Origin: Nanobdellota archaeon
GTDB taxonomy: Archaea > Nanobdellota > Nanobdellia > Woesearchaeales > JAGWAF01
Reading direction: 5' to 3'
NCBI GenBank assembly: GCA_038046365.1
Contig: JBBSWF010000136.1
Span: 3,681-67,680, forward strand
DNA length: 64,000 bases
Part shown: positions 1-64,000 of the stretch, one piece after another
Layout: the number at the start of each line of letters is the position of its first letter
Numbering within the stretch: the stretch's first letter is position 1
Position numbers and translations under genes: made by a program
The notes under the pieces: model-generated
What the model was told of the DNA's origin: nothing
Database searches by the model: none
What the model saw: only the letters and a program-made list of their open reading frames with translations

Positions 1-837
1 GGCGAGCTCTTCGGTGGACTTGATAGTGAACTCATCGAGCTTGCTGATGGCGGCGCTAGCGTGCTCAGGCATGATCCTCTTGGACGAGACTTCTTCAGCG
101 GAGAGGCCAGCTTCCCTTAGCAGGTAGAGGCCGCTTCTGATGTCCTTGAGATCCGCGCACTTGTCAGCGACGATCTTGAACGCATCATCGCTCCAGACCC
201 CTGAGACGAACGCGTAACCGATGCGCTCCTTGAGAATGCCATGGGTCTCTTGAAGGGTGTACTGCTTGAACTCCAGGACCTCGGGAGTGAGCCTGGAAGT
301 GATGCGCGAGTCCAGCGCGGCGATGGTCTCCTTGTAGTTAGTGATCAGGATGACAGACTTCTTGTGGATTGTTTCTAAAAGAGAGTACAGAAAATCGAAA
401 TCCTCAGCCTTGTCGATCTCATCGAAGCAGAACACCGCACTGCGCTTGTTGACGATCTTCTCGACCTCAGCCATAAGCTCCTCAGTCTTCTTGTTCTGAG
501 TGAACATGTAACCCATCTGATGACAAAGATCGGTCAGTATCTTGAACGTCGTGTTCTTCTGCCAACAGTTGATGTAGAACACCTCGACAGCGTCGGTCTC
601 ATCCTCAAGGTCGCGAAATACCCACTTGATGGCAGCAGTCTTCCCAATACCTGACGGGCCATGGATGAGGAGATTGCGGCCGTTCTGTTCCTGGAGAAGA
701 GGAGCGATGCAATGGGCGACGCGCTTCTGCTGCATCTCCCGATAAGGCATCATCTTAGGCACGAACTCGAAGTCGAGCGCGTCGCGATTCTTGAAGAGCG
801 ACTCGCCGGACGAGAGCATATCTTTGAAGAGGGGCAT
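1..837 (-). CDS. cdc6: Orc1/Cdc6 replication initiator (AAA+), 5' part only; the C-terminus lies left of the window
   Basis: Own minus-strand translation from the ATG at 837 reads MPLFKDMLSSGESLFKNRDALDFEFVPKMMPYREMQQKRVAHCIAPLLQEQNGRNLLIHGPSGIGKTAAIKWVFRDLED... Walker A is GPSGIGKT and Walker B is FCFDEIDK. The frame stays open to nt 1 (279 codons), which explains its absence from the ORF track. Confidence 0.85.
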   Translation of the reverse strand, partial: MPLFKDMLSSGESLFKNRDALDFEFVPKMMPYREMQQKRVAHCIAPLLQEQNGRNLLIHGPSGIGKTAAIKWVFRDLEDETDAVEVFYINCWQKNTTFKILTDLCHQMGYMFTQNKKTEELMAEVEKIVNKRSAVFCFDEIDKAEDFDFLYSLLETIHKKSVILITNYKETIAALDSRITSRLTPEVLEFKQYTLQETHGILKERIGYAFVSGVWSDDAFKIVADKCADLKDIRSGLYLLREAGLSAEEVSSKRIMPEHASAAISKLDEFTIKSTEELA

Positions 838-987
838 GACAGAAGGGTTTGCGGCCTGGCTTTTATGCGTTGTGGGAGAGCGGCCGCAGATAGCTTAACG
901 AGCCGAAATTTTAGTATAACCGCCGGTTTTTACTAAAATGGAAGTATTATACTATAACCCCCCAGTTTGAGCTTCCGACGCGGATCA

Positions 988-1737
988 CTAGGATTTGGCG
1001 CGATCCCAGAAATATTGGAAATACTTCATGAAGCTCAGGCTGATCTCTTTTGATTCTATCACAAAGGCGAATGACTGGTCGCTCCAAAGGATCTGGGCGA
1101 CCTTGTCGCCGAAGACCAGGATGACCATCGGCGATGCCAAGGCCTTGGGCAGGAAGCGGAGCTCATAGAATCTTTTATCATCCAGCCCGGGCTTCGCCCC
1201 GCTAAGGACCAACCCTTGGTCAGCCAGATCATACCAGAATACCTTCTTATTTATCCTGCGCTTGTCAAAATGAGCCCACCAGACCGGGAAATACCTGTCA
1301 AGGCCTTTGTTGCCGCCGATCCAATAATTCTCCTTGTGATCGAGCCCTTCCTCAAGGAGGGCTTTGATGGATTCATTGCCACGATAGACCTCTGCGCGGA
1401 TATGGCCCTTGGCTGAATTGAATATCCTTGTGAGATCACTGATCTGCGGCTGGATCTCTTGCTCCATGCGCTCGATGATTTTCTTCTTCTCCTCAAGATA
1501 ATCCATTATCTTACGGGGATGCGTGATCTGGAACCTCTTCTTGCCGTTCTCCACGGTGTAGGCCACCAAGCCTTTCTCCACCAGCTTATTGATTATATCA
1601 TAGATATTGCGCCGCTCGATGCCGGTCTTCTCATGGACATTATTGAGCGAAGCTAAGCCGGATTCCAGCACCGCGGAATAGACTTTCACCTCACCATCGC
1701 TTAAGCCCACCTTCCTCAATGAATCAAGGTCCATCAT
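988..1737 (-). CDS. TrmB-family winged-helix transcriptional regulator
   Basis: 249-aa ORF. The N-terminal wHTH pattern GLSDGEVKVYSAVLESGLASLNNVHEKTGIERRNIYDIINKLVEKGLV is typical of archaeal TrmB regulators, followed by a C-terminal effector-type domain. Confidence 0.7.
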   Translation of the reverse strand: MMDLDSLRKVGLSDGEVKVYSAVLESGLASLNNVHEKTGIERRNIYDIINKLVEKGLVAYTVENGKKRFQITHPRKIMDYLEEKKKIIERMEQEIQPQISDLTRIFNSAKGHIRAEVYRGNESIKALLEEGLDHKENYWIGGNKGLDRYFPVWWAHFDKRRINKKVFWYDLADQGLVLSGAKPGLDDKRFYELRFLPKALASPMVILVFGDKVAQILWSDQSFAFVIESKEISLSFMKYFQYFWDRAKS

Positions 1738-1823
1738 CCAATATCAAAATCAGACAATATAAAAATGTTGGTATTGTAACAATACCGCACAAGTTCATAT
1801 TAGCCGGCAAGATATAATCAGTG

Positions 1824-2957
1824 ATGACAAGACAGATCATGCCCACATTTACCGCGGTGATCGCACTCCTTGCCCTGACCGGATGCGCCAACACGGGAAT
1901 GGCAGGCGCCGACACCCTGACACAAACCGCAGAGACCGGATCGAATATCGCAGTGCTGGCGCCGTTGAGCGGGGCAGGAGCGACATACGGAAAGCCGTTC
2001 GTAGCAGGAATGCAGATGGCGATAGATGAGGCCAATGGAGACCATGGACCTAACCGCACAAGGATGCGCCTTATAGTAGAAGACACAAAGCTCGACCCGA
2101 AAACCAGCCTAGACGCGGTCCAGAAGCTGCTGGCATTCGACGACCCTGACCTATTCAGCGTGATGTTCGCCCCGCCTATGCTTGCTGTCAGCCCGGTTCT
2201 TGACGCGGGGAAAAAGCCATTCATTTATGAGGCGTACATCCGAAGCCCGCTCAAGTCCTCATACGCGTTCAAGGCGAACTTCGACGCGCTGACCGGATGC
2301 GAATCACTCATCAGGTACGCGAAGGAACATGGCAAATACAATCACCTAGGCGTGCTGATGGCGCAAGCCGAATACAGCGACCTATGCATCCAGGGGATAA
2401 AGAGAGTGGAGCCAGACATCAAGGAATACCGGTACAATGTAGGGGAGACTGATTTCAAGACCCTACTGATGAAGGCATACAATGACGGCACTGACTCGTT
2501 GGTAATGATCGGGTTCGACTTTGAATACACAGCCATGTTCAGCCAACTGAGCGAGATTGGATACCCCCTCAAAATCTTGTGCATGACCAGTTCGGAGTGC
2601 ATCATACCCGCGGTGATAAAGACAGCATCAATCGAGACGCTAGAAGGCACGCTCTCCATCGATTTCGTACCGCAGAACATCTCAGCGACCTCATTCGGAA
2701 AGAAGTATGCTGAGAGATTCGGGGCAGCATCGCCCACTGACCTGGCTTATTCAGCGATCGGCTATGAGGAGGGGATGATAATCGAACAGGCAGTCATGGC
2801 GTGCAAGCCAAAAGACACCGAGTGCCTGAAAAGCTCGCTTGAGAAGGTGAGAGGATACGAGTCGGTGATCGGAAGTGATGGGTTCGAGGACCGTGTCCTG
2901 AAGGTCAATACCCAAGTCTATGAGTACAGGAATGGAACGTGGGAGCGCGTAGACTGA
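1824..2957 (+). CDS. Secreted lipoprotein with a type-I periplasmic-binding-protein fold (Leu/Ile/Val-binding-like substrate-binding protein)
   Basis: Track ORF 1821..2957 starts at GTG, with an ATG at 1824. It has a signal peptide with a lipobox (IALLALTGC). The length and overall pattern resemble Liv-type binding proteins. The family call is from recall only. Confidence 0.6.
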   Translation: MTRQIMPTFTAVIALLALTGCANTGMAGADTLTQTAETGSNIAVLAPLSGAGATYGKPFVAGMQMAIDEANGDHGPNRTRMRLIVEDTKLDPKTSLDAVQKLLAFDDPDLFSVMFAPPMLAVSPVLDAGKKPFIYEAYIRSPLKSSYAFKANFDALTGCESLIRYAKEHGKYNHLGVLMAQAEYSDLCIQGIKRVEPDIKEYRYNVGETDFKTLLMKAYNDGTDSLVMIGFDFEYTAMFSQLSEIGYPLKILCMTSSECIIPAVIKTASIETLEGTLSIDFVPQNISATSFGKKYAERFGAASPTDLAYSAIGYEEGMIIEQAVMACKPKDTECLKSSLEKVRGYESVIGSDGFEDRVLKVNTQVYEYRNGTWERVD

Positions 2958-2991
2958 AAATCTATTTAAGCCAAGGCATGTGCGAAGAGAT

Positions 2992-4452
2992 ATGGACGCT
3001 ATAAAGGTGAAGGGACTCTCCTATTCCTATCCTCAGGAAAAGACGCCCGCTATCAGAAATATCAACTTTTCCGCGCGAGATGGTGATGTGGTCGGCATAT
3101 GCGGACCGTCTGGCTGCGGCAAGTCGACTCTGATGTTCGCCCTGTCTGGCCTGATCCCACACGCGATATCTGGAAAGGTTAATGGTTCGGTGATCCTTCA
3201 GGGGAAGGATACTCGCAAACTGTCGATGCCGCAGTTGGCACAGACCGCGCAGATGCTTTTCCAATGCCCTGAATCTCAGCTTTTCGCGCTGAATGTGGCA
3301 GACGAGATCACATTCGGGCTTGAGAACCTCAATCTACCCTGGGACGAAATCCAGAAAAGGCTCGATGAAACATTGGACCTCCTTGACATCCGAGATCTCA
3401 GAGACCGGTCTATCGAGGAACTCAGTTCAGGGCAGAAGCAGCGAGTGGCTCTGGCGTCAGTGATCGTGATGAGGCCCAAGATCTTGCTCTTCGACGAGCC
3501 GACCGCGAACCTGGATCAGGCATCTATATGGACCCTTATGTCGCTCATACGAAAACTCCGCAAGCGGCACACAATACTGATAATCGAGCATAATGTCGAG
3601 TTTCTGGACTCGCTCTGCGATAGAATATTGCTTATCGATAATGGCAGGCTGGTCAAGGAAGGAAGCCCAAAAGAGGTCTTTACAAGCAAGAAATACAACG
3701 AGATAATGTTTCCATTGCATGACACTGAGGACATTAGGAAACGAATCACGAGACTGCCAAGCACCACAAAGAAGGAGACGGTCCTCGAGATAAAAGGGCT
3801 TGAGTTCTCGTATCCTGACAAGGAGGCACTCCATAGCATCGACTTGAGCGTAGGCAAGGGCGATTTCTTAGGTATCATCGGCCTCAACGGCAGCGGGAAG
3901 AGCACTCTTGCGCTCAATATCATCGGACTGTTGCGCGGTAAAGGAGAGATCCTCCTTGAAGGGAAGGACATATCAGAGATGGATGTGGCTGTCCGCACAA
4001 GGCATATAGGGTATGTGTTCCAGAACCCCAACTACCAGCTATTCGAAGAGACTATCCAAGATGAAATCGCGTTCGGACCCGGGAACCTTGGACTTGGAAA
4101 GAACACCGTCAAGAAAAGGGTTGATGAAGCCCTGCGCATCACAGGGCTTGGCGCAAAGAAAGGAGAGGATCCCCACTCATTGAGCGTGGGCGAGAAACGG
4201 AGAGTGTCTATCGCAAGCGTGCTTGCGATGATGCCAAATATCCTGATAATCGATGAACCTGACACGGGCCTTGACCACAAGAGCGCGAGAGCCCTAATGG
4301 ATTATGTCAAGCGCCTGAATTCTAATGGCATGACAATCATCATGATATCCCACAGCATCGAGCTTATCGCTGAATATTGCGACCGTATCGTCGGGATGAA
4401 GGACGGCAGAATCGTGTCAATTGATGAGCTGTGCAAGGACTATTTTGGATGA
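2992..4452 (+). CDS. ecfA: Fused double ATPase of an ECF-type ABC transporter (EcfA-EcfA')
   Basis: One ORF carries two ABC cassettes. Walker A motifs are GPSGCGKST and GLNGSGKST, signatures are LSSGQKQRV and LSVGEKRRV, and Walker B motifs are LLFDEPT and LIIDEPD. The ATG at 2992 lies inside track ORF 2980..4452. Confidence 0.85.
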   Translation: MDAIKVKGLSYSYPQEKTPAIRNINFSARDGDVVGICGPSGCGKSTLMFALSGLIPHAISGKVNGSVILQGKDTRKLSMPQLAQTAQMLFQCPESQLFALNVADEITFGLENLNLPWDEIQKRLDETLDLLDIRDLRDRSIEELSSGQKQRVALASVIVMRPKILLFDEPTANLDQASIWTLMSLIRKLRKRHTILIIEHNVEFLDSLCDRILLIDNGRLVKEGSPKEVFTSKKYNEIMFPLHDTEDIRKRITRLPSTTKKETVLEIKGLEFSYPDKEALHSIDLSVGKGDFLGIIGLNGSGKSTLALNIIGLLRGKGEILLEGKDISEMDVAVRTRHIGYVFQNPNYQLFEETIQDEIAFGPGNLGLGKNTVKKRVDEALRITGLGAKKGEDPHSLSVGEKRRVSIASVLAMMPNILIIDEPDTGLDHKSARALMDYVKRLNSNGMTIIMISHSIELIAEYCDRIVGMKDGRIVSIDELCKDYFG

Positions 4453-4509
4453 AGGCAACCCTATTGAGGGTTTTGAATCCGACGAAATATAGGGGTAATT
4501 CAAAGCCCT

Positions 4510-5070
4510 CTATTGGAGAATGCGCACTATTGGCCAATCCCTGATCCTGGAAAAGATTCTGGAGCCAAATACGATGCCGATCGTCCCGAACACCCAGTAG
4601 GAGAGTATGATCCAATGGACGATCAGGAATGTCGTGTCGATCCCAGGGACCCCCATCAGATGCAAAACCCATAGGAACACAAGCACATTTACTGTGGAGA
4701 GGGAGTACCATACCACGTAGATGCTCCACTCCCTGTAACCCGCCAGGCGGAGAATAGTATCCGCAATCAACCCGGTGAACGCGTTTATTGGTACCTTTGG
4801 CCAAAAGCCAGGAGCCCCACCTAGTGTTGTGGGAAGCTCAAGGATGCTGTATATAGTGTAGAATGCCGTGAAAGTCCCGAATCGAGGCAATGTCTTGATC
4901 AATAGGCAGTCCCATAACCCTATGGTGAACGCTGTGAGTATGTCGTTTGCCATCGGGATTCCGGTAGCGGCTGACAAAGCGCCTCCGGAAACCAGATTTA
5001 TCGCGAACAGGCTCGCGGCCATGAGCGAGACATAGATCATCTGCCGCGTAGTGAGATCAAAGATCCTCAT
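4510..5070 (-). CDS. Multi-pass membrane protein, paralog 1 of a four-member family (candidate ECF S-component)
   Basis: The internal ATG at 5070 gives MRIFDLTTRQMIYVSLMAASLF, matching the N-termini of the other paralogs. It has about 6 hydrophobic spans, is about 185 aa, and sits next to ecfA/ecfT. Confidence 0.5.
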   Translation of the reverse strand: MRIFDLTTRQMIYVSLMAASLFAINLVSGGALSAATGIPMANDILTAFTIGLWDCLLIKTLPRFGTFTAFYTIYSILELPTTLGGAPGFWPKVPINAFTGLIADTILRLAGYREWSIYVVWYSLSTVNVLVFLWVLHLMGVPGIDTTFLIVHWIILSYWVFGTIGIVFGSRIFSRIRDWPIVRILQ

Positions 5071-5121
5071 ACCATCAAGGATATGAAGAACGGACAAAAA
5101 GATTAAGGCGGTATATACCGC

Positions 5122-5766
5122 TTATTGCTTGAAGAGGTTCGGGATCAAGTTCGCTTCGGCTTTGCACAGGTGCGCTTGAAATGTCGAGAAGGAAACCTTC
5201 ATCAGTCCAGCCAGCCGCTTCAGCGTCGTCCCCCTTGGAAAGCGGTAATAGCCTTCTCTTATCGCCAAGGACAATGCAATCTTTTGCTTATCTGTTATCT
5301 CAGGGTTCATACCGAGAATTGAGATGTTGCATATCTTCCTGCGATGGAAGCATAAGACTTTGGCATTGTAATGCGCTTTATAGCGAGTCACGATCTCTTC
5401 TAATGGCTTCCTGTCCCAGCACGCCAGCTCAATCGTTTCAACACCATCCGGGTCGTATCTCGCCGGCTCAACAAATATTATCTGAGGAGAGTACAACACA
5501 GCCAGGTAAGACGGCATGCGGATTTGGCCTATAAGGAAATTCTTGTTCACTTCAAGACGGATGAACTCTCTCTTTCCGGATTTGATGAACTCCCTCACAT
5601 TTTCAGCCGGGCCACTAACAAACCCCGCCACTGTGAGGAGGATGCACCCATCATTTACCCTATGATTGATAGGATACCCTGACAAAGAGACCCTATACTT
5701 TTTCGCGATCTCGCATATGGTAGTATGCTCCGGTCCTGTGCGCAGTTTCAAATACCACATAGTCAT
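5122..5766 (-). CDS. HTH_10 (bacterio-opsin-activator-type) transcriptional regulator
   Basis: The C-terminal segment ITDKQKIALSLAIREGYYRFPRGTTLKRLAGLMKVSFSTFQAHLCKAEANLIPNLF matches the archaeal HTH_10 DNA-binding domain. Its start overlaps the stop of the upstream paralog by 4 nt. Confidence 0.6.
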   Translation of the reverse strand: MTMWYLKLRTGPEHTTICEIAKKYRVSLSGYPINHRVNDGCILLTVAGFVSGPAENVREFIKSGKREFIRLEVNKNFLIGQIRMPSYLAVLYSPQIIFVEPARYDPDGVETIELACWDRKPLEEIVTRYKAHYNAKVLCFHRRKICNISILGMNPEITDKQKIALSLAIREGYYRFPRGTTLKRLAGLMKVSFSTFQAHLCKAEANLIPNLFKQ

Positions 5767-6320
5767 CCTGAAATTTGTTGTACGATCCGCCGCTTCTTTA
5801 TCTTATCGAACACGATATGCCCAAGCCATGTGCCGATCAATCCTTCCACTCCGTAAATCACTACCAGCGTCCAGAGAGTATTTGCGTAATCGCCGGCTTC
5901 TGGCAAACCAAGCAGAAATGCCATCTGCACATAAAGCAACACTGACACCATATTACAGACGGCTCCTGCGAGGTAGTAACCCGGCCTCTTGAATCTGAAT
6001 ACGCAAATGAGGAGGTCGCCTATGAGGCCGACCATCACTGACATGAGGACCTTGAACAGGCCTGGCGGGCCATAGACTGGCGTGGGAATAGCGATGACCG
6101 AATATATGAAAGCCATAATCGTGAAACTACCGAATCTTGGCACGACCAATGCCCCGACAATCGCGACAAGGACAAATGTAATCCCGATTATCGCATAGCC
6201 GGCTCCAGGAATCCCTGTCGCAGCATAGATTGGTATGGAGATCGATATATCCTGCAGGAACAGCACCGCCCCCATCAACGCCAGGAACACCAATTGTTTT
6301 GTTGTGAATCTTTCAAACAT
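5763..6320 (-). CDS. Multi-pass membrane protein, paralog 2 (candidate ECF S-component)
   Basis: N-terminus MFERFTTKQLVFLALMGAVLF, about 6 hydrophobic spans, and a basic tail KIKKRRIVQQISG. Confidence 0.5.
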   Translation of the reverse strand: MFERFTTKQLVFLALMGAVLFLQDISISIPIYAATGIPGAGYAIIGITFVLVAIVGALVVPRFGSFTIMAFIYSVIAIPTPVYGPPGLFKVLMSVMVGLIGDLLICVFRFKRPGYYLAGAVCNMVSVLLYVQMAFLLGLPEAGDYANTLWTLVVIYGVEGLIGTWLGHIVFDKIKKRRIVQQISG

Positions 6321-6322
6321 CG

Positions 6323-6453
6323 TCAGCCCCCTAGTTGAGCCATGATACGCATCCGGCTCATCCTCCGATGGACAACAAACCCGAATAGAATCCCCAATGT
6401 GCCAAGGATCCAGTAGGATAAGACGAGCTCCCGAGTGGTGAACTTCTTGAACA
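6323..6453 (-). pseudogene. Internal-deletion remnant of a fifth S-component-like paralog
   Basis: The ATG at 6453 gives MFKKFTTRELV (family N-terminus), after which the frame is lost. A shifted frame reads SYWILGTLGILFGFVVHRRMSRMRIMAQLGG-stop (stop at 6323-6325). This closely matches the C-terminus of paralog 1 (LSYWVFGTIGIVFGSRIFSRIRDWPIVRILQ). The tight junctions to both neighbouring genes are retained. Confidence 0.55.
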
Positions 6454-6455
6454 TA

Positions 6456-7019
6456 TCAATCACTCAATTGTTTCACGATGGATTTGTCCTTGAATCTGTT
6501 GTAAACCATGAATCCAAGCCACATACCGAGATAGCCCAATACAATGAAAGCAGCACCCATAAAGTAGACCGCGCTTAACATCTTATCATATTCAGGCATG
6601 CCAAGAGTTCGGAATGCTGCCAGGTAAATCGCAAGCATGAACACAGTGAGTACCGGCAGGCCGATGATAAATCCCTTTTTCTGATAATTAAAGTGATAGA
6701 TAACCGCCTCACCTCCCAATGCAGCGATGACATTCAACAGGATCTTCCACACATATCCTGGCGGACCACCGGCCATCGGTGTCGGAAGAGCGATGATGCT
6801 ATACACAAGATACATGAGACTTATCGAGCCGAATTTGCGGACAGTCAAGGCGACTAGAGTTACCGCGACAAGATTAGTTATACCAGTCAAAAAAATCGAC
6901 CCCGAAGGGATTCCAGTGATAGCTATTATCCAGCCGCCAATCCCAAAATTGATGACAAACAGAAACGCAGCCATCAGCGCAATGAAGACCAACTGCTTTG
7001 TGGTGAACTTTTTTAACAT
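6456..7019 (-). CDS. Multi-pass membrane protein, paralog 3 (candidate ECF S-component)
   Basis: The ATG at 7019 gives MLKKFTTKQLVFIALMAAFLF. It has about 6 hydrophobic spans and the tail RFKDKSIVKQLSD. Confidence 0.5.
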   Translation of the reverse strand: MLKKFTTKQLVFIALMAAFLFVINFGIGGWIIAITGIPSGSIFLTGITNLVAVTLVALTVRKFGSISLMYLVYSIIALPTPMAGGPPGYVWKILLNVIAALGGEAVIYHFNYQKKGFIIGLPVLTVFMLAIYLAAFRTLGMPEYDKMLSAVYFMGAAFIVLGYLGMWLGFMVYNRFKDKSIVKQLSD

Positions 7020-7020
7020 C

Positions 7021-7581
7021 TTAATCCCCAAACTGCTTGACTATCGCCATCTTGATTATCTTCTTCTCATATAACTTGATTCCCAGCCAGGAGCCTATCA
7101 CTGATTCGATGGCGGTTATCCCAATGAACATCCATATGGTATTTTGGAGTTCCTGCGCACCGGGCAATGCGAGAACAATCATCATATAGAGCAGGAGCGG
7201 GAAGACAAGGACATTGGCGATGGGAAGTGAGATCAGGTATCCTAACCTCCTGTAGTGGAAAAGCGCGAGGACTATATCTGCGAAGAGGCCCAAGAAGAGG
7301 CCGATGAGCAATTTGTATGCCCCGGGCGGTCCGATTATATTTGTCGGGATGCACAGAGTAGAGTAGATGAGAATGATTATGGTAAAGGTCCCAGGTTTCC
7401 TCACTATGAGCCCACCGATTGTGGCGATGGCCAAGACAAAGATGGTGTCTACCAAGACACCGACTCCAGGGACCCCAACAACAGCTTCGATGCCTGAAAC
7501 AAAGGCCATATCAAAAACGAATATGAAGGCCGCGATCAGTGCGAGTAAGACCAATTGTTTTGTAGTGAATCTCTTCAACAT
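7021..7581 (-). CDS. Multi-pass membrane protein, paralog 4 (candidate ECF S-component)
   Basis: N-terminus MLKRFTTKQLVLLALIAAFIF, about 6 hydrophobic spans, and the tail KKIIKMAIVKQFGD. Confidence 0.5.
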   Translation of the reverse strand: MLKRFTTKQLVLLALIAAFIFVFDMAFVSGIEAVVGVPGVGVLVDTIFVLAIATIGGLIVRKPGTFTIIILIYSTLCIPTNIIGPPGAYKLLIGLFLGLFADIVLALFHYRRLGYLISLPIANVLVFPLLLYMMIVLALPGAQELQNTIWMFIGITAIESVIGSWLGIKLYEKKIIKMAIVKQFGD

Positions 7582-7620
7582 CTATTAAGGTATTTAAACA
7601 AGGGGCATTTAAACGTTTCT

Positions 7621-8349
7621 ATGCAGTTCTACGACTATATCTACAGGGATTCGGCGATACATAGATTGGATCCCCGCACCAAGATCGCCTGGCTTGTCGG
7701 GCTCACATTGATTGTCTTCTTGCCTATTCAAAAGAGGGAGATAGTCGGATTGCTCTTGCTCATGATGTTGTTTCTGCTGCTTAGCAGATTGCCAATCAAG
7801 ATGGTATGGAACTCCACAAGGATGTTCATACTCTTGTTCCCGGTAGGATTCATGATAATGTTCAGCCTGCTACTTTGGGACATCCATAAAGGAGTTGTCG
7901 ACGGGTTCTTCTTTGCGTTGAGATTCATCATCCTTGCCTTGTCAAGCACGATCTTTGCCATGAGCACTTCACCTAGGGACCTCATGCTCAGCCTCACAAA
8001 GATGAAAGTGCCATATGAACTCGCTTTCATGCTCACAATCGCAATAAGATTCGTGCCGGTGATCACGCGCGAGATCCATCATGTGATAGATGCGCAAAAG
8101 GCGAGGGCGCACAAGATGATGCTCTCATTTAGGCGACCTGTTGAATCGATGCAGTCATTCCTACCAATCATCATCCCCACCCTCCACCTCCTGCTGATAA
8201 AGGCGTTCGACCTCTCGATATCTATCGAGGCACGCGCTTTCAGAGCGATGAAAACAAGGACATTTCCGCCCAGGCTGAGATTCACTTGGGAGGATTGGAT
8301 CGCATTCGTCTTGCTCGGAGGTTTGGGGTATTATCTAATCCTCAATTAG
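7621..8349 (+). CDS. ecfT: ECF transporter transmembrane (T) component, CbiQ/EcfT family
   Basis: The ATG at 7621 gives MQFYDYIYRDSAIHRLDPRTKI, a typical EcfT N-terminus. The protein is polytopic, with coupling-helix-like motifs DAQKARA and SIEARAF. It diverges from the S-component genes across a 39-bp spacer carrying two ATTTAAAC boxes. Confidence 0.75.
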   Translation: MQFYDYIYRDSAIHRLDPRTKIAWLVGLTLIVFLPIQKREIVGLLLLMMLFLLLSRLPIKMVWNSTRMFILLFPVGFMIMFSLLLWDIHKGVVDGFFFALRFIILALSSTIFAMSTSPRDLMLSLTKMKVPYELAFMLTIAIRFVPVITREIHHVIDAQKARAHKMMLSFRRPVESMQSFLPIIIPTLHLLLIKAFDLSISIEARAFRAMKTRTFPPRLRFTWEDWIAFVLLGGLGYYLILN

Positions 8350-8368
8350 ATGAGACCTATCCATGGAC

Positions 8369-8767
8369 TCACTTCCCCTGCCCCGGATTCCTCAAGCGCA
8401 TGCCGCAGAAGTGACAGAAGTGGGCAGTGCTCCACACCTGCGTCTTGCAGGTAGGGCAAGGGACTGCGCGGACGGAATGGCTCGACTGCGTGGACCTGCC
8501 CAGATCCTCACCGGCATCATCTAGGGGGCGCAAGCCACCCATCCCAGATATACCCTGAGTGCGGCCCAGCTGTGCGGCGTCTCGCTCCCAAGGGGGCTTC
8601 CTAGGCTTCTCGTCGCCTAACATGTAATCCCTGGCAATCTTGAATACACCCCATGCAATGAACAGAAAACCCAGAATCACGAAGAATTGAAGGCCGCCGA
8701 CATATTGAGAGACAGCAGCCACAAAGATGCCTACCAACAGCCAAACCCAACCGGGGATATCTGCCAT
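8369..8767 (-). CDS. Small membrane protein with a C-terminal zinc-ribbon (CPTC...CHFC)
   Basis: 132-aa ORF with two N-terminal hydrophobic spans and the C-terminal motif CPTCKTQVWSTAHFCHFCG. Confidence 0.5.
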   Translation of the reverse strand: MADIPGWVWLLVGIFVAAVSQYVGGLQFFVILGFLFIAWGVFKIARDYMLGDEKPRKPPWERDAAQLGRTQGISGMGGLRPLDDAGEDLGRSTQSSHSVRAVPCPTCKTQVWSTAHFCHFCGMRLRNPGQGK

Positions 8768-8901
8768 TGGAACGAATAGTAATCCCTTGTTTATATAAGT
8801 TGATGATGGACCCTATCCAGATATTCTCGGACTAATGCAGGGCAGAAATCTTTCGGAACGATTTTATACAAGCGAATCCACCAAAGCAACAGGTGAGACC
8901 C

Positions 8902-11169
8902 ATGAAAACAACCGCCATCATCATGATAATGCTGCTGACACTATCGATTGCCGCGAGCGCAGAAGAAGGATCCGATGACGGCGGCGAATCCACGCTGCAA
9001 GACAAAGTCGAGAAGATAAAAGAGACCGCGGAGAAACTCAAAGAATTAGTGGACAAATACGGCGAGATGAAGCTAGACATAGTCAAGACCGAGCAAGTGA
9101 CCATCACCGACCAGGATGGCAACGGCCAGTCATGCGAACTCGAGGCATACTATGACTCGGACCTCGTGTCAGACCTCAAGACGAAGGCAGACGGCACATT
9201 CACAGGCAATTTCAACCATGGAAACCGGTTCCCCGGACGAGTCATAAGCTACCGGCTCTCAGGATGCAAATGCAAAGTCACAAGCGTGGAGCACAAAGCA
9301 ACATTCCCACAATTCGACGAGCACATCAACAGGCTCAAACAGCTCGCATCAGACGAAGCGATGGACTACGCCACCGAGAAAGGCAAAGAGGCGGCTGAGG
9401 ACGCCATAAAGAAAGGATTCGACGCAGCAGGCGCAGGAGATCTAGCCGGACCATTCCTCGCGGGATTTAAGATAGGAGCGGACCTTGGGGCGCCATTTGG
9501 CGAAGCGCTGACCAAAGGGCTAAACGACATGCTCGAATTATCGCTGAACCAGAACAAATGGAAGAGAGAAGCACTCAAAGGGTCGCAAGAAGAGCTTGAA
9601 CCCGCCAACTACAGAAGGATCACCGCAAGATGGTGGGATCTTGGCAGGACAAGCCCGATGATCGCAAACAACTGGAACATCAAAGTCAAATGCGACCCGA
9701 GATACAGCACATCATCAGGCGACGCGACTTGGACCGATCCAAAACCGAAGAAAAAAAGAGAGCATTACCAGCCAAGCCCTGAACAAAGACAGGTGACAGC
9801 AAGGACCGACAACTACCAGGAGCAGCAGCGCCAGGAATGGGAGAAATACGAGAGAGAAACACGGATCGCGCGCGAAGCAGAAGCAAAACGCGTGGCAGAA
9901 GCACAGGCAAGACGCGAAGCAGAGATCGCCAAGGCCGCAGAAGAGATAAAGAAGACCTGCAAGATATGCGACCCAATAGCGCAGCAGATAAACGACCTGT
10001 CCAACAAGATCAAAGACCAGGAAGCGGCCGCGGCGCAAGCAGACGCGGCAGCAGCTGCAGCAGAGGATGAAGCGAAAAAAGCCCAACAAGCAGTCGATCG
10101 GGCCAGCAGGGCGATAGAGGAATTCGATAACCCACAGAGCTGGGCAGAATCGAACGGCCGCAGGATCACATCATCAGACCTCCTAATAGACCGCATGGTC
10201 GCGCGCGAGAACTTCGAGAGATACCTCGATGGAGACCAGACAGCGGCAGAAACAGAGAACAACTGGAAGAATTACGACGACAAATCAAGACAGGAGGCAA
10301 AGGACGGATACAGAAAGAGCCTGTCCGACGCCCTTGACGCCGCCAAACAGAAAGCTGAAGCGGCGAACAAAGACCTGAGCGCGAAAAAAGATGCAGCGAG
10401 CAAAGCGAACCGGGACCTCGCCTCGATGAACAAGCAACTCGCGGCGCTCAAAGCGCTACTTGAGGAATGCCTGAAGAAATGCAAAGAGCAGGCGAGAGCG
10501 ATCGCCATCAACCCACAGATGACCGCCGAACAACTAACCGGACGGATGATACCCCAGACAACACAAGGCCCATGCCAAAGGTACGAGAGGCTCCTATCCA
10601 AGTACAGGCTCACACCATCAAAATACGAATCGTTTGGCGAAGAGGAACTGATCGAAGCAAACATACCTCCTGGCGCCCACTCAGCGATAGAATCAGAGAG
10701 GAGAGACTGCAAGAGGGAAGCAACACCCTACGTGCCGCAGACAACGACGCGCACCATGATACCTCCACCGATGACAACGACGACCACCACTACAGGCACC
10801 ACAACCCCCACTCCACAGAGCTGCGACGAGATATGCTCCAGCAGATCGATGAGCCCCCAGAAAAGGGACTGGTCAAGCACAATACTATCGTACCTAAATT
10901 CCAACGGAGTATGCTCAAAATCCGCCAGCATCGACTTCGGATCGTACCTGATGATAGGCAGCTGCACATGCTATCCGACCAGTCAACCCAGCATACAGAT
11001 TTCAAGCGAGAAGCTAGTATGCAACACTCAATGCGGAACAGTGCCTTGCGGCAGCAAGACCTCCTGCTCATGCGGAGACAACTGCAGGCTCGACGTGGAA
11101 TGCAGATGGGGCGGATGGCGCCAGGTCAGCGAAAGGGCGTTCGTGCCAACAGCAGGGGCGGTGAGTTAA
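8902..11169 (+). CDS. Secreted protein with a coiled-coil tract, poly-Thr linker and Cys-rich C-terminal domain; function unknown
   Basis: The ATG at 8902 gives MKTTAIIMIMLLTLSIAASA (Sec-type signal). The middle is rich in Ala/Glu/Lys/Gln. A TTTTTTGTTTPTP linker precedes about 12 Cys in the last roughly 100 aa. Confidence 0.6.
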   Translation: MKTTAIIMIMLLTLSIAASAEEGSDDGGESTLQDKVEKIKETAEKLKELVDKYGEMKLDIVKTEQVTITDQDGNGQSCELEAYYDSDLVSDLKTKADGTFTGNFNHGNRFPGRVISYRLSGCKCKVTSVEHKATFPQFDEHINRLKQLASDEAMDYATEKGKEAAEDAIKKGFDAAGAGDLAGPFLAGFKIGADLGAPFGEALTKGLNDMLELSLNQNKWKREALKGSQEELEPANYRRITARWWDLGRTSPMIANNWNIKVKCDPRYSTSSGDATWTDPKPKKKREHYQPSPEQRQVTARTDNYQEQQRQEWEKYERETRIAREAEAKRVAEAQARREAEIAKAAEEIKKTCKICDPIAQQINDLSNKIKDQEAAAAQADAAAAAAEDEAKKAQQAVDRASRAIEEFDNPQSWAESNGRRITSSDLLIDRMVARENFERYLDGDQTAAETENNWKNYDDKSRQEAKDGYRKSLSDALDAAKQKAEAANKDLSAKKDAASKANRDLASMNKQLAALKALLEECLKKCKEQARAIAINPQMTAEQLTGRMIPQTTQGPCQRYERLLSKYRLTPSKYESFGEEELIEANIPPGAHSAIESERRDCKREATPYVPQTTTRTMIPPPMTTTTTTTGTTTPTPQSCDEICSSRSMSPQKRDWSSTILSYLNSNGVCSKSASIDFGSYLMIGSCTCYPTSQPSIQISSEKLVCNTQCGTVPCGSKTSCSCGDNCRLDVECRWGGWRQVSERAFVPTAGAVS

Positions 11170-11214
11170 ATTTTCGCGCGTTCGTCGCTGTTGCGGACTC
11201 ACGCAGCGAAAATT
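11169..11214. terminator. Hairpin between convergent genes (possible bidirectional terminator)
   Basis: AATTTTCGC (11169-11177) pairs with GCGAAAATT (11206-11214). An oligo-T/A run follows. It lies between the 8902..11169 gene and the serS 3' end. Confidence 0.35.
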
Positions 11215-11243
11215 GACATTGAGAAGACTCAAAAACGCACAAA

Positions 11244-12626
11244 CTATCTTTTTTTCTTTGACACAGGAGAGGCAGGACTCTTCGAAGGAGCCGCCTCTTG
11301 CTTGGAAGCAGAAGAGAATTCAGCCTTCTTATCGAAAGACCTGGCCTTGACAGACTCGATCACCTTCATGCCGCCCATGTAGGGCTGAAGCACTTTCGGT
11401 ATCGTAACGCTGCCATCCGCGTTCTGGTAATTCTCAAGAATCGCGACAAGCGCCCTAGACGTGGCGATCGCGGTGCAGTTAAGAGTGTGGAGCACCCTCT
11501 TGTGGCCACCTTCTTTACCACACTTGATGTTGAGGCGCCGCGCCTGCCAATCAGTGCAGTTCGAGCCAGACACGACCTCCTTGTACTCCTTGGTGCGAGG
11601 CATCCAGGCCTCCATATCGTATTTCTTGGCTGCGACTATGCCCAAGTCGCCTGTGCAGATGTTCACCATCTGATACGGAAGCTCAAGGCCCTGGAAGAGC
11701 TCTTCAGCATTCTTTATCAGCTCCTCATGGAACTTCCAGCTCTCTTCAGGGACACAATAGATTATCTGCTCGATCTTCGTGAACTGGTGAACACGGAACA
11801 GGCCTTTCTCGTCGATGCCGTGGGCGCCGACCTCTTTTCGGAAGCACTGAGAGATCCCCACATACTTGATAGGGAGGCATCCCTCTGAGATAGTCTCATC
11901 CATATGCATGCCGCAGAGCGGATGCTCGCTTGTGGCAATGAGATACTCGTCCTCTCCCTCTATCTTGTACATGACATTCTCGAAATCACCGAGGTCAGTC
12001 ACGCCAGAGTACGGCTTGTGGCGCATCATGAAAGGCGGCTGGACCAAAGTGTAACCCTTCTTGATCAGATTATCGAGAGCGTAACGGACAAGAGCCTGGT
12101 CCAGTTGGGCGAGAGCGCCTTTTAGGATGTAGAACCCGGCGCCGCTTATCTTGACAGCGCGATCGAAGTCCGCGATGCCCAAAGACTCCGCCAGCTCTGC
12201 ATGGTTCTTGACCGGGAAATCGAAGACACGTTTCTTGCCCCAGGTCTTGACGACCACATTCTCTGAAGAGTCTTTTCCATATGGGACAGAATCATGAGTG
12301 ATGTTGGGCAAGCGCATGAGCTTATTGTCGATCTCAGCCTTGATCACATCGCACGCTGCCTGCTGGTCTTCAATCTTCTTAGGAAGAGCCTTGACCTCTG
12401 CAAGCACTTGCGAGGCATCTTTACCCTGCTTCTTCAACTCGTTTATCTGCTGAGAGAGAGAGTTTCTGCTGCGCTGGATATCGTTTAGCCTGGCGACCTC
12501 CTGACGCCATACCTTGTCCTTCTCTAATATCTCGTCGATCCATGCTAACTTGACGGAATCACGGCGCTTCTTTAGGTCATTCCTCAAGATGTCAGGGTTC
12601 GTCCGCAGCAATTCGATATCGATCAT
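11244..12626 (-). CDS. serS: Seryl-tRNA synthetase with a roughly 36-aa Lys/Ser/Pro-rich C-terminal extension
   Basis: 460-aa ORF with an N-terminal coiled-coil arm and class-II motifs (CFRKEVGAHG, GSGNCTDWQARRL, TLNCTAIATSRAL). The usual terminus ...LQPYMGGMKVIE is followed by SVKARSFDKKAEFSSASKQEAAPSKSPASPVSKKKR. Confidence 0.95.
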   Translation of the reverse strand: MIDIELLRTNPDILRNDLKKRRDSVKLAWIDEILEKDKVWRQEVARLNDIQRSRNSLSQQINELKKQGKDASQVLAEVKALPKKIEDQQAACDVIKAEIDNKLMRLPNITHDSVPYGKDSSENVVVKTWGKKRVFDFPVKNHAELAESLGIADFDRAVKISGAGFYILKGALAQLDQALVRYALDNLIKKGYTLVQPPFMMRHKPYSGVTDLGDFENVMYKIEGEDEYLIATSEHPLCGMHMDETISEGCLPIKYVGISQCFRKEVGAHGIDEKGLFRVHQFTKIEQIIYCVPEESWKFHEELIKNAEELFQGLELPYQMVNICTGDLGIVAAKKYDMEAWMPRTKEYKEVVSGSNCTDWQARRLNIKCGKEGGHKRVLHTLNCTAIATSRALVAILENYQNADGSVTIPKVLQPYMGGMKVIESVKARSFDKKAEFSSASKQEAAPSKSPASPVSKKKR

Positions 12627-12694
12627 AAACAGGAAGAGTGAGGAAGCGGTTTAAAAAATGTATGGACTTGGATGGCACGCCCAAGAAATATAGT

Positions 12695-12782
12695 AAAGGA
12701 CGCAAATAATTGATAAAGATAGTTGCGTCCTTTAGATATAGTGGCGGAGGTTAATAGCTCAATTATTTTGTCCGCCACTATA
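12695..12782 (-). terminator. Two consecutive perfect hairpins immediately 3' of the 12786..13730 gene
   Basis: Hairpin A pairs AAAGGACGCAA (12695-12705) with TTGCGTCCTTT (12723-12733). Hairpin B pairs TATAGTGGCGGA (12737-12748) with TCCGCCACTATA (12771-12782). Hairpin B begins 3 nt after the stop codon on the minus strand. Confidence 0.4.
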
Positions 12783-12785
12783 GAT

Positions 12786-13730
12786 TCAGGAATCAGTGGC
12801 ATTCCCTTCAGAAGGCCTGCAAAAGAACTGGATAGACTCGTGGTAACCAGGCCTTGTCGCATAGACAAGATCCGGCTTTGTTGTGTCGTATGAAGCGTTG
12901 GTATCTGCCTGGTTCATGCTGCCTCCTGAGATGAAGATCGCTTCCCCACGGACACAAGAAACCTTGAGACCTGCGCCTAACTTGTTAGACTCACCACAAT
13001 TCATATCACCCAAGAGGCGCCGGTTAAGAGAGATCACCAAAGCATCCTTGACCTTCGGACCTGAGCCACCCTCCTTGTAGATAGTCACTTCCTTATCAGA
13101 AGGATTGGCCAAATCCACCCTCAAGTACTTCTTCTCAAGATCGCAGCCGACACCACGGATGAAACCTTCCTCTTTTACGGCAAGGATAGGTATCGTGGAT
13201 ATGTTGAACGTCTTGGACTCAGATTGAGCATATTTCGCCAACTCTTTCTTTAGCTCGGTAGGTTTTAGGTACGCCTCGCCATTGATGTAGATGAACGGCC
13301 TGACCTCACGGATGCCTCTGCCGAGATGTTGAGCGATATCAAAGGCCACAGCATCCTTGTCGACGTCAGGAACTGTGAACTTCTCGGTCTTGCCGTCCCA
13401 TGTGGACGTGACATCGCTTGTAGTGTAGCCTGTCCTTGCATCGATGCGATTCTTGGGTTTCTCAGGGACAGCAGGCGCGGCTTTGGGAATACTTTCATTA
13501 GTCTCAATGGTGATGTTTCCGGAATCAATCACCACGTCCGCCTGACCCACAACCTCCTGAGGCTCGGCAGATACGTTAGACTGAATGATAGACGCATTCG
13601 CGTATGGCTTCGACTCATTCTTTAAAGAGACGGGCTTCTTGGTAGCATTCTTCTCACCGAGTGCCTCTGGCTTGACACAGCCCACGATTACAACTAGCGC
13701 TATCAATAGAAACACGATACGATTATCCAT
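12786..13730 (-). CDS. Secreted/lipoprotein-like hypothetical protein
   Basis: 314-aa ORF. The N-terminus MDNRIVFLLIALVVIVGC is a signal with a lipobox-like Cys. No motif was recognised. Confidence 0.5.
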   Translation of the reverse strand: MDNRIVFLLIALVVIVGCVKPEALGEKNATKKPVSLKNESKPYANASIIQSNVSAEPQEVVGQADVVIDSGNITIETNESIPKAAPAVPEKPKNRIDARTGYTTSDVTSTWDGKTEKFTVPDVDKDAVAFDIAQHLGRGIREVRPFIYINGEAYLKPTELKKELAKYAQSESKTFNISTIPILAVKEEGFIRGVGCDLEKKYLRVDLANPSDKEVTIYKEGGSGPKVKDALVISLNRRLLGDMNCGESNKLGAGLKVSCVRGEAIFISGGSMNQADTNASYDTTKPDLVYATRPGYHESIQFFCRPSEGNATDS

Positions 13731-13798
13731 AGGAGATGCCCGACGGATATATGTATAAAAAGGTTATCAAATCTTCAACATATGTTGAGGCTAAACCA

Positions 13799-15856
13799 TC
13801 AGGATACCAATCTGGAGGCTACATTATCATGGATCCAGAAACCCAATCGGGCAAAAAGCATCCGTATGCTCTGCAAAGCATTAAGGCTCTTGATTGACAC
13901 CTCGAGTTGCTTGCGCTCCTCGATTATCTTGCCACTATCACCTTCGTATCTTAATATCACATCAAGCCCCCCAGCACCTGCGATGTCAGACCCAGACATC
14001 GCGATGCTAAACGAGCTAACCGGGGATTCGGGAATCGGCCAACTGGATGAAAAACCAGGAAGGCGTACAGTCAGTGTTGCGACACGAGGCATCGCGAGGC
14101 TCTCCCTACGGACAGAAACAGACAGGTTGAAACGGTCGTCATAACCCACCAGAGAAGGAGCCGACGCATTGTACAACACCATCCTTGGTGAATCAAGCAC
14201 AGTGGTTAGGACAGACCCATAACTTGTCAGATTGGCAACATGGAGAGTCACAAGGGTCTCCTGTTTACCTGGCGATCTCTTCTGCACCTTCAACTCATAA
14301 AGGCCACCGACAGGAGGGTTGAGAATCTCACAGAGGCCATCGGCACACAGGACGACTTTTTTCGAAGATAGATCACCAGGCATTGAGACATTGCACGCGA
14401 TCTTGAAAGGCTGATCGACCATCGGAGCCGAGACAGACGGCGAGCAATCAGGCCTAGGCAACCCTCTGCCGGAATCAGATTCTCCTTTTGAGATCGCAAT
14501 CGCATCATCCCAAGACAACACTGGCTCTTGATCGCTGGCATTGAAAGAAGAGACTGCGCTGGCATTGCGCTGAGTGTAAACGGTCATAGGGAACGTATAA
14601 ATAAAATCATGGGAGAGTTCCTGGTCCAGCCGCACTACCCATGACACGGTCACCCTCTCAAAAGGCCGCAGCGACAGATCTTTCCTAGCTGGACCGATGA
14701 TCGAGACACCCTCGGTAGGACCAAGCGATAAGTCCACATCGAGATACGTGTTCGCGAGATTTGCGATCCGCGCGAGAATCACATTATGCGAGCCCAAGCC
14801 TACCGAACCATACGCAGGATCTACTTCCAAACCAAGAGGCACTTCCAACCTCGGACCTTGCTCGACTACTTTAGACTCGAAGCGAAGAGGATGAATACCC
14901 AACTTGACATCCTTTGCCCTCCATTCATAAGTAGTGCTAGGCTCGGTCGCATCGAGCCCCTCCTTGAGCTTGATGTGGCTAGGATCCAACCACCCGAACT
15001 GGCCATAAGTAGGATCGAAAGGAACCCAACCGTAGCCTGGGAAATACACCTCAGCCCATCCATGAGCCCCCCACTTCTCCTTTACATTGTCAGAATTAGT
15101 GTAGGAGAGTCCTGAGATAAATTTTGCAGGAATCCCCGACGCGCGAAGAACAGCGATAAAAAGATTCGTGATCTCATCACACACCCCCTGCTTGTTCTTG
15201 ACGACCCAACTAGCGGGCTTGCTCACCTTCGCGTTGACCGAACTGAGATTATAAGTTATTTTGTCTCGGGTCCATGCCGCTATCAAACTGACAAGCAGAA
15301 AAAGATCATCCTCCCCCCTGGTCAGGTCCCCCGCCACCTTCGCGATCTCAGGAGAAGAGAAATCGACAGTCGGTGTCTCCGTGACATAGACTGCCACATC
15401 AGGAGGGATGAATGATAGAGGATAAGCGACCTTATTAGGGATCTGGGCGTAGACCGCCTTGCTCTTTAACCTAGTATCCACTGAGAAAGCCACAGTATCA
15501 TTCTCGGGAGCCAGCCAAGTGAACCTCAGGCGCGAATCGATGCTTTTGCTTGATGGATCGGTCTTTATAGAGACCATATCGAGACGCTTATCAAAGACCG
15601 GATGGAAAAACAGATCCGCAATTATGTACTCGACAGAAGGATAAGGCCCGACATCCAGAAGGTCGATGCTAGAAGAGATCCTAGCGTCAAGAACGATATA
15701 CTCCTTGTCATAGAATGAAACACCTTCTGCCATCGCATGCGGACCGGCTAAAACCAGTAAAATGAGCATATGGATGAGACCTATGACCCGCTTAGAGGCG
15801 ACGATAAAACCCGGCCTATATCGAATATCACCCATAAACAGGCCTTTTGGCCGCAA
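13799..15856 (-). CDS. Secreted transglutaminase-like cysteine protease-fold protein
   Basis: 685-aa ORF with an N-terminal hydrophobic signal. The transglutaminase core Cys-His-Asp reads QGVCDEITNLFIAVLRASGIPAKF ... GAHGWAEVYFPGYGWVPFDPT. Confidence 0.75.
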   Translation of the reverse strand: MRPKGLFMGDIRYRPGFIVASKRVIGLIHMLILLVLAGPHAMAEGVSFYDKEYIVLDARISSSIDLLDVGPYPSVEYIIADLFFHPVFDKRLDMVSIKTDPSSKSIDSRLRFTWLAPENDTVAFSVDTRLKSKAVYAQIPNKVAYPLSFIPPDVAVYVTETPTVDFSSPEIAKVAGDLTRGEDDLFLLVSLIAAWTRDKITYNLSSVNAKVSKPASWVVKNKQGVCDEITNLFIAVLRASGIPAKFISGLSYTNSDNVKEKWGAHGWAEVYFPGYGWVPFDPTYGQFGWLDPSHIKLKEGLDATEPSTTYEWRAKDVKLGIHPLRFESKVVEQGPRLEVPLGLEVDPAYGSVGLGSHNVILARIANLANTYLDVDLSLGPTEGVSIIGPARKDLSLRPFERVTVSWVVRLDQELSHDFIYTFPMTVYTQRNASAVSSFNASDQEPVLSWDDAIAISKGESDSGRGLPRPDCSPSVSAPMVDQPFKIACNVSMPGDLSSKKVVLCADGLCEILNPPVGGLYELKVQKRSPGKQETLVTLHVANLTSYGSVLTTVLDSPRMVLYNASAPSLVGYDDRFNLSVSVRRESLAMPRVATLTVRLPGFSSSWPIPESPVSSFSIAMSGSDIAGAGGLDVILRYEGDSGKIIEERKQLEVSIKSLNALQSIRMLFARLGFWIHDNVASRLVS

Positions 15857-15994
15857 ACATTTTTAAATTATCTCCAGATTCGTCATTTGAGGCAAGAAAA
15901 GAGAACAAACAAATCACAATTGCCGCGGATGGCATGCACAAAGGCTGAAACCTTTGGTCGCCACCGCGACAGATTGGATAGAACACAATTAACT

Positions 15995-16078
15995 GCCGCG
16001 GTGGCACAACCTGGTACTGCGCAGGGTTGCTAACCCTGTTTCCGAAAGGATTTCCCGGTTCAAATCCGGGCCGCGGCG
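15995..16078 (+). tRNA. tRNA-Ser-GCU: tRNA-Ser (anticodon GCU), 84 nt, no encoded CCA
   Basis: Hand fold. The acceptor pairs GCCGCGG with CCGCGGC, followed by discriminator G. The anticodon stem is CAGGG/CCCTG with loop TTGCTAA. The long variable arm is TTTCCGAAAGGATTTC. The T arm is CCCGG-TTCAAAT-CCGGG. Confidence 0.9.
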
Positions 16079-16182
16079 TAGCGAAGCGTAGCCCAAATAT
16101 TCTGTTTGATATGTTGGTCTAAATGCGAAGTGAAAAATGCCTGCCAAAACATATTTATAGGGGGTCTGGCATCCAAAAAAGT

Positions 16183-16674
16183 ATGGCAAATACGCGGATA
16201 TTCACAGTTATTGGTGTAATGATACTCCTTTTATTAGCATCGTGCAGGTCAAGCGATACATTTGGCGGCAAGATGGTTGGAGTTGAGCCAGAACCAACAG
16301 AAGGAGTTCCTGTAGATGACAGATCGGCTGAGGAGGCTGCAAACGGAGAATCCGCAAAGACAGACGAGGCGCCAGCTCCAGAAATACCCGATGTCGCAAG
16401 CGTGACTGAGATCGCCACATACGATGTGAAAGATACCTGCAGAGCAGACACCCTCGGCGTAGTCCGCACATTTGATTCAGAAGGACGAAAGAAGGTATTC
16501 CGGCCATTCTGCGATGGAGACTCAGTAGTCACTTTCTCATGCGTGGATGGCATCGCAAGACCTTCATCAAAAAACTGCCCGAACGGATGCTGGACATCGC
16601 CCACAAAAGGTGTCGGCGAATGCAACCCAAATGTCGCTCCAAGACGCACAATTGGAAGATTGCCGAAATATTGA
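16183..16674 (+). CDS. Small secreted/lipoprotein-like Cys-rich protein
   Basis: The ATG at 16183 gives MANTRIFTVIGVMILLLLASC. The mature part contains 7 Cys including the lipobox-like Cys (CRSSD, CRADT, FCDGD, FSCVDG, NCPNGC, ECN). A TATA-like CATATTTATAGG lies about 25 nt upstream. Confidence 0.55.
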   Translation: MANTRIFTVIGVMILLLLASCRSSDTFGGKMVGVEPEPTEGVPVDDRSAEEAANGESAKTDEAPAPEIPDVASVTEIATYDVKDTCRADTLGVVRTFDSEGRKKVFRPFCDGDSVVTFSCVDGIARPSSKNCPNGCWTSPTKGVGECNPNVAPRRTIGRLPKY

Positions 16675-16728
16675 CTGCACTTCTAAAATTTTTCAGGCGA
16701 TCGTAGAAAAAACTGGTTTAAAACAGAG

Positions 16729-17502
16729 TCATGGATTGACCGCTTTGAAACGGGCCAAAGACTCTTCTTCCATGAAGTGGAGGTCACCTGGGACGATGAG
16801 ACAATGCGGAGGCTTTCCGAAATCCTCAAATGACAATAAAGACGCGGAACCTGATTTGATAGTTGGAGATGGACCGCCAAGCCTGGCACAGCCCACGCAA
16901 AGAGTATCTGGGCCAAAGATGCCGTCTTTTCTACGGACAGAAGCGTTGAGAAGAGCGCTTATTGCATCGTTTACAGACATAAACCGGTCATTTGGAGGAT
17001 CAAGATCCAATAAGAGAAGGGTGTGGCTTTTCGACTTCTTATTATCTGAGATGACGTTGAGAGGAGTGTCTATTGGAATCTCTGACGAATAGAACGGTAT
17101 CGACGCAGTCTTACCGAACTTATAGAGTTGCAGACCAGTGGCTCCGATGGAAGAGAAAATCGAAGCGTTTGGCACGATCATGATTTCTATATTCTTATCC
17201 CGCGCTCGCACGATGATATCCTCATGGGTAGTGGCGCCGAGAGGGTCGCCAACTACCAGAAGGGCCACTTTCTTATCTTTGGCGTCAGATAGGATGGTCT
17301 CTTCAGCTTTTGACTCGACCATCTCGCGATCTGCCATTATGACATTCTTACCATAGAAAGACTCCAAGACGTCTTGCCTGCATTGAAGGACGGAGGTGTA
17401 ACATTCCAAGTACACCACGTCGGCGGCCTTGACCATCTCCAACCCTCGGACAGTGATGTCCTTCTCGTCAAAGAGGCCTAATCCGATAATTGATAACGAC
17501 AT
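16729..17502 (-). CDS. dph5: Diphthine synthase (EF-2 diphthamide biosynthesis methyltransferase)
   Basis: The start MSLSIIGLGLFDEKDITVRGLE (ATG at 17502) fits the family N-terminus and a TTTTTAAA box about 25 nt upstream. GDPLGATTHEDI is the tetrapyrrole-methylase-family motif. The track ORF extends to 17538. Confidence 0.85.
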   Translation of the reverse strand: MSLSIIGLGLFDEKDITVRGLEMVKAADVVYLECYTSVLQCRQDVLESFYGKNVIMADREMVESKAEETILSDAKDKKVALLVVGDPLGATTHEDIIVRARDKNIEIMIVPNASIFSSIGATGLQLYKFGKTASIPFYSSEIPIDTPLNVISDNKKSKSHTLLLLDLDPPNDRFMSVNDAISALLNASVRRKDGIFGPDTLCVGCARLGGPSPTIKSGSASLLSFEDFGKPPHCLIVPGDLHFMEEESLARFKAVNP

Positions 17503-17556
17503 GGAGGGAATAGGCATTTGGCGGTTTAAAAAGGTCACCCGGACATGGGACGCATC

Positions 17557-17743
17557 CTAAAAGCGGTACGTAATAAGTCGACCTAGATTTTTGGGGGCAG
17601 CACCTTCTCGCGTGGTGGTCTCGATCATCGTCTCATCGGTCGCCGCTCGACGAGGGGCTCCCTATTGCGACCAAAGAAATGTCACGCTCGACTGAGGGTG
17701 CTGCCCCCGCAACATGAGTCGACTTATTACGTACTAAAAGCGG
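17557..17743. mobile_element. MITE-like hairpin element E1: 10-bp direct repeats, 16-bp perfect terminal inverted repeats, and an inner 12-bp stem around a roughly 92-nt core
   Basis: CTAAAAGCGG occurs at 17557-17566 and again at 17734-17743. TACGTAATAAGTCGAC (17567-17582) is the perfect inverse of GTCGACTTATTACGTA (17718-17733). The inner stem pairs GGGGGCAGCACC (17593-17604) with GGTGCTGCCCCC (17697-17708). Confidence 0.6.
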
Positions 17744-17778
17744 AAACGATTTTATACTAGATGAAGAATTGATCAGGT

Positions 17779-18135
17779 ATGAGATTTACGACATTCGCAA
17801 TATGCTTATCTCTACTCTCAGTGATAGGCATCGGATTAGTAGCAACACTAGAATCCAGCAACCAGGCCGACCCGACTGGACTCGCGACAGGAAGCAGGTT
17901 CACGCCAAAGGCTCCAAAACAAGAGAAATACTGTCATGGATGGGAACACGGGCTTGAGGCTTGTTTCACGACAAAAGACGGACTGAAGCTGTTTAAGTGC
18001 CAGAATTATTACTGGTTGCCGGCAAATAATACGACAAAGACCTGCTGCCAGACGTACTTTGACTGCTCACGCACAGGGGAGTTTAAGCTGCCAAGCTACT
18101 GCGACCCAAACAATTTCATATGCAAGACCAGATAA
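17779..18135 (+). CDS. Small secreted Cys-rich protein
   Basis: 118 aa. The signal is MRFTTFAICLSLLSVIGIGLVA, and the mature part has 8 Cys. Confidence 0.55.
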   Translation: MRFTTFAICLSLLSVIGIGLVATLESSNQADPTGLATGSRFTPKAPKQEKYCHGWEHGLEACFTTKDGLKLFKCQNYYWLPANNTTKTCCQTYFDCSRTGEFKLPSYCDPNNFICKTR

Positions 18136-18207
18136 GAATACGGCAAGAGGTTCTATCGTCGAAAACCTTAAATACACAAAGTAGAGGAATCGACATAGGT
18201 GATATTC

Positions 18208-18591
18208 ATGAAGAAGAACACTAAAACCACAGAATCTGCGGCGAGTCCGCACTCTGAAAAAATGGCCACGTTCGTGCTGGTTTTGATCGCCCTCGTTGGA
18301 GTGGTTGGAATAACGAACGTCTGGTACAATTCAGCATCAGGAGCGATGAACTGGAACTCAAACCCAGGATTTAGCACTGCAACATACAACGAAGCCTCAT
18401 TCTACTGCAGATATGACGCGGACTGCGCATTCGACGAGATATGCGCGCTGTCGAAGCGGCCGAACAACTGGATGTATGTCTGCAGGGATTCGCACACGTG
18501 CGAGCGAGACATGGACTGCCAGGGACTTGGGTCAGCACCCACACTGATGCAGTGCGTCAACGGCTGGTGCAAGAACAAGTACAACCAGTGA
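18208..18591 (+). CDS. Small membrane-anchored/secreted Cys-rich protein
   Basis: The ATG at 18208 gives MKKNTKTTES. One hydrophobic span (FVLVLIALVGVVGI) is followed by 8 Cys in a C-terminal domain of about 70 aa. Confidence 0.55.
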   Translation: MKKNTKTTESAASPHSEKMATFVLVLIALVGVVGITNVWYNSASGAMNWNSNPGFSTATYNEASFYCRYDADCAFDEICALSKRPNNWMYVCRDSHTCERDMDCQGLGSAPTLMQCVNGWCKNKYNQ

Positions 18592-18726
18592 ACATAATTT
18601 AATTTTTCATTTAGGATTCATATTTTCTTGCGACACGCTGGAGCTGTGAATTGCTCTATCGTTCTCAGGACCAGATCGAGTGTTGGCGCTTGTTTTTGCG
18701 CCGTGCGCTTCGCGCACGATGTCTTC

Positions 18727-19401
18727 CTACCGTGCGCCTCCGGCGCTACCCCCGACGAGGCGGCCAAAGTCGCCGTCTAGGCTGTTGCTGCCGTAGAGGT
18801 AGGACCTATTGCTGACCCTGTCGACGCACACGGCCCCCGCGAGTCGTGTCGATTTTGGTGCGTTTCTTATGTAGATTCCCATGTTTGCGTCGTAGTTGAA
18901 TTGTTTGGCTTCTTCAAACACCGCTTCAGTGTACTCTTTTAGCAATTTGGGGTCTTCTCTGGCAAGATAGTTCCACAGAGGGTTTGAGAGTATGGCTTTC
19001 TTGCTCAATGACCTGTCAAGTGATAGTTCATTCCTGGAGAATTCTTTGCCTTTTGATGAGGTGTATGTCTCGTCAGTTATTAGCGATAGTCCGTCTTGAA
19101 GCTCGCTTTGCGCATTGAGTTGGCGCAGTAGTTGTGAGTCGAGTTCTATCTTGACTCTGCTATTGTGGTGGTAGAGGATGGCATCGCCTATGTGGAAATA
19201 GTTGTTCCACCATGCGTTCTTGACGTCTTCCGGCTGGCTTAATGCCCAGATTCTTTGCCTCATCAGGTCCGCGGCAGAGAGTGGTGTTCTTCCTTGCGCG
19301 ATAAGTAGTGGCATCTGTTCAATGATTTTCCCATAAAAGTCATCGTAATCCTTGGTTGTAAGTTGTAGGTTTCCCATGGTGTGCGCCTCGCAGTGTTTCA
19401 C
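18727..19401 (-). CDS. Hypothetical protein
   Basis: 224-aa ORF with non-repetitive composition. No motif was recognised. An alternative start MGNLQLTT lies at 19377. Confidence 0.45.
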   Translation of the reverse strand: MKHCEAHTMGNLQLTTKDYDDFYGKIIEQMPLLIAQGRTPLSAADLMRQRIWALSQPEDVKNAWWNNYFHIGDAILYHHNSRVKIELDSQLLRQLNAQSELQDGLSLITDETYTSSKGKEFSRNELSLDRSLSKKAILSNPLWNYLAREDPKLLKEYTEAVFEEAKQFNYDANMGIYIRNAPKSTRLAGAVCVDRVSNRSYLYGSNSLDGDFGRLVGGSAGGAR

Positions 19402-19703
19402 TCCGGTAGTGTGGGGTCACTTAAAAACCTGAGGTGCCGATAACTGCGCCTAAGTGGCTATAACCTGCACAGTTGTCTATATGCCTCTATTATAGGATGA
19501 TTATCCGACTTCCACAAATATTCCATCCTTCACAGTCTTTATGACGAACACGTCAGGTCCTGCATCAGTCCGACCAGTGTCGTGACAACGAGATCAGCAG
19601 GATAGTCCTTATTCTTGTCGTCTATAATACATATCATACTGCGGATTTTGCGCAAATCGTACCTTTTAGAGATAAGATCATAAGAAAAGAAAAAAAGAAA
19701 AAA

Positions 19704-19727
19704 CCCCTGCCGCCTGAGGCGGAGGGG
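19704..19727 (-). terminator. GC-rich hairpin followed by a long T-run on the minus strand (candidate ftsZ terminator)
   Basis: CCCCTGCCGCC-TGA-GGCGGAGGGG. On the minus strand it is followed by TTTTTTCTTTTTTTCTTTT (19684-19703). It lies about 135 nt downstream of the ftsZ stop. Confidence 0.4.
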
Positions 19728-19860
19728 ACGGTTTTTGCCTTCCATTATACATTGGGGGTGGTATAAACTGGAAGGCAAGAAAACACACACAAAGACCAAA
19801 GGGGGTGATTGGAATAGCAGGAATTTCCTGCCGGTGTTTTCTTGGCCATCATCTGGACAA

Positions 19861-20952
19861 TCACCTAATTATTTCTATGCCGAGTTCCTCGGTCAGCTCA
19901 CGCGAGACCTTGTCGTTGAAGGTAGCCTTCTCGTAGCGCTCGGAGCGAGAACCTGATGAATTCTTGCCCACGACCCACGGCGAGTGGATGCCTGTAACGA
20001 TTGTCATCACGGTGATCTTGCCCTTCATGCTCTCGTCCACGCGGGCTCCCCAGATGACATTGGCGTTCTCGTCAAGCTCCTCTGTGACTAATTCTCCCAC
20101 GCGGTTGATCTCCTCAAGAGTCATGTCAGGACCGCCGCTTATGTGAAGCAGCGCGCCTGTCGCGCCCTCATAGTCGATGTCCAAGAGAGGGTTCTTCAAG
20201 GCGCCCTTGCAGGCCTCCTCGATGCGGTTGTTGGTGTCAGACGCTCCAACGCCAATGACCGCGACGCCGCCATTCTTCATGATGGCCTTGACATCAGCAA
20301 AATCTAGGTTGACCAATGAAGGCAGAGCGATCGTCTCTACGATACCCTTGATCATGGTGGCGACGAGCTCGTTAGCGACCGCGAAAGCCTGCTGGATAGG
20401 CAAGTTGCCGGCGATCTGGACAAGGCGGTTGTTGTCAATGACAACAACAGTGTCAGCGACCTCGCGCATCTGCTGGAGACCGTACTCAGCTTTGTCCACT
20501 CTTGCACGCTCGATGCGAAATGGCATAGTGACGGCGCCAATGACAATGGCGCCAGTGTCATGCGCCACCTGTGCTATGACTGGAGCAGAACCTGTTCCTG
20601 TACCTCCACCCATACCTGCACATACGAAAACCATGTCTGAACCCTTGAGGCAGGACTTGATCTCGGTCATGGATTCCTGGGCTGCCTCGGCTCCCTTCTC
20701 TGGAAAGCCGCCGCATCCTAGACCTCTTGTCAAGTCGCGCCCGATCAAGAACTTCTTGTCAGCGCTAGAGATCTTGAGGTGCTGCTGGTCAGTGTTGCAC
20801 GCAAGAATCTCGGCGCCCTTGATCCCCTTATTATATAGCCAAGTCACCATGTTGTTACCTGCGCCACCTGCGCCGATAACCTTGATGTTCGCCTGGCCTA
20901 CTTCTATCCCTTCAAACGCGCCTTTCTGTGAAGGCATTTCTATGTAATCCAT
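19861..20952 (-). CDS. ftsZ: Cell division GTPase FtsZ
   Basis: 363 aa, with GAGGAGNNMV and the tubulin signature GMGGGTGTGSAPV. Confidence 0.95.
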   Translation of the reverse strand: MDYIEMPSQKGAFEGIEVGQANIKVIGAGGAGNNMVTWLYNKGIKGAEILACNTDQQHLKISSADKKFLIGRDLTRGLGCGGFPEKGAEAAQESMTEIKSCLKGSDMVFVCAGMGGGTGTGSAPVIAQVAHDTGAIVIGAVTMPFRIERARVDKAEYGLQQMREVADTVVVIDNNRLVQIAGNLPIQQAFAVANELVATMIKGIVETIALPSLVNLDFADVKAIMKNGGVAVIGVGASDTNNRIEEACKGALKNPLLDIDYEGATGALLHISGGPDMTLEEINRVGELVTEELDENANVIWGARVDESMKGKITVMTIVTGIHSPWVVGKNSSGSRSERYEKATFNDKVSRELTEELGIEIIR

Positions 20953-21083
20953 GTCTATCCCCCCTTGTGTTTGTTTTTGGTCTTTGGCCTTTTGTGAAGA
21001 GCAGAACTATACGTTCCACTACCACAATCTTTATATCATAGCATATGCTATGGATTACTCAGAACGTCGTTGTGTGACTTCGA

Positions 21084-21185
21084 CCTCACGCCAATGAGGC
21101 CTGAACGATCCCAACACCGGACGCCAATCCGGGAAATGAATGATTACCACCAACATTCAATTGCGAGTTTACGCCAATAAACTCG
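21084..21185. other. Three stem-loops with different stems and the identical hexaloop CGCCAA
   Basis: CCTCA-CGCCAA-TGAGG (21084-21099), CCGGA-CGCCAA-TCCGG (21117-21132) and CGAGTTTA-CGCCAA-TAAACTCG (21164-21185). Confidence 0.5.
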
Positions 21186-21411
21186 TTCTTTTCTAGTTTT
21201 CCTGAAAATCCTACTATTTAAGCTTTTAAAGAATCGGAAATATATATTGGAGTGGTGGGATTGAGATTTGTCGACGAGAAAATAATTGTTTCATGAATGA
21301 TTAATGTAAAGATAGGACTGTTATTGGGATTTATGGGGGAGAATGGGACTGAAAGACGCCAAAAATATTCAACCAATCCTAGACACTTCCGACACGGAAT
21401 CTCCATGGGAC

Positions 21412-22044
21412 TCACTGCAGCTTCTTCGCGAGCTTCTCGACAAATTCCTTGCCCTTGCTCATAGCTTGCTCGACGTAGACGGAGTAGTGACCGAGCACCC
21501 AGTCCATATCCACCGTTCGTCTACCATATCTGCCAAAGAAGGTGAGGATCTCGATGTTGTAGCGCGGCGGCGGCGGGACTTTCTCATCAGCAAGACCGAT
21601 CGGAATGACCGAGTGAGGGGCTGCGGTGTCAGGAAGGGCACAGATCCTGCTTATCATGCCCTCGTCGAAAGCGCTGACCCAGCAAGAGGACAAGCCCTGC
21701 GCCTGGGCTGCGAGAATTATGTTCATGGTCGTGGCGGCGGTGTTCTGGATAGAGTAAACCTTCTCGCCCCTAGCCCCATAGAACTGAGCGCACTTGTCGA
21801 TTTCCGCAACGATGACTATTATGACTGGAGCTTTGGCGATCCAGAACTGCTGAAAGCAGGCATCGGCGATCTCCTTTCTTTGAGATTCTTCTGTGATGAT
21901 TATGAATTTCCAGGCCTGGAGGTTGCCTGCACTCGGAGCCGCGCGTCCTGCTTCGAGGATCGGGCCCAGCTTCTGCATGGGGATTGGTATATCCGCAAAC
22001 TTGCGGATGCTTCGCCGCGTCAAAATGGCCTCCATTACATCCAT
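21412..22044 (-). CDS. Nitroreductase-family protein (210 aa)
   Basis: The ATG at 22044 gives MDVMEAILTRRSIRKF... followed by AAPSAGNLQAWKFI, typical nitroreductase motifs. This is the only credible part of the 587-aa track ORF 21412..23175. Confidence 0.8.
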   Translation of the reverse strand: MDVMEAILTRRSIRKFADIPIPMQKLGPILEAGRAAPSAGNLQAWKFIIITEESQRKEIADACFQQFWIAKAPVIIVIVAEIDKCAQFYGARGEKVYSIQNTAATTMNIILAAQAQGLSSCWVSAFDEGMISRICALPDTAAPHSVIPIGLADEKVPPPPRYNIEILTFFGRYGRRTVDMDWVLGHYSVYVEQAMSKGKEFVEKLAKKLQ

Positions 22045-22177
22045 AGGGATCGCTTTTCCAGATTTTGGTATATAATATTGTCGCAAGGAATGAAGAAAAT
22101 GAGTGGACGCCAAATTATTTGCAGAGAAGAATCCGCCACGGCAATGTTTTTTATAGAGGGGCGGAATCGTCGACTGA

Positions 22178-23932
22178 ATGGAATACTCGACGCTGGTCAA
22201 GCTGTATACTGCACTTGAGGGGACGACTAAGCGGCTTGAGAAGACCAAACTATTGTCCGATACTCTAAAGACTCTTGAGATCGAAGATCTTGAACGCGTG
22301 GCGCACCTAGTGCAGGGCACAGTGTTCCCGCCATGGTCAGACCAGAAGGTCGGAGTGGCAGAGAAGCTTGTCATAAAGGCGATGCAATTGTCTTTTGGAG
22401 AGCCTGCGGAAGCGATCGAGAAGAAATGGAGAGAAAGCGGCGATCTTGGGGATGTAGCTAAAGAGATATCCACAAAGAAAAAACAAGCCACACTCTTCTC
22501 AATGTCACTTCGCGTCAAGAAAGTGTTCGAGAACATAGAAAAACTATCTACTCTCGAGGGCGCCGGCACAGTCGACAGGAAAGTGCAGCTAATGTCAGAA
22601 CTGCTGACGTCTGCTTCTCCTTTAGAGTCGAAATACCTGGTGAGGACGTTTCTAGGGCAACTTCGCGCCGGCCTTGGAGAAGGGACAGTGCGAGACGCCA
22701 TAGTATGGGCGTTCCTGCTGCCATCGATACCATACGACAGCGAAAAGAACGACCTCGCACTGACTGAAGAAGCACGAAAGGAGTATGATGCAATTGTGGA
22801 CCGGGTGCAGCAGTCATTTGACGTCGTGACAGACCTGTCAGAGATAGCAGTGCTTGTGAAAGTCTCTGGGCTCGAGGGGCTCAAGAAAGTATCATTGCAG
22901 CCAGGTAGGCCTGTCAAGGTGATGTTATTCCAGAAAGTCCGGGATGTCGAAGAAGCGCTCGGAAAGGTCGGAGCTCCAGCTTTCTTTGAATACAAATACG
23001 ACGGATTCCGCATGCAGATACACAAAGACGGAGGCAGCATCAAGATATTCACCCGACGACTCGAGAACGTGACAACGCAGTTCCCGGATGTGGTGGCACG
23101 AGTGGGGGATCTGATACAGGAAGGTTCGTTCATTATCGATGCCGAAGCCATAGGGATCGACCCTTCCACTAACAAGTACCTGCCGTTTCAGCAGATATCA
23201 CAGCGAATCAGGCGGAAATACGGCATCGACGAGATGGCAAAGAGCTTCCCGGTCGAGGTAAGGGTGTTCGATATCCTGTTCTTGAACGGAAGATCGGTGA
23301 TTGAGGAACCCTACACAGACCGCAGAGAGCTGGTAGAGAAGATAATTCCCGACAAGACCGGACTGATTGCGCCAGCGACACTTCTCATCAGCTCAGACAA
23401 AGATGAAGCGCGGAGATTCTACGAGAATGCGCTCTCTCTTGGGATGGAAGGGGTCATGGCAAAGAAAGGCGACGCACCATACCAACCGGGCTCACGCGTG
23501 GGATTTGGAGTCAAGATAAAACCAGTAATGGATACCCTAGACTTAGTTGTAGTACGGGCTGAATGGGGAGAAGGGAAGAGGGCCGGCTGGATGACCTCAT
23601 TCACTCTAGCCTGCCAGGACGAGGAGGGAACATTCCTTGAGATCGGGAATGTGGGGACTGGATTCAAAGAGAAGAAAGAAGAAGGCGGAACCACATTCGA
23701 GGACATGACAGAGATGCTCAAGCATTTGATAATAGAGGAAAAAGGAAGAGAAGTGCGAGTGAATCCTAAGGTCGTTCTAGAGATTAAATTCGAAGAAATA
23801 CAGAAGAGCCAAACTTACTCAAGCGGATATGCGCTTAGGTTCCCTAGGCTAGTGCAAGTGCGCGTCGACAAGCCAGCCGAAGAGGCATCGACGCTAAATC
23901 AAGTCGAAGACCAGTATGAGATGCAGATGTGA
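22178..23932 (+). CDS. lig: ATP-dependent DNA ligase
   Basis: 584 aa. The adenylation motif is EYKYDGFRMQIH (KxDG), followed by EGVMAK and an OB-fold region. The N-terminal DNA-binding domain pattern is present. Confidence 0.9.
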   Translation: MEYSTLVKLYTALEGTTKRLEKTKLLSDTLKTLEIEDLERVAHLVQGTVFPPWSDQKVGVAEKLVIKAMQLSFGEPAEAIEKKWRESGDLGDVAKEISTKKKQATLFSMSLRVKKVFENIEKLSTLEGAGTVDRKVQLMSELLTSASPLESKYLVRTFLGQLRAGLGEGTVRDAIVWAFLLPSIPYDSEKNDLALTEEARKEYDAIVDRVQQSFDVVTDLSEIAVLVKVSGLEGLKKVSLQPGRPVKVMLFQKVRDVEEALGKVGAPAFFEYKYDGFRMQIHKDGGSIKIFTRRLENVTTQFPDVVARVGDLIQEGSFIIDAEAIGIDPSTNKYLPFQQISQRIRRKYGIDEMAKSFPVEVRVFDILFLNGRSVIEEPYTDRRELVEKIIPDKTGLIAPATLLISSDKDEARRFYENALSLGMEGVMAKKGDAPYQPGSRVGFGVKIKPVMDTLDLVVVRAEWGEGKRAGWMTSFTLACQDEEGTFLEIGNVGTGFKEKKEEGGTTFEDMTEMLKHLIIEEKGREVRVNPKVVLEIKFEEIQKSQTYSSGYALRFPRLVQVRVDKPAEEASTLNQVEDQYEMQM

Positions 23933-23946
23933 TGGTTGATATGAAA

Positions 23947-24609
23947 CTATCGCGACTTTGACCTTTGATGATTACCGAACCACCTTAAATGGATGACGTA
24001 ATAAGACTGCAAAGCGATCAAGGTGAGAGCGACGTTGAGCCAGAAGACAACATCACCCATAAAGTCTACACCGAAGAAGAAAAACAAGAACAAGGAGGCA
24101 TACCAAATTATCATGAACCAGACAAGATTCGGAGTTGGGTCGATTATCCAGTCAGACTTCCTGCCCTCGTTGTCCACTATGATCTTCATTAATATCGCAG
24201 CGAAAACAATCGCAATGTGATACGCGCCCGCGAAGCCGCCCACATACTCCATATAGACCATCGAGAGTATACTTGCGCAATAAATCGAGTAATCCGCCAC
24301 CTTATCAACAAAGGTGCCCCTGTGCGAGGTCACCTTTTTGTATCGCGCGATTGCGCCATCAACGCTGTCAAGCAGAAGAGAGAGGACGAACATCGCGACG
24401 CCAAACCATTGGTATCCTACGCTGTATAAGATCAAGCCCGCGACACCTAGAACCCCACGGAAATTGCTGACGAGATTAGGAGTAAGCCCAAAATCAGAGA
24501 GAATAACACATACTGGATTGAATATTGAGTCAGTCAACATCTTATAAGACCGACCTGACCTCTGAGACAAAGTGAGAGGACGCGATGAGGACCGGACTTT
24601 GATTGCCAT
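23947..24609 (-). CDS. CDP-alcohol phosphatidyltransferase family protein
   Basis: DSVDGAIARYKKVTSHRGTFVDKVAD matches D-x2-D-G-x2-A-R-x8-G-x3-D-x3-D exactly. The protein is polytopic. An alternative start lies at 24540. Confidence 0.8.
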   Translation of the reverse strand: MAIKVRSSSRPLTLSQRSGRSYKMLTDSIFNPVCVILSDFGLTPNLVSNFRGVLGVAGLILYSVGYQWFGVAMFVLSLLLDSVDGAIARYKKVTSHRGTFVDKVADYSIYCASILSMVYMEYVGGFAGAYHIAIVFAAILMKIIVDNEGRKSDWIIDPTPNLVWFMIIWYASLFLFFFFGVDFMGDVVFWLNVALTLIALQSYYVIHLRWFGNHQRSKSR

Positions 24610-24675
24610 CGTCCTGCCCGGCCAGGACTAGATTAAATACCTTTTTATAATCAGGAGGGGGGAGAGAACCCACAG

Positions 24676-25650
24676 ATGGAACTATCCAAACCGGGAGTAT
24701 TCTTCGAGAGGCCGCAGCCAGAAGTGCTGTCACGAGTCGGATGGATGGGGATGGACCTGCACTTCCACACAGAATACAGCTTCGACTCAATAGCAGGGCT
24801 TGACGCGACGTTGAGGCTTGCGAAGAAGATGGGCATCGGACTCGCCATGACAGACCACAACGCCGTCGGAGGGGCGCTGCGATATTCCAAGAACAGGCAC
24901 GGCGTGCCAGTGATTCCGGGGATTGAGCTCACCGGAAAAGAAGGCACACATATGATATATTACTTCTATTCAGCACGCGAGCTTGAAGCGGCATGGAAGA
25001 AAGAGATAAAGCCATACTTACCGAACCCGTACATACCGACGACAAGACCGACGCTTGAGATGCTGCGGGACCTGTCAAAGTACAATTGCGTGATAACCGC
25101 CCCACATCCTTATTCGCCAGGAGTCGTCGGGATAAAGAAATTGACTGATTCGGATAGAGATTTACGGGCCGTGCATTGCGTTGAAGTAATCAACGGCTAC
25201 AACCTTCACGGATTGAATCTTAGGGCGATAAAATGGCGCGAGAGATGCGGAAAAGGAGCGACAGGAGGGACTGACGGACATATGGTGGAAGAGCTTGGGA
25301 GGGTGGCCACATTCTGCCCGGCTTCTAACGTCGAAGAATTCCTGGACGCATTGAAGAAAAAGCAATCTGTCGTGATCGGAGAAGAAGACCGGACACTGCG
25401 GAAGATTGTGATAACCCTATTGAAAGAACATGAACTGGTGTCAAAATCACGAGAATACCACATCGCCAAGAAATTATTGCAAGGACAATTCCACAGCTCG
25501 AACAATTATTACAACAAGAAATACGGATCCCTGAAGAGAAGACTGAACCTACTTTTTGGTGGACACCATAAAGAGCCAGGATTCCCAAAGAAGGCTGATA
25601 AACGGCACCCATTGGGAGGATCTTGGACGAGAAGCGAGCAGTTCGGGTGA
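24676..25650 (+). CDS. PHP-domain metal-dependent phosphoesterase
   Basis: MDLHFHTEYSFDS, AMTDHN and APHPY are PHP-type motifs. Confidence 0.65.
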   Translation: MELSKPGVFFERPQPEVLSRVGWMGMDLHFHTEYSFDSIAGLDATLRLAKKMGIGLAMTDHNAVGGALRYSKNRHGVPVIPGIELTGKEGTHMIYYFYSARELEAAWKKEIKPYLPNPYIPTTRPTLEMLRDLSKYNCVITAPHPYSPGVVGIKKLTDSDRDLRAVHCVEVINGYNLHGLNLRAIKWRERCGKGATGGTDGHMVEELGRVATFCPASNVEEFLDALKKKQSVVIGEEDRTLRKIVITLLKEHELVSKSREYHIAKKLLQGQFHSSNNYYNKKYGSLKRRLNLLFGGHHKEPGFPKKADKRHPLGGSWTRSEQFG

Positions 25651-25693
25651 GGATCAGGAGTGTTCATCAATGAACAGACAGGTTGTCGCTAAT

Positions 25694-26314
25694 TTAATCA
25701 ATAGTGTTCTTGCCCAGATCAAGTACATATACTCCCCATGTGAAGATTAGATCATGGTTCTGGATTTCATTCCCCGTATAATCAAAACCGAGTTTTTTAC
25801 AGAATGAAATGGATGGATCATTTCTTGCGGGTCGATGCCGTATCAAGACGTGCATTTTTCTGAGGTTAGCACGGATCATATCTTCGAATAGCTGATTCAT
25901 TAGAGCAGTCCCAACATTTTTCCTTGCTGCGCATGGATCGATCGCGATCGTTTCACCATATATAAACGGTTTTTCTTGCCTGCTCAGATAGGACAATACA
26001 CCATCGTGATGGAATCTCCCATCCTCAATCATCTTTTCGAGAGTCTGATCATCACAACACATCAAGAATCCATCAATCCCTCGATCGGCCCTGCTCACAT
26101 AGAAATAAGATGATTTGCATACCCTATACTGATACTCCTCTGTGGAATAAACATATCCTATCGATCCGGGAGGGCCTAGCCGGGCAGGATCAAACAATAC
26201 TTTATTTCCGAGATTGATAATTCCCCCAATATCTTCTGAGCGGACTTTACAGATATTCATAATCCAATGAGGTTTTCTTAGTTTATTAAGTTGAACCTGC
26301 TCTATCGAATCCAT
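25694..26314 (-). CDS. GNAT-family N-acetyltransferase
   Basis: 206 aa. AIDPCAARKNVGTALMNQLFE resembles the acetyl-CoA-binding motif A. Confidence 0.55.
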   Translation of the reverse strand: MDSIEQVQLNKLRKPHWIMNICKVRSEDIGGIINLGNKVLFDPARLGPPGSIGYVYSTEEYQYRVCKSSYFYVSRADRGIDGFLMCCDDQTLEKMIEDGRFHHDGVLSYLSRQEKPFIYGETIAIDPCAARKNVGTALMNQLFEDMIRANLRKMHVLIRHRPARNDPSISFCKKLGFDYTGNEIQNHDLIFTWGVYVLDLGKNTID

Positions 26315-26323
26315 ACCGCGGGT

Positions 26324-26743
26324 TCAAATAAACAAAATCACCAAAGCAGACACCAGCCCGATCACTATCCCCACAGCTACTTCCTTAGGCTTGTGGCCTA
26401 GAGAGTAGTGCACTGGAGGGAGCTTGAGCTTGGCTTTCTTGATGACTTCATTGAGAAGCTGGCCCTCTTCACCAGCGGTTCGGCGGACACCGAGCGCGTC
26501 GCGGATGACGATAGTAGCGAGGACCAATGTCGTGAAGAACAACGCAGTCGGGCCTTCAGTCAGAAATATCGAAAGGGCGAGAGAAGTGACAACAGCGGAG
26601 TGCGAGGAAGGCATGCCGCCAGTGACCGCAAGATCCTCTATGTGGAACTTGCCTTTTCTCATGAATAAAAGGATCTTCAGACCCTGTGATGCTATAAATG
26701 AGATAGCAATGGCGTAGAAAACTGAGAGACCTGAAGGATACAT
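26324..26743 (-). CDS. Divergent PAP2/acid-phosphatase-related membrane protein (DUF212/YuiD-like)
   Basis: 139 aa and polytopic. GGMPSSHSAVVTSLA is the family hallmark as I recall it. Confidence 0.6.
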   Translation of the reverse strand: MYPSGLSVFYAIAISFIASQGLKILLFMRKGKFHIEDLAVTGGMPSSHSAVVTSLALSIFLTEGPTALFFTTLVLATIVIRDALGVRRTAGEEGQLLNEVIKKAKLKLPPVHYSLGHKPKEVAVGIVIGLVSALVILFI

Positions 26744-26898
26744 GAGGACAATTCCAGGACATCTGGTTAAAATAGTTTATGAAACGGCCGGATTGAGTTA
26801 GCCATAGGCGATCATTAACCGTTGGGCACTATAACAATGGGATACCGAGCGAGCTATAGACAACTGCGCAGTTATCGATATCTGTCTCGACCACCAAC

Positions 26899-27555
26899 TC
26901 AACGGACTGACTTCTTCGCAGGCCTTGCGACAGACTGAGCCAACACAGTCGCAGTGAACAGGCTCGCGAAAACAGAGACCAGACCGATGAACAGCGAAGA
27001 CAGGATCAAGCCTGTCCAGCTCTCAGAAAAAATCGCCACAGCGGTCAAGGACAGGATGGTCGCGGCCACAGAGACCGCAAGCGACACCACCCAAGCGATG
27101 ATGAAATCTAGACTGAAAGCCCAACGGACGTCGTCGACTGGATGGAACGCCAAAGACCAAGAACGTTCTCTTGCGACCTTGAGCATCGACGCAGGGAACG
27201 CGATCGACCCTAAACCGAGCAACAGGTATGCCAAAGCAGACGACAGAGTCCTAAACGCAGGGTCCTCGAACGCCAGGACACCCGGAGACGACAAAACCAA
27301 TAATAAATATCCTGGCAGGACAGAGGCTGCCGCAAAAACAATGAAAAGAAGGCCGTCCTTAGCAAGCGACCAGAAACCCACCCAATCAGGAAGGCCCGGT
27401 CTCGCATCGATGACATGCCGCATCACCTCAAAGACATAACCATACACCCACGGGAATGAGACGAATGATATGGGCGGGAGAGAAAGAATGAAGAAAACTC
27501 CAGATTTCCATACATCCGAGAAAGGACGCTTTACCGCATCGATCAATGAAGGCAT
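26899..27555 (-). CDS. DUF4013-like polytopic membrane protein (paralog A)
   Basis: KRPFSDVWKSGVFFILSL...WVYGYVFEVMRHVIDARPGLPDWVGFWSLAKDGL fits the remembered DUF4013 N-terminal pattern. A paralog lies at 52962..53609. Confidence 0.55.
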   Translation of the reverse strand: MPSLIDAVKRPFSDVWKSGVFFILSLPPISFVSFPWVYGYVFEVMRHVIDARPGLPDWVGFWSLAKDGLLFIVFAAASVLPGYLLLVLSSPGVLAFEDPAFRTLSSALAYLLLGLGSIAFPASMLKVARERSWSLAFHPVDDVRWAFSLDFIIAWVVSLAVSVAATILSLTAVAIFSESWTGLILSSLFIGLVSVFASLFTATVLAQSVARPAKKSVR

Positions 27556-27742
27556 AAGGGCATGACCCGGACAACGATGATTTAACAGTTTTGGAAACAG
27601 ACTCCCACTGAGCAGGCGATTTGGTTTGGGCGGGAGCTATGGCCCAACTCCGGGGAGTCTGAGTGGTTGGATTTGGAACGTTTTCATGGTTTTCTTTTTA
27701 TAAAACAGATAATCCGCTTATCGACGATAAAAAAGAGAAATG

Positions 27743-27750
27743 TTTAAATA
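27743..27750 (+). promoter_or_regulatory. TATA-like box upstream of the 27782 gene / giant-gene operon
   Basis: TTTAAATA lies 32-39 nt upstream of the GTG at 27782. A second A/T box, CTTTTTATAAAAC, is at 27694-27706. Confidence 0.3.
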
Positions 27751-27781
27751 CTGAAATTTGAGGTTTGCCCCATTGGGATAG

Positions 27782-28786
27782 GTGGTAAGGTTGAATACCA
27801 AAAAGAGAGGACAGATAGCTATAGCTGCAGTGCTCGCGGCAGCCATCCTCGTCTTATTCCTCGTCGTGACACAGGTCATGAAAAAGCCCGTAGAGGTGAT
27901 GCCTGAAGCGACATCCGCGGCAACAATACGCGGGCTTGTCACAGCGTGCCTGCAGGAAGCGGCACAGGACGGCGCGTATCTCATCGGCAGGCAAGGAGGA
28001 TACCTTACGCTTGGCAATGACAGGTTCGAGATGGACGACATAAGCCTAGGCCCATTCGCGCACAGATCGAAGATCGTGGCACCAGGCATCGGACAGCTAG
28101 AGAACGACCTTGTAAGGCATATCGATTCGAAGCTGCCCCACTGCGTGATAGACGGACAAAGGGGGATCGGACAGAACCTCACATTCAAGACAACCAGATC
28201 CACAGTCCGCATCACACCCACACAGGTGGCGGTGACGACCGACTTCCCAGTGACTTCGACAGCAGGGGGACGGACAGAGACGGTGCACAAATTCTCATCA
28301 GTGATACCTGTACGGATAGGGATGCTGCGTAAGATAGCAGAGGACATACTTGCAGACAGAGTGTCTCATATAGGATTCTGGGACGTGACATTCCTCTCCG
28401 GATTGGCAGTGCCTGTGGAGATGCGAACGCTAAACGAGACATATGTGGTGTTCTCGCTGCTAGACAACGAGTCTTACACGCGGATCGAGGCGCCATATGT
28501 ATACAACGTCGCGCTGGATTCACCACCTAACGAGGCGCCGAGGATGATGCTGCCGGAGAAGTTCTCTTTGAAAGTCGGGCAGAGGTTCCAATACAAGGCG
28601 AGCGCAATCGACAATGATGAAGATCAGATCATATTCTTCGCGCCGAACCCATTGTTCAGGATGTCCTCGGAAGGAGTGATAGATTTCGTGCCGATGAATC
28701 CCGGAGTCACACCTGTGAAGATAGAGGCATATGATGACAAAGGAGCAGGATCCGCAAAGACAGTGCGGTTCGAGGTGTCGCCATGA
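27782..28786 (+). CDS. Protein with a class-III (type IV pilin-like) signal and a C-terminal cadherin/Ig-like domain
   Basis: The N-terminus is (M)VRLNTKKRGQIAIAAVLAAAILVLFLVV, that is, basic residues, RG/Q, then a hydrophobic helix. The C-terminus reads LPEKFSLKVGQRFQYKASAIDNDEDQIIFFAPNPLFRMSSEGVIDFVPMNPGVTPVKIEAYDDKGAGSAKTVRFEV, which is cadherin-like. Its stop overlaps the giant ORF start (ATGA). Confidence 0.6.
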   Translation: MVRLNTKKRGQIAIAAVLAAAILVLFLVVTQVMKKPVEVMPEATSAATIRGLVTACLQEAAQDGAYLIGRQGGYLTLGNDRFEMDDISLGPFAHRSKIVAPGIGQLENDLVRHIDSKLPHCVIDGQRGIGQNLTFKTTRSTVRITPTQVAVTTDFPVTSTAGGRTETVHKFSSVIPVRIGMLRKIAEDILADRVSHIGFWDVTFLSGLAVPVEMRTLNETYVVFSLLDNESYTRIEAPYVYNVALDSPPNEAPRMMLPEKFSLKVGQRFQYKASAIDNDEDQIIFFAPNPLFRMSSEGVIDFVPMNPGVTPVKIEAYDDKGAGSAKTVRFEVSP

Positions 28787-31700
28787 AGAGAAGGCATCTC
28801 GACCAGCTGATCGCACTGCTGATGATAATCCTGATAGTGGACACGCCGCTCGTGCAGGGAGCAGCGACCGCAAGCACACCTGCAGCGGGAGCAGGGGCGC
28901 TGGCGAAGACCCCCGAACAGGTGAAACAGGAACTGACCGATAAAAAAGAGGTGAAAGTCGAGAACAATATCGACAGTGTAAACAAAGCCCTAAAAGAAAC
29001 CGGAGAGATCCACAAAGACTCGAAGATAGACGTACCTCCAGAAGGGAACGTGGAGAGAACAAGCACAGGAGTCAGGATAACCGCAGGCACAGCTGAAGTC
29101 AACCTGGACAAAGGCGCAAAAGCCACGGTGAAGATGCAACAGACGCTGACTGGAAAACTGGTCGCGGGCGCAGTTGGGCTGGTCAAAGACTACAACCTCG
29201 CTCAAACATCAGCCGGACAGAAGGTCGCGGCGATCGCCGACCTAGTCGGATTCTCAGGCAGTTTCGAAGAAGGAATGACCGCAGCAGTGGGACTCCTTGG
29301 AGGACAGACACATACCACCGAAGTCGAATCAGAAACAAGGTCAGGAAAAAAGACCAAGAGAAAAATCAGCGGCGGAAAGACTACCGTAACACGGAAAGGA
29401 GATGTCAAAGTCAAGACAGATAAGGGGGAGCAGGAAACAGATATCACCGACTTCGAAGAGGGGACAGTCATTGGTGGAAACACGGCGATAGACAAGAAAA
29501 ACAATGCGATCGCATCATTCCAAGGACAAAATGTGGAACTCTCCACAGCTCCGGATGGATCATTGAGGATAAGCGGCAAAGGCGGCAAGGTCTCAGCATA
29601 TATCTCGGTCGAAGACAAGTATGGAGAAAAAGGGAGCTCCGGAACGCTCCGAGGAACGGCCACCACAACAGATGATACCGGTTGGATAACGATCGGGCAT
29701 AAGAACGGCGAGACCGTGATATCAGGGCAGAAAGCGACATTCGTTAGCACACCCAACGAAAAGGATATCGCGAACTACAAGCCATGGTCAGTGAGCGCAG
29801 ACGATTTCAGCGTAAAGATCGACAACCACAACCAGCTCTCCGAGGCCAGATTCAAGAACGGATACCTAGAACCTAACCCGGGAAGGAAGATAACTGATTC
29901 AGTCCCTCCCCTCAACAACGATTATGTCCAGTATTTCGCGAAGGGGACACGCGAACTGGCACTGAATCAGCAGTACTCCAAAGTCATCATCGATGAGAGC
30001 ATGTGGAAAGGCGCGGTGAAGGACGAATTCTTCAGGAACGGGCAGGGAGGGGAGAAGGACATCATCGAAGGAAAACAAAATGGATTCTTCGTGACAGCAA
30101 AAACAATCAAACCAGACCCTAATGAGCCTGGGAGCAAAGTGTCAAGGAGATACTTCATAGAGAACATAGATCCGAAATCAAAAGCAGGGTTCCTGGGATT
30201 CGTGACAAGCGAGGTCTACATCCCCGGAAAAGACGGCAAATCCATGATGGCAGATGGAAAACCCACCTCAATAAAATGGGGCGCCCTGATGGTCAAAGGG
30301 AAAGATGGAACCCTCAAACCCCACGTCGCGCTGATGGACGAGTCAATCAACACCGCGGCCCTGTTCAAGAAAAACCCTTCATCTATCGCACCGAATGTCG
30401 GAGTGGAGTTCGGGCCTTGGAAAGTCGACGCTGACAAGAGCGGGATAATGGCTGCCTCTGAGACAAAGCGCGGAAGGCAATATGGTTTATTCCTAGCTAA
30501 CGATGCGCTCACCGCGAAGACCACTGAATGGAGGGCGGAGTACACAAGAAGGGAGGATGCTGCTATCGCGGCCAAGCAAGCGGCTCTCAAAGCCCTAGAA
30601 GGAGGCGGCTTCACTTCTGCACAGATCAAAGAGGCGCAGCAGATCTTCGCCAAGTTGGGCGTGAAAAAGACGGCCGAAGACCTCAAGGTGATGTACTACC
30701 TCGACAAGAAAGACGCTAAGTCCGCAGCTGATATCGCCACTTCCCGGGACAACAGGAGGATGGTGGCAGATGCATTCTCACAGAGCACAGACCCCTCACA
30801 GCAGAAGACAGCGATGTCCATGTGGGGGGACCTGGCAAAGACCGCTGCGACAGAGAGAGAAGGAGAAGAGCTCCGGCGGAACATACTGAATCTCGACGGA
30901 AGACTGACCGGAAAGACCACTTTCGGGCAGGTGGACACACTCGCCGATGAGATCGCCCAAGGAAGGGCGAATTCAAAAGAGTATTACAAAAACGACCTCG
31001 AAGGATCGATAAGGCTAATGGACGCCAACCAGCGGCTGGCAGACGCAGTGAACTTCCAGGGCGTAGACACAGAAAAGAGACGCGAGGCAGACTACATCTC
31101 AGAGATACGTTCAGGAGGGGATGCGAAGGCAAAGACCTACGAGCTTGCGGTAGCATCGGATCGGATTGGATTAGAACAGGACGCCAAGGACAACTATGAC
31201 CTGGTCAGATCGCATCCCGATTATTATGGCGGGACCAATTCAGATATTGTCAAGAACGCCAATGCAAGATCTAAGGTAATCGGGGACCATCTCGAACAGG
31301 TCGTTGCGCGGCAACAAGCACAGCTCCCTGCAGAAGAGTTGAAGAAGCTCGGGAAAAGCGAGCTAGAAAAGATTGCGAAGACGCTCAGCGGAGGAAGCCA
31401 CTCAAACGAGATGAGAATCCTCGGAGAGTTGTACGAGCGGCGAGGACAGCATGATCTGGCTAAACAGACCTATGAATTAGGCCTGGTAAGCAGCGATCTT
31501 GGGGCGGGGAGCGCGGCTGAGAAGAGCCTTGGGCAAGGAAGGCAGACCGCGATGATCAACACCGCTGTAGAACAATTGCCCCGGCTCATCCAGAGCAACG
31601 ACTTCAAAGGAGCCAGGGCGCTGATCGAAGGCATCTCAAATGACCAGAAGCAAAAGATGGAAGAATACATCAACAATGCAGAGAACACCAAGAACACCCA

Positions 31701-34700
31701 AGACCTGATCAAGAACGGCAATTTCGCAGAAGCAGAAGCAACAGCAAAGAAGATCACCGACGCTAAGACAAGGGAGACCCTCCTTTTCAGAACATACGCG
31801 CTTAGCAACGACCTCACAAAGCTGACTGAATCCACCTCGTCATTCAAGGACGCAGGCGCGCGCGACGCAGCCTATGACTACCTAGCAACAACATATGAGC
31901 AGAGAGGACTCCGCGCCAGCGCAGAAGGGTTGATCGACAAGATCGCAGGCATCAGCCCGGAGGAAAAAGCGTTAAGAAAAGCCATGATGTACGCCGGGAC
32001 GGATGTCTCCAAGAAAGAGCATTTCCTGAAGCAGGCCGAAGCCATCTTGACCAGAGAAGGCGCGCAGAACAAAGAGGAGTACAACATGAATATGGCCCGA
32101 TATTCTGCGCTTATCGGGCGAAATAAAGATGTCGTAGATTCGTGGTATGCCGCAGCGATTGGAGACTTGCAAAAGGCAAAGCAAGGCGCCACACCAGAAA
32201 TCATCGCGAGGCTCACTGAACAGGAAAAATCATTCACCAAAGAAGTCCAAACCCTCCGAGCGATGGACACTAACACCCGGATATCAGAATACACAAAAAA
32301 ATTCAGCGAATTGGGGAGTCAGAGGGAAACCTTACGCAACCAAGAGGGATACCTGTGGAACAGCGAAGAGATCAGGAACAAGGTAAACACGGTGAATCAG
32401 AAGACCGCAGAGGCCCAAAAAGAATACGCAGCCTATTTCTCGACCCTTTCTTCAGCGTACATAGGCCTTGAAAGGTGGAGGATCGAGAACGGACAATACC
32501 CGGACACACCTCAGATCAAGCAGATGAAGCTCGATGCGCTGAAAGCGGCAGAAGAATCCCAGCGCATAATGAACAAATGGGCGAGCATCCCCGAGATCAC
32601 CTACCGGCCTGAAGAAATCGCGCTAAATGAATTGACAGCAAGGGGAAGAGAACTAACAACAGGCATATTCTTGAGCAATGAGATCGACGGAATCAACAAA
32701 GTCCAGAACGACCTGACCAAAGCGCTCCTTGAGAAACAGTATGGAGACAGGTATGCCCAGTACAAACTAGCTGAAAACGGAGGCGACATCCAGAAAACAC
32801 TCGCCGCGGTGAGGGATGACAAGACCAAATTCGACCAACAGCTAAAAAATCCTTACATGGATGATATCGGAAGGAACAACATTCGGACCTTCCAGACCAT
32901 CGTAGGCAACTCCCTAGGAACGCTTGAAGTCGCGACGAAACCGGACCTCAAAGTTGACTCACAGACATTCAGCTACCTGTCAGCGATGAGAGGGAACGAG
33001 ATCAATACAGTGTCCCGATTCAAGGAATTGAACCAAATCCCTCTGACTGACATCGAAAGACCGATGGTAGACCAACAGATATACCAGCTCAAAGCTTCGC
33101 AGGACGCGCTAAGCGCCAAGATGTATGAAAGGCTAGACACATACACGCCGACAGTAAGGGCATCGATCGACAAGATGACTGCCACGACCAGCGTGGCTGC
33201 AGGGGTCGTGAAGAACAATGAGATCACATCGTTCGACAAAGGGCTCTGGGGAACTGGTATAAGAAGATTCACGGATAATCTCTTGCAAGGGAGCATAGGA
33301 CAGGCATTCGAATCACTAGCGGACGTGAGCCTCGCCTCGACCTATTGGAGTTTAGGGAGCGATTATGACTCCACATACAGCACATACAACAAAGCTTTCA
33401 CAGACACAATCCAATCCTCAAAAGCAGCAAGACAGCTCAATGAGATCGCACAGATGTATCCCGGGGTCGATATCTACGACTCTAAGAATCTCGGCAAGCT
33501 CACCCCCGAACAGCAATGGATAGTCCAAGAAAGCATATTCAAGACCAAGCCACAATCCATCGAGGAGGCATACGGAGGAAAATCAGACAGCACATACTAC
33601 ACCTCAGGCGAAGCCTGGAAGGGCGCGACGAACCTCGGGAACCTCGGCAAGGTCGCGGCTTCGATGGCAGTCGCAGCAGTCACGACAGGAGGGCTCGGAT
33701 GGCTGGCTGGAGCGATAGGGTTGACAAAGAACGTCGGAACGACAACAACGGCTGCCGCGAATTTCCTGACTAACGCATTCGCATTCACGGTGGCAGACGA
33801 GGCAATCAATCAGATCGCCACAGGACGGTACGACGCGAGCAAGTTCGCAGATACAGAGTTCGGGACAAAGCTCGCCACAAACCTCGTGACGTTCGGAGCG
33901 ATGCATGCGCTAGGCTCTGCCACCAAACCTCTTTCATCTTACATATCCGGAGAAGGGAAGGCAGCGATCGAGGCAGCTTCGAAAGCAACCACCCAACCGG
34001 GAGGGAAAGCCGCGACCGCAGTGATCGAGGCAGCCACGAAACCGATCTCTCTGCCAAGAAGCATCCTTGCGAAGAGCACTGAGATAGGACTCACATCCGC
34101 AGGCATGGGAGCGGTCTTTGGAACCGCAGAGTATGTCCAAAGAAGACTCAATGGAGAGATCTTGACTGCTGAAGACATCCTCACAGGATACGGATCAGCG
34201 GCGCTGAACGGACTCATATTCACATCGCTGCACCAGGCAGCGACGACAGCAGTCACGACCGCCGGGACAAAGGTATCCTCGTATCTAACCGAGAAAGCCC
34301 TATCTTCAAGCGCGGAGAACGTGATAAAAACAGCCACCCAATTCGCCACGAAGATCGGCTTGGACCTTAGAGACCCGAACAAGGTCGCAGACACACTTGC
34401 GAGAGCGAAACTCCAGCAGGAAGGCATTAGCGCACCGACCCAGGAACAGGTCGCTCTAGCAAAATCAAGCATCCCTAAAGAAACAATCAACAGAGCCACC
34501 AATCCGACCGCCTCACCCGTCGAAAGGGCAGAGCCACTAAGACAGATAGGAAGATACCTCGCACGCACAATCGCTGAGTCCCAGATAACAGAAGCAGAAG
34601 TCCTACAGAAAGCAAAAACACTAGACAACAGGGGAGTGGGCCTCGAGAAAATGCCCGAGACCGAACGGGCTGGACTCATTGAAAGGGCTCGGCAAGGGCT

Positions 34701-37700
34701 TGTAGAGGAGAGGATACGCAACGACCTATCCCGGGCCAAGGGGAATGATGCGCTCGAGAGCCAGGTGAGAAAAGGGCTGACAGACGCGATCGAACAAGAG
34801 GCAGCCAAGCCTGGAGAAGCTATACTACCCTGGTCTGACATAACAGACTACCAGATGGCAGAGGCGCAATACAGGAAGCTGACAGGGCAGGCAGAGCTCA
34901 GTTCCATCGACCAGAAGATGTTCACACTAAGAGGCGCGTTGCCTGAAGAAGCCTTCAAAAAGATCATTGAGTCATCCGATTACCAAGGATGGATAGCCCG
35001 ACAAAAAACGATTGAGATGGACATCCTCAGCGCGAGACAGACCCTGGGCGAACTACGGACGACAGCAGAGGCACTCAAAGGCCCTGAAGCGACATCGACA
35101 AAGAAACCCCCACTTCAGGATTCCACGGCATACAAGGACGCCAGGGTCGCACTAGAGCCGACCAGGCTTGGAACGGAAAGAATGGTCCTCACGAACGAGC
35201 TCAGCGAGGCCAGGACAAGCGCAACTGACGCCCAGAGGGAACTCGAACGACTAGGATCGCTTGCAGACAAGCCCATCGAGAATGAAGCCGCATTCAAAGA
35301 GCAGGCACAATCAAGAGGGATGACATCTGAAGAAGCAAGGCAGGAAGCGACCAGGCAGGCCACGCAAAGGCTTGAAGAAGCCAACACCAAGAAAACACAG
35401 CTCGAGGCGCAGCTCAAAGAGAACGGCGACAATATACTGACAGCGAACCTGGAGAAGGCAATCCTCCAGAGTCCAGACAGCGCAGTCCCTGTGGCTGCAG
35501 AAGCCAGAGCAACATCCATACTCGCAGAGATAACCCGAGTGAATCAAGAGAAACAAAGGCTGAGCCAGACTGAGACCAGCGCCAAGGAACGCGCAAGACA
35601 GCTAGGTGAATACGAGCGAGCGCTAAACGAAGCGCTGCTCAAAGCACATGAACAGCTCAACCGCGCCAAAGCAGCGGTAGACAGCGAATCACCTGGAGTT
35701 CTCGACCTCCTTGGAAGAGGAGGCGCGTATCTCACGAGCAGAGAGAACCTGCTCAAGACGAAGAACGAACTCGAGACCGCCCAAGCACGGAAAATTTTCT
35801 CAGAAGACCTGATAAAACGAGTGGAAGACGCCAAGAAGAGCAGACAAATACCCAATGTCGAAGAGATCGCGCGGAAATTAGCGCAAGAATCCACAGACAG
35901 CAGATATGCCAGATTCGCGAATGACGCGGCAGAAGGCATCGCAAAGAAGGCCATGACCGCCGAGCAGACCATCGAATCAGCCAGAAGCGCGGCCGCCGAG
36001 AGACTTGATGAAGCTGAGACACGATACAAACTCGCAGTGAAACAATTCGCAGAAGGACAGAAACAACTGCTGTTCGACGATAACGCCCTTGCAGCGCAGG
36101 CAAGGATGGCAGATGCGCAAATGAATGCCGAATCCACAAAGGCGATGCTGGAGAAAGCAAAGACAGCGATGAGCATGGCGGAGACAAATTCAATCATCCA
36201 AGCCATGGACCTTGCCATGCTCATCGGAGACCCACAGATCAAAGGGATACTGGAGAACATCAACGGGATCTCCATGCTCGAAACTGGAAGATCAGAGGCA
36301 GAGACTGTAAAGGCCAAAGACCTCCGGAGAGAAGAGATAAACCGCATCGTGAACGAGAAGATGACCGGAATCGAGGCAGCGCCCGGATCGGCGGAGCACC
36401 AAGCAAAGCTCGAGACCGAGATCAAAGCCGCTGAGGCAGCGACGGCAGGAAAACTCACGGAATACTCACAACAAGCCAAACAGAAAGTGCAAGAAGCACT
36501 CCAGATGATGAAGGCAGAAGCAGCCCAATCCACACAGAAAATCCGGACCGCAGACGCGAAGAAAACATTGGAAGACATAGTCAAGGCAGAGGCTTCCAAA
36601 GGAAACCATGCCCAAATCGCGGACACTGTGCGCAGAGAGACCGGCCTGTCTAACCAAGACCTGGTGAAGCTCATGGGCAGCGAAAGGGGCAAAGCCCCAG
36701 TGATCGAAGAGCGCATACTCGAAGACAGGGAGTACAGCGCGCAAGAGAAGGACTCTCTTGAGAGACGAGTGAATGAGATTGAAATGAAGAGAAAATATTC
36801 CCCGCTCACCATCGAAGAGACTCTCGAACTCTACAGAGCAGACAAGCAGGCGAGGCTCTTGAGACTCATCGACGCAAAACAACAAGAAGTGTCCGACCTA
36901 GTATCCTCGCAAGGCAGGCAGGAAGGAGAGACAGCGACAATACTCGAGGCAAGGATATCAAAGGCTAGAAACGAGCTGGCGGACTTGCGCACAAAGAAGG
37001 AAGCGTCCATCAAGACATCAAACGAAAAGCTCAATCTACTACAGACACTAGAATTAAGAGGTTGGGAGTACATGACCAACAAAATGGGGGCCGGAGGCAG
37101 ACTGGCCAATTTCGACCCATTCCAGGTGGAAGCTGAATCAATCGCCTACGCACAGCACCTGATGGGAGCATCCACCGCCATGGCAGGAGGGAAATCCTCA
37201 TTCGTCGGACCCGGAATCCTAGAGACTTCCCGCTCAACACTTGGAATGAAAGGAGTCTTCCTGACCACGCAAGGACTCGCATTCGCGCAAAACCAGATAA
37301 TGGCAGAAAAGTTCGCGATGCTAGGCAGGAAAGTCTATTTCTTGGACGGGCTGGATAAACTGGCAGACCGGCTCACAAAGACACAAGAAGCCGACTTTGT
37401 TGTAGTAGGGGACCAGACCATAGGATTCTTGCTCACAAAGCTATGGGATCCCAACACGCCTGTGAACGAGCGGCTTGCCGCAAAGGGGATAATAGGCGAA
37501 CTCACCACCAACAGACACATATTCGCCGACGAAGCTGACAGCGTCTGGAAACCGAAAAATCGATATATCTCCGGCGGAAAACAGACCTCCCCTCCTGTCG
37601 AGAAGCTGGCTATCGCGTCGAGCGTAAACACAATATTCGAGAGGATGGGGCTGTACGTGCTAGACAAGAACGGAAATGAAGCCTACAGAGCGAAGATTGT

Positions 37701-40700
37701 GGACGGATCTGAACAGACTTCCATAAAGACTATAGCTTCTGCCACCTCCCTGCCTGAAAGCGAGATAATCAGATTCCTTGAAAACAGGAATTCCATCATC
37801 CGGGAAGGATTCAGCGACAGATCGCTTAGCGAGGCGGGATCAAAACTGAACGCGGAACAAGCGCGCAAGATCTATGATGCATTCACTGCGCTAAAAGAGA
37901 AGACAAAATTCAAGCAGGAATTCTATGATGAACTAGCCACACGGGTGGCGACAGAGACCGGGCTGACAACAGGCCAAGTCAAGGAGATATTTAGGAACCC
38001 CAACAAAGCAAACTGGAACGATGCCAAGGTCGCAAAGGCGATAGAATACCTCGAAGCCATCAATGAATTCGGCGATTTCATGGGCAAATACAAAGGCCAT
38101 GATTACTTCTACCTTGAATCAGAACAGAGAATAATACCAGGCAAGAGCGGCGCACCACAGAAGGACCAACGCTACTCAAACGCGTACACTGCACTAGCCG
38201 CGGAATATGTCGGAGCGAAAGCGTACGGACAGAAAGCCAACACCGAAGCGGTGAAGGTCAGCGGGAAAGCAGTCGAAGCAAGCCTACCCCAATTCTACAC
38301 AATGGCAGAGAGAGGAGGATCGTTTGTAACATCAATGACTGGAGATCCTGGCGCGGCTGAAGCCACCATGAGCCTAACATTAGGGATGAAATGGTCGGCC
38401 TCAGACGTCATAACCAAGAAGCTATTTGGAACCGACACTAAAGCCGGTGATTGGTTGGAGAGGGGGCTGTTGAGAGTGACAGGTGTAGGCGCCAACAGAG
38501 CGGATGCGCTAGATTGGATAGTCTCAAACGCCAAGACACTAGAAAGAAGCGGCGGAGTGGAAAACAAGAACAAGGTCTACGCGATAGTAAGCCTCCTCAA
38601 AGGACTTGAGAACAGGGAGATAAGCGAAAAGTTGACCAAGGATCCACGATTCGAACATATAACAACAGTCATCGAGAGCGGAACAGCAGAGCTAGGGACA
38701 TGGACAATCCGGACAAAGAGCGGCGAGGTATGGAGCGAGAAGAAGATCAGCGAGGCAGAATTCGCGGAATACAAGAGAAGATTCGCCAATGGAGAGATGA
38801 AAAACACACTGATTATCCTTGGAGAAGGCGCATCGAGAGGAACAGATATACCGATGTTAAGAGATATCCCTTGGATCGCGATAGGAGAAACTGAATCGAT
38901 AAAATCAGAAGCCCAGCAAATGATTACCAGGGCAGGAAGGGTGCCTGGGGAAGAACCCACAATCCACCTCATCGTATCCGGGGGCGCAAAGATAACGGCC
39001 GCGGAGCTGCGCAGGAGCATGGAATCCGCCGAATCCTATGCCAACCGAGCCAACGCAGTCGAAGGCGCGATATCTGCGCTCGACGGAATCGGGAACGACT
39101 TCTTCAACCAATACTCCGTGCGGAACATGATGGGCGCGGACTCCACTGCCTTCCGCGTCAATGAAGCACTACGAGACACATTCAAAGGAACCGCTGGAAA
39201 AAACCTCGAGATAACACCCGGGCTCGAATCTATCAAAGATTCGATCAAGAAGAAGATAGATTCAGCAGTCCAATTCTGGAAAGAGATACAGGAATTAAGA
39301 GAGAACCCCGACAAGATCAACGATCCGAAATACGCAAAGATAAAGAACGCCCTAAAGGAGACACTGTCAGACGAGATCTCCAAAGGTGGAGACACCCCCC
39401 AAGTTTACCGAGACGCTCTAAAAAGGTATTTCGATTCATTGAGCGCAGGCGAGGAAGCAAGGGCCAAGGCGCTAGCGGTGAACCCTGGAGAACTGAAGAC
39501 AAGGACCGGGGACGTGACCGCCGGCAAACCGCTCTTTGGCGCTACTGACTACGTCGAGTGGGCAGACACATTTAGCAAAACATTCTCTGAAAAAGACCTG
39601 CCGGCAGTCAGAAGCGGAAAGACAGCTGAAGCAGCCATAGTGATGCCTGCTGCGGAGGCACGGCTAAGACAAAAAAAGATCGCCCTCGACGAAATCATCC
39701 CTCTCGCAGAGAGAGCGGAACAATCAGCTGATGCTCAACGAGCGGCTCGCGAAGAGATAACCAGGATCATGCCAGAGCGAGAAGCGCCAGCAGTCCAGAT
39801 AGCACCAACAATAACATCAACATGGTCAAGCTCATACCTGTCCCCTGCCCTCACCAGGGCGGCAGGATACGCAAGCGCGATCGGACTATATGGAGTGGGA
39901 ACCACACTATCAAACGCCGCATCGGCGGCCAGCGCGGCGACTACAGAAACATCAGCAACTCTACTTACAGCATTGTCCCACGCATCAACAGACCCGGCAA
40001 CCCTTGGAGTAGCAATCCTAACAGCCGCGACAGCAATAGCATGGACGCCACTGCGAAACGCAGCGACAGCATTCCTTAAGCCAACTGCTGAAACGATAGC
40101 AGAAGGCCTTGAAAGCCCAAATGAAGCGCTGCGACAAGCAGCGCAAAACAAACTCACCAAGATGGGGAATGTGGGCGCACGTGCCGCGGCAAAAAAACTC
40201 GCGAGCAAAAACTCGCAGACAAGAGAGCAAGCCTACGAACTCCTCATGCAATTCGGACAAACTGCAAACGGAGCAGAACAGCAAATAATGGACGCCGTAA
40301 CCGACCCGACTGAAACAATCGATAACAAACAAAGAGGAATACAGGCGCTGCAATCGATGAAAACGACTCAATCGATTAACACGCTAAAGAGAATCGTAGA
40401 CGGAACAAACAAAGAAGCCGCATACATGGCAAAGCTCGCGCTTGAGGTCATGGGAATTGACGAGACTCCTGTGAAAGCGGATTTCCCAGTCGAGGCAAAC
40501 AAAGAACAGACTGCGGCAAGGCCTGAGAACCAAATCGCGGCTGGAGAATCCGTTACAATCAGAGGGAGCACGCGGACAATTGAGCGCGCCAAAGAAAGGC
40601 TTGAGAAAGAGAACATAGAAATCAAGATCGGCCAAAGAACCATATCAATTATCAAAGACGAAAACGACGGACAAATCAAGATCCTCTCAGAAGGAAAGAG

Positions 40701-43700
40701 CCTAACACTCAACCCCGGCGACTCTATAACAGCCGGCAGAGATCCACAAAACACTATAGATATCAGCGATTCACAGGTCTCAAGAAACCATCTCAGGATA
40801 AATTATGACAAAGAGTCAGACCTGATAACCATCACAGACCTGCAATCAAGCAACGGATCGACAATAACCTCAAAAATTGAAACAAAAGCACTAACAACAG
40901 AAGAAAAAACAAAAACATTAGCCCCCGAAGAAAAAAGCGTCATTGGATTATACACCCGAGTCTCTGATGCGATATACTCCCCGGTTGAGCAAATGCCAAA
41001 AATCAGCCAGGATGAAATAATCATTGACTCAACGTTTGGCGACCCGAAGAAAGCGTATGACAAACTCAAGCAAACCGGATTACTGCCAGACATCAAAATA
41101 GTAGCAGAAGGATCCGAATACCTGATATCCCCGCCATTCCTACTAAAAGGAGTCCGGCCTGCGCATATTGTATTTGTAAAAACACCTGGAAACTACAAGT
41201 ATCACATGCAGGTGGCATACAGAAGCAATTCAGCCTCAACATACAGGCTACTGCCCTGGATCGCACGATATCCAATCAAAGGAAAAGAGACCGACTGGTA
41301 TGTTAAAGGGATCATGATCCCGCAAGGAAGCGACAGACCGACATCAGCAGACGAAAACATGCTCAATTATCCATTTGTGATCACCCATGAGATGAACAAG
41401 AGACTGTTGCGCGAGAAATCTATTCAAGCAGAGCCGCCGCTTCCGGTAATAACCAGCTTGAGTCCATACGGAGGAACATTTTTGCCGCAGGGAATAGAAA
41501 CACTGAAAGGCTTAAGCAAAGAAGTGAGAACCGAGACATTTGACATAAAGAACGATCCTCCAATCGACATCGGAACACAATCCCAACCGGAGATAGATTT
41601 CGTCATAAGAGACGCGGAAATCGCGTTTGGACGAAACGCAATGCAGTTATTTATCAGATCAAAATCCGGCCAGAAAATATACCGATTCGTACAAGCAGAA
41701 TATCTTGTCCAAGACGCCGCAACAGGAAAGAAGAGATTTATAACAAAGACCTCGCTTGCGGGAATAGAAGAAATCGGAAACGGCGTAAATGATTATGGGC
41801 TAAGGCACAAACAAATAGCACAATCCAACCCCATACTCAACATCGGAGGAATCGAGTACGACTCTCAATTACAAGAATTCCTCTACGAACACCCTGTGCG
41901 CGGCGCAAGACAGGAGCGCGTGCTTGAACAACTGCCAGATGGAACCACAAAGCCAACGCCATATACAGCAGTGCCAAACGAACTTGAGCCGCTGATACAG
42001 CAAGCCGATCAATTCTTCAAAAAGTATGGCCGAAGGAAAGAACCCGAAGGTCCGCTCTCATCAATATCCATCTCTCAAGAAGAATCGCCAGCCGAATCGC
42101 GGCCAACAGCCGAGCTATACGAACAAATCTCAACAGCAGTTCAACAGCCAACAAAGGAACCAAAAGACGACGCAATCGAAGCGCTTGACAAGGCCGCCAG
42201 AGACGCCCTGAAGCAAGGCGATGAAGCGGCACAGAACGCGATCCGGACTCTAACCCGGATAAACACAAGAATGTCCGCAAACACCATCATCAAGCTACTT
42301 GAAGACAAAATATCAGACGCGACCATCATCAAAATACTTACAGAAGAGACAAGCGGCCTTAAGCCTTATGCGCTCAGCGAAGAGATGGAACGCGTAAAAA
42401 ACCTCGGCGTACTACCCAAGCTAACAAGCGAGTCAGCAGATACGCAGAAAGAAGCAGTCAGATTCCTTGGCGTAAACGGCAATGGATTGGACCTACCACG
42501 ACTAACTGAACTTAAAACCACAACACAAGACCCAGAACTATCCAGAATCATCAAGGAGTCCATCGACTCAATTCGCGGTAGAATGGTTGAGCTATCACTG
42601 CAGTCCTTGCCTGCAGGGATCAGAACCAGAATATCCATGAAAGACGACTCAACAACAGACATGATAATTGGAAAATACGACCTTACAAAAAATCAAATCA
42701 TAGGACAAGTTGGAGGAGAGAGAAAAATCCTGAACTCAAATGAAATAAAAAAAATCCAGATAGAAGGAGAAGATTATATGATACTCGGTGAAAGACGTAC
42801 ATTCAAAACAAAAAACAAATACGTGACGCTCCCAATCCACCCAGATATAGACATAGTCCCAGAACTCAAGGAATTTGGCAAAGTGCGTGCGCCAAGCGCC
42901 AAACCGACCGAACCTGAGAGAGCGCCAGCACGATTAATCGAAGGAGTAATATCAGCTGCATCGAATATTCCAGTCATCGGAATCGCGGCAGGGATATTCG
43001 GACTGCCTGGACTCGCAGAGGCAGGACAAGCCATGTCGACGGCAGCACAAGCCGCGGCGAGCGCGATACAAGTAGTGCCGGACTCGCCGGGGATGATGAT
43101 GGCGACACTTGCTGGCGGACTGCTCTTCGCGGCAGGAAGGAGGATATACAATCGGTACTTCGCAGCGCCAGTCGTGGAACTTCCGACAGGACCGCCGATC
43201 ACAATAACAATCCATGGGATAGATGGGCGAGAACGATCAGTCACATTCGAACAGTTCACGGCAAAAAATCCCATCGACATCAATCCGATCATAGACGCGC
43301 TATCTTCTGAAGACACGTGGCCAGAAGCAGCCAGACTGATAACAGATGCATTCCAGGAAGAAGGACACGAAACAGGGATCATCCGAGGAGCAAACGGGGA
43401 GATAATAGTGCACCTCAAAGAGACCCTCCCGGCAATAGAAACCGCGAACGCCTTAGAAAAACAGACCGGAATCAAAACAAACTGCGGAACAGGATCGACG
43501 AATTGCGCGGGGCATGAGACTAAAGATGAGATTGAGCTTTTGATTGGGAAGATGGGGAGTGGGGATCCAGAAGAGGTAAAAATTGTATCAGATCAGCTTA
43601 CACGTCTTGGAGCAGTAGCGGTTCCTTCCCTTATCCTCGGTGCAAAAAATCCCAACATCCTAATCCGAGAATCTTCTTTAGTCGTCCTTGGAAACATAGG

Positions 43701-46700
43701 CGGCAATCCTGCGATCTCTACTTTATTGGATGCCATCAACGATAAGGATGATAAAGTCCGGCTGACTGCTGCTCTCGCCCTAATGAAAATTGACCCTTCG
43801 GTGATCGAAGGTATGGGCGGTAATTTTCTCAAGGTAACATTGACCCTAATTGATATATTGGCTCGCACGCCTGAAGAAAATAAACAGAAAATCCTAACAA
43901 GAGTGACTTCTCTTGGCGAACCGGTAGTGCCCTACTTCATCGTTGCTCTCTCAGCAAGAAATCCTGATTATGCCTTTGAGGCATACCATTCACTAATTGC
44001 AATAGGAAAACCAGCCGTCTCTCCGCTCAAGTCTTTGTTTCTCAATAAGAACTCGGGTATCAGGGATACCGCTGTCTTGGCATTGGGTGAGATCGGCGCT
44101 CAATCCGAAGCAGACGAAAGCCAGAGATCCGGCCCGCCTTACACTATAAGACTTGCATCCGAAATCAGAGTGTTTCTGGAAGACAACCTTGATGATTTCG
44201 ACCCTGGTGAGGTTAGAGGAGCAGTCTTGTATACACTTGGACAACTCAAGTTAAACACTTGGACGGTCATAGACCAAATGTTAAATGGTCTGACAAGGTC
44301 GGATCCATATGTTAGAATCATGGCTGCGCGAGGGCTGGGGGAGTTGGGGAACAAACATCCGACCATCTTGAATGCATTGATCCGCTATATGGACGAGGGC
44401 ACATTTATGTTTGAGGGAAGCATTAATGACCGAAACGCAGCAGTGAAATCGATAGGGAAATTAGGAGTGGATATCCTTCCGGACATAATCGGAAAATACC
44501 TCAAAGCCTCTGACGAGAAGTCCCGGCACAACCTATTTTTAGTCATGATAGCGATCAAGAATCTGAACCCGGATAAAAAGGAGCGGATATTTGAAGTGAT
44601 AAGACAGTCCGGCCTGCCTCAGAATTTCAAAGAGCTTTGGAATGAATTGTCAGCTAATGATTACGCATTAATAAACGAATATTCCGAATTGATCTCCAGC
44701 CAAGGCACATCAAGGACCGGTCTGGAAAACGCCATAGACACCGGGCTACCTGTCAAGAGGTCCTCAAGATCAGACGGACATTATAAAGACGACGATTTCT
44801 CAAAACAAAAGGATCTATTGTCTTTGACAACACTCATCGTCCTGTCAGAACTGATCCATTACCTCCATACTGGACAAGGAAAGAGTGACTTGGGGCAGAT
44901 CATTTCGCGAGACCTTTTGGATTGGGGAAGCGAAGCTGGCGGATTGGTCGTATATAAGAATGGGAAACTATCTTTTGAGCGATATGAACCTCGGTGCAGG
45001 GGTGATAATTGTAGGTATATAATCTCTGAAAAGTTGGACGCTGACAGTCCCCATGCCTTATTTTCTTGGCATAATCATGCAACTAAATTATTAGGTAACG
45101 CCGAGATTGCCGGTCCGAGTGGATGGCACTCCGCCCAGGATGTATCTGGAGGCGGGGATATTGGAACGGCAGAACAAGAGAATAAGGACGGTGTCGTGAT
45201 AACATATCTTGGTGAGAATAAATTCAATGTGAATTACTACACTTATGACGGGATAGTTATCAATCTCGGCGATTATTCATGGGATACTTCAAAAGTGCCA
45301 CTCTTAACGAAAGAAAAAATTGGCGAACTTGAGAAGGTATACTCTGAAAATGTGGTCAGAAGATCTGATGTGATCGATAATGAACTTGAGCGACTGTTAA
45401 TTACGACCAAGAATGATTGCGATAGCGGCGCTATCCCAGGAGCTGCATGCAGCGCCATGCAGACTGCACTTGAGACAACCAATTATGACGATAAAGTTAA
45501 TAAAATCATCATGGCGCAATCAGCATTGGCGACTCCCAGCATTGTAGCGCCAGATATTTCAAAACCACCCACAGATGCAGAGAAATCACTCAATCAAAAG
45601 TTCGGAACTCTCATCAATAAAGCTCAAAGGCCTTTAGATGAATCGGTCTTAGAAGAGACCCTTGCTGCGAGGGATTACACCACCCCCCAGACCATGCCGG
45701 AAGAAACAGCAGCGCCAGAGGTTACCACGCAACCAGTGACGGAACTGCTGACTGGACTACCTGGACTAGTTGAAGCAGGACAGATAACATCATCGACGAT
45801 GCAGACAGCGCCGGACTCGCCGTTAGCAGTGATGGCCACTGTGACAGCAGGACTTGCGATCACAGCAGGAAGAAGCATCTACAACTACTTCTCGCCTATT
45901 GGGGACACCGCAGGATCCAGGACAGCGCGGATAGGGATGATCGCCGCAGGCGCGCTGCTCGCCGCTCCTGCGACTGCATGGGCAGGACAAATGCTGATGA
46001 GCTCGCCGGACATGGCGATAAGCATAGCGCAGACATCGACGAACCCGCCTGCGCTTGCAGCTTCGATGCTGATGGGAGCGCTCGGGACGCTGATAGGGAC
46101 GGTGTTTGGAGGATACAAGATACCACCATCGCCGATAAGACACGTGAACAAGAGGATCGGACCCGGGGACAGGTATTGGAACCCGACGGCGAGCGAGAGC
46201 AACGTCGACACGCTACGGGCGCAAAACGATCAGGGAGAACTACTTGCGGCGATAATCAAGACCGGAGAGATAGGCGAGCTGGTGACTGCGTACGCATCAG
46301 TCGATGAAACAGGACAGATAACAGCCTTGACCGCCAGGAAGGAAGAGCTACCTCCGGCAGACATTCACCTATCTATAGTATGGGATGGACAGCTTGAGAG
46401 ATACACAGGAGTTGAGGCGCTGACAGCCCTGACATCAGCCGACCAGAGCAAGATAGTCGATGACATCGCCACAGCAGCGGCACAAGCTAACACGATGATG
46501 GAGAAGAAAGGCGGGGCCAGCATACTCGCGCTAGTTCCGACTATAGAAGCAAAAGAGAGAAGCATCGCAACAGCCATAGCCGCGGGCGCAGTCGAGACCG
46601 CCAGATCAGTCAAGATAAACTTCGCAGTAGAGGGATTTAGCGGGCCACAAATAGTACGAGACTCTTCACGGAGGTATCTGATAAGCCAATGGCCATCATC

Positions 46701-49700
46701 AGAACCGGCGCTGATCCGAGGACTTAGTGCGTTAAAACCCGCCGCAGTAATAGAAAGCGCAGCCATACTTGGAGAGATGAGGTCAAAAGCCGCTGTGCCA
46801 CGCCTTGGACAAATAGCATCAGACCCGAAAAGATGGGCAAACACCAACGCGATCGAAGCGCTCGCAAAGATCGACACGCCAGAGGCGCAAGAACAGATAA
46901 TAAACGCAATGAACAACGCACAAGGACCAAAGTACAAAGCGAGAAGAATGTTTGATGCCACCCAGCTATCAAAGACCACTCCAAACCCGCAGACACACGA
47001 AAGAGCGCTAAACACACTGATCAAAGAATACGATGCAGATGCGAAGACGGATACAATGATCCAAACCGCTAAAATCATTAGAAACTACGTCAAAGAAGCT
47101 GAAAAACATGGACTCAAGAGTCCAAGCGCGATAAAATACCTGAAAGATAGACTACTGACAGAATCAGCCCAATCGTTCTATTGGGTCGACATCCACATTT
47201 CAGACCAAATCGCACTGATCATCACGCTTGGAGAAATCGGACCACAAGCAGAACCAGCGACTGAAAAGATACTGAGCTGGATAGAAGGGGCAATAGCAAG
47301 CGGAGGAGTATACTACCAAGATTTAGATAGTGCATACGAAGCCATCGGCGCAATAAAACCACAATCGAAACAAGACATAGACCGAATAAGAGATATGATC
47401 TTGAAAAACCAAAACGTATATGGAGATCGTAAGAGCACCGATCTGATTAAAGGCCTGATACCTGCACTTGGAAAAATTGGAAAAGCCGCAACACCAACAT
47501 TATTAAAATTACTAAGACCCCAGACACTGCCTGAGCATTCTGAGCTTGTAAAAAGATCTCTCGTAAGCATTGGCGCGGATGCCGTAGCCCAAATAATACC
47601 GGAGATAGCCACCGTTGAATCGGAGATAGCTAACCTGAAAAGACAGATTGGTAGATATCCTACAGACATATATCTGTCTGTACGCGCCTCTGACTTGCAG
47701 ACGGCAAAAATTTCTCTGATAGATGTGTTAGGACTCATGAAAAATCAGGCAAAGGGAGCAATAGACCTGCTAAAGACACAACTCGAACAGTCAAAGAAAT
47801 CTGGAAATGTCGATCTTAACAAACATATAATCCAAGCAATCGGCGAGATCGCACCAGAAGAAGCCATCGACTCGCTGATAGACACAATAAAAACCCAAGA
47901 GAAGCTGAAACAGCTAGCAATAGAACAAATTGGCAAGATCGGACAAAATGAACAGACCCCAAAAACCAGGGAAGCCGCAACAAAGGCCACACAACCACTC
48001 ATAGACGTCATCAAACAGTCACTTGATCGCTCCACAGAAGAAGGTCCTCCACCAGGCCGGGAATACACGATACCTGCAATAGAATCACTAGGGAAGATAT
48101 CCACTCAATCCGAGAAAAAACAACAGATAATCGAGTTCCTCACCAAAGCGCTCGACGAATCCAACAAAGCGCATAATACCGCGCTCGCGAAGGAAAACTA
48201 CGCGATACTTGAGATCCAAGCCACGGTAATCTCGGCGCTCTCGGAAGGAGGGAAGGACGCGAAAGCGGCGATACCAACCATAATCGACGCGATAGAGACC
48301 GCTTCAAGCAGATTTGAGACCGAGCCCCACTCGGGCAGCCTGGTGATAAATGCGGCCGCGTCAGCGATACCAAAGATAGGATCCGACTCCAGGACTGCCG
48401 CGGCCATCGAACGGGAGCTAGCCAAGAATGAGGACTGGAAGATACCCGCCAGCGAGATAGGCAGGGCACGATTAGAGATGGCGAGGCAGGCTAACTCGGA
48501 AGCCCTACGCAAGGCGCTAAGCGACCTGGCGCAGAAAGGCGACATAAACGCAGCTATGGCGATCCATGATGAGACCGCGCTCATGAACGCAGGAGACGAG
48601 GCGGTGAAAGCGCTGCTTGAGCGTGTGTACCAGATCAACAAAGACACCCGGGAACCACTGAAAGCGCAATGGGAGGTAGAGATGATCGCCAAGATAGGAA
48701 CAGAGCAGGCGGTCGCCTCACTCAAAGAACTCATTCGAGGAGACGACGGACTGGCAAACCTAGCTTTCTATTCAGCAAGAGTGCACGCGATACGAGATAT
48801 AGAACCAGCGGCACTAGCTTCGGTTTCAAGGAACCTAGGCGCAAAGGAAGACACCCCGCAAGCACAAGCAAGGAGCGGGGCGATAGTATACCTGGTTTTG
48901 ATGGGAAGCGAAGAAGCGGCAAAAGAACTGACTGACATGATGCTGCGCGAGGAAGGCGAATCGAGAGTCAAGACGCAGCTCAAGAATGCTGCAGACACTA
49001 TCAGAGAAGACGCCAGAAGGGAGAGTGACATCCGATCACAAGAGGAGCTTTCGAAAAAGAAGGCGCTGGCGCTCGCTGACCGTTTCTCAAAGAAAGATGG
49101 CATCACAGGATGCGCTGGCGGAGAATGCATAGAGACCGATGGAATAGCCGCGCAGATTCGGCAGATGACCGAAGCAGGGCACATATCAGAGCTTATGGAC
49201 TACCTCGAGAGCCTATCTGAGGAGATGGGCAACTTTGAAAGATCAGTCGGAATAAAACAAGAGATCAGACCGGAGATCGATGACACCCTCACAGACTTGG
49301 AAACTACCCGCGTCATGGTAGAGACTCACACGAAACAGCTGCAAAAAGAGTTCTCGCTGAGTGACGGACAACAAAAGAAGATGATGCTTATGTACCTGGC
49401 AAGTCCTGAGGATCTGAGGTCGCAACTAATATCATTTTGGCACGATATACTAAATCCGATGAATATAGTAACCGGTTACACATATATGCTAAGAGAGGAC
49501 AAAGAAACACAAAAATTACTTGAACGAGAGCTTACCATCCAAACTAACAAACTGAACGAGCTTGTAGAGATGGTCCGGTCAGGAAAGGAATGGGATTTCA
49601 GCAAACAAAGTCGACCTGGATTACTACTACTATATGCTCACCAAATTCAGGCGCTTAATGAGATATTAACAAGGAACTATTTAGCAATTCAACCATACCG

Positions 49701-51894
49701 AAAAGAATTGAGTGGAAAACAACAGAACACGCTAGATTCTATCTTAGATGGAAACCTAAAAACCAAAAATGCCATAGTCTACTTAACAGAGTTCGAGCCC
49801 AAAGAAATAAAAGAGCAAATCAGCGAATCGGCCAGAGAGTTCGGCCTCGACACCTTCGAGATCGGCGAAAACGTCAAAGATACAGAGACACAGGCCTCAA
49901 TAACCAAATCCCTGCAAAACTTCGCAGCCAACTCAAAGAGGGCAATGGACACATACAACCAGAACGCCAGACTAAAAGGCGAACCAACACGCACACTTAA
50001 AAACAGCGTAAAGGCAGATTACGACCCCTCAACTAAAGAAATAGAAGTCACCTACCAGGACAACGCAGGAGGAATCGACATCGAGACAGTCAGGAAAAAC
50101 CTTGAAAAAAAATGGAAAACGATATCAGAAGTCAGACAAAAATTAAGGGATATTGGAATATTTGCTGCGGACTCCCCGCAAGACCAATTGACAGATTATG
50201 AAGTCATCCACAGCATACTGCTAAAAGGCGTCACCACAAAAGTAGAAGAAGAAGGCGAGCATGGAATAGGACTCTTTGGAGTAGTCGAAGAAATGAAACA
50301 TAGCGGAGGCTGGACAACAAAAATAGACTGGAAAACCAAGGAAACCGCTGCAAAATACAAGCCGCCAGTAAGCATAGAGCAGGTCAAAGACCCGGACGGA
50401 AACGTAATCGGAACAAAATTCACACTGAGAATGAAATCGACAGATACACCGCGATTCCTGCTCGAATACCCACGAACGATGATAGCCAAGATGAGAGCGA
50501 TAGAACCTGAATCAATAGTCCAGGAAGCGTTAGTCGAGAGCGCGATGCAGACTGAAGCGGGCAATCCCATGACGCCGATGGAGGTCGCGACAGCAAAACT
50601 ACAGGCGAGGCTTGAATCACTTGGGCTGCAAGGCAAGAAGCTGGAGGACGCCTTGTCGAAGAAGCTGGAAGAAGTGCAGAGGGTAATGCCGGAGCAAGCA
50701 GAGCCTGAGAGCGCGCGATTCAAGCCGATAGAGAAGACCGAATTGATCAAAACAAATCTGGACAAGTATCTAACCAAGGCGACAGGCAGGACATTAGAGA
50801 CATTACAAGAGCTGATCCAGACCGATGAACAAGGGAACGTGTTCTTCATCGACGCTGATGGAAAACCGCATATAGAGATAACACAGTACGTGGGAGACCT
50901 AATATCTAACCTGCTCGACAGGATCGCCTTGAAGATGTTGATAGGCGAAAAAGACGAAGCGAAAGCTTATGCCCTGAAACTCGCAGACATCGTCGACGCT
51001 ATGATAAGCCAGGTCGAGACCGGATCGGCGATAGGCATACTAAAAGATCATGTAGAGGCAGCGCAGAAGACAGAAACATACAACCTGATGAAAGAAGCAT
51101 GGTATGCTAACAAAGACAAGCTTCTGGCAGAGCAGACCGAAGACACATTAAAACCCATACAGGACGCCTTACTCAAGTACAAGAAAGAGGTGTCAAACAC
51201 CTACACATACTCCGAAAGCTACCCTGCAGCGGCCGACGCGCTGGCGAAAAGACTCGCTGAAATGCAGACGATCCCACCGGCACAGGCAGAGACATCGGTC
51301 GCGATAGCGCCTACTGTCAGTGAAAAGGTCCCGAAGACCAATAGCAGGGGATACATACCGATGCGCGACGTGATCGCGAAAGGAGGGGCAGAGCAGCACA
51401 AGATGACCCTGCAGGTCAGCGGGAACCGCCTGCTAGTCGACGGAAAACCAGTCCAGGGGATAACCATCAAAGGGGACATGGCCACGATAACAGGCGAGCA
51501 GTACACAAGCTGGGAGTCGGCGATGGCATTCGCCAGAAATGAAGCGATACCGCCAGGGGTGGATGGATTCACCTACGTCGCAGAACCAGGAAGGATGGCT
51601 GGGAATACTCAGGATGAGATAAAGAAGACCCTCGGAGCAGCGAGCACAGAGGCGGTGATAAAAATCAGGTTCATCGCCCCCATTGAGAAGATATGGGTGA
51701 AATCAGAGAAGGCTAAGCCGTTCAAACTAGCGGTGGAAGAGGGAATAGACACTTACCTCATATCCGATATGGACGTAGTGGACTTGAGAGAAAAACCTCA
51801 GGATCAAGAAGCAATAGCACGATTAGGAGCGGCCACTTCAGGGTTTATGATAGATTATGACTTCGAGGTCGGAATACCTGAAGAAGTCCTGTAA
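28783..51894 (+). CDS. Giant 7,703-aa multi-pass, multi-domain protein of unknown function
   Basis: Single uninterrupted ORF of 23,112 nt. It has an N-terminal signal/anchor, four or more hydrophobic clusters, long coiled-coil-like tracts, and the recognisable modules listed as sub-features below. Confidence 0.85.
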   Translation: MKRRHLDQLIALLMIILIVDTPLVQGAATASTPAAGAGALAKTPEQVKQELTDKKEVKVENNIDSVNKALKETGEIHKDSKIDVPPEGNVERTSTGVRITAGTAEVNLDKGAKATVKMQQTLTGKLVAGAVGLVKDYNLAQTSAGQKVAAIADLVGFSGSFEEGMTAAVGLLGGQTHTTEVESETRSGKKTKRKISGGKTTVTRKGDVKVKTDKGEQETDITDFEEGTVIGGNTAIDKKNNAIASFQGQNVELSTAPDGSLRISGKGGKVSAYISVEDKYGEKGSSGTLRGTATTTDDTGWITIGHKNGETVISGQKATFVSTPNEKDIANYKPWSVSADDFSVKIDNHNQLSEARFKNGYLEPNPGRKITDSVPPLNNDYVQYFAKGTRELALNQQYSKVIIDESMWKGAVKDEFFRNGQGGEKDIIEGKQNGFFVTAKTIKPDPNEPGSKVSRRYFIENIDPKSKAGFLGFVTSEVYIPGKDGKSMMADGKPTSIKWGALMVKGKDGTLKPHVALMDESINTAALFKKNPSSIAPNVGVEFGPWKVDADKSGIMAASETKRGRQYGLFLANDALTAKTTEWRAEYTRREDAAIAAKQAALKALEGGGFTSAQIKEAQQIFAKLGVKKTAEDLKVMYYLDKKDAKSAADIATSRDNRRMVADAFSQSTDPSQQKTAMSMWGDLAKTAATEREGEELRRNILNLDGRLTGKTTFGQVDTLADEIAQGRANSKEYYKNDLEGSIRLMDANQRLADAVNFQGVDTEKRREADYISEIRSGGDAKAKTYELAVASDRIGLEQDAKDNYDLVRSHPDYYGGTNSDIVKNANARSKVIGDHLEQVVARQQAQLPAEELKKLGKSELEKIAKTLSGGSHSNEMRILGELYERRGQHDLAKQTYELGLVSSDLGAGSAAEKSLGQGRQTAMINTAVEQLPRLIQSNDFKGARALIEGISNDQKQKMEEYINNAENTKNTQDLIKNGNFAEAEATAKKITDAKTRETLLFRTYALSNDLTKLTESTSSFKDAGARDAAYDYLATTYEQRGLRASAEGLIDKIAGISPEEKALRKAMMYAGTDVSKKEHFLKQAEAILTREGAQNKEEYNMNMARYSALIGRNKDVVDSWYAAAIGDLQKAKQGATPEIIARLTEQEKSFTKEVQTLRAMDTNTRISEYTKKFSELGSQRETLRNQEGYLWNSEEIRNKVNTVNQKTAEAQKEYAAYFSTLSSAYIGLERWRIENGQYPDTPQIKQMKLDALKAAEESQRIMNKWASIPEITYRPEEIALNELTARGRELTTGIFLSNEIDGINKVQNDLTKALLEKQYGDRYAQYKLAENGGDIQKTLAAVRDDKTKFDQQLKNPYMDDIGRNNIRTFQTIVGNSLGTLEVATKPDLKVDSQTFSYLSAMRGNEINTVSRFKELNQIPLTDIERPMVDQQIYQLKASQDALSAKMYERLDTYTPTVRASIDKMTATTSVAAGVVKNNEITSFDKGLWGTGIRRFTDNLLQGSIGQAFESLADVSLASTYWSLGSDYDSTYSTYNKAFTDTIQSSKAARQLNEIAQMYPGVDIYDSKNLGKLTPEQQWIVQESIFKTKPQSIEEAYGGKSDSTYYTSGEAWKGATNLGNLGKVAASMAVAAVTTGGLGWLAGAIGLTKNVGTTTTAAANFLTNAFAFTVADEAINQIATGRYDASKFADTEFGTKLATNLVTFGAMHALGSATKPLSSYISGEGKAAIEAASKATTQPGGKAATAVIEAATKPISLPRSILAKSTEIGLTSAGMGAVFGTAEYVQRRLNGEILTAEDILTGYGSAALNGLIFTSLHQAATTAVTTAGTKVSSYLTEKALSSSAENVIKTATQFATKIGLDLRDPNKVADTLARAKLQQEGISAPTQEQVALAKSSIPKETINRATNPTASPVERAEPLRQIGRYLARTIAESQITEAEVLQKAKTLDNRGVGLEKMPETERAGLIERARQGLVEERIRNDLSRAKGNDALESQVRKGLTDAIEQEAAKPGEAILPWSDITDYQMAEAQYRKLTGQAELSSIDQKMFTLRGALPEEAFKKIIESSDYQGWIARQKTIEMDILSARQTLGELRTTAEALKGPEATSTKKPPLQDSTAYKDARVALEPTRLGTERMVLTNELSEARTSATDAQRELERLGSLADKPIENEAAFKEQAQSRGMTSEEARQEATRQATQRLEEANTKKTQLEAQLKENGDNILTANLEKAILQSPDSAVPVAAEARATSILAEITRVNQEKQRLSQTETSAKERARQLGEYERALNEALLKAHEQLNRAKAAVDSESPGVLDLLGRGGAYLTSRENLLKTKNELETAQARKIFSEDLIKRVEDAKKSRQIPNVEEIARKLAQESTDSRYARFANDAAEGIAKKAMTAEQTIESARSAAAERLDEAETRYKLAVKQFAEGQKQLLFDDNALAAQARMADAQMNAESTKAMLEKAKTAMSMAETNSIIQAMDLAMLIGDPQIKGILENINGISMLETGRSEAETVKAKDLRREEINRIVNEKMTGIEAAPGSAEHQAKLETEIKAAEAATAGKLTEYSQQAKQKVQEALQMMKAEAAQSTQKIRTADAKKTLEDIVKAEASKGNHAQIADTVRRETGLSNQDLVKLMGSERGKAPVIEERILEDREYSAQEKDSLERRVNEIEMKRKYSPLTIEETLELYRADKQARLLRLIDAKQQEVSDLVSSQGRQEGETATILEARISKARNELADLRTKKEASIKTSNEKLNLLQTLELRGWEYMTNKMGAGGRLANFDPFQVEAESIAYAQHLMGASTAMAGGKSSFVGPGILETSRSTLGMKGVFLTTQGLAFAQNQIMAEKFAMLGRKVYFLDGLDKLADRLTKTQEADFVVVGDQTIGFLLTKLWDPNTPVNERLAAKGIIGELTTNRHIFADEADSVWKPKNRYISGGKQTSPPVEKLAIASSVNTIFERMGLYVLDKNGNEAYRAKIVDGSEQTSIKTIASATSLPESEIIRFLENRNSIIREGFSDRSLSEAGSKLNAEQARKIYDAFTALKEKTKFKQEFYDELATRVATETGLTTGQVKEIFRNPNKANWNDAKVAKAIEYLEAINEFGDFMGKYKGHDYFYLESEQRIIPGKSGAPQKDQRYSNAYTALAAEYVGAKAYGQKANTEAVKVSGKAVEASLPQFYTMAERGGSFVTSMTGDPGAAEATMSLTLGMKWSASDVITKKLFGTDTKAGDWLERGLLRVTGVGANRADALDWIVSNAKTLERSGGVENKNKVYAIVSLLKGLENREISEKLTKDPRFEHITTVIESGTAELGTWTIRTKSGEVWSEKKISEAEFAEYKRRFANGEMKNTLIILGEGASRGTDIPMLRDIPWIAIGETESIKSEAQQMITRAGRVPGEEPTIHLIVSGGAKITAAELRRSMESAESYANRANAVEGAISALDGIGNDFFNQYSVRNMMGADSTAFRVNEALRDTFKGTAGKNLEITPGLESIKDSIKKKIDSAVQFWKEIQELRENPDKINDPKYAKIKNALKETLSDEISKGGDTPQVYRDALKRYFDSLSAGEEARAKALAVNPGELKTRTGDVTAGKPLFGATDYVEWADTFSKTFSEKDLPAVRSGKTAEAAIVMPAAEARLRQKKIALDEIIPLAERAEQSADAQRAAREEITRIMPEREAPAVQIAPTITSTWSSSYLSPALTRAAGYASAIGLYGVGTTLSNAASAASAATTETSATLLTALSHASTDPATLGVAILTAATAIAWTPLRNAATAFLKPTAETIAEGLESPNEALRQAAQNKLTKMGNVGARAAAKKLASKNSQTREQAYELLMQFGQTANGAEQQIMDAVTDPTETIDNKQRGIQALQSMKTTQSINTLKRIVDGTNKEAAYMAKLALEVMGIDETPVKADFPVEANKEQTAARPENQIAAGESVTIRGSTRTIERAKERLEKENIEIKIGQRTISIIKDENDGQIKILSEGKSLTLNPGDSITAGRDPQNTIDISDSQVSRNHLRINYDKESDLITITDLQSSNGSTITSKIETKALTTEEKTKTLAPEEKSVIGLYTRVSDAIYSPVEQMPKISQDEIIIDSTFGDPKKAYDKLKQTGLLPDIKIVAEGSEYLISPPFLLKGVRPAHIVFVKTPGNYKYHMQVAYRSNSASTYRLLPWIARYPIKGKETDWYVKGIMIPQGSDRPTSADENMLNYPFVITHEMNKRLLREKSIQAEPPLPVITSLSPYGGTFLPQGIETLKGLSKEVRTETFDIKNDPPIDIGTQSQPEIDFVIRDAEIAFGRNAMQLFIRSKSGQKIYRFVQAEYLVQDAATGKKRFITKTSLAGIEEIGNGVNDYGLRHKQIAQSNPILNIGGIEYDSQLQEFLYEHPVRGARQERVLEQLPDGTTKPTPYTAVPNELEPLIQQADQFFKKYGRRKEPEGPLSSISISQEESPAESRPTAELYEQISTAVQQPTKEPKDDAIEALDKAARDALKQGDEAAQNAIRTLTRINTRMSANTIIKLLEDKISDATIIKILTEETSGLKPYALSEEMERVKNLGVLPKLTSESADTQKEAVRFLGVNGNGLDLPRLTELKTTTQDPELSRIIKESIDSIRGRMVELSLQSLPAGIRTRISMKDDSTTDMIIGKYDLTKNQIIGQVGGERKILNSNEIKKIQIEGEDYMILGERRTFKTKNKYVTLPIHPDIDIVPELKEFGKVRAPSAKPTEPERAPARLIEGVISAASNIPVIGIAAGIFGLPGLAEAGQAMSTAAQAAASAIQVVPDSPGMMMATLAGGLLFAAGRRIYNRYFAAPVVELPTGPPITITIHGIDGRERSVTFEQFTAKNPIDINPIIDALSSEDTWPEAARLITDAFQEEGHETGIIRGANGEIIVHLKETLPAIETANALEKQTGIKTNCGTGSTNCAGHETKDEIELLIGKMGSGDPEEVKIVSDQLTRLGAVAVPSLILGAKNPNILIRESSLVVLGNIGGNPAISTLLDAINDKDDKVRLTAALALMKIDPSVIEGMGGNFLKVTLTLIDILARTPEENKQKILTRVTSLGEPVVPYFIVALSARNPDYAFEAYHSLIAIGKPAVSPLKSLFLNKNSGIRDTAVLALGEIGAQSEADESQRSGPPYTIRLASEIRVFLEDNLDDFDPGEVRGAVLYTLGQLKLNTWTVIDQMLNGLTRSDPYVRIMAARGLGELGNKHPTILNALIRYMDEGTFMFEGSINDRNAAVKSIGKLGVDILPDIIGKYLKASDEKSRHNLFLVMIAIKNLNPDKKERIFEVIRQSGLPQNFKELWNELSANDYALINEYSELISSQGTSRTGLENAIDTGLPVKRSSRSDGHYKDDDFSKQKDLLSLTTLIVLSELIHYLHTGQGKSDLGQIISRDLLDWGSEAGGLVVYKNGKLSFERYEPRCRGDNCRYIISEKLDADSPHALFSWHNHATKLLGNAEIAGPSGWHSAQDVSGGGDIGTAEQENKDGVVITYLGENKFNVNYYTYDGIVINLGDYSWDTSKVPLLTKEKIGELEKVYSENVVRRSDVIDNELERLLITTKNDCDSGAIPGAACSAMQTALETTNYDDKVNKIIMAQSALATPSIVAPDISKPPTDAEKSLNQKFGTLINKAQRPLDESVLEETLAARDYTTPQTMPEETAAPEVTTQPVTELLTGLPGLVEAGQITSSTMQTAPDSPLAVMATVTAGLAITAGRSIYNYFSPIGDTAGSRTARIGMIAAGALLAAPATAWAGQMLMSSPDMAISIAQTSTNPPALAASMLMGALGTLIGTVFGGYKIPPSPIRHVNKRIGPGDRYWNPTASESNVDTLRAQNDQGELLAAIIKTGEIGELVTAYASVDETGQITALTARKEELPPADIHLSIVWDGQLERYTGVEALTALTSADQSKIVDDIATAAAQANTMMEKKGGASILALVPTIEAKERSIATAIAAGAVETARSVKINFAVEGFSGPQIVRDSSRRYLISQWPSSEPALIRGLSALKPAAVIESAAILGEMRSKAAVPRLGQIASDPKRWANTNAIEALAKIDTPEAQEQIINAMNNAQGPKYKARRMFDATQLSKTTPNPQTHERALNTLIKEYDADAKTDTMIQTAKIIRNYVKEAEKHGLKSPSAIKYLKDRLLTESAQSFYWVDIHISDQIALIITLGEIGPQAEPATEKILSWIEGAIASGGVYYQDLDSAYEAIGAIKPQSKQDIDRIRDMILKNQNVYGDRKSTDLIKGLIPALGKIGKAATPTLLKLLRPQTLPEHSELVKRSLVSIGADAVAQIIPEIATVESEIANLKRQIGRYPTDIYLSVRASDLQTAKISLIDVLGLMKNQAKGAIDLLKTQLEQSKKSGNVDLNKHIIQAIGEIAPEEAIDSLIDTIKTQEKLKQLAIEQIGKIGQNEQTPKTREAATKATQPLIDVIKQSLDRSTEEGPPPGREYTIPAIESLGKISTQSEKKQQIIEFLTKALDESNKAHNTALAKENYAILEIQATVISALSEGGKDAKAAIPTIIDAIETASSRFETEPHSGSLVINAAASAIPKIGSDSRTAAAIERELAKNEDWKIPASEIGRARLEMARQANSEALRKALSDLAQKGDINAAMAIHDETALMNAGDEAVKALLERVYQINKDTREPLKAQWEVEMIAKIGTEQAVASLKELIRGDDGLANLAFYSARVHAIRDIEPAALASVSRNLGAKEDTPQAQARSGAIVYLVLMGSEEAAKELTDMMLREEGESRVKTQLKNAADTIREDARRESDIRSQEELSKKKALALADRFSKKDGITGCAGGECIETDGIAAQIRQMTEAGHISELMDYLESLSEEMGNFERSVGIKQEIRPEIDDTLTDLETTRVMVETHTKQLQKEFSLSDGQQKKMMLMYLASPEDLRSQLISFWHDILNPMNIVTGYTYMLREDKETQKLLERELTIQTNKLNELVEMVRSGKEWDFSKQSRPGLLLLYAHQIQALNEILTRNYLAIQPYRKELSGKQQNTLDSILDGNLKTKNAIVYLTEFEPKEIKEQISESAREFGLDTFEIGENVKDTETQASITKSLQNFAANSKRAMDTYNQNARLKGEPTRTLKNSVKADYDPSTKEIEVTYQDNAGGIDIETVRKNLEKKWKTISEVRQKLRDIGIFAADSPQDQLTDYEVIHSILLKGVTTKVEEEGEHGIGLFGVVEEMKHSGGWTTKIDWKTKETAAKYKPPVSIEQVKDPDGNVIGTKFTLRMKSTDTPRFLLEYPRTMIAKMRAIEPESIVQEALVESAMQTEAGNPMTPMEVATAKLQARLESLGLQGKKLEDALSKKLEEVQRVMPEQAEPESARFKPIEKTELIKTNLDKYLTKATGRTLETLQELIQTDEQGNVFFIDADGKPHIEITQYVGDLISNLLDRIALKMLIGEKDEAKAYALKLADIVDAMISQVETGSAIGILKDHVEAAQKTETYNLMKEAWYANKDKLLAEQTEDTLKPIQDALLKYKKEVSNTYTYSESYPAAADALAKRLAEMQTIPPAQAETSVAIAPTVSEKVPKTNSRGYIPMRDVIAKGGAEQHKMTLQVSGNRLLVDGKPVQGITIKGDMATITGEQYTSWESAMAFARNEAIPPGVDGFTYVAEPGRMAGNTQDEIKKTLGAASTEAVIKIRFIAPIEKIWVKSEKAKPFKLAVEEGIDTYLISDMDVVDLREKPQDQEAIARLGAATSGFMIDYDFEVGIPEEVL
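33649..34250 (+). other. Giant ORF: transmembrane cluster 1 (about 5 hydrophobic helices)
   Basis: KVAASMAVAAVTTGGLGWLAGAIGL, AAANFLTNAFAFTVA, LATNLVTFGAMHALG, IGLTSAGMGAVFGTA and GSAALNGLIFTSL. Confidence 0.5.
37100..39000 (+). other. Giant ORF: SecA-like DEAD motor ATPase (NBD1, insertion, NBD2)
   Basis: AMAGGKSS (Walker A, K2804), IFADEADSVWKPKNRYISGG (DEAD at aa 2916-2919), SMTGDPGAAEATMSL, GEGASRGTDIPM and ESIKSEAQQMITRAGRVPGE. These are collinear with the SecA motifs [26 protein letters not shown], GMTGTAxTEAxEF, NMAGRGTDI and [18 protein letters not shown]. Confidence 0.65.
39830..40055 (+). other. Giant ORF: hydrophobic cluster 2
   Basis: YLSPALTRAAGYASAIGLYGVGTTL ... LGVAILTAATAIAWTPL. 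Confidence 0.4.
40093..40455 (+). other. Giant ORF: HEAT-like repeat block 1
   Basis: SPNEALRQAAQNKLTKMGNVGARAAAKKLASKNSQTREQAYELLMQFG... follows a PBS-lyase/HEAT-like periodicity. Confidence 0.45.
40699..40875 (+). other. Giant ORF: FHA (forkhead-associated, phosphothreonine-binding) domain
   Basis: LTLNPGDSITAGRDPQNTIDISDSQVSRNHLRINYDKESDLITITDLQSSNGSTI carries the G-R ... S-x-x-H ... N-G pattern (G3985, R3986, S4000, H4003). Confidence 0.7.
43000..43161 (+). repeat. Giant ORF: internal repeat copy 1 (hydrophobic hairpin motif)
   Basis: GLPGLAEAGQAMSTAAQAAASAIQVVPDSPGMMMATLAGGLLFAAGRRIYNRYF (aa 4740-4793). Confidence 0.6.
43550..44600 (+). other. Giant ORF: HEAT-like repeat block 2
   Basis: GSGDPEEVKIVSDQLTRLGAVAVPSLILGAKNPNILIRESSLVVLGNIGGNPAISTLLDAINDKDDKVRLTAALALMKIDP, then NSGIRDTAVLALGEIG and SDPYVRIMAARGLGELG. 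Confidence 0.65.
44920..45150 (+). other. Giant ORF: possible JAB/MPN (JAMM) metalloprotease-like site
   Basis: E5384 (WGSEAGGLVVY), H5430-N-H5432 (FSWHNHATK) and S5450-A-Q-D5453 (WHSAQD). The H-to-S spacing is longer than the classic HxHx7Sx2D. Confidence 0.35.
45754..45891 (+). repeat. Giant ORF: internal repeat copy 2 (hydrophobic hairpin motif), followed by further hydrophobic helices to about 46130
   Basis: GLPGLVEAGQITSSTMQTAPDSPLAVMATVTAGLAITAGRSIYNYF (aa 5658-5703). Similarity is also visible at the nucleotide level: GGACT(G/A)CCTGGACT..GA.GCAGGACA. Confidence 0.6.
46690..48900 (+). other. Giant ORF: HEAT/ARM-like repeat block 3 (about 2 kb)
   Basis: Recurrent units include AILGEMRSKAAVPRLGQIASD, AIEALAKIDTPEAQEQII, LIPALGKIGKAATPTLLKLL, IIQAIGEIAPEEAIDSLIDTI, IPAIESLGKIS, VISALSEGGKDAKAAIPTIIDAI and MIAKIGTEQAVASLKELI. 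Confidence 0.55.
49411..50440 (+). other. Giant ORF: histidine-kinase module (HisKA-like H-box plus HATPase_c)
   Basis: The H-box is LISFWHDILNPMNIVTGY (H6887). The N-box-like motif is NFAANSKRAMD, G1 is YQDNAGGIDIE and G2 is EHGIGLFGVVEE. The module ends ...GTKFTLRMKS. Confidence 0.7.
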
Positions 51895-52281
51895 GACCTC
51901 GCGCACATCCTCCCAATCAAGGCCGCCCAAACCGGCGCCTATGCAAGGCAGGGCCAATCTCCTGATGTCCCATGAGACATAATTGTCCAAGATCTTCTCG
52001 CAGCAAGACTCAATATTGTCAAGCGAGGCGCCGACTAGGTCTTTTTGAGTAGCCATGTTGACCACATGAGGCAACTGACTGACGCTGCTGCGATAGAAGA
52101 ACACATCACCCGGCTTGAAATCACCTGACACGCATCGAGACTTATACTCCTCGAACATCGCAGGATACTTCTCCTTGAACATCGTGGCGATACCTGCGTC
52201 CATCCGGCCCTGGCAGTTGCAGCCATGGCCGATGGCGTCGGCGCTGCAAGTGAACAGATCGCCTGTCCTCTCAAGGTACAT
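51838..52281 (-). CDS. Stand-alone macrodomain protein, TARG1/OARD1 (DarG-macro)-like ADP-ribose hydrolase
   Basis: 147 aa. GDLFTCSADAIGHGCNCQGRMDAGIATMFKEKYP and LALPCIGAGLGGLDWEDV are collinear with remembered human TARG1 ([34 protein letters not shown] ... LSMPRIGCGLDRLQWENV). Its 3' end overlaps the giant ORF by 57 nt. Confidence 0.7.
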   Translation of the reverse strand: MYLERTGDLFTCSADAIGHGCNCQGRMDAGIATMFKEKYPAMFEEYKSRCVSGDFKPGDVFFYRSSVSQLPHVVNMATQKDLVGASLDNIESCCEKILDNYVSWDIRRLALPCIGAGLGGLDWEDVREVLQDFFRYSDLEVIIYHKP

Positions 52282-52875
52282 CTAAACATCACCCAAACAC
52301 TTGAACAGATAGTCAAATCCTAGGCGCTCATTGGATAGCTGCTGATCCACAATCCCAGCGCAGGCATTGGACTTGAAAAGTTCTTTAGTGGCATCAAACC
52401 CGTACATAAGCCTTGATACAGATGAGGCCATCCAACGCTCGTAACCCGCCCGCTTAGACTCTTCAAAGATATTTAGATTCCTAGATACATCAATAGCAGA
52501 CGGGACAGCACCCCTAGAGGAGCAGACATAAAGACGCATCGAGCCAGGACGCAGCAGAAGGAGCTTATCGACAATAGGAACGACCGCTGAACAGAACCGT
52601 GAGAAGTCCACAAACTCCGCAATGCTTGGGTCAGAGATATCATCCAGGCAGGCATAAGGGACCAGACCACCGAAAGGGACGTACAGACAGGCGAATCTTG
52701 AAAGCCTAGAATCTGCATCGGATGGCTTGTGAAGAAAAACAAAAGGCAAATCATCAAAATCAGCATAGAACAGGTGCCCCCTCCGGAAGCCGACCTTGGA
52801 GTCAGGCGCACTTGAGCGCAATCGCGCCTCCAAACCACGACCTATATAGATAGGGGACAGGGATCTAGGAACCAT
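52282..52875 (-). CDS. Hypothetical protein translationally abutting the macrodomain gene
   Basis: 197-aa ORF. Its stop at 52282 is directly adjacent to the macro ATG at 52281. No family was recognised. Confidence 0.5.
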   Translation of the reverse strand: MVPRSLSPIYIGRGLEARLRSSAPDSKVGFRRGHLFYADFDDLPFVFLHKPSDADSRLSRFACLYVPFGGLVPYACLDDISDPSIAEFVDFSRFCSAVVPIVDKLLLLRPGSMRLYVCSSRGAVPSAIDVSRNLNIFEESKRAGYERWMASSVSRLMYGFDATKELFKSNACAGIVDQQLSNERLGFDYLFKCLGDV

Positions 52876-52961
52876 TGGGGCACTAGAATAATCCGCTTTT
52901 TAAAGGTGTTGCGAACCTTAAAAAAGGGATTTGAGGCCTAGCGACACCTCCGATTCAATGA

Positions 52962-53609
52962 CTAATGCGATCCGTGATAAGCCAAAGCAAACAGCGTCAT
53001 AGAGACGATCCCGCTATACGCCCCAAGGACGCCACCGAGCAAGGCAAGGAAAGACATGCCGACCCACCCTGGAAGGAAAGTCCAGGTGCCGACCCAGAAC
53101 AGGATGCCAAAGACCGCCAATGCAAGGACCAAAGACGATGCCGCGGCTATCAGATAGTCCTTGGTAAAAGCGACAGATGATACCTTGTTGAGATAGAACG
53201 CGAACTTCCAGTCACCTTCTGCCGCCGCTACAAGGATGGCAGCAGCCAATAGATAGCACGCGAGGAGCAGCAGTATGGACCCTACGAGCAGCGTCGGCAA
53301 GAAAGGCTGGTCCGCGACATCGAACGGATTCCTGCCCGGATAAGAGAAAACAGTGATCAAGAGGCCAGGAAGCATGAAAAAAAGGACGACTGACATCGAT
53401 GCCAAGCCATTGAGGACAAGATGGAGCAAGTTGAACCATCCAGGAAGGCCATCCTCACCAGCCAACGAAGCCTCGACACACTCGAAAAGATAGCCCCAGC
53501 TGAGCGGGAACAGGATGTAAGACCAGGGGAAGATCGAGAGGAAAGCCTGAATGGAGAACCGCCTCCAAGAGGAGAACGGCCGCTTGAAGGCTGAGGCGAA
53601 ATCGAGCAT
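52962..53609 (-). CDS. DUF4013-like polytopic membrane protein (paralog B)
   Basis: FKRPFSSWRRFSIQAFLSIFPWSYILFPLSWGYLFECVEASLAGEDGLPGWFNLLHLVLNGL is collinear with 26899..27555. Confidence 0.55.
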   Translation of the reverse strand: MLDFASAFKRPFSSWRRFSIQAFLSIFPWSYILFPLSWGYLFECVEASLAGEDGLPGWFNLLHLVLNGLASMSVVLFFMLPGLLITVFSYPGRNPFDVADQPFLPTLLVGSILLLLACYLLAAAILVAAAEGDWKFAFYLNKVSSVAFTKDYLIAAASSLVLALAVFGILFWVGTWTFLPGWVGMSFLALLGGVLGAYSGIVSMTLFALAYHGSH

Positions 53610-53642
53610 AACAGACGGAACCGGGGAATAGGGTAATTAAAC

Positions 53643-53791
53643 GTTTCGCTGACTAGAACGTGTTAAGCGCCTTCTCGCGTGTGAACCCCAAAACTTCTCT
53701 CGTCGGCTGATTTTCGACGAAAATCAGCCCATCACAAACAAAACGATTCAACGCTCGACCGGAGGGCGCTTAACACGTCCTCTGACGAAAC
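53643..53791. repeat. Hairpin element E2, second member of the E1 family
   Basis: The outer pair is GTTTCG/CGAAAC. A 14-bp perfect stem pairs ACGTGTTAAGCGCC (53658-53671) with GGCGCTTAACACGT (53765-53778). The core shares CCTTCTCGCGTG and ACGCTCGAC..GAGGG with E1. There is an internal perfect palindrome GGCTGATTTTCG-A-CGAAAATCAGCC (53705-53729). Confidence 0.55.
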
Positions 53792-53825
53792 CTTAAAAAG
53801 GCGACCCGATTCTGTCGAATATATT

Positions 53826-53899
53826 GCTCCCGTGGTCTAGCTTGGATATGACATAGCCCTGCGGAGGCTATAACCCGAGTTCGAATCTCGGCGGGAGCG
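53826..53899 (+). tRNA. tRNA-Arg-GCG: tRNA-Arg (anticodon GCG), 74 nt, no encoded CCA
   Basis: Hand fold. The acceptor pairs GCTCCCG with CGGGAGC, followed by G. The D arm has A14, G18, G19 and A21. The anticodon stem is TAGCC/GGCTA with loop CTGCGGA. The T arm is CCGAG-TTCGAAT-CTCGG. Confidence 0.9.
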
Positions 53900-53902
53900 T
53901 TG
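53883..53902 (+). repeat. 20-bp direct repeat, copy 1 (the 3' end of tRNA-Arg)
   Basis: GAATCTCGGCGGGAGCGTTG. Confidence 0.85.
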
Positions 53903-53997
53903 AATTTCTTAGATCAGCCATTACCCCAACCACCTCGATTCGAAGTCCACAGAAGGACTGAGGGCCTTCTGGTCCCGCTCGCACTTCGTGCTTCGCG

Positions 53998-54017
53998 GAA
54001 TCTCGGCGGGAGCGTTG
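53998..54017 (+). repeat. 20-bp direct repeat, copy 2 (orphan duplicate of the tRNA-Arg 3' end)
   Basis: GAATCTCGGCGGGAGCGTTG, identical to 53883-53902 and 95 nt downstream of it. Confidence 0.85.
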
Positions 54018-54068
54018 TATATCTTCTAAGGGGGTTCACGACGAACCCCGAGGAGAAAAATAGAGGGA

Positions 54069-54803
54069 TTATATCTGTGTTAAATGGCCCTCTAGCTTCT
54101 CTAATCGGAGCGGTCCGTCGATGTCCTTCACCAGCTCATTTAGCAACGCAGGCCAGTTTTTAACCAGATCCCTACACGCCAAGAGTTGTCCTTTCCCGGA
54201 GTTGCGTGCCTGATCATAGATATTGGCCCCGGCAGTTTCTCTTAGAAGAACATCAGGATCCATGTGCCACATCCTTGGAAAAGACGCCCAGTGACAGTAA
54301 ACTAAAACGCTGCTATTCACAGTAAACCTCTCCACATCCTTCTCGTCCATCCCATATCCATGATTGCCGCTTAGAGGATGATTGTTTATCCAACATCCTA
54401 TAAAAGGCACGCCAAGTCTCGCGGCATCGAAGATCAGGTCGTATCCATACGACCTAAGGCTCACATTCCAACCATCAGCGTCTATTTCGCCACTTCCTTG
54501 AGCAAACGATAAGTTTAAGCTTGTAAGAAGGACGTCGTATGGGATAGCATCCGGTCTCGTTTGCGGTCTTGTATCTGTGGCATTTAGAAGCACCTTGGCC
54601 TGATAATAACAATTAACGACTTCAAGATGTGAAGCATAATCATCCAGAGTTTTCGTAAGCGTTTCCCTCCGCTGACGCGTCTTCCCGTAAAATTCCTGGA
54701 GATTTCTCATCGTAGAATAGTATGGGCAATCGCGCCTAGCCCACTCATGTTCATCCACTACAAGTATCCGATACCGCTTTTCGTTCTTATTTTCATTATC
54801 CAT
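54069..54803 (-). CDS. Hypothetical protein
   Basis: 244-aa ORF with complex composition. No motif was recognised. A GGGGTTC-ACGAC-GAACCCC hairpin lies just 3' of it (about 54031-54049). Confidence 0.5.
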   Translation of the reverse strand: MDNENKNEKRYRILVVDEHEWARRDCPYYSTMRNLQEFYGKTRQRRETLTKTLDDYASHLEVVNCYYQAKVLLNATDTRPQTRPDAIPYDVLLTSLNLSFAQGSGEIDADGWNVSLRSYGYDLIFDAARLGVPFIGCWINNHPLSGNHGYGMDEKDVERFTVNSSVLVYCHWASFPRMWHMDPDVLLRETAGANIYDQARNSGKGQLLACRDLVKNWPALLNELVKDIDGPLRLEKLEGHLTQI

Positions 54804-54937
54804 GAGGCCTCACCCTTGCAAATGAATTGCCTGTGCGCTAATCATCATCAAGAGGTAATTACATTTTTGTTATACTTAAAATTTAGGTACAGTTTATAGG
54901 AAATTAGGTAAAAATTAAGATTAATATTACGTTTTAT

Positions 54938-55963
54938 GTGATCTATGATAAGATTTATAAAGATTATTTGATCAGTCACCCTGTGGAAGACATCAAACTC
55001 GATCTCAAAGACTGGAAGATTCTTGGCATACTCTGCACAGATGCCCGAACCCCAAATACTAAAATAGCAAAACGGGTGGGACTATCGGTTGAAGCGGTCG
55101 GATATCGTATCAGAAAGCTCGAAGAAAGTGGAGTCATACGGAAGTACGGAATCTACCCTGATGAATTGAAAATCAACATCAAGACATTCTTTGTATTCCT
55201 CAAATTCACGACTATGAGTGAACATGATGAGAACAGATTCATAGAGATATTCACTAAGCACCAAAATGTCGGGGTTGTTTGGGAATCGAGTGGAAATTGG
55301 GATTTCATCCTCATAATCTATGCGGCAGATATATTCATCTTTGCCAAAATAATCGATGACCTGCTTTCCCGGGTTGCACGCCACCTCAAAGAATACAAAA
55401 GCCTCTTTGCCCTTGAACAGATCAAATTCACACAGCTCATCGGTGAAGAACTCAAAGCTTTCAAGGATCCCTATGCCACGATCACACCGCTTGAGAAGAG
55501 GCTAGACACCCTAATCATCACAGACAAGGAAAAGAAGCTATTGTCATATTTAGACGACCATGGACGAGCAAGCGCAGTAGCGATCTCAAAAACATTGAAT
55601 ATCCCCCCAGAAACCGTTCGTTTTGCCATGAACCGACTACGGGAAAAACAAGTGTTCATCACGACTTACGCTGCACTAGACTACTTCAAATTAGGGTACT
55701 CTAAGTATGTTCTCGTGATCAAACACTTATTACATGACAATAAAAGACTTCAAATGCTCCTAAAAGCACTTGCTGATGACATCCACGTCCGCCATGTTAG
55801 CCGGATGGGAGGGGCAAATGAAGTCATAGTGACTATATTTGTCAAAACCAATGAAGAACTTAATCGATACCTCCGAAACTACCAAAATCTATTCCCTGAG
55901 ATCATATTAGGCATCGAGATCAACCAAGTCTTCAAACGACTCAAAGAAAAGCTGCTGATTTGA
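54938..55963 (+). CDS. Tandem-duplicated Lrp/AsnC-type regulator (two HTH plus ligand-domain units)
   Basis: GTG start. The units read LDLKDWKILGILCTDARTPNTKIAKRVGLSVEAVGYRIRKLEESGVI and ITDKEKKLLSYLDDHGRASAVAISKTLNIPPETVRFAMNRLREKQVF, each followed by a RAM-like segment. Confidence 0.65.
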   Translation: MIYDKIYKDYLISHPVEDIKLDLKDWKILGILCTDARTPNTKIAKRVGLSVEAVGYRIRKLEESGVIRKYGIYPDELKINIKTFFVFLKFTTMSEHDENRFIEIFTKHQNVGVVWESSGNWDFILIIYAADIFIFAKIIDDLLSRVARHLKEYKSLFALEQIKFTQLIGEELKAFKDPYATITPLEKRLDTLIITDKEKKLLSYLDDHGRASAVAISKTLNIPPETVRFAMNRLREKQVFITTYAALDYFKLGYSKYVLVIKHLLHDNKRLQMLLKALADDIHVRHVSRMGGANEVIVTIFVKTNEELNRYLRNYQNLFPEIILGIEINQVFKRLKEKLLI

Positions 55964-55972
55964 TGGAGAAGA

Positions 55973-56287
55973 TCATGCGATGACCTTCTCCACATTCGCC
56001 TCGACCACCTGCTTCGACACTAACATATCGATCTCGATGAGCTTCTTGACCAGCGGATTAGCGACGTTCAGTTTATAGAGCTCAGCTCTGCCGATCTTTC
56101 TGGTATTCACAACAAGGCCGACTTTCACGAAATCAGGCCAAAACTCATGCAGGGTACTCCATGCGATACCAGCACCATTTGCGATATCTGTCAGACTGTA
56201 GTCAAATTCCTGGTTGTCAATGAAAAAATCAAGGACCTTTACCACTGGCGAATCCCCAAATACTAGCCTGAAGGATGTCTGTTCCAT
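55973..56287 (-). CDS. Small winged-helix DNA-binding protein
   Basis: 104 aa. VLDFFIDNQEFDYSLTDIANGAGIAWSTLHEFWPDFVKVGLVVNTRKIGRAELYKLN is a wHTH pattern common in small archaeal regulators. Confidence 0.5.
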   Translation of the reverse strand: MEQTSFRLVFGDSPVVKVLDFFIDNQEFDYSLTDIANGAGIAWSTLHEFWPDFVKVGLVVNTRKIGRAELYKLNVANPLVKKLIEIDMLVSKQVVEANVEKVIA

Positions 56288-56383
56288 AACATATTAATTG
56301 GTTAGTTTGTATTTAAACTTTTCGATGTTTTAAATTGAAGTCTTCGAACAAAGGTTGAAATAGGAATATGGCTGCAGGTTGGC

Positions 56384-56659
56384 ATGGATTACAAGCCACT
56401 GGTCCTGCGTAAACTATTCCGTCGAAGGATCATCGGCGGGAAACACACCGCCTTCGAACACGTAATGACTGGAGTCCCGGGCCATGCGACCGGCGAAGTC
56501 AAGAAAGCTGCGGAGGAACTCATCAAAGACGGATTCATCATCGCAAAGAAGACCCCCTACGGACTTCAGATCAGCCTCGATCCAGAACGATTGGAAGAGA
56601 TCGAACAGATGATTGCTAACCAGTCAACCGAAGAGGGGGCATCTGAAACACTTGTTTAA
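56384..56659 (+). CDS. Small hypothetical protein (possible wHTH)
   Basis: 91-aa ORF in the AT-rich island, containing EVKKAAEELIKDGFIIAKKTPYGLQISL. Confidence 0.35.
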   Translation: MDYKPLVLRKLFRRRIIGGKHTAFEHVMTGVPGHATGEVKKAAEELIKDGFIIAKKTPYGLQISLDPERLEEIEQMIANQSTEEGASETLV

Positions 56660-57017
56660 CAACTCAACAGAAACATCCAAGTGGGCACAGTTAGCACTCC
56701 ATCCTGTAGGCTGAGCTGATCCTTGCAGGTGATTATGTTTGTATGATTTTCCATCTTTTGAAGGGGCGCCAGAATACAAATCTATGAAAGGATCCTCATT
56801 ATCCCAAGTAGTTAAGCTCACCTTAATTGGGAAGCTACCTTTTCTTATGTGGTACTCTTTCAGTGTTTTGTACGCCATCTAAGTCACCTGAACACTTACG
56901 AAGCCGGTGTCATTTATATACATTTCGATGTCATTTATATATATTTAAGGCTACATTTGATATTAGGCACTATCATAAATGACAACCTTTATATATATTT
57001 GAAGCTACATTTAACCT

Positions 57018-57650
57018 ATGTTTCAGATAGATATGGTACGTAAACTTGAAGGTGTACAGACGATAGACTCTGTAATGTCCATTCTTGGTATCAACAAATC
57101 AAAAGCCATTCAAACTATCTATCAACTTCGTAAGAGCGGATATGTCAAAACACACAAAAGAAGCGATCAAACCCGGATCTACAACATTTCTCTAAAGAAT
57201 AAACTCAAGGGGGTAAGTTACTATGAGATCATCAATCCTAACTCCCCGATAAAGATCTCACCCCCAAATGAGTATAAGATATATGGCAGGACACCTAGCA
57301 TTGAAGAAACGATTGTCTTTGCAATTAAGACCAAAAGCCTACGAACAATCCTTGCATCTTTAATCTTATTCAGAAAAGTGACCGATTGGTCCGAGCTATA
57401 TCACCTAAGTAAGACAAATCGAATCGAAAGACAAGTCGGTGCGCTGTATGACCTGACAAGACTGATACTAAAAAGAAGCAAACGAATGCCAAAACGATTC
57501 ATGAAAAATGCTCAACCCAAAGAAAACTACCCCTTTGAATACACAATCCCAGGATTACAATCCAAAGATTTCCAAAAGATTGAAAACAAGTGGAAGATAT
57601 ACCTACCATTCAACAAAACAGATTTAGAGGAATACCATGATTTCAATTGA
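57018..57650 (+). CDS. AbiEi-like protein (N-terminal wHTH), putative antitoxin/regulator
   Basis: 210 aa. The wHTH reads SVMSILGINKSKAIQTIYQLRKSGYVKTHKRSDQTRIYNIS. It overlaps the downstream nucleotidyltransferase gene by 14 nt. Confidence 0.45.
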   Translation: MFQIDMVRKLEGVQTIDSVMSILGINKSKAIQTIYQLRKSGYVKTHKRSDQTRIYNISLKNKLKGVSYYEIINPNSPIKISPPNEYKIYGRTPSIEETIVFAIKTKSLRTILASLILFRKVTDWSELYHLSKTNRIERQVGALYDLTRLILKRSKRMPKRFMKNAQPKENYPFEYTIPGLQSKDFQKIENKWKIYLPFNKTDLEEYHDFN

Positions 57651-58302
57651 TAAACAACAAAAACTGCTACTTGACCTATCAAAAGAATTACAAAAGCCAA
57701 TAACCGCCTACGCAGTAGGCGGGACAGCAATGATGTTCTTAGGCCTCAAAGAGTCTACGCTTGACGTTGATCTGGTCTTCGAGGACACAGAAAGCAAAGA
57801 CCTACTTATGAATGCAGCACAAGCGATGGGATACCAAAAAATGGATGCCGTCAAAATATATGGCAACAAGAAAAACAAACCCGACATGCTAACAAGAGGA
57901 GATGAACGATTAGACCTATTTGTACGTGATGTCATTGATTTCACCTTCTCAAAGAATATGCAACAAAGAGCAGCAGACACACATCAATTTGGAGACAAGT
58001 TAACCCTCAAGATAGCTAACATTCACGACCTAATCCTTATGAAATGTGCCACAAGCAGGCTCAAAGACAAAGATGATGTAAGGAGTATAATCTTGAGCAG
58101 AAACATAGACTGGAATATTATCATCAAAGAGGCTCAAAACCAAGTCATTCTCGGACGTCCAGAGGCAATATTCAATCTTGGTGAATTCTTAGAAGCCTTA
58201 CAGCAAGACCTCAAAGAAAAAATCCCAGACACAGTTATCAATCAATTGTGGGAACTAGTCAAAAAACAAGCTGAAGAAAAGACACAAATCCACAAAAAAT
58301 AA
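57637..58302 (+). CDS. Minimal nucleotidyltransferase-fold protein (AbiEii/MNT-like putative toxin)
   Basis: 221 aa. AYAVGGTAMMFLGLKESTLDVDLVF fits the hG[GS]-x9-13-DhD NTase motif. A later Asp-rich segment reads RLKDKDDV. Confidence 0.5.
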   Translation: MISIDKQQKLLLDLSKELQKPITAYAVGGTAMMFLGLKESTLDVDLVFEDTESKDLLMNAAQAMGYQKMDAVKIYGNKKNKPDMLTRGDERLDLFVRDVIDFTFSKNMQQRAADTHQFGDKLTLKIANIHDLILMKCATSRLKDKDDVRSIILSRNIDWNIIIKEAQNQVILGRPEAIFNLGEFLEALQQDLKEKIPDTVINQLWELVKKQAEEKTQIHKK

Positions 58303-58396
58303 ATACTACCACCCCTATAAAATCCCTAGATCCCTTGCACAGAGCAAGTGAGCGTTTAGAGCTTACTTGCCGTGCGATATGTCTTCTCGGGGGCAT

Positions 58397-59962
58397 TCAA
58401 TACTTCTTCAATGAGAGCTGGCCCTTCCTCGTGCCCCTCGGCACGATGCCAACCTCAACGCCGAGCTGCTGCTTAATCGACGCGGCAAGACTAGGCCCGA
58501 CAAGCTGGGAAAGAGTGGTGAGATCACAATCCCTGAGGACGCCCAAGTCCTTTAGTCCTGCGTGGAAGAGCTTGCGCGACCTGACACGGCCGACGCCTTC
58601 GAGCTTGAGAAGCGCGAGAAGCTCTTCTTTGACGCCATACTTGAGGCGCATCTTGGTCTTGTTGACATGTTTGAGGATCTCCTGATGGCCCATGATGCGG
58701 GCGAGCTCACCGACGCCGAACAAAAGCCAGTTGGCGACCTCAAGCTTTGCTCGAAGCTCGCCAGGACGGACATTATACGTCTCAAGAAGGAACTGCTCGT
58801 CCTTCTCATCGATCCATTCTGATAAAAGGATTGTGCATTTGAGCGATTCCAGGAATTCATCATAATCTGAATCGTACAATGAAGGCTCGTTATGGAGCAG
58901 GTACGGCTGGACAAGCGCGCTCTTCTCCTGCAACAGATCATATTCTTTTGTCCGGACAGTGAGGGCAGGACGCATCTCAAGAGTGCCTGAAACGAGCTGG
59001 AGGAAAGAGACCTCGTTTAGCTCCACTGCCTTGCACTTCTTGATGCCTGTGCAGAAATGATGGGCGGTGTAAGGGTCTAGGTACAGCTCGCTGACCCTCC
59101 GGCCTAATTGCGTGGCTTTGTAGGATTGAGTCTGGATCTCGTCTGCTGATATGAATCCGGATGTGACTTTACCCATGGTGGACTCAAGAAATCCCCACTC
59201 CTCGAGCATGCGCAAGGTCTTTGCGATGATGGCGGACAATTCAGCCATGTCATGGAACTGGTGGGCCCAGAAGGTCTTCGAGAAGAACTCCATTATCTGA
59301 TCGTCAGTCGAGACGAAACCTGTGGAGATCAATGAGAGAAGGTAAGTCCGGAGGACAGGCTCGACAGCCAGCTTCGAGTAGATGGCCTCAGGCTCGCCAG
59401 TGACGTACTTGAAGTAGATATCATTCTTCTCGGAATCACTCTTCGCGATGCAAATAGCCTCTCCTTTCGTGTCGAACTTCGGGCGGCCCGCGCGTCCGGC
59501 CATCTGAAGATACTCAAGGACAGGGATGCTAGTCATGCCAAAAGAGCCGCCATAGCGCTTGAGATCCTTGATGATGGCGCGGTACGCAGGGAGGTCGAGA
59601 CCGGCGGCAAGGGTCGGAGTCGAGCAGATGATAGAGATGTTTCCACTACGGAAAGCTTCCTCGACAATATCCTTCTGCTTCGACGCAAGGCCCGCGTGAT
59701 GGAAAGCGATGCCGCGCTCGACGCACCAAGCAAGACGCTCGCACTGCTTCGTCGGCTTTGAGAGGGCATTTCTGACGTCTTCTGCGAGAGCCATGAGATC
59801 TGGACTGCGCTTCTTCGACTTCTTGGCGATCTCCTCCGCCTCCTTCTCCGCGGACGGCTTTGTGTTGACGAAGATCAGAGCCTGCTTGCCTATCGAGATA
59901 GTGTCAAGGGCGAGATTCGTGGTCGCGTCCGCAGTGGGACGAGGGATAGTGATAGACTTCAT
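58397..59962 (-). CDS. Hel308/Ski2-type helicase lacking the first RecA domain (RecA2, winged helix, ratchet and HhH domains only)
   Basis: 521 aa. Motif IV is QALIFVNTKPSAEK, followed by FHHAGL, motif V STPTLAAGLDLPA and motif VI QMAGRAGRP. The C-terminal HhH-like tail is LLKLEGVGRVRSRKLFHAGL. There are no Walker A/B motifs. In-frame TAG and TAA stops lie directly upstream of the ATG. Confidence 0.8.
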   Translation of the reverse strand: MKSITIPRPTADATTNLALDTISIGKQALIFVNTKPSAEKEAEEIAKKSKKRSPDLMALAEDVRNALSKPTKQCERLAWCVERGIAFHHAGLASKQKDIVEEAFRSGNISIICSTPTLAAGLDLPAYRAIIKDLKRYGGSFGMTSIPVLEYLQMAGRAGRPKFDTKGEAICIAKSDSEKNDIYFKYVTGEPEAIYSKLAVEPVLRTYLLSLISTGFVSTDDQIMEFFSKTFWAHQFHDMAELSAIIAKTLRMLEEWGFLESTMGKVTSGFISADEIQTQSYKATQLGRRVSELYLDPYTAHHFCTGIKKCKAVELNEVSFLQLVSGTLEMRPALTVRTKEYDLLQEKSALVQPYLLHNEPSLYDSDYDEFLESLKCTILLSEWIDEKDEQFLLETYNVRPGELRAKLEVANWLLFGVGELARIMGHQEILKHVNKTKMRLKYGVKEELLALLKLEGVGRVRSRKLFHAGLKDLGVLRDCDLTTLSQLVGPSLAASIKQQLGVEVGIVPRGTRKGQLSLKKY

Positions 59963-60117
59963 CTAGTCGATGGAGGCCTGGCTGGCTTATAATAATGTGG
60001 GGCGGATGTCCGGTGAGGATCGGATCAACAGGGTCGAGAAAGAGAATCTGACCATACAATAGCTTTTTAAACCACCGACCGATATTCCGAACAGGAAAAA
60101 CAAGAGGTAACTGTTCT

Positions 60118-60714
60118 ATGAAGATACTCGCAGCAGGAGACCTACACGGAGACTCGCGACTCGCGCAGAAACTTGCGAAAAGAGCCGTCGACGAGAACGT
60201 AGACCTAGTCATCCTATGCGGAGACATAACAAACGACGATGAGAACGTCGACGGTCTTCTCGGACCGTTCGTTTCACAAGGAAAGAAAGTGTTCTTGATA
60301 CCTGGCAACCACGATTCAGTCGCAGTGACTGATTTCCTGGCTGAAAGATATGGCGCGCGGAACGTCCACGGGACCGCCGTGCAATATGAAGACATCGCGT
60401 TCGTCGGATGCGGAGGGGCGCCATTTGGGCTATCGGTGATGAGCGAAGATGATCTCTATTCTACATTGAACAAAGCGTTCTACGAAGTCAAAGGAGCCAC
60501 AAAGACAGTGATGATATCACACATGCACCCGCTCGGTTCAGACATCGACATCTTCGGATTCCCCGGATCAGCAGGAGTGCGAGCTGCGATAGACAAATTC
60601 AAACCGACAATCGCTTTATGCGGACACATCCACGAAGCAGAAGGGCTTGAGATGAAAGTCGGCAAGACCAAGCTGATGAATGTCAGCAAGAACGGGAAAG
60701 TGTTTGAGCTGTGA
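60118..60714 (+). CDS. Calcineurin-like metallophosphoesterase
   Basis: The metallophosphoesterase motifs are AAGDLHGD, CGDITN, GNHD, SHMHP and GHIHE. Confidence 0.8.
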   Translation: MKILAAGDLHGDSRLAQKLAKRAVDENVDLVILCGDITNDDENVDGLLGPFVSQGKKVFLIPGNHDSVAVTDFLAERYGARNVHGTAVQYEDIAFVGCGGAPFGLSVMSEDDLYSTLNKAFYEVKGATKTVMISHMHPLGSDIDIFGFPGSAGVRAAIDKFKPTIALCGHIHEAEGLEMKVGKTKLMNVSKNGKVFEL

Positions 60715-60751
60715 GACAGTCGGCGGAGAACAGTGGAGCCAGGAAGGCCAC

Positions 60752-61069
60752 CTACAACAACTCAACCTTGAAAGAGTTCTCATTAATCGCCTCGAGCTTC
60801 ACCTTGTTCCCTACTTTAAGACCGAAATCCCTTAGCTTCTCAGGGAGTGTTATCCCCATGCTATTACCTATCTTGATCACCGGCTTCTCCTGATCCACAG
60901 CACTATGCATCTCAAGCCGTCTCTGGAAGACCTTCGCCTGCTCTTTGGTGAGTGTCGTGAAAGCACATCTTGGGCAAACGAGCGCATTGGTGAGCACGTG
61001 ACCCATAGAGATCTCTCTCTCCTCAAGTTGCCTACCACAGTCACAAGTTATCTTCCTTTCTGGAGCCAT
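60752..61069 (-). CDS. Zinc-ribbon plus AbrB/SpoVT/MazE-type swapped-hairpin DNA-binding protein (antitoxin-like)
   Basis: The ATG at 61069 gives MAPERKITCDCG...CPRC (Zn ribbon). The C-terminus VIKIGNSMGITLPEKLRDFGLKVGNKVKLE is AbrB-like. The track ORF extends to 61156. Confidence 0.55.
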   Translation of the reverse strand: MAPERKITCDCGRQLEEREISMGHVLTNALVCPRCAFTTLTKEQAKVFQRRLEMHSAVDQEKPVIKIGNSMGITLPEKLRDFGLKVGNKVKLEAINENSFKVELL

Positions 61070-61320
61070 GTCGTTTTCACCTCGATGAATGTCTGATGGA
61101 CGACCACTATGACCACATAAGTCATCCGTTCTTTGCCATGATATTTTGTCAGGCATATCTTACCTGGAGGCGCAGATTTCTCCAGGAGGACGCTGCCTGT
61201 CCGCACTGTCTCCTCGACGAAATCTATGTCGAAATTCCGCTCAGCCTGCCGGATGAATACATGCGGATCGAAAGTGATCTCAGCCGACTTCCTGAACTGC
61301 TCAAGATCGATTTCGACCAT
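61048..61320 (-). CDS. Small toxin-like protein (possible DUF4258 family)
   Basis: 90 aa. ITFDPHVFIRQAERNFDIDFVEETVRTGSV resembles the remembered DUF4258 pattern H-x3-R-x2-(E)R-x-I. It overlaps the downstream AbrB-like gene by 22 nt. Confidence 0.35.
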   Translation of the reverse strand: MVEIDLEQFRKSAEITFDPHVFIRQAERNFDIDFVEETVRTGSVLLEKSAPPGKICLTKYHGKERMTYVVIVVVHQTFIEVKTTWLQKGR

Positions 61321-61401
61321 TGATTATAACTATAGTTATAACAGTTATTTAAATCTTCCCTGTCTTGGGATAGTAAAGAAGCTCCACGAGAGAAAATATT
61401 T

Positions 61402-62115
61402 TCACAGTGTATTGGAAGGAAGATTGATGACATAATGATCCGACGTGCCGCGGCTGGAATACAGCGCACCTATACCTTTGGAGACGCAAGCACCCATCAA
61501 TCCCATCGTCAGATCCTCCATCATACGATCGTTATCCCGCTGGCTCTTGAAACACCGCTTCGCATAAGGGTTGATCAGTACGGTGGTCCTCATCGGCAAT
61601 CTGAAGTTAGGGGCGACGTCCTTGCGATCCATCCTGCAACGCACTGGAATCCCATCACCTGATGCTGCGACGAAACCTTTCCAGAAGTCTTCAGTGCAGA
61701 TGAATCCATCGACACCAGCGATCTCCTCGTAGACTTGAAGGCTCATCACGCCGCTTGAGGAGTCCATACGAATGTAGCGTGGAGAGACCAACTCATCTAT
61801 AGGCTCGTCCCACCATAGAGGACAACTACGGCCGGCCTCTTCCAAAGTCGTCTTGAAGCGTTGGCTTGCAAACATATCCATCGATTCATCGATTGAAGAA
61901 GTCAAGAACAACTGGGAATTGTCATAACGCGGATGAAACCGGTCCAATGCTACCTGATCTTTGAAGAGATTGGAGGCGGATATCATATACTTCGCCCGAG
62001 GACATGCAGTACCCTCAACCACGCCAGGCTTCTGAGCCTGCTGCCACGCCTTGTCCAGCTCGGGCTGCGAATCCTTCACCCATTTCGCGAAACGCTCGAA
62101 TGTCCAGATATCCAT
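61402..62115 (-). CDS. Hypothetical protein
   Basis: 237-aa ORF with complex composition. No motif was recognised. Confidence 0.45.
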   Translation of the reverse strand: MDIWTFERFAKWVKDSQPELDKAWQQAQKPGVVEGTACPRAKYMISASNLFKDQVALDRFHPRYDNSQLFLTSSIDESMDMFASQRFKTTLEEAGRSCPLWWDEPIDELVSPRYIRMDSSSGVMSLQVYEEIAGVDGFICTEDFWKGFVAASGDGIPVRCRMDRKDVAPNFRLPMRTTVLINPYAKRCFKSQRDNDRMMEDLTMGLMGACVSKGIGALYSSRGTSDHYVINLPSNTL

Positions 62116-62197
62116 GAACGGACTAAATCAAAGATGTTTAAAAAGGCCATCAGCAGCCAATCGTATAAGAAAGCCCAATAACCGACAGTTCAGACAC

Positions 62198-63340
62198 TCA
62201 CACCCTAAAATGCTTGCCAAGACGCACGCCAGTCTGGCCCTGATAGTTAGACTTGATATCCACCCCATAAGCGATCTCTGGGATCGCAGACATCTTCTCA
62301 AAGACGATCTTGCAGAAAGTCTGGCCATCCTCGACCTCCATAGGAGTGTCCCTGACACGCGCCTCAAAAACCGTGGCCGCGCCTTTGATCTCACCAGACT
62401 TGCCATACCCGAAACCAGGATCGTAGAAACCGGCATAGTGGGATCGGAACTCACCGATGCCTGAATGGAAATCAATTATCTCGGCGGCGTGGGACGTGGG
62501 AATCCGGATCAGCTCCTTGGACTTGAGTATATAGAAGAAATCAGGATCAAGAATCAAGCGGCCATTATTTGGACGGCGAACAGGTTCCCAATAATCAGGC
62601 ACATCATGGCAGCCCACCTTGGTTAGGTCGAGAGGCGGACAGTTCTTCTTAGACTTGTAACCCACGATAGTCTCGGACAGGTCTATAGTCAAGAAAAGCC
62701 CGCCGTCATGTATATGCGCGCATTCACGCGGGATGGGCGTGCCGTCCTTGTAGAACATCATCTGATACTTGTCATAGATACCCTCTATCTGGGACGTGGT
62801 GAGTTTCGGAGGATCGTACGCCTGCAAACGGATCTGATTTAGAGCAAGACCTTCCTTGACGATGAGGTCGAAAGAGATGGGGAAGACAAGGACATAGAGC
62901 TTGCCACGGTATCCATCTGGAATGATATCAAAATTCTTGCTGCCATCGGCGATCAGCCTGGCGAAAGTGTCGGCCCGGCCAGTGGAGGACTTAGGGTTAG
63001 AGCGCGCACGGATGTGCTTTGGGAAATTGATCGACTCCATCACCTCAAAGACGTAAGTCTTTCTGGCCTCAAGAAAGGCTGGCTTTGAGAGATCAAGAGT
63101 GTAGTATGTATTCTCGTATTCGGCGAGCCGCTCGCTGATATTCATGTTGCTTGTGTTCAAGAAAGCAGCCGGAACCCTCCAGCCCTTTTTCCCTAGACGC
63201 AGATCCATTGACGCAGGCTGGATGGAAGTATCTGATAACGGCAAGGGGGACATTATGACCCCGGACTCGACCAAGGCCTTCAATTGCTGCGACGGCAGCA
63301 CGCCCTGGAGTACATCATGCTTTAATACACCCCACTCCAT
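62198..63340 (-). CDS. dcd: dCTP deaminase/dUTPase-superfamily protein, long (380-aa) form
   Basis: The N-terminus GVLPSQQLKALVESGVI...IQPASMDLRLG matches the dCTP deaminase N-terminus. The distal segment FYDPGFGYG...GAATVFEARVRDTPMEVEDGQTFCKIVFEKM matches the dUTPase-fold core. The two parts are separated by far more sequence than in enzymes of about 180 aa. Confidence 0.65.
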   Translation of the reverse strand: MEWGVLKHDVLQGVLPSQQLKALVESGVIMSPLPLSDTSIQPASMDLRLGKKGWRVPAAFLNTSNMNISERLAEYENTYYTLDLSKPAFLEARKTYVFEVMESINFPKHIRARSNPKSSTGRADTFARLIADGSKNFDIIPDGYRGKLYVLVFPISFDLIVKEGLALNQIRLQAYDPPKLTTSQIEGIYDKYQMMFYKDGTPIPRECAHIHDGGLFLTIDLSETIVGYKSKKNCPPLDLTKVGCHDVPDYWEPVRRPNNGRLILDPDFFYILKSKELIRIPTSHAAEIIDFHSGIGEFRSHYAGFYDPGFGYGKSGEIKGAATVFEARVRDTPMEVEDGQTFCKIVFEKMSAIPEIAYGVDIKSNYQGQTGVRLGKHFRV

Positions 63341-63398
63341 GAGAGGGGGTTTGGCCAGAGGGTTAATAAGTGTTTATGTTAGTGAGAAGATAGCCTGA

Positions 63399-63866
63399 TC
63401 AGTATTCAATGACGCTTATCTGATCCTCAGGGAGCTGGAACTTCTTACGGACTTCTGGGGCCTTCTGAGCTGCCGAATCCTGACGCTTCTTTGCCAGGCG
63501 AGCAAGGTCATCGTATTCCTCGTCGATCGTCCGTGAGACGCTGTCTTCATAAGGATCGACACGGCTTGAGGGCGGCTGGGCCTGAGATGAACCGTCTGTC
63601 TTGAAGATGTCGAAAAAACCATCTTGCGAAGCAGGGGCAGTGGACTGCGCCAATGGTGCTTGGGCCGGAGGGCTTGCAGGCGCGTCGGCCGGACCGAACA
63701 GATTGAAGAAACCTTCAGACGGAGAGGCCTGCGACGGAGCAGGAAGAGGAGAAGACTGGCTCAAGGAGTAATTAGAGAGAGGCTCATCAGTCAGGTCGTG
63801 GAGAAGCCTGATGACTTTCTTTATCGAGTCCTTGGAGTCGGCACTTGTGTCTATCTCTATACGCAT
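63399..63866 (-). CDS. Hypothetical protein with a Pro/Ala/Ser/Gln-rich disordered middle and two GFFxhF motifs
   Basis: 155-aa ORF carrying EGFFNLFGP and DGFFDIFKTD, with a small structured N-terminus MRIEIDTSADSKDSIKKVIRLLHDL. Confidence 0.4.
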   Translation of the reverse strand: MRIEIDTSADSKDSIKKVIRLLHDLTDEPLSNYSLSQSSPLPAPSQASPSEGFFNLFGPADAPASPPAQAPLAQSTAPASQDGFFDIFKTDGSSQAQPPSSRVDPYEDSVSRTIDEEYDDLARLAKKRQDSAAQKAPEVRKKFQLPEDQISVIEY

Positions 63867-64000
63867 CGCAGATTCACAATCAACCGATTTGGGAAGACTG
63901 GTTTATAGAACTTACGAAAAAATAGAAGACAAATTGAAAAAAACACGGAAAACTGGAATCATCCCCATCGCGCACTCGACCAGTTGTACAGGCCAGCAAG

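Follow-up and report, generated by a model that had tools for sequence, protein, structure and literature searches.

Class-I sensor histidine kinases such as HK853, WalK and VicK place a DHp domain ahead of a CA domain, and their acceptor histidine lies in an H-box of the form H-(E/D)-h-x-(T/N)-P-h-x-x-h-x-G-Y. In the CitA/DcuS/DpiB group, a SPOB_a-type DHp is paired with HATPase_c, and the H-box reads H-E-F-x-N. In CheA, the CA domain is enlarged and its lid is long, while the acceptor histidine resides on a separate P1 (HPt) domain. Giant multi-pass proteins of the 'Archaeovorin' type have been described in Omnitrophota; they contain divergent SecA_DEAD domains, and the domains most often met in them include HEAT_2 and HATPase_c (bioRxiv 10.1101/2023.11.21.568195).

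Here we report on a giant gene within a 64,000-nt stretch of DNA from a Woesearchaeales archaeon. This whole stretch is called the window, and its positions are used throughout. The encoded protein contains a kinase-like module that shares with the class-I kinases the order of DHp and CA, an X-region helix and the H-box pattern given above. Both Asn residues of a putative N-box, the Asp and second Gly of a candidate G1, an F-box-like K-x-(Y/W), a candidate G2 of the form G-x-x-G-h-G-L with a 19-residue spacing to a GG turn, and a terminal G-T-x-F strand are likewise common to the two. The module differs from these kinases in the length of the stretch between the His and the domain end (about 332 residues against about 215), in a Leu that replaces the basic residue at H+3 and in an Ala that replaces the first Gly of G1. 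Unlike them, it lies some 6,870 residues deep in a protein of 7,703 aa, is followed by a 480-aa tail and has no adjacent receiver.

The H-D-I-L-N of the module resembles the H-E-F-x-N of the CitA/DcuS/DpiB group, and the likeness to this group consists of a DpiB match over the G2 part (E 1.4e-4; the sole NCBIfam match) and of SPOB_a as the second Pfam match on the H-box (E 0.009). The DpiB score is 20 bits, far below the equivalog cut-off of 656, so that the module lies outside this family, and the periplasmic PAS/Cache sensor architecture is absent. In contrast to CheA, the His of the module is found in a HisKA-like helix, and there is no P5 or CheW-like domain. With the Omnitrophota giants the protein shares great length, hydrophobic segments, HEAT_2 arrays, a kinase-type ATPase module and domains too diverged for standard models; an ultra-small cell and a probably host-dependent lifestyle are also common to those bacteria and this archaeon. 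The Omnitrophota giants exceed 10,000-30,000 aa and have bacterial hosts, whereas the protein described here has 7,703 aa and is archaeal. Among the giant proteins of the searched collections, none was found to resemble it in sequence, and it differs from the Omnitrophota giants in having a complete H-box ahead of the ATPase domain.

Results

The giant ORF, P0001 (28783-51894, + strand), encodes 7703 aa according to the ORF list and its translation. The protein starts with a hydrophobic anchor at its N-terminus, and weakly hydrophobic segments occur as far as about aa 5775. It further contains an FHA domain, arrays of HEAT repeats and the kinase-like module. Several hydrophobic segments were seen in a hydropathy scan, and the part from aa ~5776 to 7703 is TM-free. 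The assignment of HEAT_2 is secure (Pfam E 2.2e-37). No SecA_DEAD was detected in the protein by Pfam at E <= 1 or by phmmer against the PDB. The FHA domain, a phosphothreonine-binding domain, covers aa ~3983-4029 (40729-40869, + strand; Pfam FHA E 2e-10, 41.4 bits, cut-off 20.7) and was also called on the version of the giant protein found in an independent assembly. Its identity is secure, and judged from the sequence it is a second signalling module of the giant protein. The C-terminal tail (aa 7221-7703; 50443-51891, + strand) contains no Pfam family. Neither a receiver nor an HPt domain was found in it by Pfam or by a search with the receiver domains of the genome, and the homologue search returned none for aa 7226-7703.

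The contiguity of the giant gene is confirmed by the independent assembly. A 98-kb contig of ENA ERZ1286166 runs colinear to the corresponding part of the window at 98.5% identity; the assembly is of long-read style and departs from the window chiefly by 176 small gaps. A search with aa 6790-7260 against 1.84 billion representative proteins retrieved only three fragments, which are 99% identical and belong to the same gene. These fragments raised the possibility that the gene is a pseudogene elsewhere. Every one of them, however, stops where a single nucleotide is missing from a homopolymer or a simple repeat. Such deletions together with the 176 small gaps make up a long-read error pattern, and the pseudogene idea was therefore dropped. 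The contig carries archaeal-type genes, among them an ATP-dependent DNA ligase and a Hel308-type helicase, and for the topoisomerase VI-B gene on contig C17 of this genome the nearest sequences are those of Ca. Woesearchaeota genomes, with 66-77% identity. The possibility of a mis-binned Omnitrophota contig was rejected because the neighbour genes are archaeal.

Word-indexed homologue searches with aa 6790-7260 and aa 2704-7703 yielded no giant-length candidate among proteins of 4,237-13,480 aa. Homologues were found neither in 60 genomes from its family or order nor in a scan of genome contigs, and no paralogue emerged when the entire giant protein was compared with its own genome by tblastn. 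The other giant ORFs, on contigs C38, C112, C154 and C20, are unrelated to the giant protein. A PDB sequence search with the module returned nothing at E <= 10. The module is an orphan that has no detectable homologue in the searched collections, and since it is a single sequence lacking relatives, no generalisation is made yet.

The first-pass annotation had read an H-box with His6887, an N-box, a G1 and a G2 box in canonical order near the end of the protein. Direct reading placed all four motifs at the same positions. His6887 (codon 49441-49443) is 816 aa from the C-terminus. The motifs following it had been put at 130-250 aa after the His; the measured distances are 159-283 aa.

A helical linker (aa 6795-6865; 49165-49377, + strand) connects the last of the HEAT-like repeats to the DHp. 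It matches no Pfam family and is predicted as helices in both AlphaFold models at low confidence. The following segment (aa 6866-6940; 49378-49602, + strand) is a DHp-like helical hairpin, for which HisKA is the top Pfam match and the model gives helices 16-46 and 48-74. Helix 1 bears the H-box LRSQLISFWHDILNPMNIVTGYTYML (aa 6878-6903; 49414-49491, + strand), in which His6887 is the putative phospho-acceptor. The H-box reads F-W-H6887-D-I-L-N6891-P6892, where D6888, N6891 and P6892 fit H-(E/D)-x-x-(T/N)-P; the acidic residue at +1 and the (T/N)-P at +4/+5 are thus both present in the giant protein, and the H-box position matrix ranks the site 1st of 7685 positions. Helix 2 (aa 6908-6931) resembles the X-region of kinases, with a rank of 3rd of about 7,670 positions for the X-block matrix. 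Between DHp and CA lies an extra helical segment (aa 6941-7029; 49603-49869, + strand), which falls into gaps of both the hhalign and MAFFT alignments and has a model pLDDT below 50. About 45 of its residues have no counterpart in HK853-type kinases.

The putative CA domain (HATPase_c-like, Bergerat-fold; aa 7030-7220; 49870-50442, + strand) has HATPase_c as its top Pfam match and belongs to the module that hhalign aligns end to end. Insertions enlarge it at three places, namely behind the N-box helix, within the ATP lid and ahead of the final strand. In the N-box-like NFAANSKRAMD (aa 7046-7056; 49918-49950, + strand), N7046 and N7050 align with both invariant Asn residues of the kinases. N7050 stands at the Mg-ligand position and R7053 at the Lys position of N-x-x-x-N-A-x-K, and hhalign and our kinase alignment A1 agree on this. 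The position matrix is weak for this box, which ranks only 17th of 7689. The G1 box YQDNAGGIDIE (aa 7091-7101; 50053-50085, + strand) ranks 1st of 7690 positions. It reads D7093-N-A7095-G-G7097 and retains the Asp and the second Gly of D-x-G-x-G, with Ala for the first Gly; D7093 occupies the adenine-binding Asp position of kinases. A weak F-box-like feature, NLEKKWKT (50098-50121, + strand), is aligned with (L/I)F(D/E)KFYQ by hhalign and MAFFT.

The G2 box GEHGIGLFGVVEE (aa 7158-7170; 50254-50292, + strand) is indicated by its position matrix (1st of 7685), by the DpiB match and by hhalign. It reads G7158-E-H-G-I-G-L and is followed by a helix ...MKHSGG. The internal spacing is canonical, and the 19 residues from G to GG are the same as in GGTGLGLAISKQIIELHGG of the genome's own kinase. 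MAFFT puts G2 instead at the degenerate RDIGIF (aa 7122-7128; 50146-50169), whose distance from the F-box is canonical. The G2 assignment is therefore ambiguous, with hhalign and DpiB on one side and MAFFT on the other. The G2-helix-strand segment was also considered as internally duplicated (aa 7123-7157 versus 7158-7187), an idea that was rejected as non-significant (p 0.06). The last CA strand, GTKFTLRMK (aa 7210-7218; 50410-50436, + strand), fits G(T/S)TF(T)hxhP and ranks 1st of 7695 positions. In alignment A1, the invariant columns hit by the module are H6887, P6892, N7046 (N187), N7050 (N191), D7093 (D234), G7097 (G238) and G7210 (G351).

The same region had been described as a complete histidine-kinase core, and by curated standards this description does not hold. 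The Pfam gathering cut-offs are 26.9 bits for HisKA (PF00512) and 26.4 bits for HATPase_c (PF02518), and no match in the HMM searches reaches its threshold. HisKA is the top Pfam match for the isolated DHp piece with 21.9 bits (E 1.9e-4), and it scores 20.2 bits on a longer piece. HATPase_c is the top match on the isolated 197-aa piece with 16.7 bits (E 0.01), covering profile positions 10-108 of 111; at the module it goes unreported in scans of longer pieces and in the genome-wide search at E <= 0.1. A six-frame HisKA search of the genome recovered three true kinases and the giant-protein site (21.7 bits, E 4e-4) alone.

For alignment, 31 Woesearchaeales kinases served as the reference set, whose profile matches PDB 2c2a, 3dge and 4jas at E ~1e-73. 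Against this set, hhalign aligned the module end-to-end over 247 columns (P 0.009, probability 4.4%), in a register that matches the H, X, N, G1, F, G2 and end boxes. The approximately 115 extra residues of the module fall at four loop positions, all of them in loops that are variable among kinases. The first block-matrix test used wide blocks, and G1 alone ranked first; the blocks were then narrowed to the canonical motif cores. As this choice was made once the first result was known, the rank test is open to forking-path bias. The ordered-chain score of the module is 52.6, compared with a mean of 33.5 (sd 3.0, maximum 46.9) for 300 shuffles, and it ranks 4th in the genome after the three true kinases.

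A helical, Lys/Glu-rich region could in principle display kinase-like motifs by chance, being non-homologous to kinases. Such a reading would agree with the position of every profile match under its curated cut-off, with the hhalign probability and with the chain score of 47.5 obtained for an unrelated substrate-binding protein. It would also agree with the search of all genome ORFs with a narrow kinase HMM, which did not recover the giant protein and scored the region at a noise level of 6.3 bits, and with the lack of homologues for profile building. We nonetheless consider chance resemblance improbable. Two independent Pfam models come out on top for adjacent pieces in canonical order, the genome-wide HisKA search brought up no other false positive, and a third model, DpiB, matches G2. 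Moreover, five to six boxes are in register in a single end-to-end alignment, and the chain score lies above all 300 shuffles. Taken jointly, the genome-wide HisKA match and the HATPase_c match just downstream indicate a resemblance beyond chance, and we estimate the joint probability at about 1e-5 or lower. The assignment to the transmitter module of two-component kinases made in the first-pass annotation is thus retained as a most likely remote homology, while identity at standard thresholds is not reached. The module is very likely a true remote class-I transmitter core (DHp + CA) that is very diverged and laden with insertions.

The structure models add little to this. The single-sequence AlphaFold model of the module has a pLDDT of 39.6 and is uninformative. 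With the kinase alignment, the pLDDT is 56 overall, a value that is circular as the model is alignment-driven; it falls below 50 over the lid and G2, and values of 70-90 are confined to the part from the N-box to G1 and to the last hairpin (strand 71-86). In the likewise circular Foldseek search with this model, the top matches all belong to the kinase superfamily. The best are P3P4 and P4 of the class-II kinase CheA (E 8e-6 to 1e-3), but the model is alignment-driven and the TM-scores are 0.2-0.44. PDK/BCKDK follow below CheA and the class-I kinases with E 2e-3 to 1e-2. These matches and the bona fide FHA in the same protein bring to mind a kinase-fold Ser/Thr kinase (PDK/BCKDK, SpoIIAB or RsbW-like) that would phosphorylate a Thr bound by the protein's own FHA (aa ~3983-4029), and no Ser/Thr kinase was found in a partial Pfam scan of the ORFs of the window. 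This appears highly improbable, because the best-preserved motif is the H-box, the hallmark of His autophosphorylation, and because PDK/BCKDK are outranked in a search whose model was itself driven by a kinase alignment.

The base composition had led to the proposal that the kinase module was acquired as a cassette. The underlying hand counts of 22, 20 and 17 G+C per 60 nt, against 35 in the N-terminal half of the gene, are exact, and the AT-rich dip persists in the sliding-window and GC3 calculation and coincides with the module. With a GC of 0.421 and a GC3 of 0.443, the module belongs to the lowest 3.6-4.4% of 893 segments of 300 codons each across the genome. Two further blocks of the giant gene, aa ~3600-5600 and ~5850-6375, are equally AT-rich, and the search for flanking repeats that would mark an inserted cassette gave only short pairs at chance level. 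Composition is the one positive sign of acquisition; the searched collections gave no donor or homologue, no flanking repeats were found, and two other blocks share the dip. As two other blocks dip equally and no donor was found, we keep cassette acquisition as a hypothesis.

The first reading had noted no receiver or response regulator in the window, and the genome-wide Response_reg search extends this to the whole contig. The inventory of the genome, which is 86% complete, comprises three Response_reg matches, on contigs C66, C71 and C61, each of which adjoins or is fused to a canonical kinase. No receiver was found in the giant protein by iterative search and by scans with the receiver domains of the genome, and no cognate receiver is adjacent or fused to the module.

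The distribution of the receivers would suit a pseudokinase or relic, that is, a module of kinase descent that has lost phosphotransfer and now acts as a dimerisation, scaffold or nucleotide-sensing element. The extreme divergence with its inserted residues, the D-N-A-G-G of G1, the low rank of the N-box, the long and poorly modelled ATP lid and the ambiguous position of G2 would fit this as well. Orphan kinases are common, however. The residues critical for the chemistry (His6887 with D at +1 and N/P at +4/+5, the Mg Asn, the adenine Asp and the G-x-G-L glycines) are retained in an otherwise unrecognisable sequence, a pattern that is the expected result of purifying selection on activity. Loss of phosphotransfer is for these reasons rather unlikely in our estimation. 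For the predicted ability of the module to bind ATP and to phosphorylate His6887 today, we see the chances as evenly balanced.

Discussion

We propose that the region aa ~6866-7220 is probably a very diverged class-I (HisKA-type) transmitter composed of a DHp hairpin, a helical insert of about 90 residues and a loop-enlarged CA domain. From the sequence features we infer the fold, catalytic competence, topology, input and output of the module as follows. The module is located in the TM-free C-terminal part of the protein, presumably in the cytoplasm, where ATP is available. With N7050, D7093 and the G2 lid as its contacts, the CA domain would bind Mg-ATP and phosphorylate His6887, and the H-D-x-x-N-P motif would also permit the module to act as a phosphatase. 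As input, the module probably senses the conformation of the HEAT-repeat arrays and helical linker directly upstream, which would be mechanically tied to the membrane and surface parts of the giant protein. As output, it would pass the phosphoryl group on to a receiver whose gene lies elsewhere. As neither the giant protein nor the contig contains a receiver, the single-domain receivers on contigs C66 and C71 are the candidates. A role of the module as a signalling part of the giant protein is plausible.

A farther-reaching scenario would make the giant protein an archaeal counterpart of the SecA/HEAT/kinase-ATPase giants of Omnitrophota, built independently in a DPANN episymbiont by the stepwise insertion of AT-rich foreign modules (FHA, HEAT and kinase) into a native scaffold. 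The kinase would then be a built-in contact or strain sensor for a host-contact or secretion machine, and the recipients of its report on the state of this machine would be either orphan receivers of the single-domain kind or the FHA of the giant protein itself. We regard this scenario as unlikely.

Should the transmitter be active, a host-dependent nano-archaeon would possess a membrane protein of 7,703 residues with a two-component transmitter of its own, and phospho-signalling would be tied directly to what is probably a cell-surface or secretion apparatus. The giant-protein theme of HEAT_2 and HATPase_c known from the predatory Omnitrophota bacteria would in that case extend to Archaea. 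Standard annotation overlooks the kinase core because the loop insertions break the profile match, and kinase inventories of DPANN and CPR may therefore be undercounted.

Motifs of the kinase-like module

The giant gene occupies positions 28783–51894 of the window on the forward strand and encodes a protein of 7703 aa in a single uninterrupted frame. The kinase-like stretch of this protein (aa ~6866–7220, referred to here as the module) consists of a putative DHp domain, the helical hairpin carrying the acceptor histidine, and a putative CA domain, the HATPase_c-like ATP-binding domain. The motifs are real. The H-box is found at aa 6878–6903, with the codon of His6887 at positions 49441–49443, 816 aa from the C-terminus. 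The N-box NFAANSKRAMD (aa 7046–7056), the G1 box YQDNAGGIDIE (aa 7091–7101) and the G2 box GEHGIGLFGVVEE (aa 7158–7170) can be read directly in the translation of the same strand. All of the motifs quoted in the first-pass annotation were found in their places; their distance from the histidine, given there as 130–250 aa, was measured as 159–283 aa and is somewhat greater. The terminal strand GTKFTLRMK (aa 7210–7218, forward strand) had not been listed. H6887, P6892, N7046, N7050, D7093, G7097 and G7210 each occupy an invariant column of the kinase alignment. The G1 box reads D-N-A-G-G, with alanine in place of the first glycine.

The assignment of the G2 box is ambiguous. The candidate GEHGIGL (aa 7158–7164) was picked both by hhalign and by a match to the kinase DpiB, and its spacing to the GG turn is identical to that in the genome's own kinase. 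MAFFT instead picked the degenerate candidate RDIGIF (aa 7122–7128), whose distance to the F-box-like NLEKKWKT is canonical. The tandem segments RDIGIF...VIHSILLKGVTTKVEEE and GIGLFG..VVEEMKHSGGWTTKIDWK (positions 50146–50292) resemble a duplicated lid-helix-strand element. A duplication linking the two was rejected, as their similarity is not significant (p 0.06).

Relationship to histidine kinases

The first-pass annotation had described the region as a complete histidine-kinase core. Taken literally this does not hold at the level of standard profile searches: the HisKA match reached 20.2–21.9 bits, below the curated Pfam cut-off of 26.9 bits, and HATPase_c was not reported when long pieces of the giant protein were scanned with Pfam. 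On the joint evidence the description is probably right in substance. The best Pfam family for the isolated DHp piece is HisKA (E 1.9e-4), and for the adjoining 197 residues it is HATPase_c (E 0.01, 16.7 bits, profile positions 10–108 of 111). The sole NCBIfam match is DpiB, across the G2 region (E 1.4e-4), and some traits of the module are like those of the CitA/DpiB kinases. When the whole genome was searched with HisKA in six frames, exactly three canonical kinases and the site of the module (E 4e-4) were returned. A PDB sequence search with the module gave no matches, and an unbiased whole-ORF search with a narrow kinase HMM did not recover the giant protein.

With hhalign, the region could be aligned over its full length to 31 kinases from related genomes in a single alignment of 247 columns (P 0.009, at a low hhalign probability); every box, from H, X, N and G1 through the F-like box to G2 and the terminal one, is in register. 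With ungapped position matrices of the motif cores, the H, G1, G2 and end sites each rank first of about 7,690 positions and the N-box ranks 17th; these blocks had been narrowed following a first try with wide blocks, in which G1 alone ranked first. The ordered-chain score of 52.6 exceeds those of all 300 shuffles (mean 33.5, sd 3.0, maximum 46.9). Genome-wide the module ranks fourth by this score, after the three true kinases, and an unrelated substrate-binding protein scores as high as 47.5. Taken together, this evidence is good, and the module is very probably a remote homologue of the histidine-kinase core. In function and descent it appears closest to the class-I HisKA/HATPase_c transmitters.

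Compared with HK853-type kinases, the module shows four insertions in the hhalign alignment, which together add approximately 115 residues. About 45 of these separate DHp helix 2 from the N-box helix, about 15 follow the latter, the ATP lid contains about 36, and about 23 precede the last strand. All four insertions are at loop positions, and they account for the failure of the profile models on the module. The AlphaFold model of the single sequence was uninformative (pLDDT 39.6). A second model, for which the region was aligned with 15 kinases, reached a pLDDT of 56. Values of 70–90 were obtained from the N-box helix to G1 and of 71–86 for the last hairpin, and the lid and G2 stayed under 50. 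The PDB structures that this model matches best are CheA P4, ZraS, ThkA, HK853, BCKDK and PDK, the last two being kinase-fold serine kinases, with TM-scores of 0.2–0.44. Since the alignment imposes the kinase family on the model, these matches count as compatibility and not as evidence.

Integrity of the giant gene and its host

The genome comprises 2.02 Mb in 184 contigs and is 86% complete; the window corresponds to positions 3,681–67,680 of contig JBBSWF010000136.1. In database searches the module matched only three gene fragments, at 99% identity, all derived from one 98,380-bp contig (contig_5956 of the ENA assembly ERZ1286166). This contig is colinear with positions 39483–60195 of the window at 98.5% identity, with 77 mismatches and 176 small gaps. 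It lends independent support to an unbroken giant gene, with the kinase-like stretch as part of it, as opposed to an assembly chimera. Every fragment stops where a homopolymer or simple repeat has lost 1 nt, and deletions of this kind shred the giant gene into more than 10 called genes. This pattern might be taken for pseudogenisation of that copy; given the position of the deletions, it is read instead as long-read error. Protein databases that draw on noisy long-read assemblies can thus lose giant ORFs.

A 217-aa antisense ORF (positions 50196–50849, reverse strand) lies wholly within the giant ORF and overlaps the module. The genes called over this region in ERZ1286166 are all on the forward strand, and the antisense ORF is most likely a shadow frame. 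Four further very long open frames are present in the 2-Mb genome, on contigs C38, C112, C154 and C20. Two of them are cut off by the end of their contig, at lengths of 8405 aa or more and 7265 aa or more, and the other two are 4782 and 4603 aa long; tblastn detected no similarity to the giant protein in any of the four.

The genes near the giant ORF are archaeal. One encodes a Hel308-type helicase that carries 'Archaeal helicase domain 4', another an ATP-dependent DNA ligase with N, M and C domains, and further genes of this neighbourhood encode FtsZ, SerRS and dCTP deaminase. Topoisomerase VI-B of this genome shares 66–77% identity with Candidatus Woesearchaeota genomes. The archaeal neighbours and this topoisomerase point to a Woesearchaeales-type DPANN archaeon as the host. 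Among the genomes whose topoisomerase VI-B is approximately 70% identical to this one, many bear the title 'uncultured Methanosarcinales archaeon' (from 'binchicken' co-assemblies) and a single one that of 'Candidatus Aminicenantes bacterium'; these public taxonomic labels are probably placeholders or errors.

Receivers and other domains

A Response_reg search of the genome revealed three receiver domains in all. Two are small single-domain proteins, each beside a canonical kinase (133 aa on contig C66 and ~127 aa on C71), and the third is fused within a hybrid kinase (C61). Used as queries in an iterative search, the three turned up no more. The window is therefore free of receiver matches, as the first-pass annotation had stated, and a scan of the giant protein in 300-residue windows also gave none. 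With no receiver in the giant protein or on its contig, the module is an orphan transmitter. The 480-residue tail past the module matched no Pfam family and no homologue of it was found. An FHA domain at aa ~3983–4029 (positions 40729–40869, forward strand) is above the Pfam cut-off (E 2e-10), and the HEAT_2 arrays of the giant protein give strong Pfam matches. The kinase-like stretch is thus not the only signalling-type module of this protein. Positions 36883–39282 matched no Pfam family at E ≤ 1 save for a spurious 15-bit match, and no PDB sequence at E ≤ 1; a relationship of this region to SecA, if any, would have to be one of fold.

Base composition and origin of the module

The hand G+C counts of the first-pass annotation, on which acquisition of the module as a cassette had been proposed, are exact. 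The AT-rich dip does coincide with the module in codon-aligned windows, but other blocks of the gene are equally low. GC3 is 0.54–0.58 ahead of the module (aa 6701–6801), 0.35–0.48 within it except for one window at 0.57, and 0.60–0.65 past it. The whole module has a GC of 0.421 and a GC3 of 0.443, which places it in the lowest ~4% of genome windows (893 windows, mean GC3 0.591, sd 0.074). Codons 1–3525 are uniformly genome-like (GC3 0.49–0.67, mostly 0.53 or higher). In the last 4,100 codons, genome-like blocks alternate with low-GC3 blocks (GC3 0.34–0.55) at aa ~3600–5600, ~5850–6375 and ~6826–7200, and most of the Pfam-recognisable modules (FHA, HEAT, kinase-like) fall in the latter. The giant gene is a compositional patchwork, which fits modular accretion from AT-richer sources without proving it. 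A separate AT-rich stretch (positions 54000–58000, GC 0.39–0.44) lies directly downstream of a tRNA-Arg gene (53825–53900).

No donor or relative was found in any collection searched, and no flanking repeats marking a junction were found. Recent transfer from a sampled lineage is disfavoured, as the divergence from every known kinase is far too great. Acquisition as a cassette is plausible and unproven; we consider it possible, somewhat on the doubtful side.

Proposed mechanism and significance

The signalling reading of the module is likewise plausible and unproven. The last hydrophobic segment of the giant protein is located at aa ~5757–5775, so the HEAT arrays, the module and the tail should all lie on the same membrane side, presumably facing the cytoplasm with its supply of ATP. 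Within the CA domain, N7050, D7093 and the G2 lid would serve to bind Mg-ATP, and the domain would phosphorylate His6887 of the DHp hairpin. The H-D-x-x-N-P motif may permit phosphatase activity as well. The likely input would be the upstream HEAT solenoid with the helical linker, and the likely output one of the stand-alone receivers.

The finding is moderately interesting and its reach is limited, the module being a singleton in the collections searched. The nearest architectural precedent for the giant protein is provided by the giant multi-pass proteins of Omnitrophota, among whose commonest domains are divergent SecA_DEAD, HEAT_2 and HATPase_c; archaeal giants are few in that study (bioRxiv 10.1101/2023.11.21.568195). 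Across 121 genomes of the order, all canonical HATPase_c matches are in ORFs of at most 1,752 aa, which makes the occurrence of a kinase module in a giant protein unusual within this lineage. The module represents a strongly diverged, novel form of a known module type in an unusual host protein.

Follow-up and report, generated by a model that had tools for sequence, protein, structure and literature searches.

A hairpin element upstream of a tRNA-Arg gene in a Woesearchaeales genome is probably a non-autonomous DNA transposon with a conserved palindromic interior

The hairpin element E2 is, with a probability that we place at about 0.8, a non-autonomous DNA transposon (MITE) belonging to a Woesearchaeota-wide superfamily whose members have a palindromic interior of about 100 nt. 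The window in which it was found, by which we mean the whole stretch of 64,000 nucleotides that was analysed, corresponds to positions 3681-67680 of contig C136 in a MAG of 2.02 Mb (184 contigs, 49.6% G+C). The earlier note had described E2 and a related element of the same window, E1, as a two-member family of structured RNAs, based upon a shared core enclosed by stems that differ in sequence and are still complementary. The motifs that it reported for E1 and E2 are all present. However, these elements are only two of at least 16 copies in this genome, and the proposal of a structured RNA instead of a transposon is contradicted by the TIRs and 8-9-bp TSDs that are seen on E1, its siblings and about 35 relatives.

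E2 occupies positions 53656-53780 on the plus strand (125 bp, TIR class T3), and a covariance model (R1), which was built from ten copies of the family, matches it at 53654-53782 with a score of 111.4 bits. Its left inverted repeat or basal stem, GAACGTGTTAAGCG (53656-53669), pairs with the right inverted repeat CGCTTAACACGTCC (53767-53780, plus strand), as indicated by both sequence and fold. These arms are 14 nt each and match at 13 of 14 positions, the inner 12 being perfect, and the pairing is perfect across ACGTGTTAAGCG. Inside the arms, also on the plus strand, lie the 5' core CCTTCTCGCGTG (53670-53681, an exact match), the apical hairpin GGCTGATTTTC-GAC-GAAAATCAGCC (53705-53729), which in the fold has a stem of 11 bp counting the C-G pair that closes the triloop GAC, and the 3' core ACGCTCGACCGGAGGG (53751-53766, a pattern match), which includes the conserved bulge. 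The sequence folds at -51.1 kcal/mol, far more stably than its shuffled versions (z = -6.6); the corresponding values for E1 are -59.5 kcal/mol and z = -4.6, and for both elements either strand folds far better than shuffled sequence. The longest open frame across E2 is of 51 aa.

The octamers flanking E2, viz. GCTGACTA on the left (53648-53655) and TCTGACGA on the right (53781-53788), match at 6 of 8 positions, and they probably represent a decayed 8-bp TSD; a match of at least 6/8 is expected by chance at about 0.004 per alignment tried, and an alternative reading with a 5-bp duplication (CTGAC) is possible. The closest siblings of E2 are the copies on contigs C6 and C15, with 75% identity. 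Related arms are GCGTATCAAGCG on C85 and GCGTGTCAAGCG on C17 (copy C17a), the arms of this T3 group reading G[A/G]ACGTGTTAAGCG in E2, CCTGCGTATCAAGCG in C85 and GTGCG[G/T][T/G][C/T]CAAGCG in C17a. Neither a near-identical sibling nor an empty site was found for E2 in the collection compared, where this genome is the sole representative of its genus; together with the imperfect flanking repeat, this counts against the MITE reading of E2. To judge by its sequence, E2 looks like an old but structurally intact, unique copy.

E1 is a complete MITE of 169 bp (17566-17734, plus strand) with ends of TIR class T2 (GTACGTAATAAGTCGAC), its boundaries being drawn from an alignment of the flanks, and the hairpin module within it extends from 17593 to 17708. 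It is bounded on the left (17558-17565) and on the right (17735-17742) by a perfect 8-bp direct repeat, TAAAAGCG. A sibling on C147 that is 98% identical to E1 lies in other flanks, with a separate TSD, CCCTCACC. In comparison of the two elements of the window, the 12-mer CCTTCTCGCGTG is present at 17603-17614 and 53670-53681 (2 matches when up to one mismatch is allowed, vs. 0.45 expected), and the pattern ACGCTCGAC followed by 1-2 nt and GAGGG is found at 17684-17698 and 53751-53766 (2 vs. 0.00 expected, there being no occurrence in 100 dinucleotide-preserving shuffles). The centre strings CTCATCGGTCGCCGCTCGACGA and CTCGTCGGCTGATTTTCGACGA also read as quoted before, and the stems are indeed perfect, with GGGGGCAGCACC (17593-17604) pairing with GGTGCTGCCCCC (17697-17708) in E1, and ACGTGTTAAGCGCC with GGCGCTTAACACGT in E2. 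The description of these stems as entirely different holds for their outer parts; the inner 6 bp belong to the conserved core and, reading AGCGCC/GGCGCT in E2 and AGCACC/GGTGCT in E1, are one compensatory change apart. The observation that the core is conserved while the stems vary on both sides was borne out by RNAalifold, where 20 of 34 pairs exhibited double-sided changes.

Additional copies were sought in the contigs of the MAG by pattern, nhmmer and covariance-model searches, and their boundaries were located by aligning subfamilies together with their flanks. Besides the E-type copies already mentioned, a diverged copy was found on C86, and a sister module, M2, is present in about 12 copies. 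The latter has the form AGCGCCTTC-GAAAyC ... GrTTTC-GACCTTAGGGCGCT, with an outer core as in the E-type and a different inner helix. The copies are non-coding and intergenic, the module itself being a hairpin of about 125 nt, and the open frames that overlap other copies are genes starting just outside the element. Insertions of about 50 nt in the copies on C20 and C83 belong to no clear repeat family.

The subfamily alignments revealed sharp boundaries, TIRs and 8-bp TSDs, and almost all copies are bounded by TIRs and TSDs of 8 or 9 bp. Within each of the pairs E1/C147, C6/C15 and C17b/C176, the two copies share 96-98% identity and lie in unrelated flanks. Perfect 8-bp TSDs were observed on copies that are identical or 96-98% identical to each other (TAAAAGCG, CCCTCACC, TATTCATT, CAAAAATG, GCCATCTC, CTCTTTTC, and ATTTTAGA). 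The copies on C6, C15 and C77 share the TIR GTAGGTAATAAGTCGCC and have the TSDs TATTCATT, ACGCATC(G/A) and CAAAAATG; the C55 copy has the TIR GTATTTGTATAGCTC and the TSD GCCATCTC; T2 ends read GTACGTAATAAGTCG; and elements of the M2-type have the TSDs CTCTTTTC, AAAAAAAG, ATTTTAGA and AGGGATTA. In an automatic search of 130 module matches from many genomes, 35 had clean TIRs and TSDs, and in most of these 35 copies with defined ends the TIRs matched at 12 of 12 positions.

At least 10 different TIRs were distinguished, and they fall into two classes. The GTA class (TIRs GTATTTGT[A/T]TAGC, GTAGGTAATAAGT and GTAATACTTTAGC) has 8-bp TSDs in its clearest members. Elements of the GGC class (TIRs GGCTCTGTCCTnAAT, GGCTTCATCCAAAAA, GGCTTTGCACAAAAAGT, GGCCCCGTTGAAAT, GGCGTTATTGAAAAC and GGCTCTGTAGAAAAC) are about 165 bp long and mostly have 9-bp TSDs. 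In one group (group C; C17:30561-30686 and C176:8366-8491), the stem closing the core is GTATTTGTAT-AGCG, and what had been taken for a variable stem is the TIR GTATTTGTATAGC of a multi-copy element. This 13-mer is present about 45 times in the genome and is located about 50 nt from 13 contig ends, where it is followed by two different interiors (TCTTTAGCATAGG... and TGATTTTGGCATTTTC...); such a pattern indicates both termini of a longer element, present in multiple copies, by which the assembly was broken. The earlier note had named a shared core that belongs to an IS end as grounds against its RNA reading, and this is essentially what group C shows, the core adjoining such a terminus there; the core itself lies outside the ends of the GTATTTGTATAGC-type element. 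The same TIR is also found where the module is absent (C20:83656-83830), and in another genome (G338) MITEs of 163 bp ending in GGCTCTGTCCC combine the same TIR with a different interior. The elements of group D, about 300 bp in length, enclose two modules within one TIR pair, an inverted M2 and an E, with a separate stem for each. From the module-free elements and these two-module elements it follows that the hairpin module is a cargo which has been combined with many different ends.

The covariance-model scan that had been proposed in the earlier note yielded matches across this genome and beyond it: R1 detects the module in at least 17 of 401 genomes, from 12 genera, all of the same order. 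When all species genomes were scanned by pattern, many groundwater and sediment records under the names Candidatus Woesearchaeota or Nanoarchaeia were recovered. A strict pattern with the exact core gave only chance bacterial matches in all species genomes, and a looser core pattern gave true Woesearchaeota matches amid chance bacterial ones; the bacterial matches and those to two viral contigs were rejected as chance occurrences in GC-rich coding DNA.

The interior of the module, about 100 nt in length, is palindromic, and its basal inverted repeat terminates with (T)TAGCRSC. Within it is an asymmetric core, in which 5' CTTC(TC) lies opposite 3' (TC)GACCTGAGG, the latter forming a bulge of 3-5 nt, and there is essentially no variation of this core among its carriers or within the order. 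CTTC-TCGC is invariant in 47 copies that come from about 14 genomes, a T·G opposition (a U·G wobble in RNA terms) is fixed in 38 of the 47 and the neighbouring U-A pair is present in 44, and GCTCGAC-CTKAGG is conserved throughout the order. The interior also has two variable spacers of about 22 nt each, which are unalignable between copies. The apical tip is C-GAC-G, C-GAA-G or C-GUAA-G and these loops are seen on one strand only; a census of 96 copies gave GAC in 16, GTA in nine and GAA in seven, all of them closed by C-G. In most genomes the apical domain has the form CCCC-loop-GGGG-CnnA-CCCCC, which allows two alternative hairpins. A triple-helix reading of CCCC-GAC-GGGG-CnnA-CCCCC was also considered; two Watson-Crick hairpins explain this pattern equally well, and E2 does not have it. 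Upon inspection by eye, several known motifs were rejected as counterparts of the module: C/D boxes (CUGA is not conserved), K-turns (the 5' strand has no GA), bulge-helix-bulge motifs (two 3-nt bulges 4 bp apart are not seen), hammerheads (CUGAUGA occurs in one subfamily only), attC sites (the arms run in the reverse order and the copies have TSDs) and, in group C, bridge-RNA or guide-like spacers (there is no complementarity to the elements' own TIRs, and identical copies have different targets).

The rate heterogeneity of the conserved core cannot be produced by neutral descent. The core is also far more conserved than the TIRs, and it is so across two TSD classes, which counts against the MITE reading; it is atypical of ordinary MITE evolution and leaves room for a function in RNA or single-stranded DNA. 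The loops confined to one strand hint at a strand-specific single-stranded fold. Based upon such features, the module could be seen as a unit that functions autonomously and was taken up, on repeated occasions, by two or more unrelated transposon systems in Woesearchaeota, a reading that we regard as rather unlikely. Such a unit may act as an RNA, either protein-binding or catalytic, or serve as a recognition element in single-stranded DNA, with the bulged core and the loop of GAC/GNRA type as its active parts. If this were true, the MITEs would carry a structured nucleic acid and distribute it among promoters throughout DPANN genomes.

A more specific proposal, that the module is a functional structured non-coding RNA which is transcribed from a promoter of its own or of a neighbour and hitch-hikes on several kinds of MITEs, was examined through the base pairs of its stems. 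An RNA helix under selection normally contains many G·U and few A·C oppositions. The basal stem is about 95% paired in the 47 copies, with up to four types of pairs at a given position, and the inner helix alternates between GCGTG/CACGC, GCTT/AAGC, GCCT/AGGC and GAAAC/GTTTC. The arms of a given copy pair at 9.5 of 10 positions, vs. 6.4 of 10 when the arms of different copies are combined. As inverted-repeat DNA yields the same signal, covariation alone does not separate DNA from RNA. However, the 960 basal-stem pairs from 96 distinct copies (65 distinct arms) comprise 917 Watson-Crick pairs (95.5%), 10 G·T and 12 A·C, even though the pairing filter counted G·T as paired and hence favoured it. 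Likewise, the covariance-model alignment shows no asymmetry between G·U and A·C except for the one fixed U·G. The near equality of G·T and A·C points to symmetry of an inverted repeat at the DNA level and not to RNA pairing, and the stems thus do not bear out the RNA interpretation of the earlier note.

Other observations on this proposal are divided. The invariant core, the compensatory changes in three helices and the range of the module at the level of an order are in its favour, as are the conserved U·G wobble and bulge, the C-G-closed loops GAC, GAA or GUAA on one strand, the presence of one module behind at least 10 types of TIRs and two TSD classes, and the retention of the core in old diverged copies, eight of which are found in the genome G139. 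Against these, E1 and E2 have no match in Rfam 15, either at the gathering score or with the E-value limit raised to 10, and 12 relatives gave none at E-values up to 0.5, the only matches being chance ones of microRNA-like type. No convincing internal promoter is present, the orientation to the adjacent promoter is mixed, and the copies have spread with TSDs in the manner of DNA. Further, both E1 and E2 lie between divergent TATA boxes and upstream of both of them, and hence read-through transcription is unlikely. We consider a hitch-hiking RNA gene to be clearly improbable. For annotation, this indicates that covarying stems in the intergenic DNA of DPANN genomes need to be checked for TIRs, TSDs and the ratio of G·U to A·C before an RNA gene is called.

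The statement that both copies are located just upstream of a promoter was right, and this placement reflects the target-site choice of a transposon. E2 is located between the divergent promoters of a DUF4013 gene on the minus strand, which has a TATA-like box at 53635-53642, and of a tRNA-Arg (GCG) gene on the plus strand (53825-53900; ARAGORN, and Rfam RF00005 with 58.2 bits). The TATA box of the tRNA gene, TTAAAAAG (53793-53800, plus strand, assigned from the sequence), is 25 nt upstream of the tRNA start, and it is separated by 12 nt from the inferred end of E2 and by 14 nt from the perfect stem. E1 is also located between divergent promoters, and the TATA box TTTTATAC (17750-17757) that follows its right TSD is 15 nt from the end of the element. 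Among about 30 elements with defined ends, the TATA box begins 14-17 nt (modal value 15) from one end in about 26, and for the GGC class this distance is made up of the 9-nt TSD and a further 6 nt in the position of the BRE. The end facing the promoter is the right one in 18 cases and the left one in eight (3 vs. 2 for T2 copies). In this genome a TATA-like octamer is present 10-15 nt from the end in nine of 10 T2/T3 elements, as compared with a control rate of 4% per random flank; the T1 family of this genome showed no such pattern. The spacing in E2 agrees with that of the family. In view of this fixed spacing across elements, promoter proximity is a property of the transposition system.

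The same location invites the suggestion that the module is a cargo retained because the host is benefited or spared by it, and that it acts as a two-way transcription stop or insulator upstream of promoters and renders insertions harmless. The copies lie 14-15 nt upstream of TATA boxes and, in compact genomes, usually just past the upstream gene. Oligo-T is an archaeal termination signal, and in the GGC class the hairpin is followed by a T-run of the TIR on both strands (e.g., ...CTTTTTGTGCAAAGCC), but E1, E2 and other copies of the GTA class have no T-run after the hairpin, and between the divergent genes that flank E1 and E2 there is nothing to terminate. As this suggestion also leaves the invariant asymmetric bulge unexplained, we consider it very improbable. 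Scarcely credible is the idea that the hairpin is a single-stranded-DNA recombination site similar to those of attC, IS200/IS605 or REP/RAYT, with a tyrosine or HUH enzyme reading its shape and extra-helical bases, for although conserved structure and bulge, variable sequence and centre, and strand-specific loops would suit it, such systems do not make 8-9-bp TSDs and outer TIRs, the copies are scattered singly at promoters and not in cassette arrays, and the arms follow the order GTT...AAC, opposite to that of attC R''/R'.

Under the preferred explanation, i.e., that E2 is a MITE, these elements would be moved in trans by DDE transposases that make staggered cuts of 8 or 9 bp and read the archaeal core promoter, and E2 would have landed in this manner 12-14 nt upstream of the TATA box of tRNA-Arg. 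The variable stems would then be transposase-specific ends whose symmetry is maintained at the DNA level. Two mechanisms may contribute to this symmetry: the need for one protein to bind to both ends, and the copying of a change from one arm to the other by template switching in quasi-palindromes. Correction of quasi-palindromes by template switching is a known mutational mechanism. The conserved asymmetric core may represent a cis-acting feature that is selected in master copies, since the TIR systems carrying the module can do without it. Its most likely role would be that of a bulged hairpin or cruciform which juxtaposes the ends of an element of 125-170 bp, whose stiffness would otherwise prevent synapsis or circularisation, and it may also, or alternatively, be bound by a host or transposase factor. 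An interior that is more conserved than the ends, and is shared by two transposition systems, implies that a cis-acting structure matters for the success of MITEs.

As possible sources of the transposition activity, an IS256-family transposase gene was identified on the 1,383-bp contig C56 (PF00872, E = 8.5e-78; ends GATAGTGTAACA and GGCAGTGTCAAG), together with IS6-like genes on C14 and C74 (PF13610), of which that on C14 has the TIR GGCAGACACTGTC. T1, T2 or T3 ends were found on none of these three transposase elements. A search for an autonomous IS with the end-A pattern gave nothing in 60 relatives or in metagenome contigs, and the interior of the GTATTTGTATAGC-ended element was absent from the MAG and was not found in metagenome contigs; these negative results count against the MITE reading. 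Because the TIRs of the GGC class resemble the IS ends that were found and are accompanied by 9-bp TSDs, an IS256/Mutator-like enzyme is a reasonable guess for that class only.

The ERIC, BOX and REPIN/BIME elements are modular hairpin repeats of bacteria. Similar to the E family, they are mosaics of reusable palindromic modules in which structure is kept better than sequence. REP/REPIN elements have no TSDs and are dependent upon RAYT, whereas the E family has classical TIRs and TSDs (for modular hairpin repeats, see also PMC3184786; PMC2817692). Integron attC sites share with the E family an imperfect palindrome with conserved extra-helical bases and a variable centre; however, the E family forms no cassette arrays, has TSDs and exhibits the opposite order of arms.

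Promoter-targeting transposition is known for TnGBS in bacteria and for Ty3 in yeast, and the spacing of 14-15 nt to the TATA box points to an archaeal counterpart, which would offer a handle on how a transposase reads DNA that is bound by TBP/TFB. TnGBS, ISLre2 and ISKra4, which are Mutator-like, target sigma-A promoters, with insertion 15-17 bp upstream of the -35 box (PMC3942029). In choosing targets at a fixed short distance upstream of a core promoter, they provide the closest parallel to the E family, which also resembles them in that orientation is partly biased (18 vs. 8), in connection with asymmetric ends, and resembles IS256/Mutator-like enzymes in its TSDs of 8-9 bp. It differs from them in that the target is the archaeal TATA/BRE, the elements are MITEs and the sole IS256-family gene found in this genome, that on C56, has different ends. 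In our literature search no paper on promoter-targeted archaeal MITEs was found. In very small DPANN genomes, where intergenic DNA is scarce, the elements account for a sizeable part of it and adjoin promoters, including those of tRNA genes.

The SM1-SM4 elements of Sulfolobus and the Correia elements of Neisseria are examples of prokaryotic MITEs. Like the E family, prokaryotic MITEs are short, non-coding, intergenic and present in multiple copies, possess TIRs and TSDs and are able to fold into long hairpins, and they are mobilised in trans, as the E family would be. An automated census of archaeal MITEs has placed a Woesearchaea genome among the most MITE-dense archaea, with 105 per Mb (PMC11602168); no published description of this family or of its core was found in the literature, including that census. 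Unlike prokaryotic MITEs, the E family has an interior core that is more conserved than its termini, and it combines unrelated TIRs with two lengths of TSDs. A conserved structured cargo that is common to two transposition systems is what sets this family apart from the known MITEs.

At 13 contig ends in the source MAG (those of C1, C24, C33, C35, C50, C57, C61, C63, C116, C129, C132, C142, and C179), the sequence was observed to break off about 50 nt into a repeat that starts with GTATTTGTATAGC. Seven of these 13 ends run on as ...TCTTTAGCATAGGTTTGTGGTGAGC and the other six as ...TGATTTTGGCATTTTCTGATC, and the two types probably represent the two ends of one insertion sequence, present in at least six copies and with its interior absent from the bin. 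A deletion derivative of this element, about 360 bp in length, is found at C17:30688-31050, where its left end is degenerate (GTATTTCATAGCC) and its right end reads ...CAGCAATAC. This derivative immediately adjoins a copy of the E-module (C17:30561-30686) belonging to group C, in which the stem of the module is the TIR of a multi-copy element, and because the two directly abut, no TSD is visible at this copy. The transposase genes of the genome include one of the IS256 family, which lies on a short contig of its own (C56, 1,383 bp) with the inverted ends GATAGTGTAACA... and GGCAGTGTCAAG..., and two that are IS6-like (C14:1-1300 and C74:10582-10953); no link was found between the MITE families studied and any of these three genes.

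Two E-module copies, at C20:5725-5941 and C83:15356-15700, are interrupted precisely within the apical hairpin by additional insertions, each about 50 nt long and rich in hairpins, and the copy on C77 has lost about 41 nt including this hairpin; the tip of the hairpin therefore appears to be an indel hotspot. In related genomes (loci L034-L045 and L054-L057; G004, G260, G308, G338, and G374), the apical domain consists of a purine tract between two pyrimidine tracts, with a loop at each junction (e.g., UUCCCC-GAC-GGGG-CCUA-CCCCCUU and UUCUCC-GAC-GGAG-CCAA-CCCUCUU), and the three tracts vary in concert among these loci. This pattern is compatible with a pair of alternative hairpins, and also with a triplex-like arrangement in which the tracts form a mirror repeat. 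Genome G338 also harbors a 163-bp MITE (L046-L053; about 22 copies, TSDs of 7-9 bp) with the TIR GGCTCTG[T/C]CCC(R)AATCTCGG, the interior of which is an unrelated long hairpin. A related TIR variant, GGCTCTGTCCTnAAT, bears the E-module in G004, G260, and G308.

The window also contains an unbroken ORF of 7,703 codons (28783-51894), encoding a giant protein. Downstream of E2, the final 20 nt of the tRNA-Arg gene (53883-53902; GAATCTCGGCGGGAGCGTTG) are found a second time at 54000-54019, 97 nt further downstream. The DNA between the two copies includes a short hairpin (CAGAAGG-ACTGAGGG-CCTTCTG); it also contains GCTCGCACTTCGTGCTTCG, a string found again on C154 adjoining a tRNA-like 3' half. With its duplicated tRNA end, this arrangement resembles either a tRNA-associated repeat or what an integrated element would leave behind as an att-type remnant.
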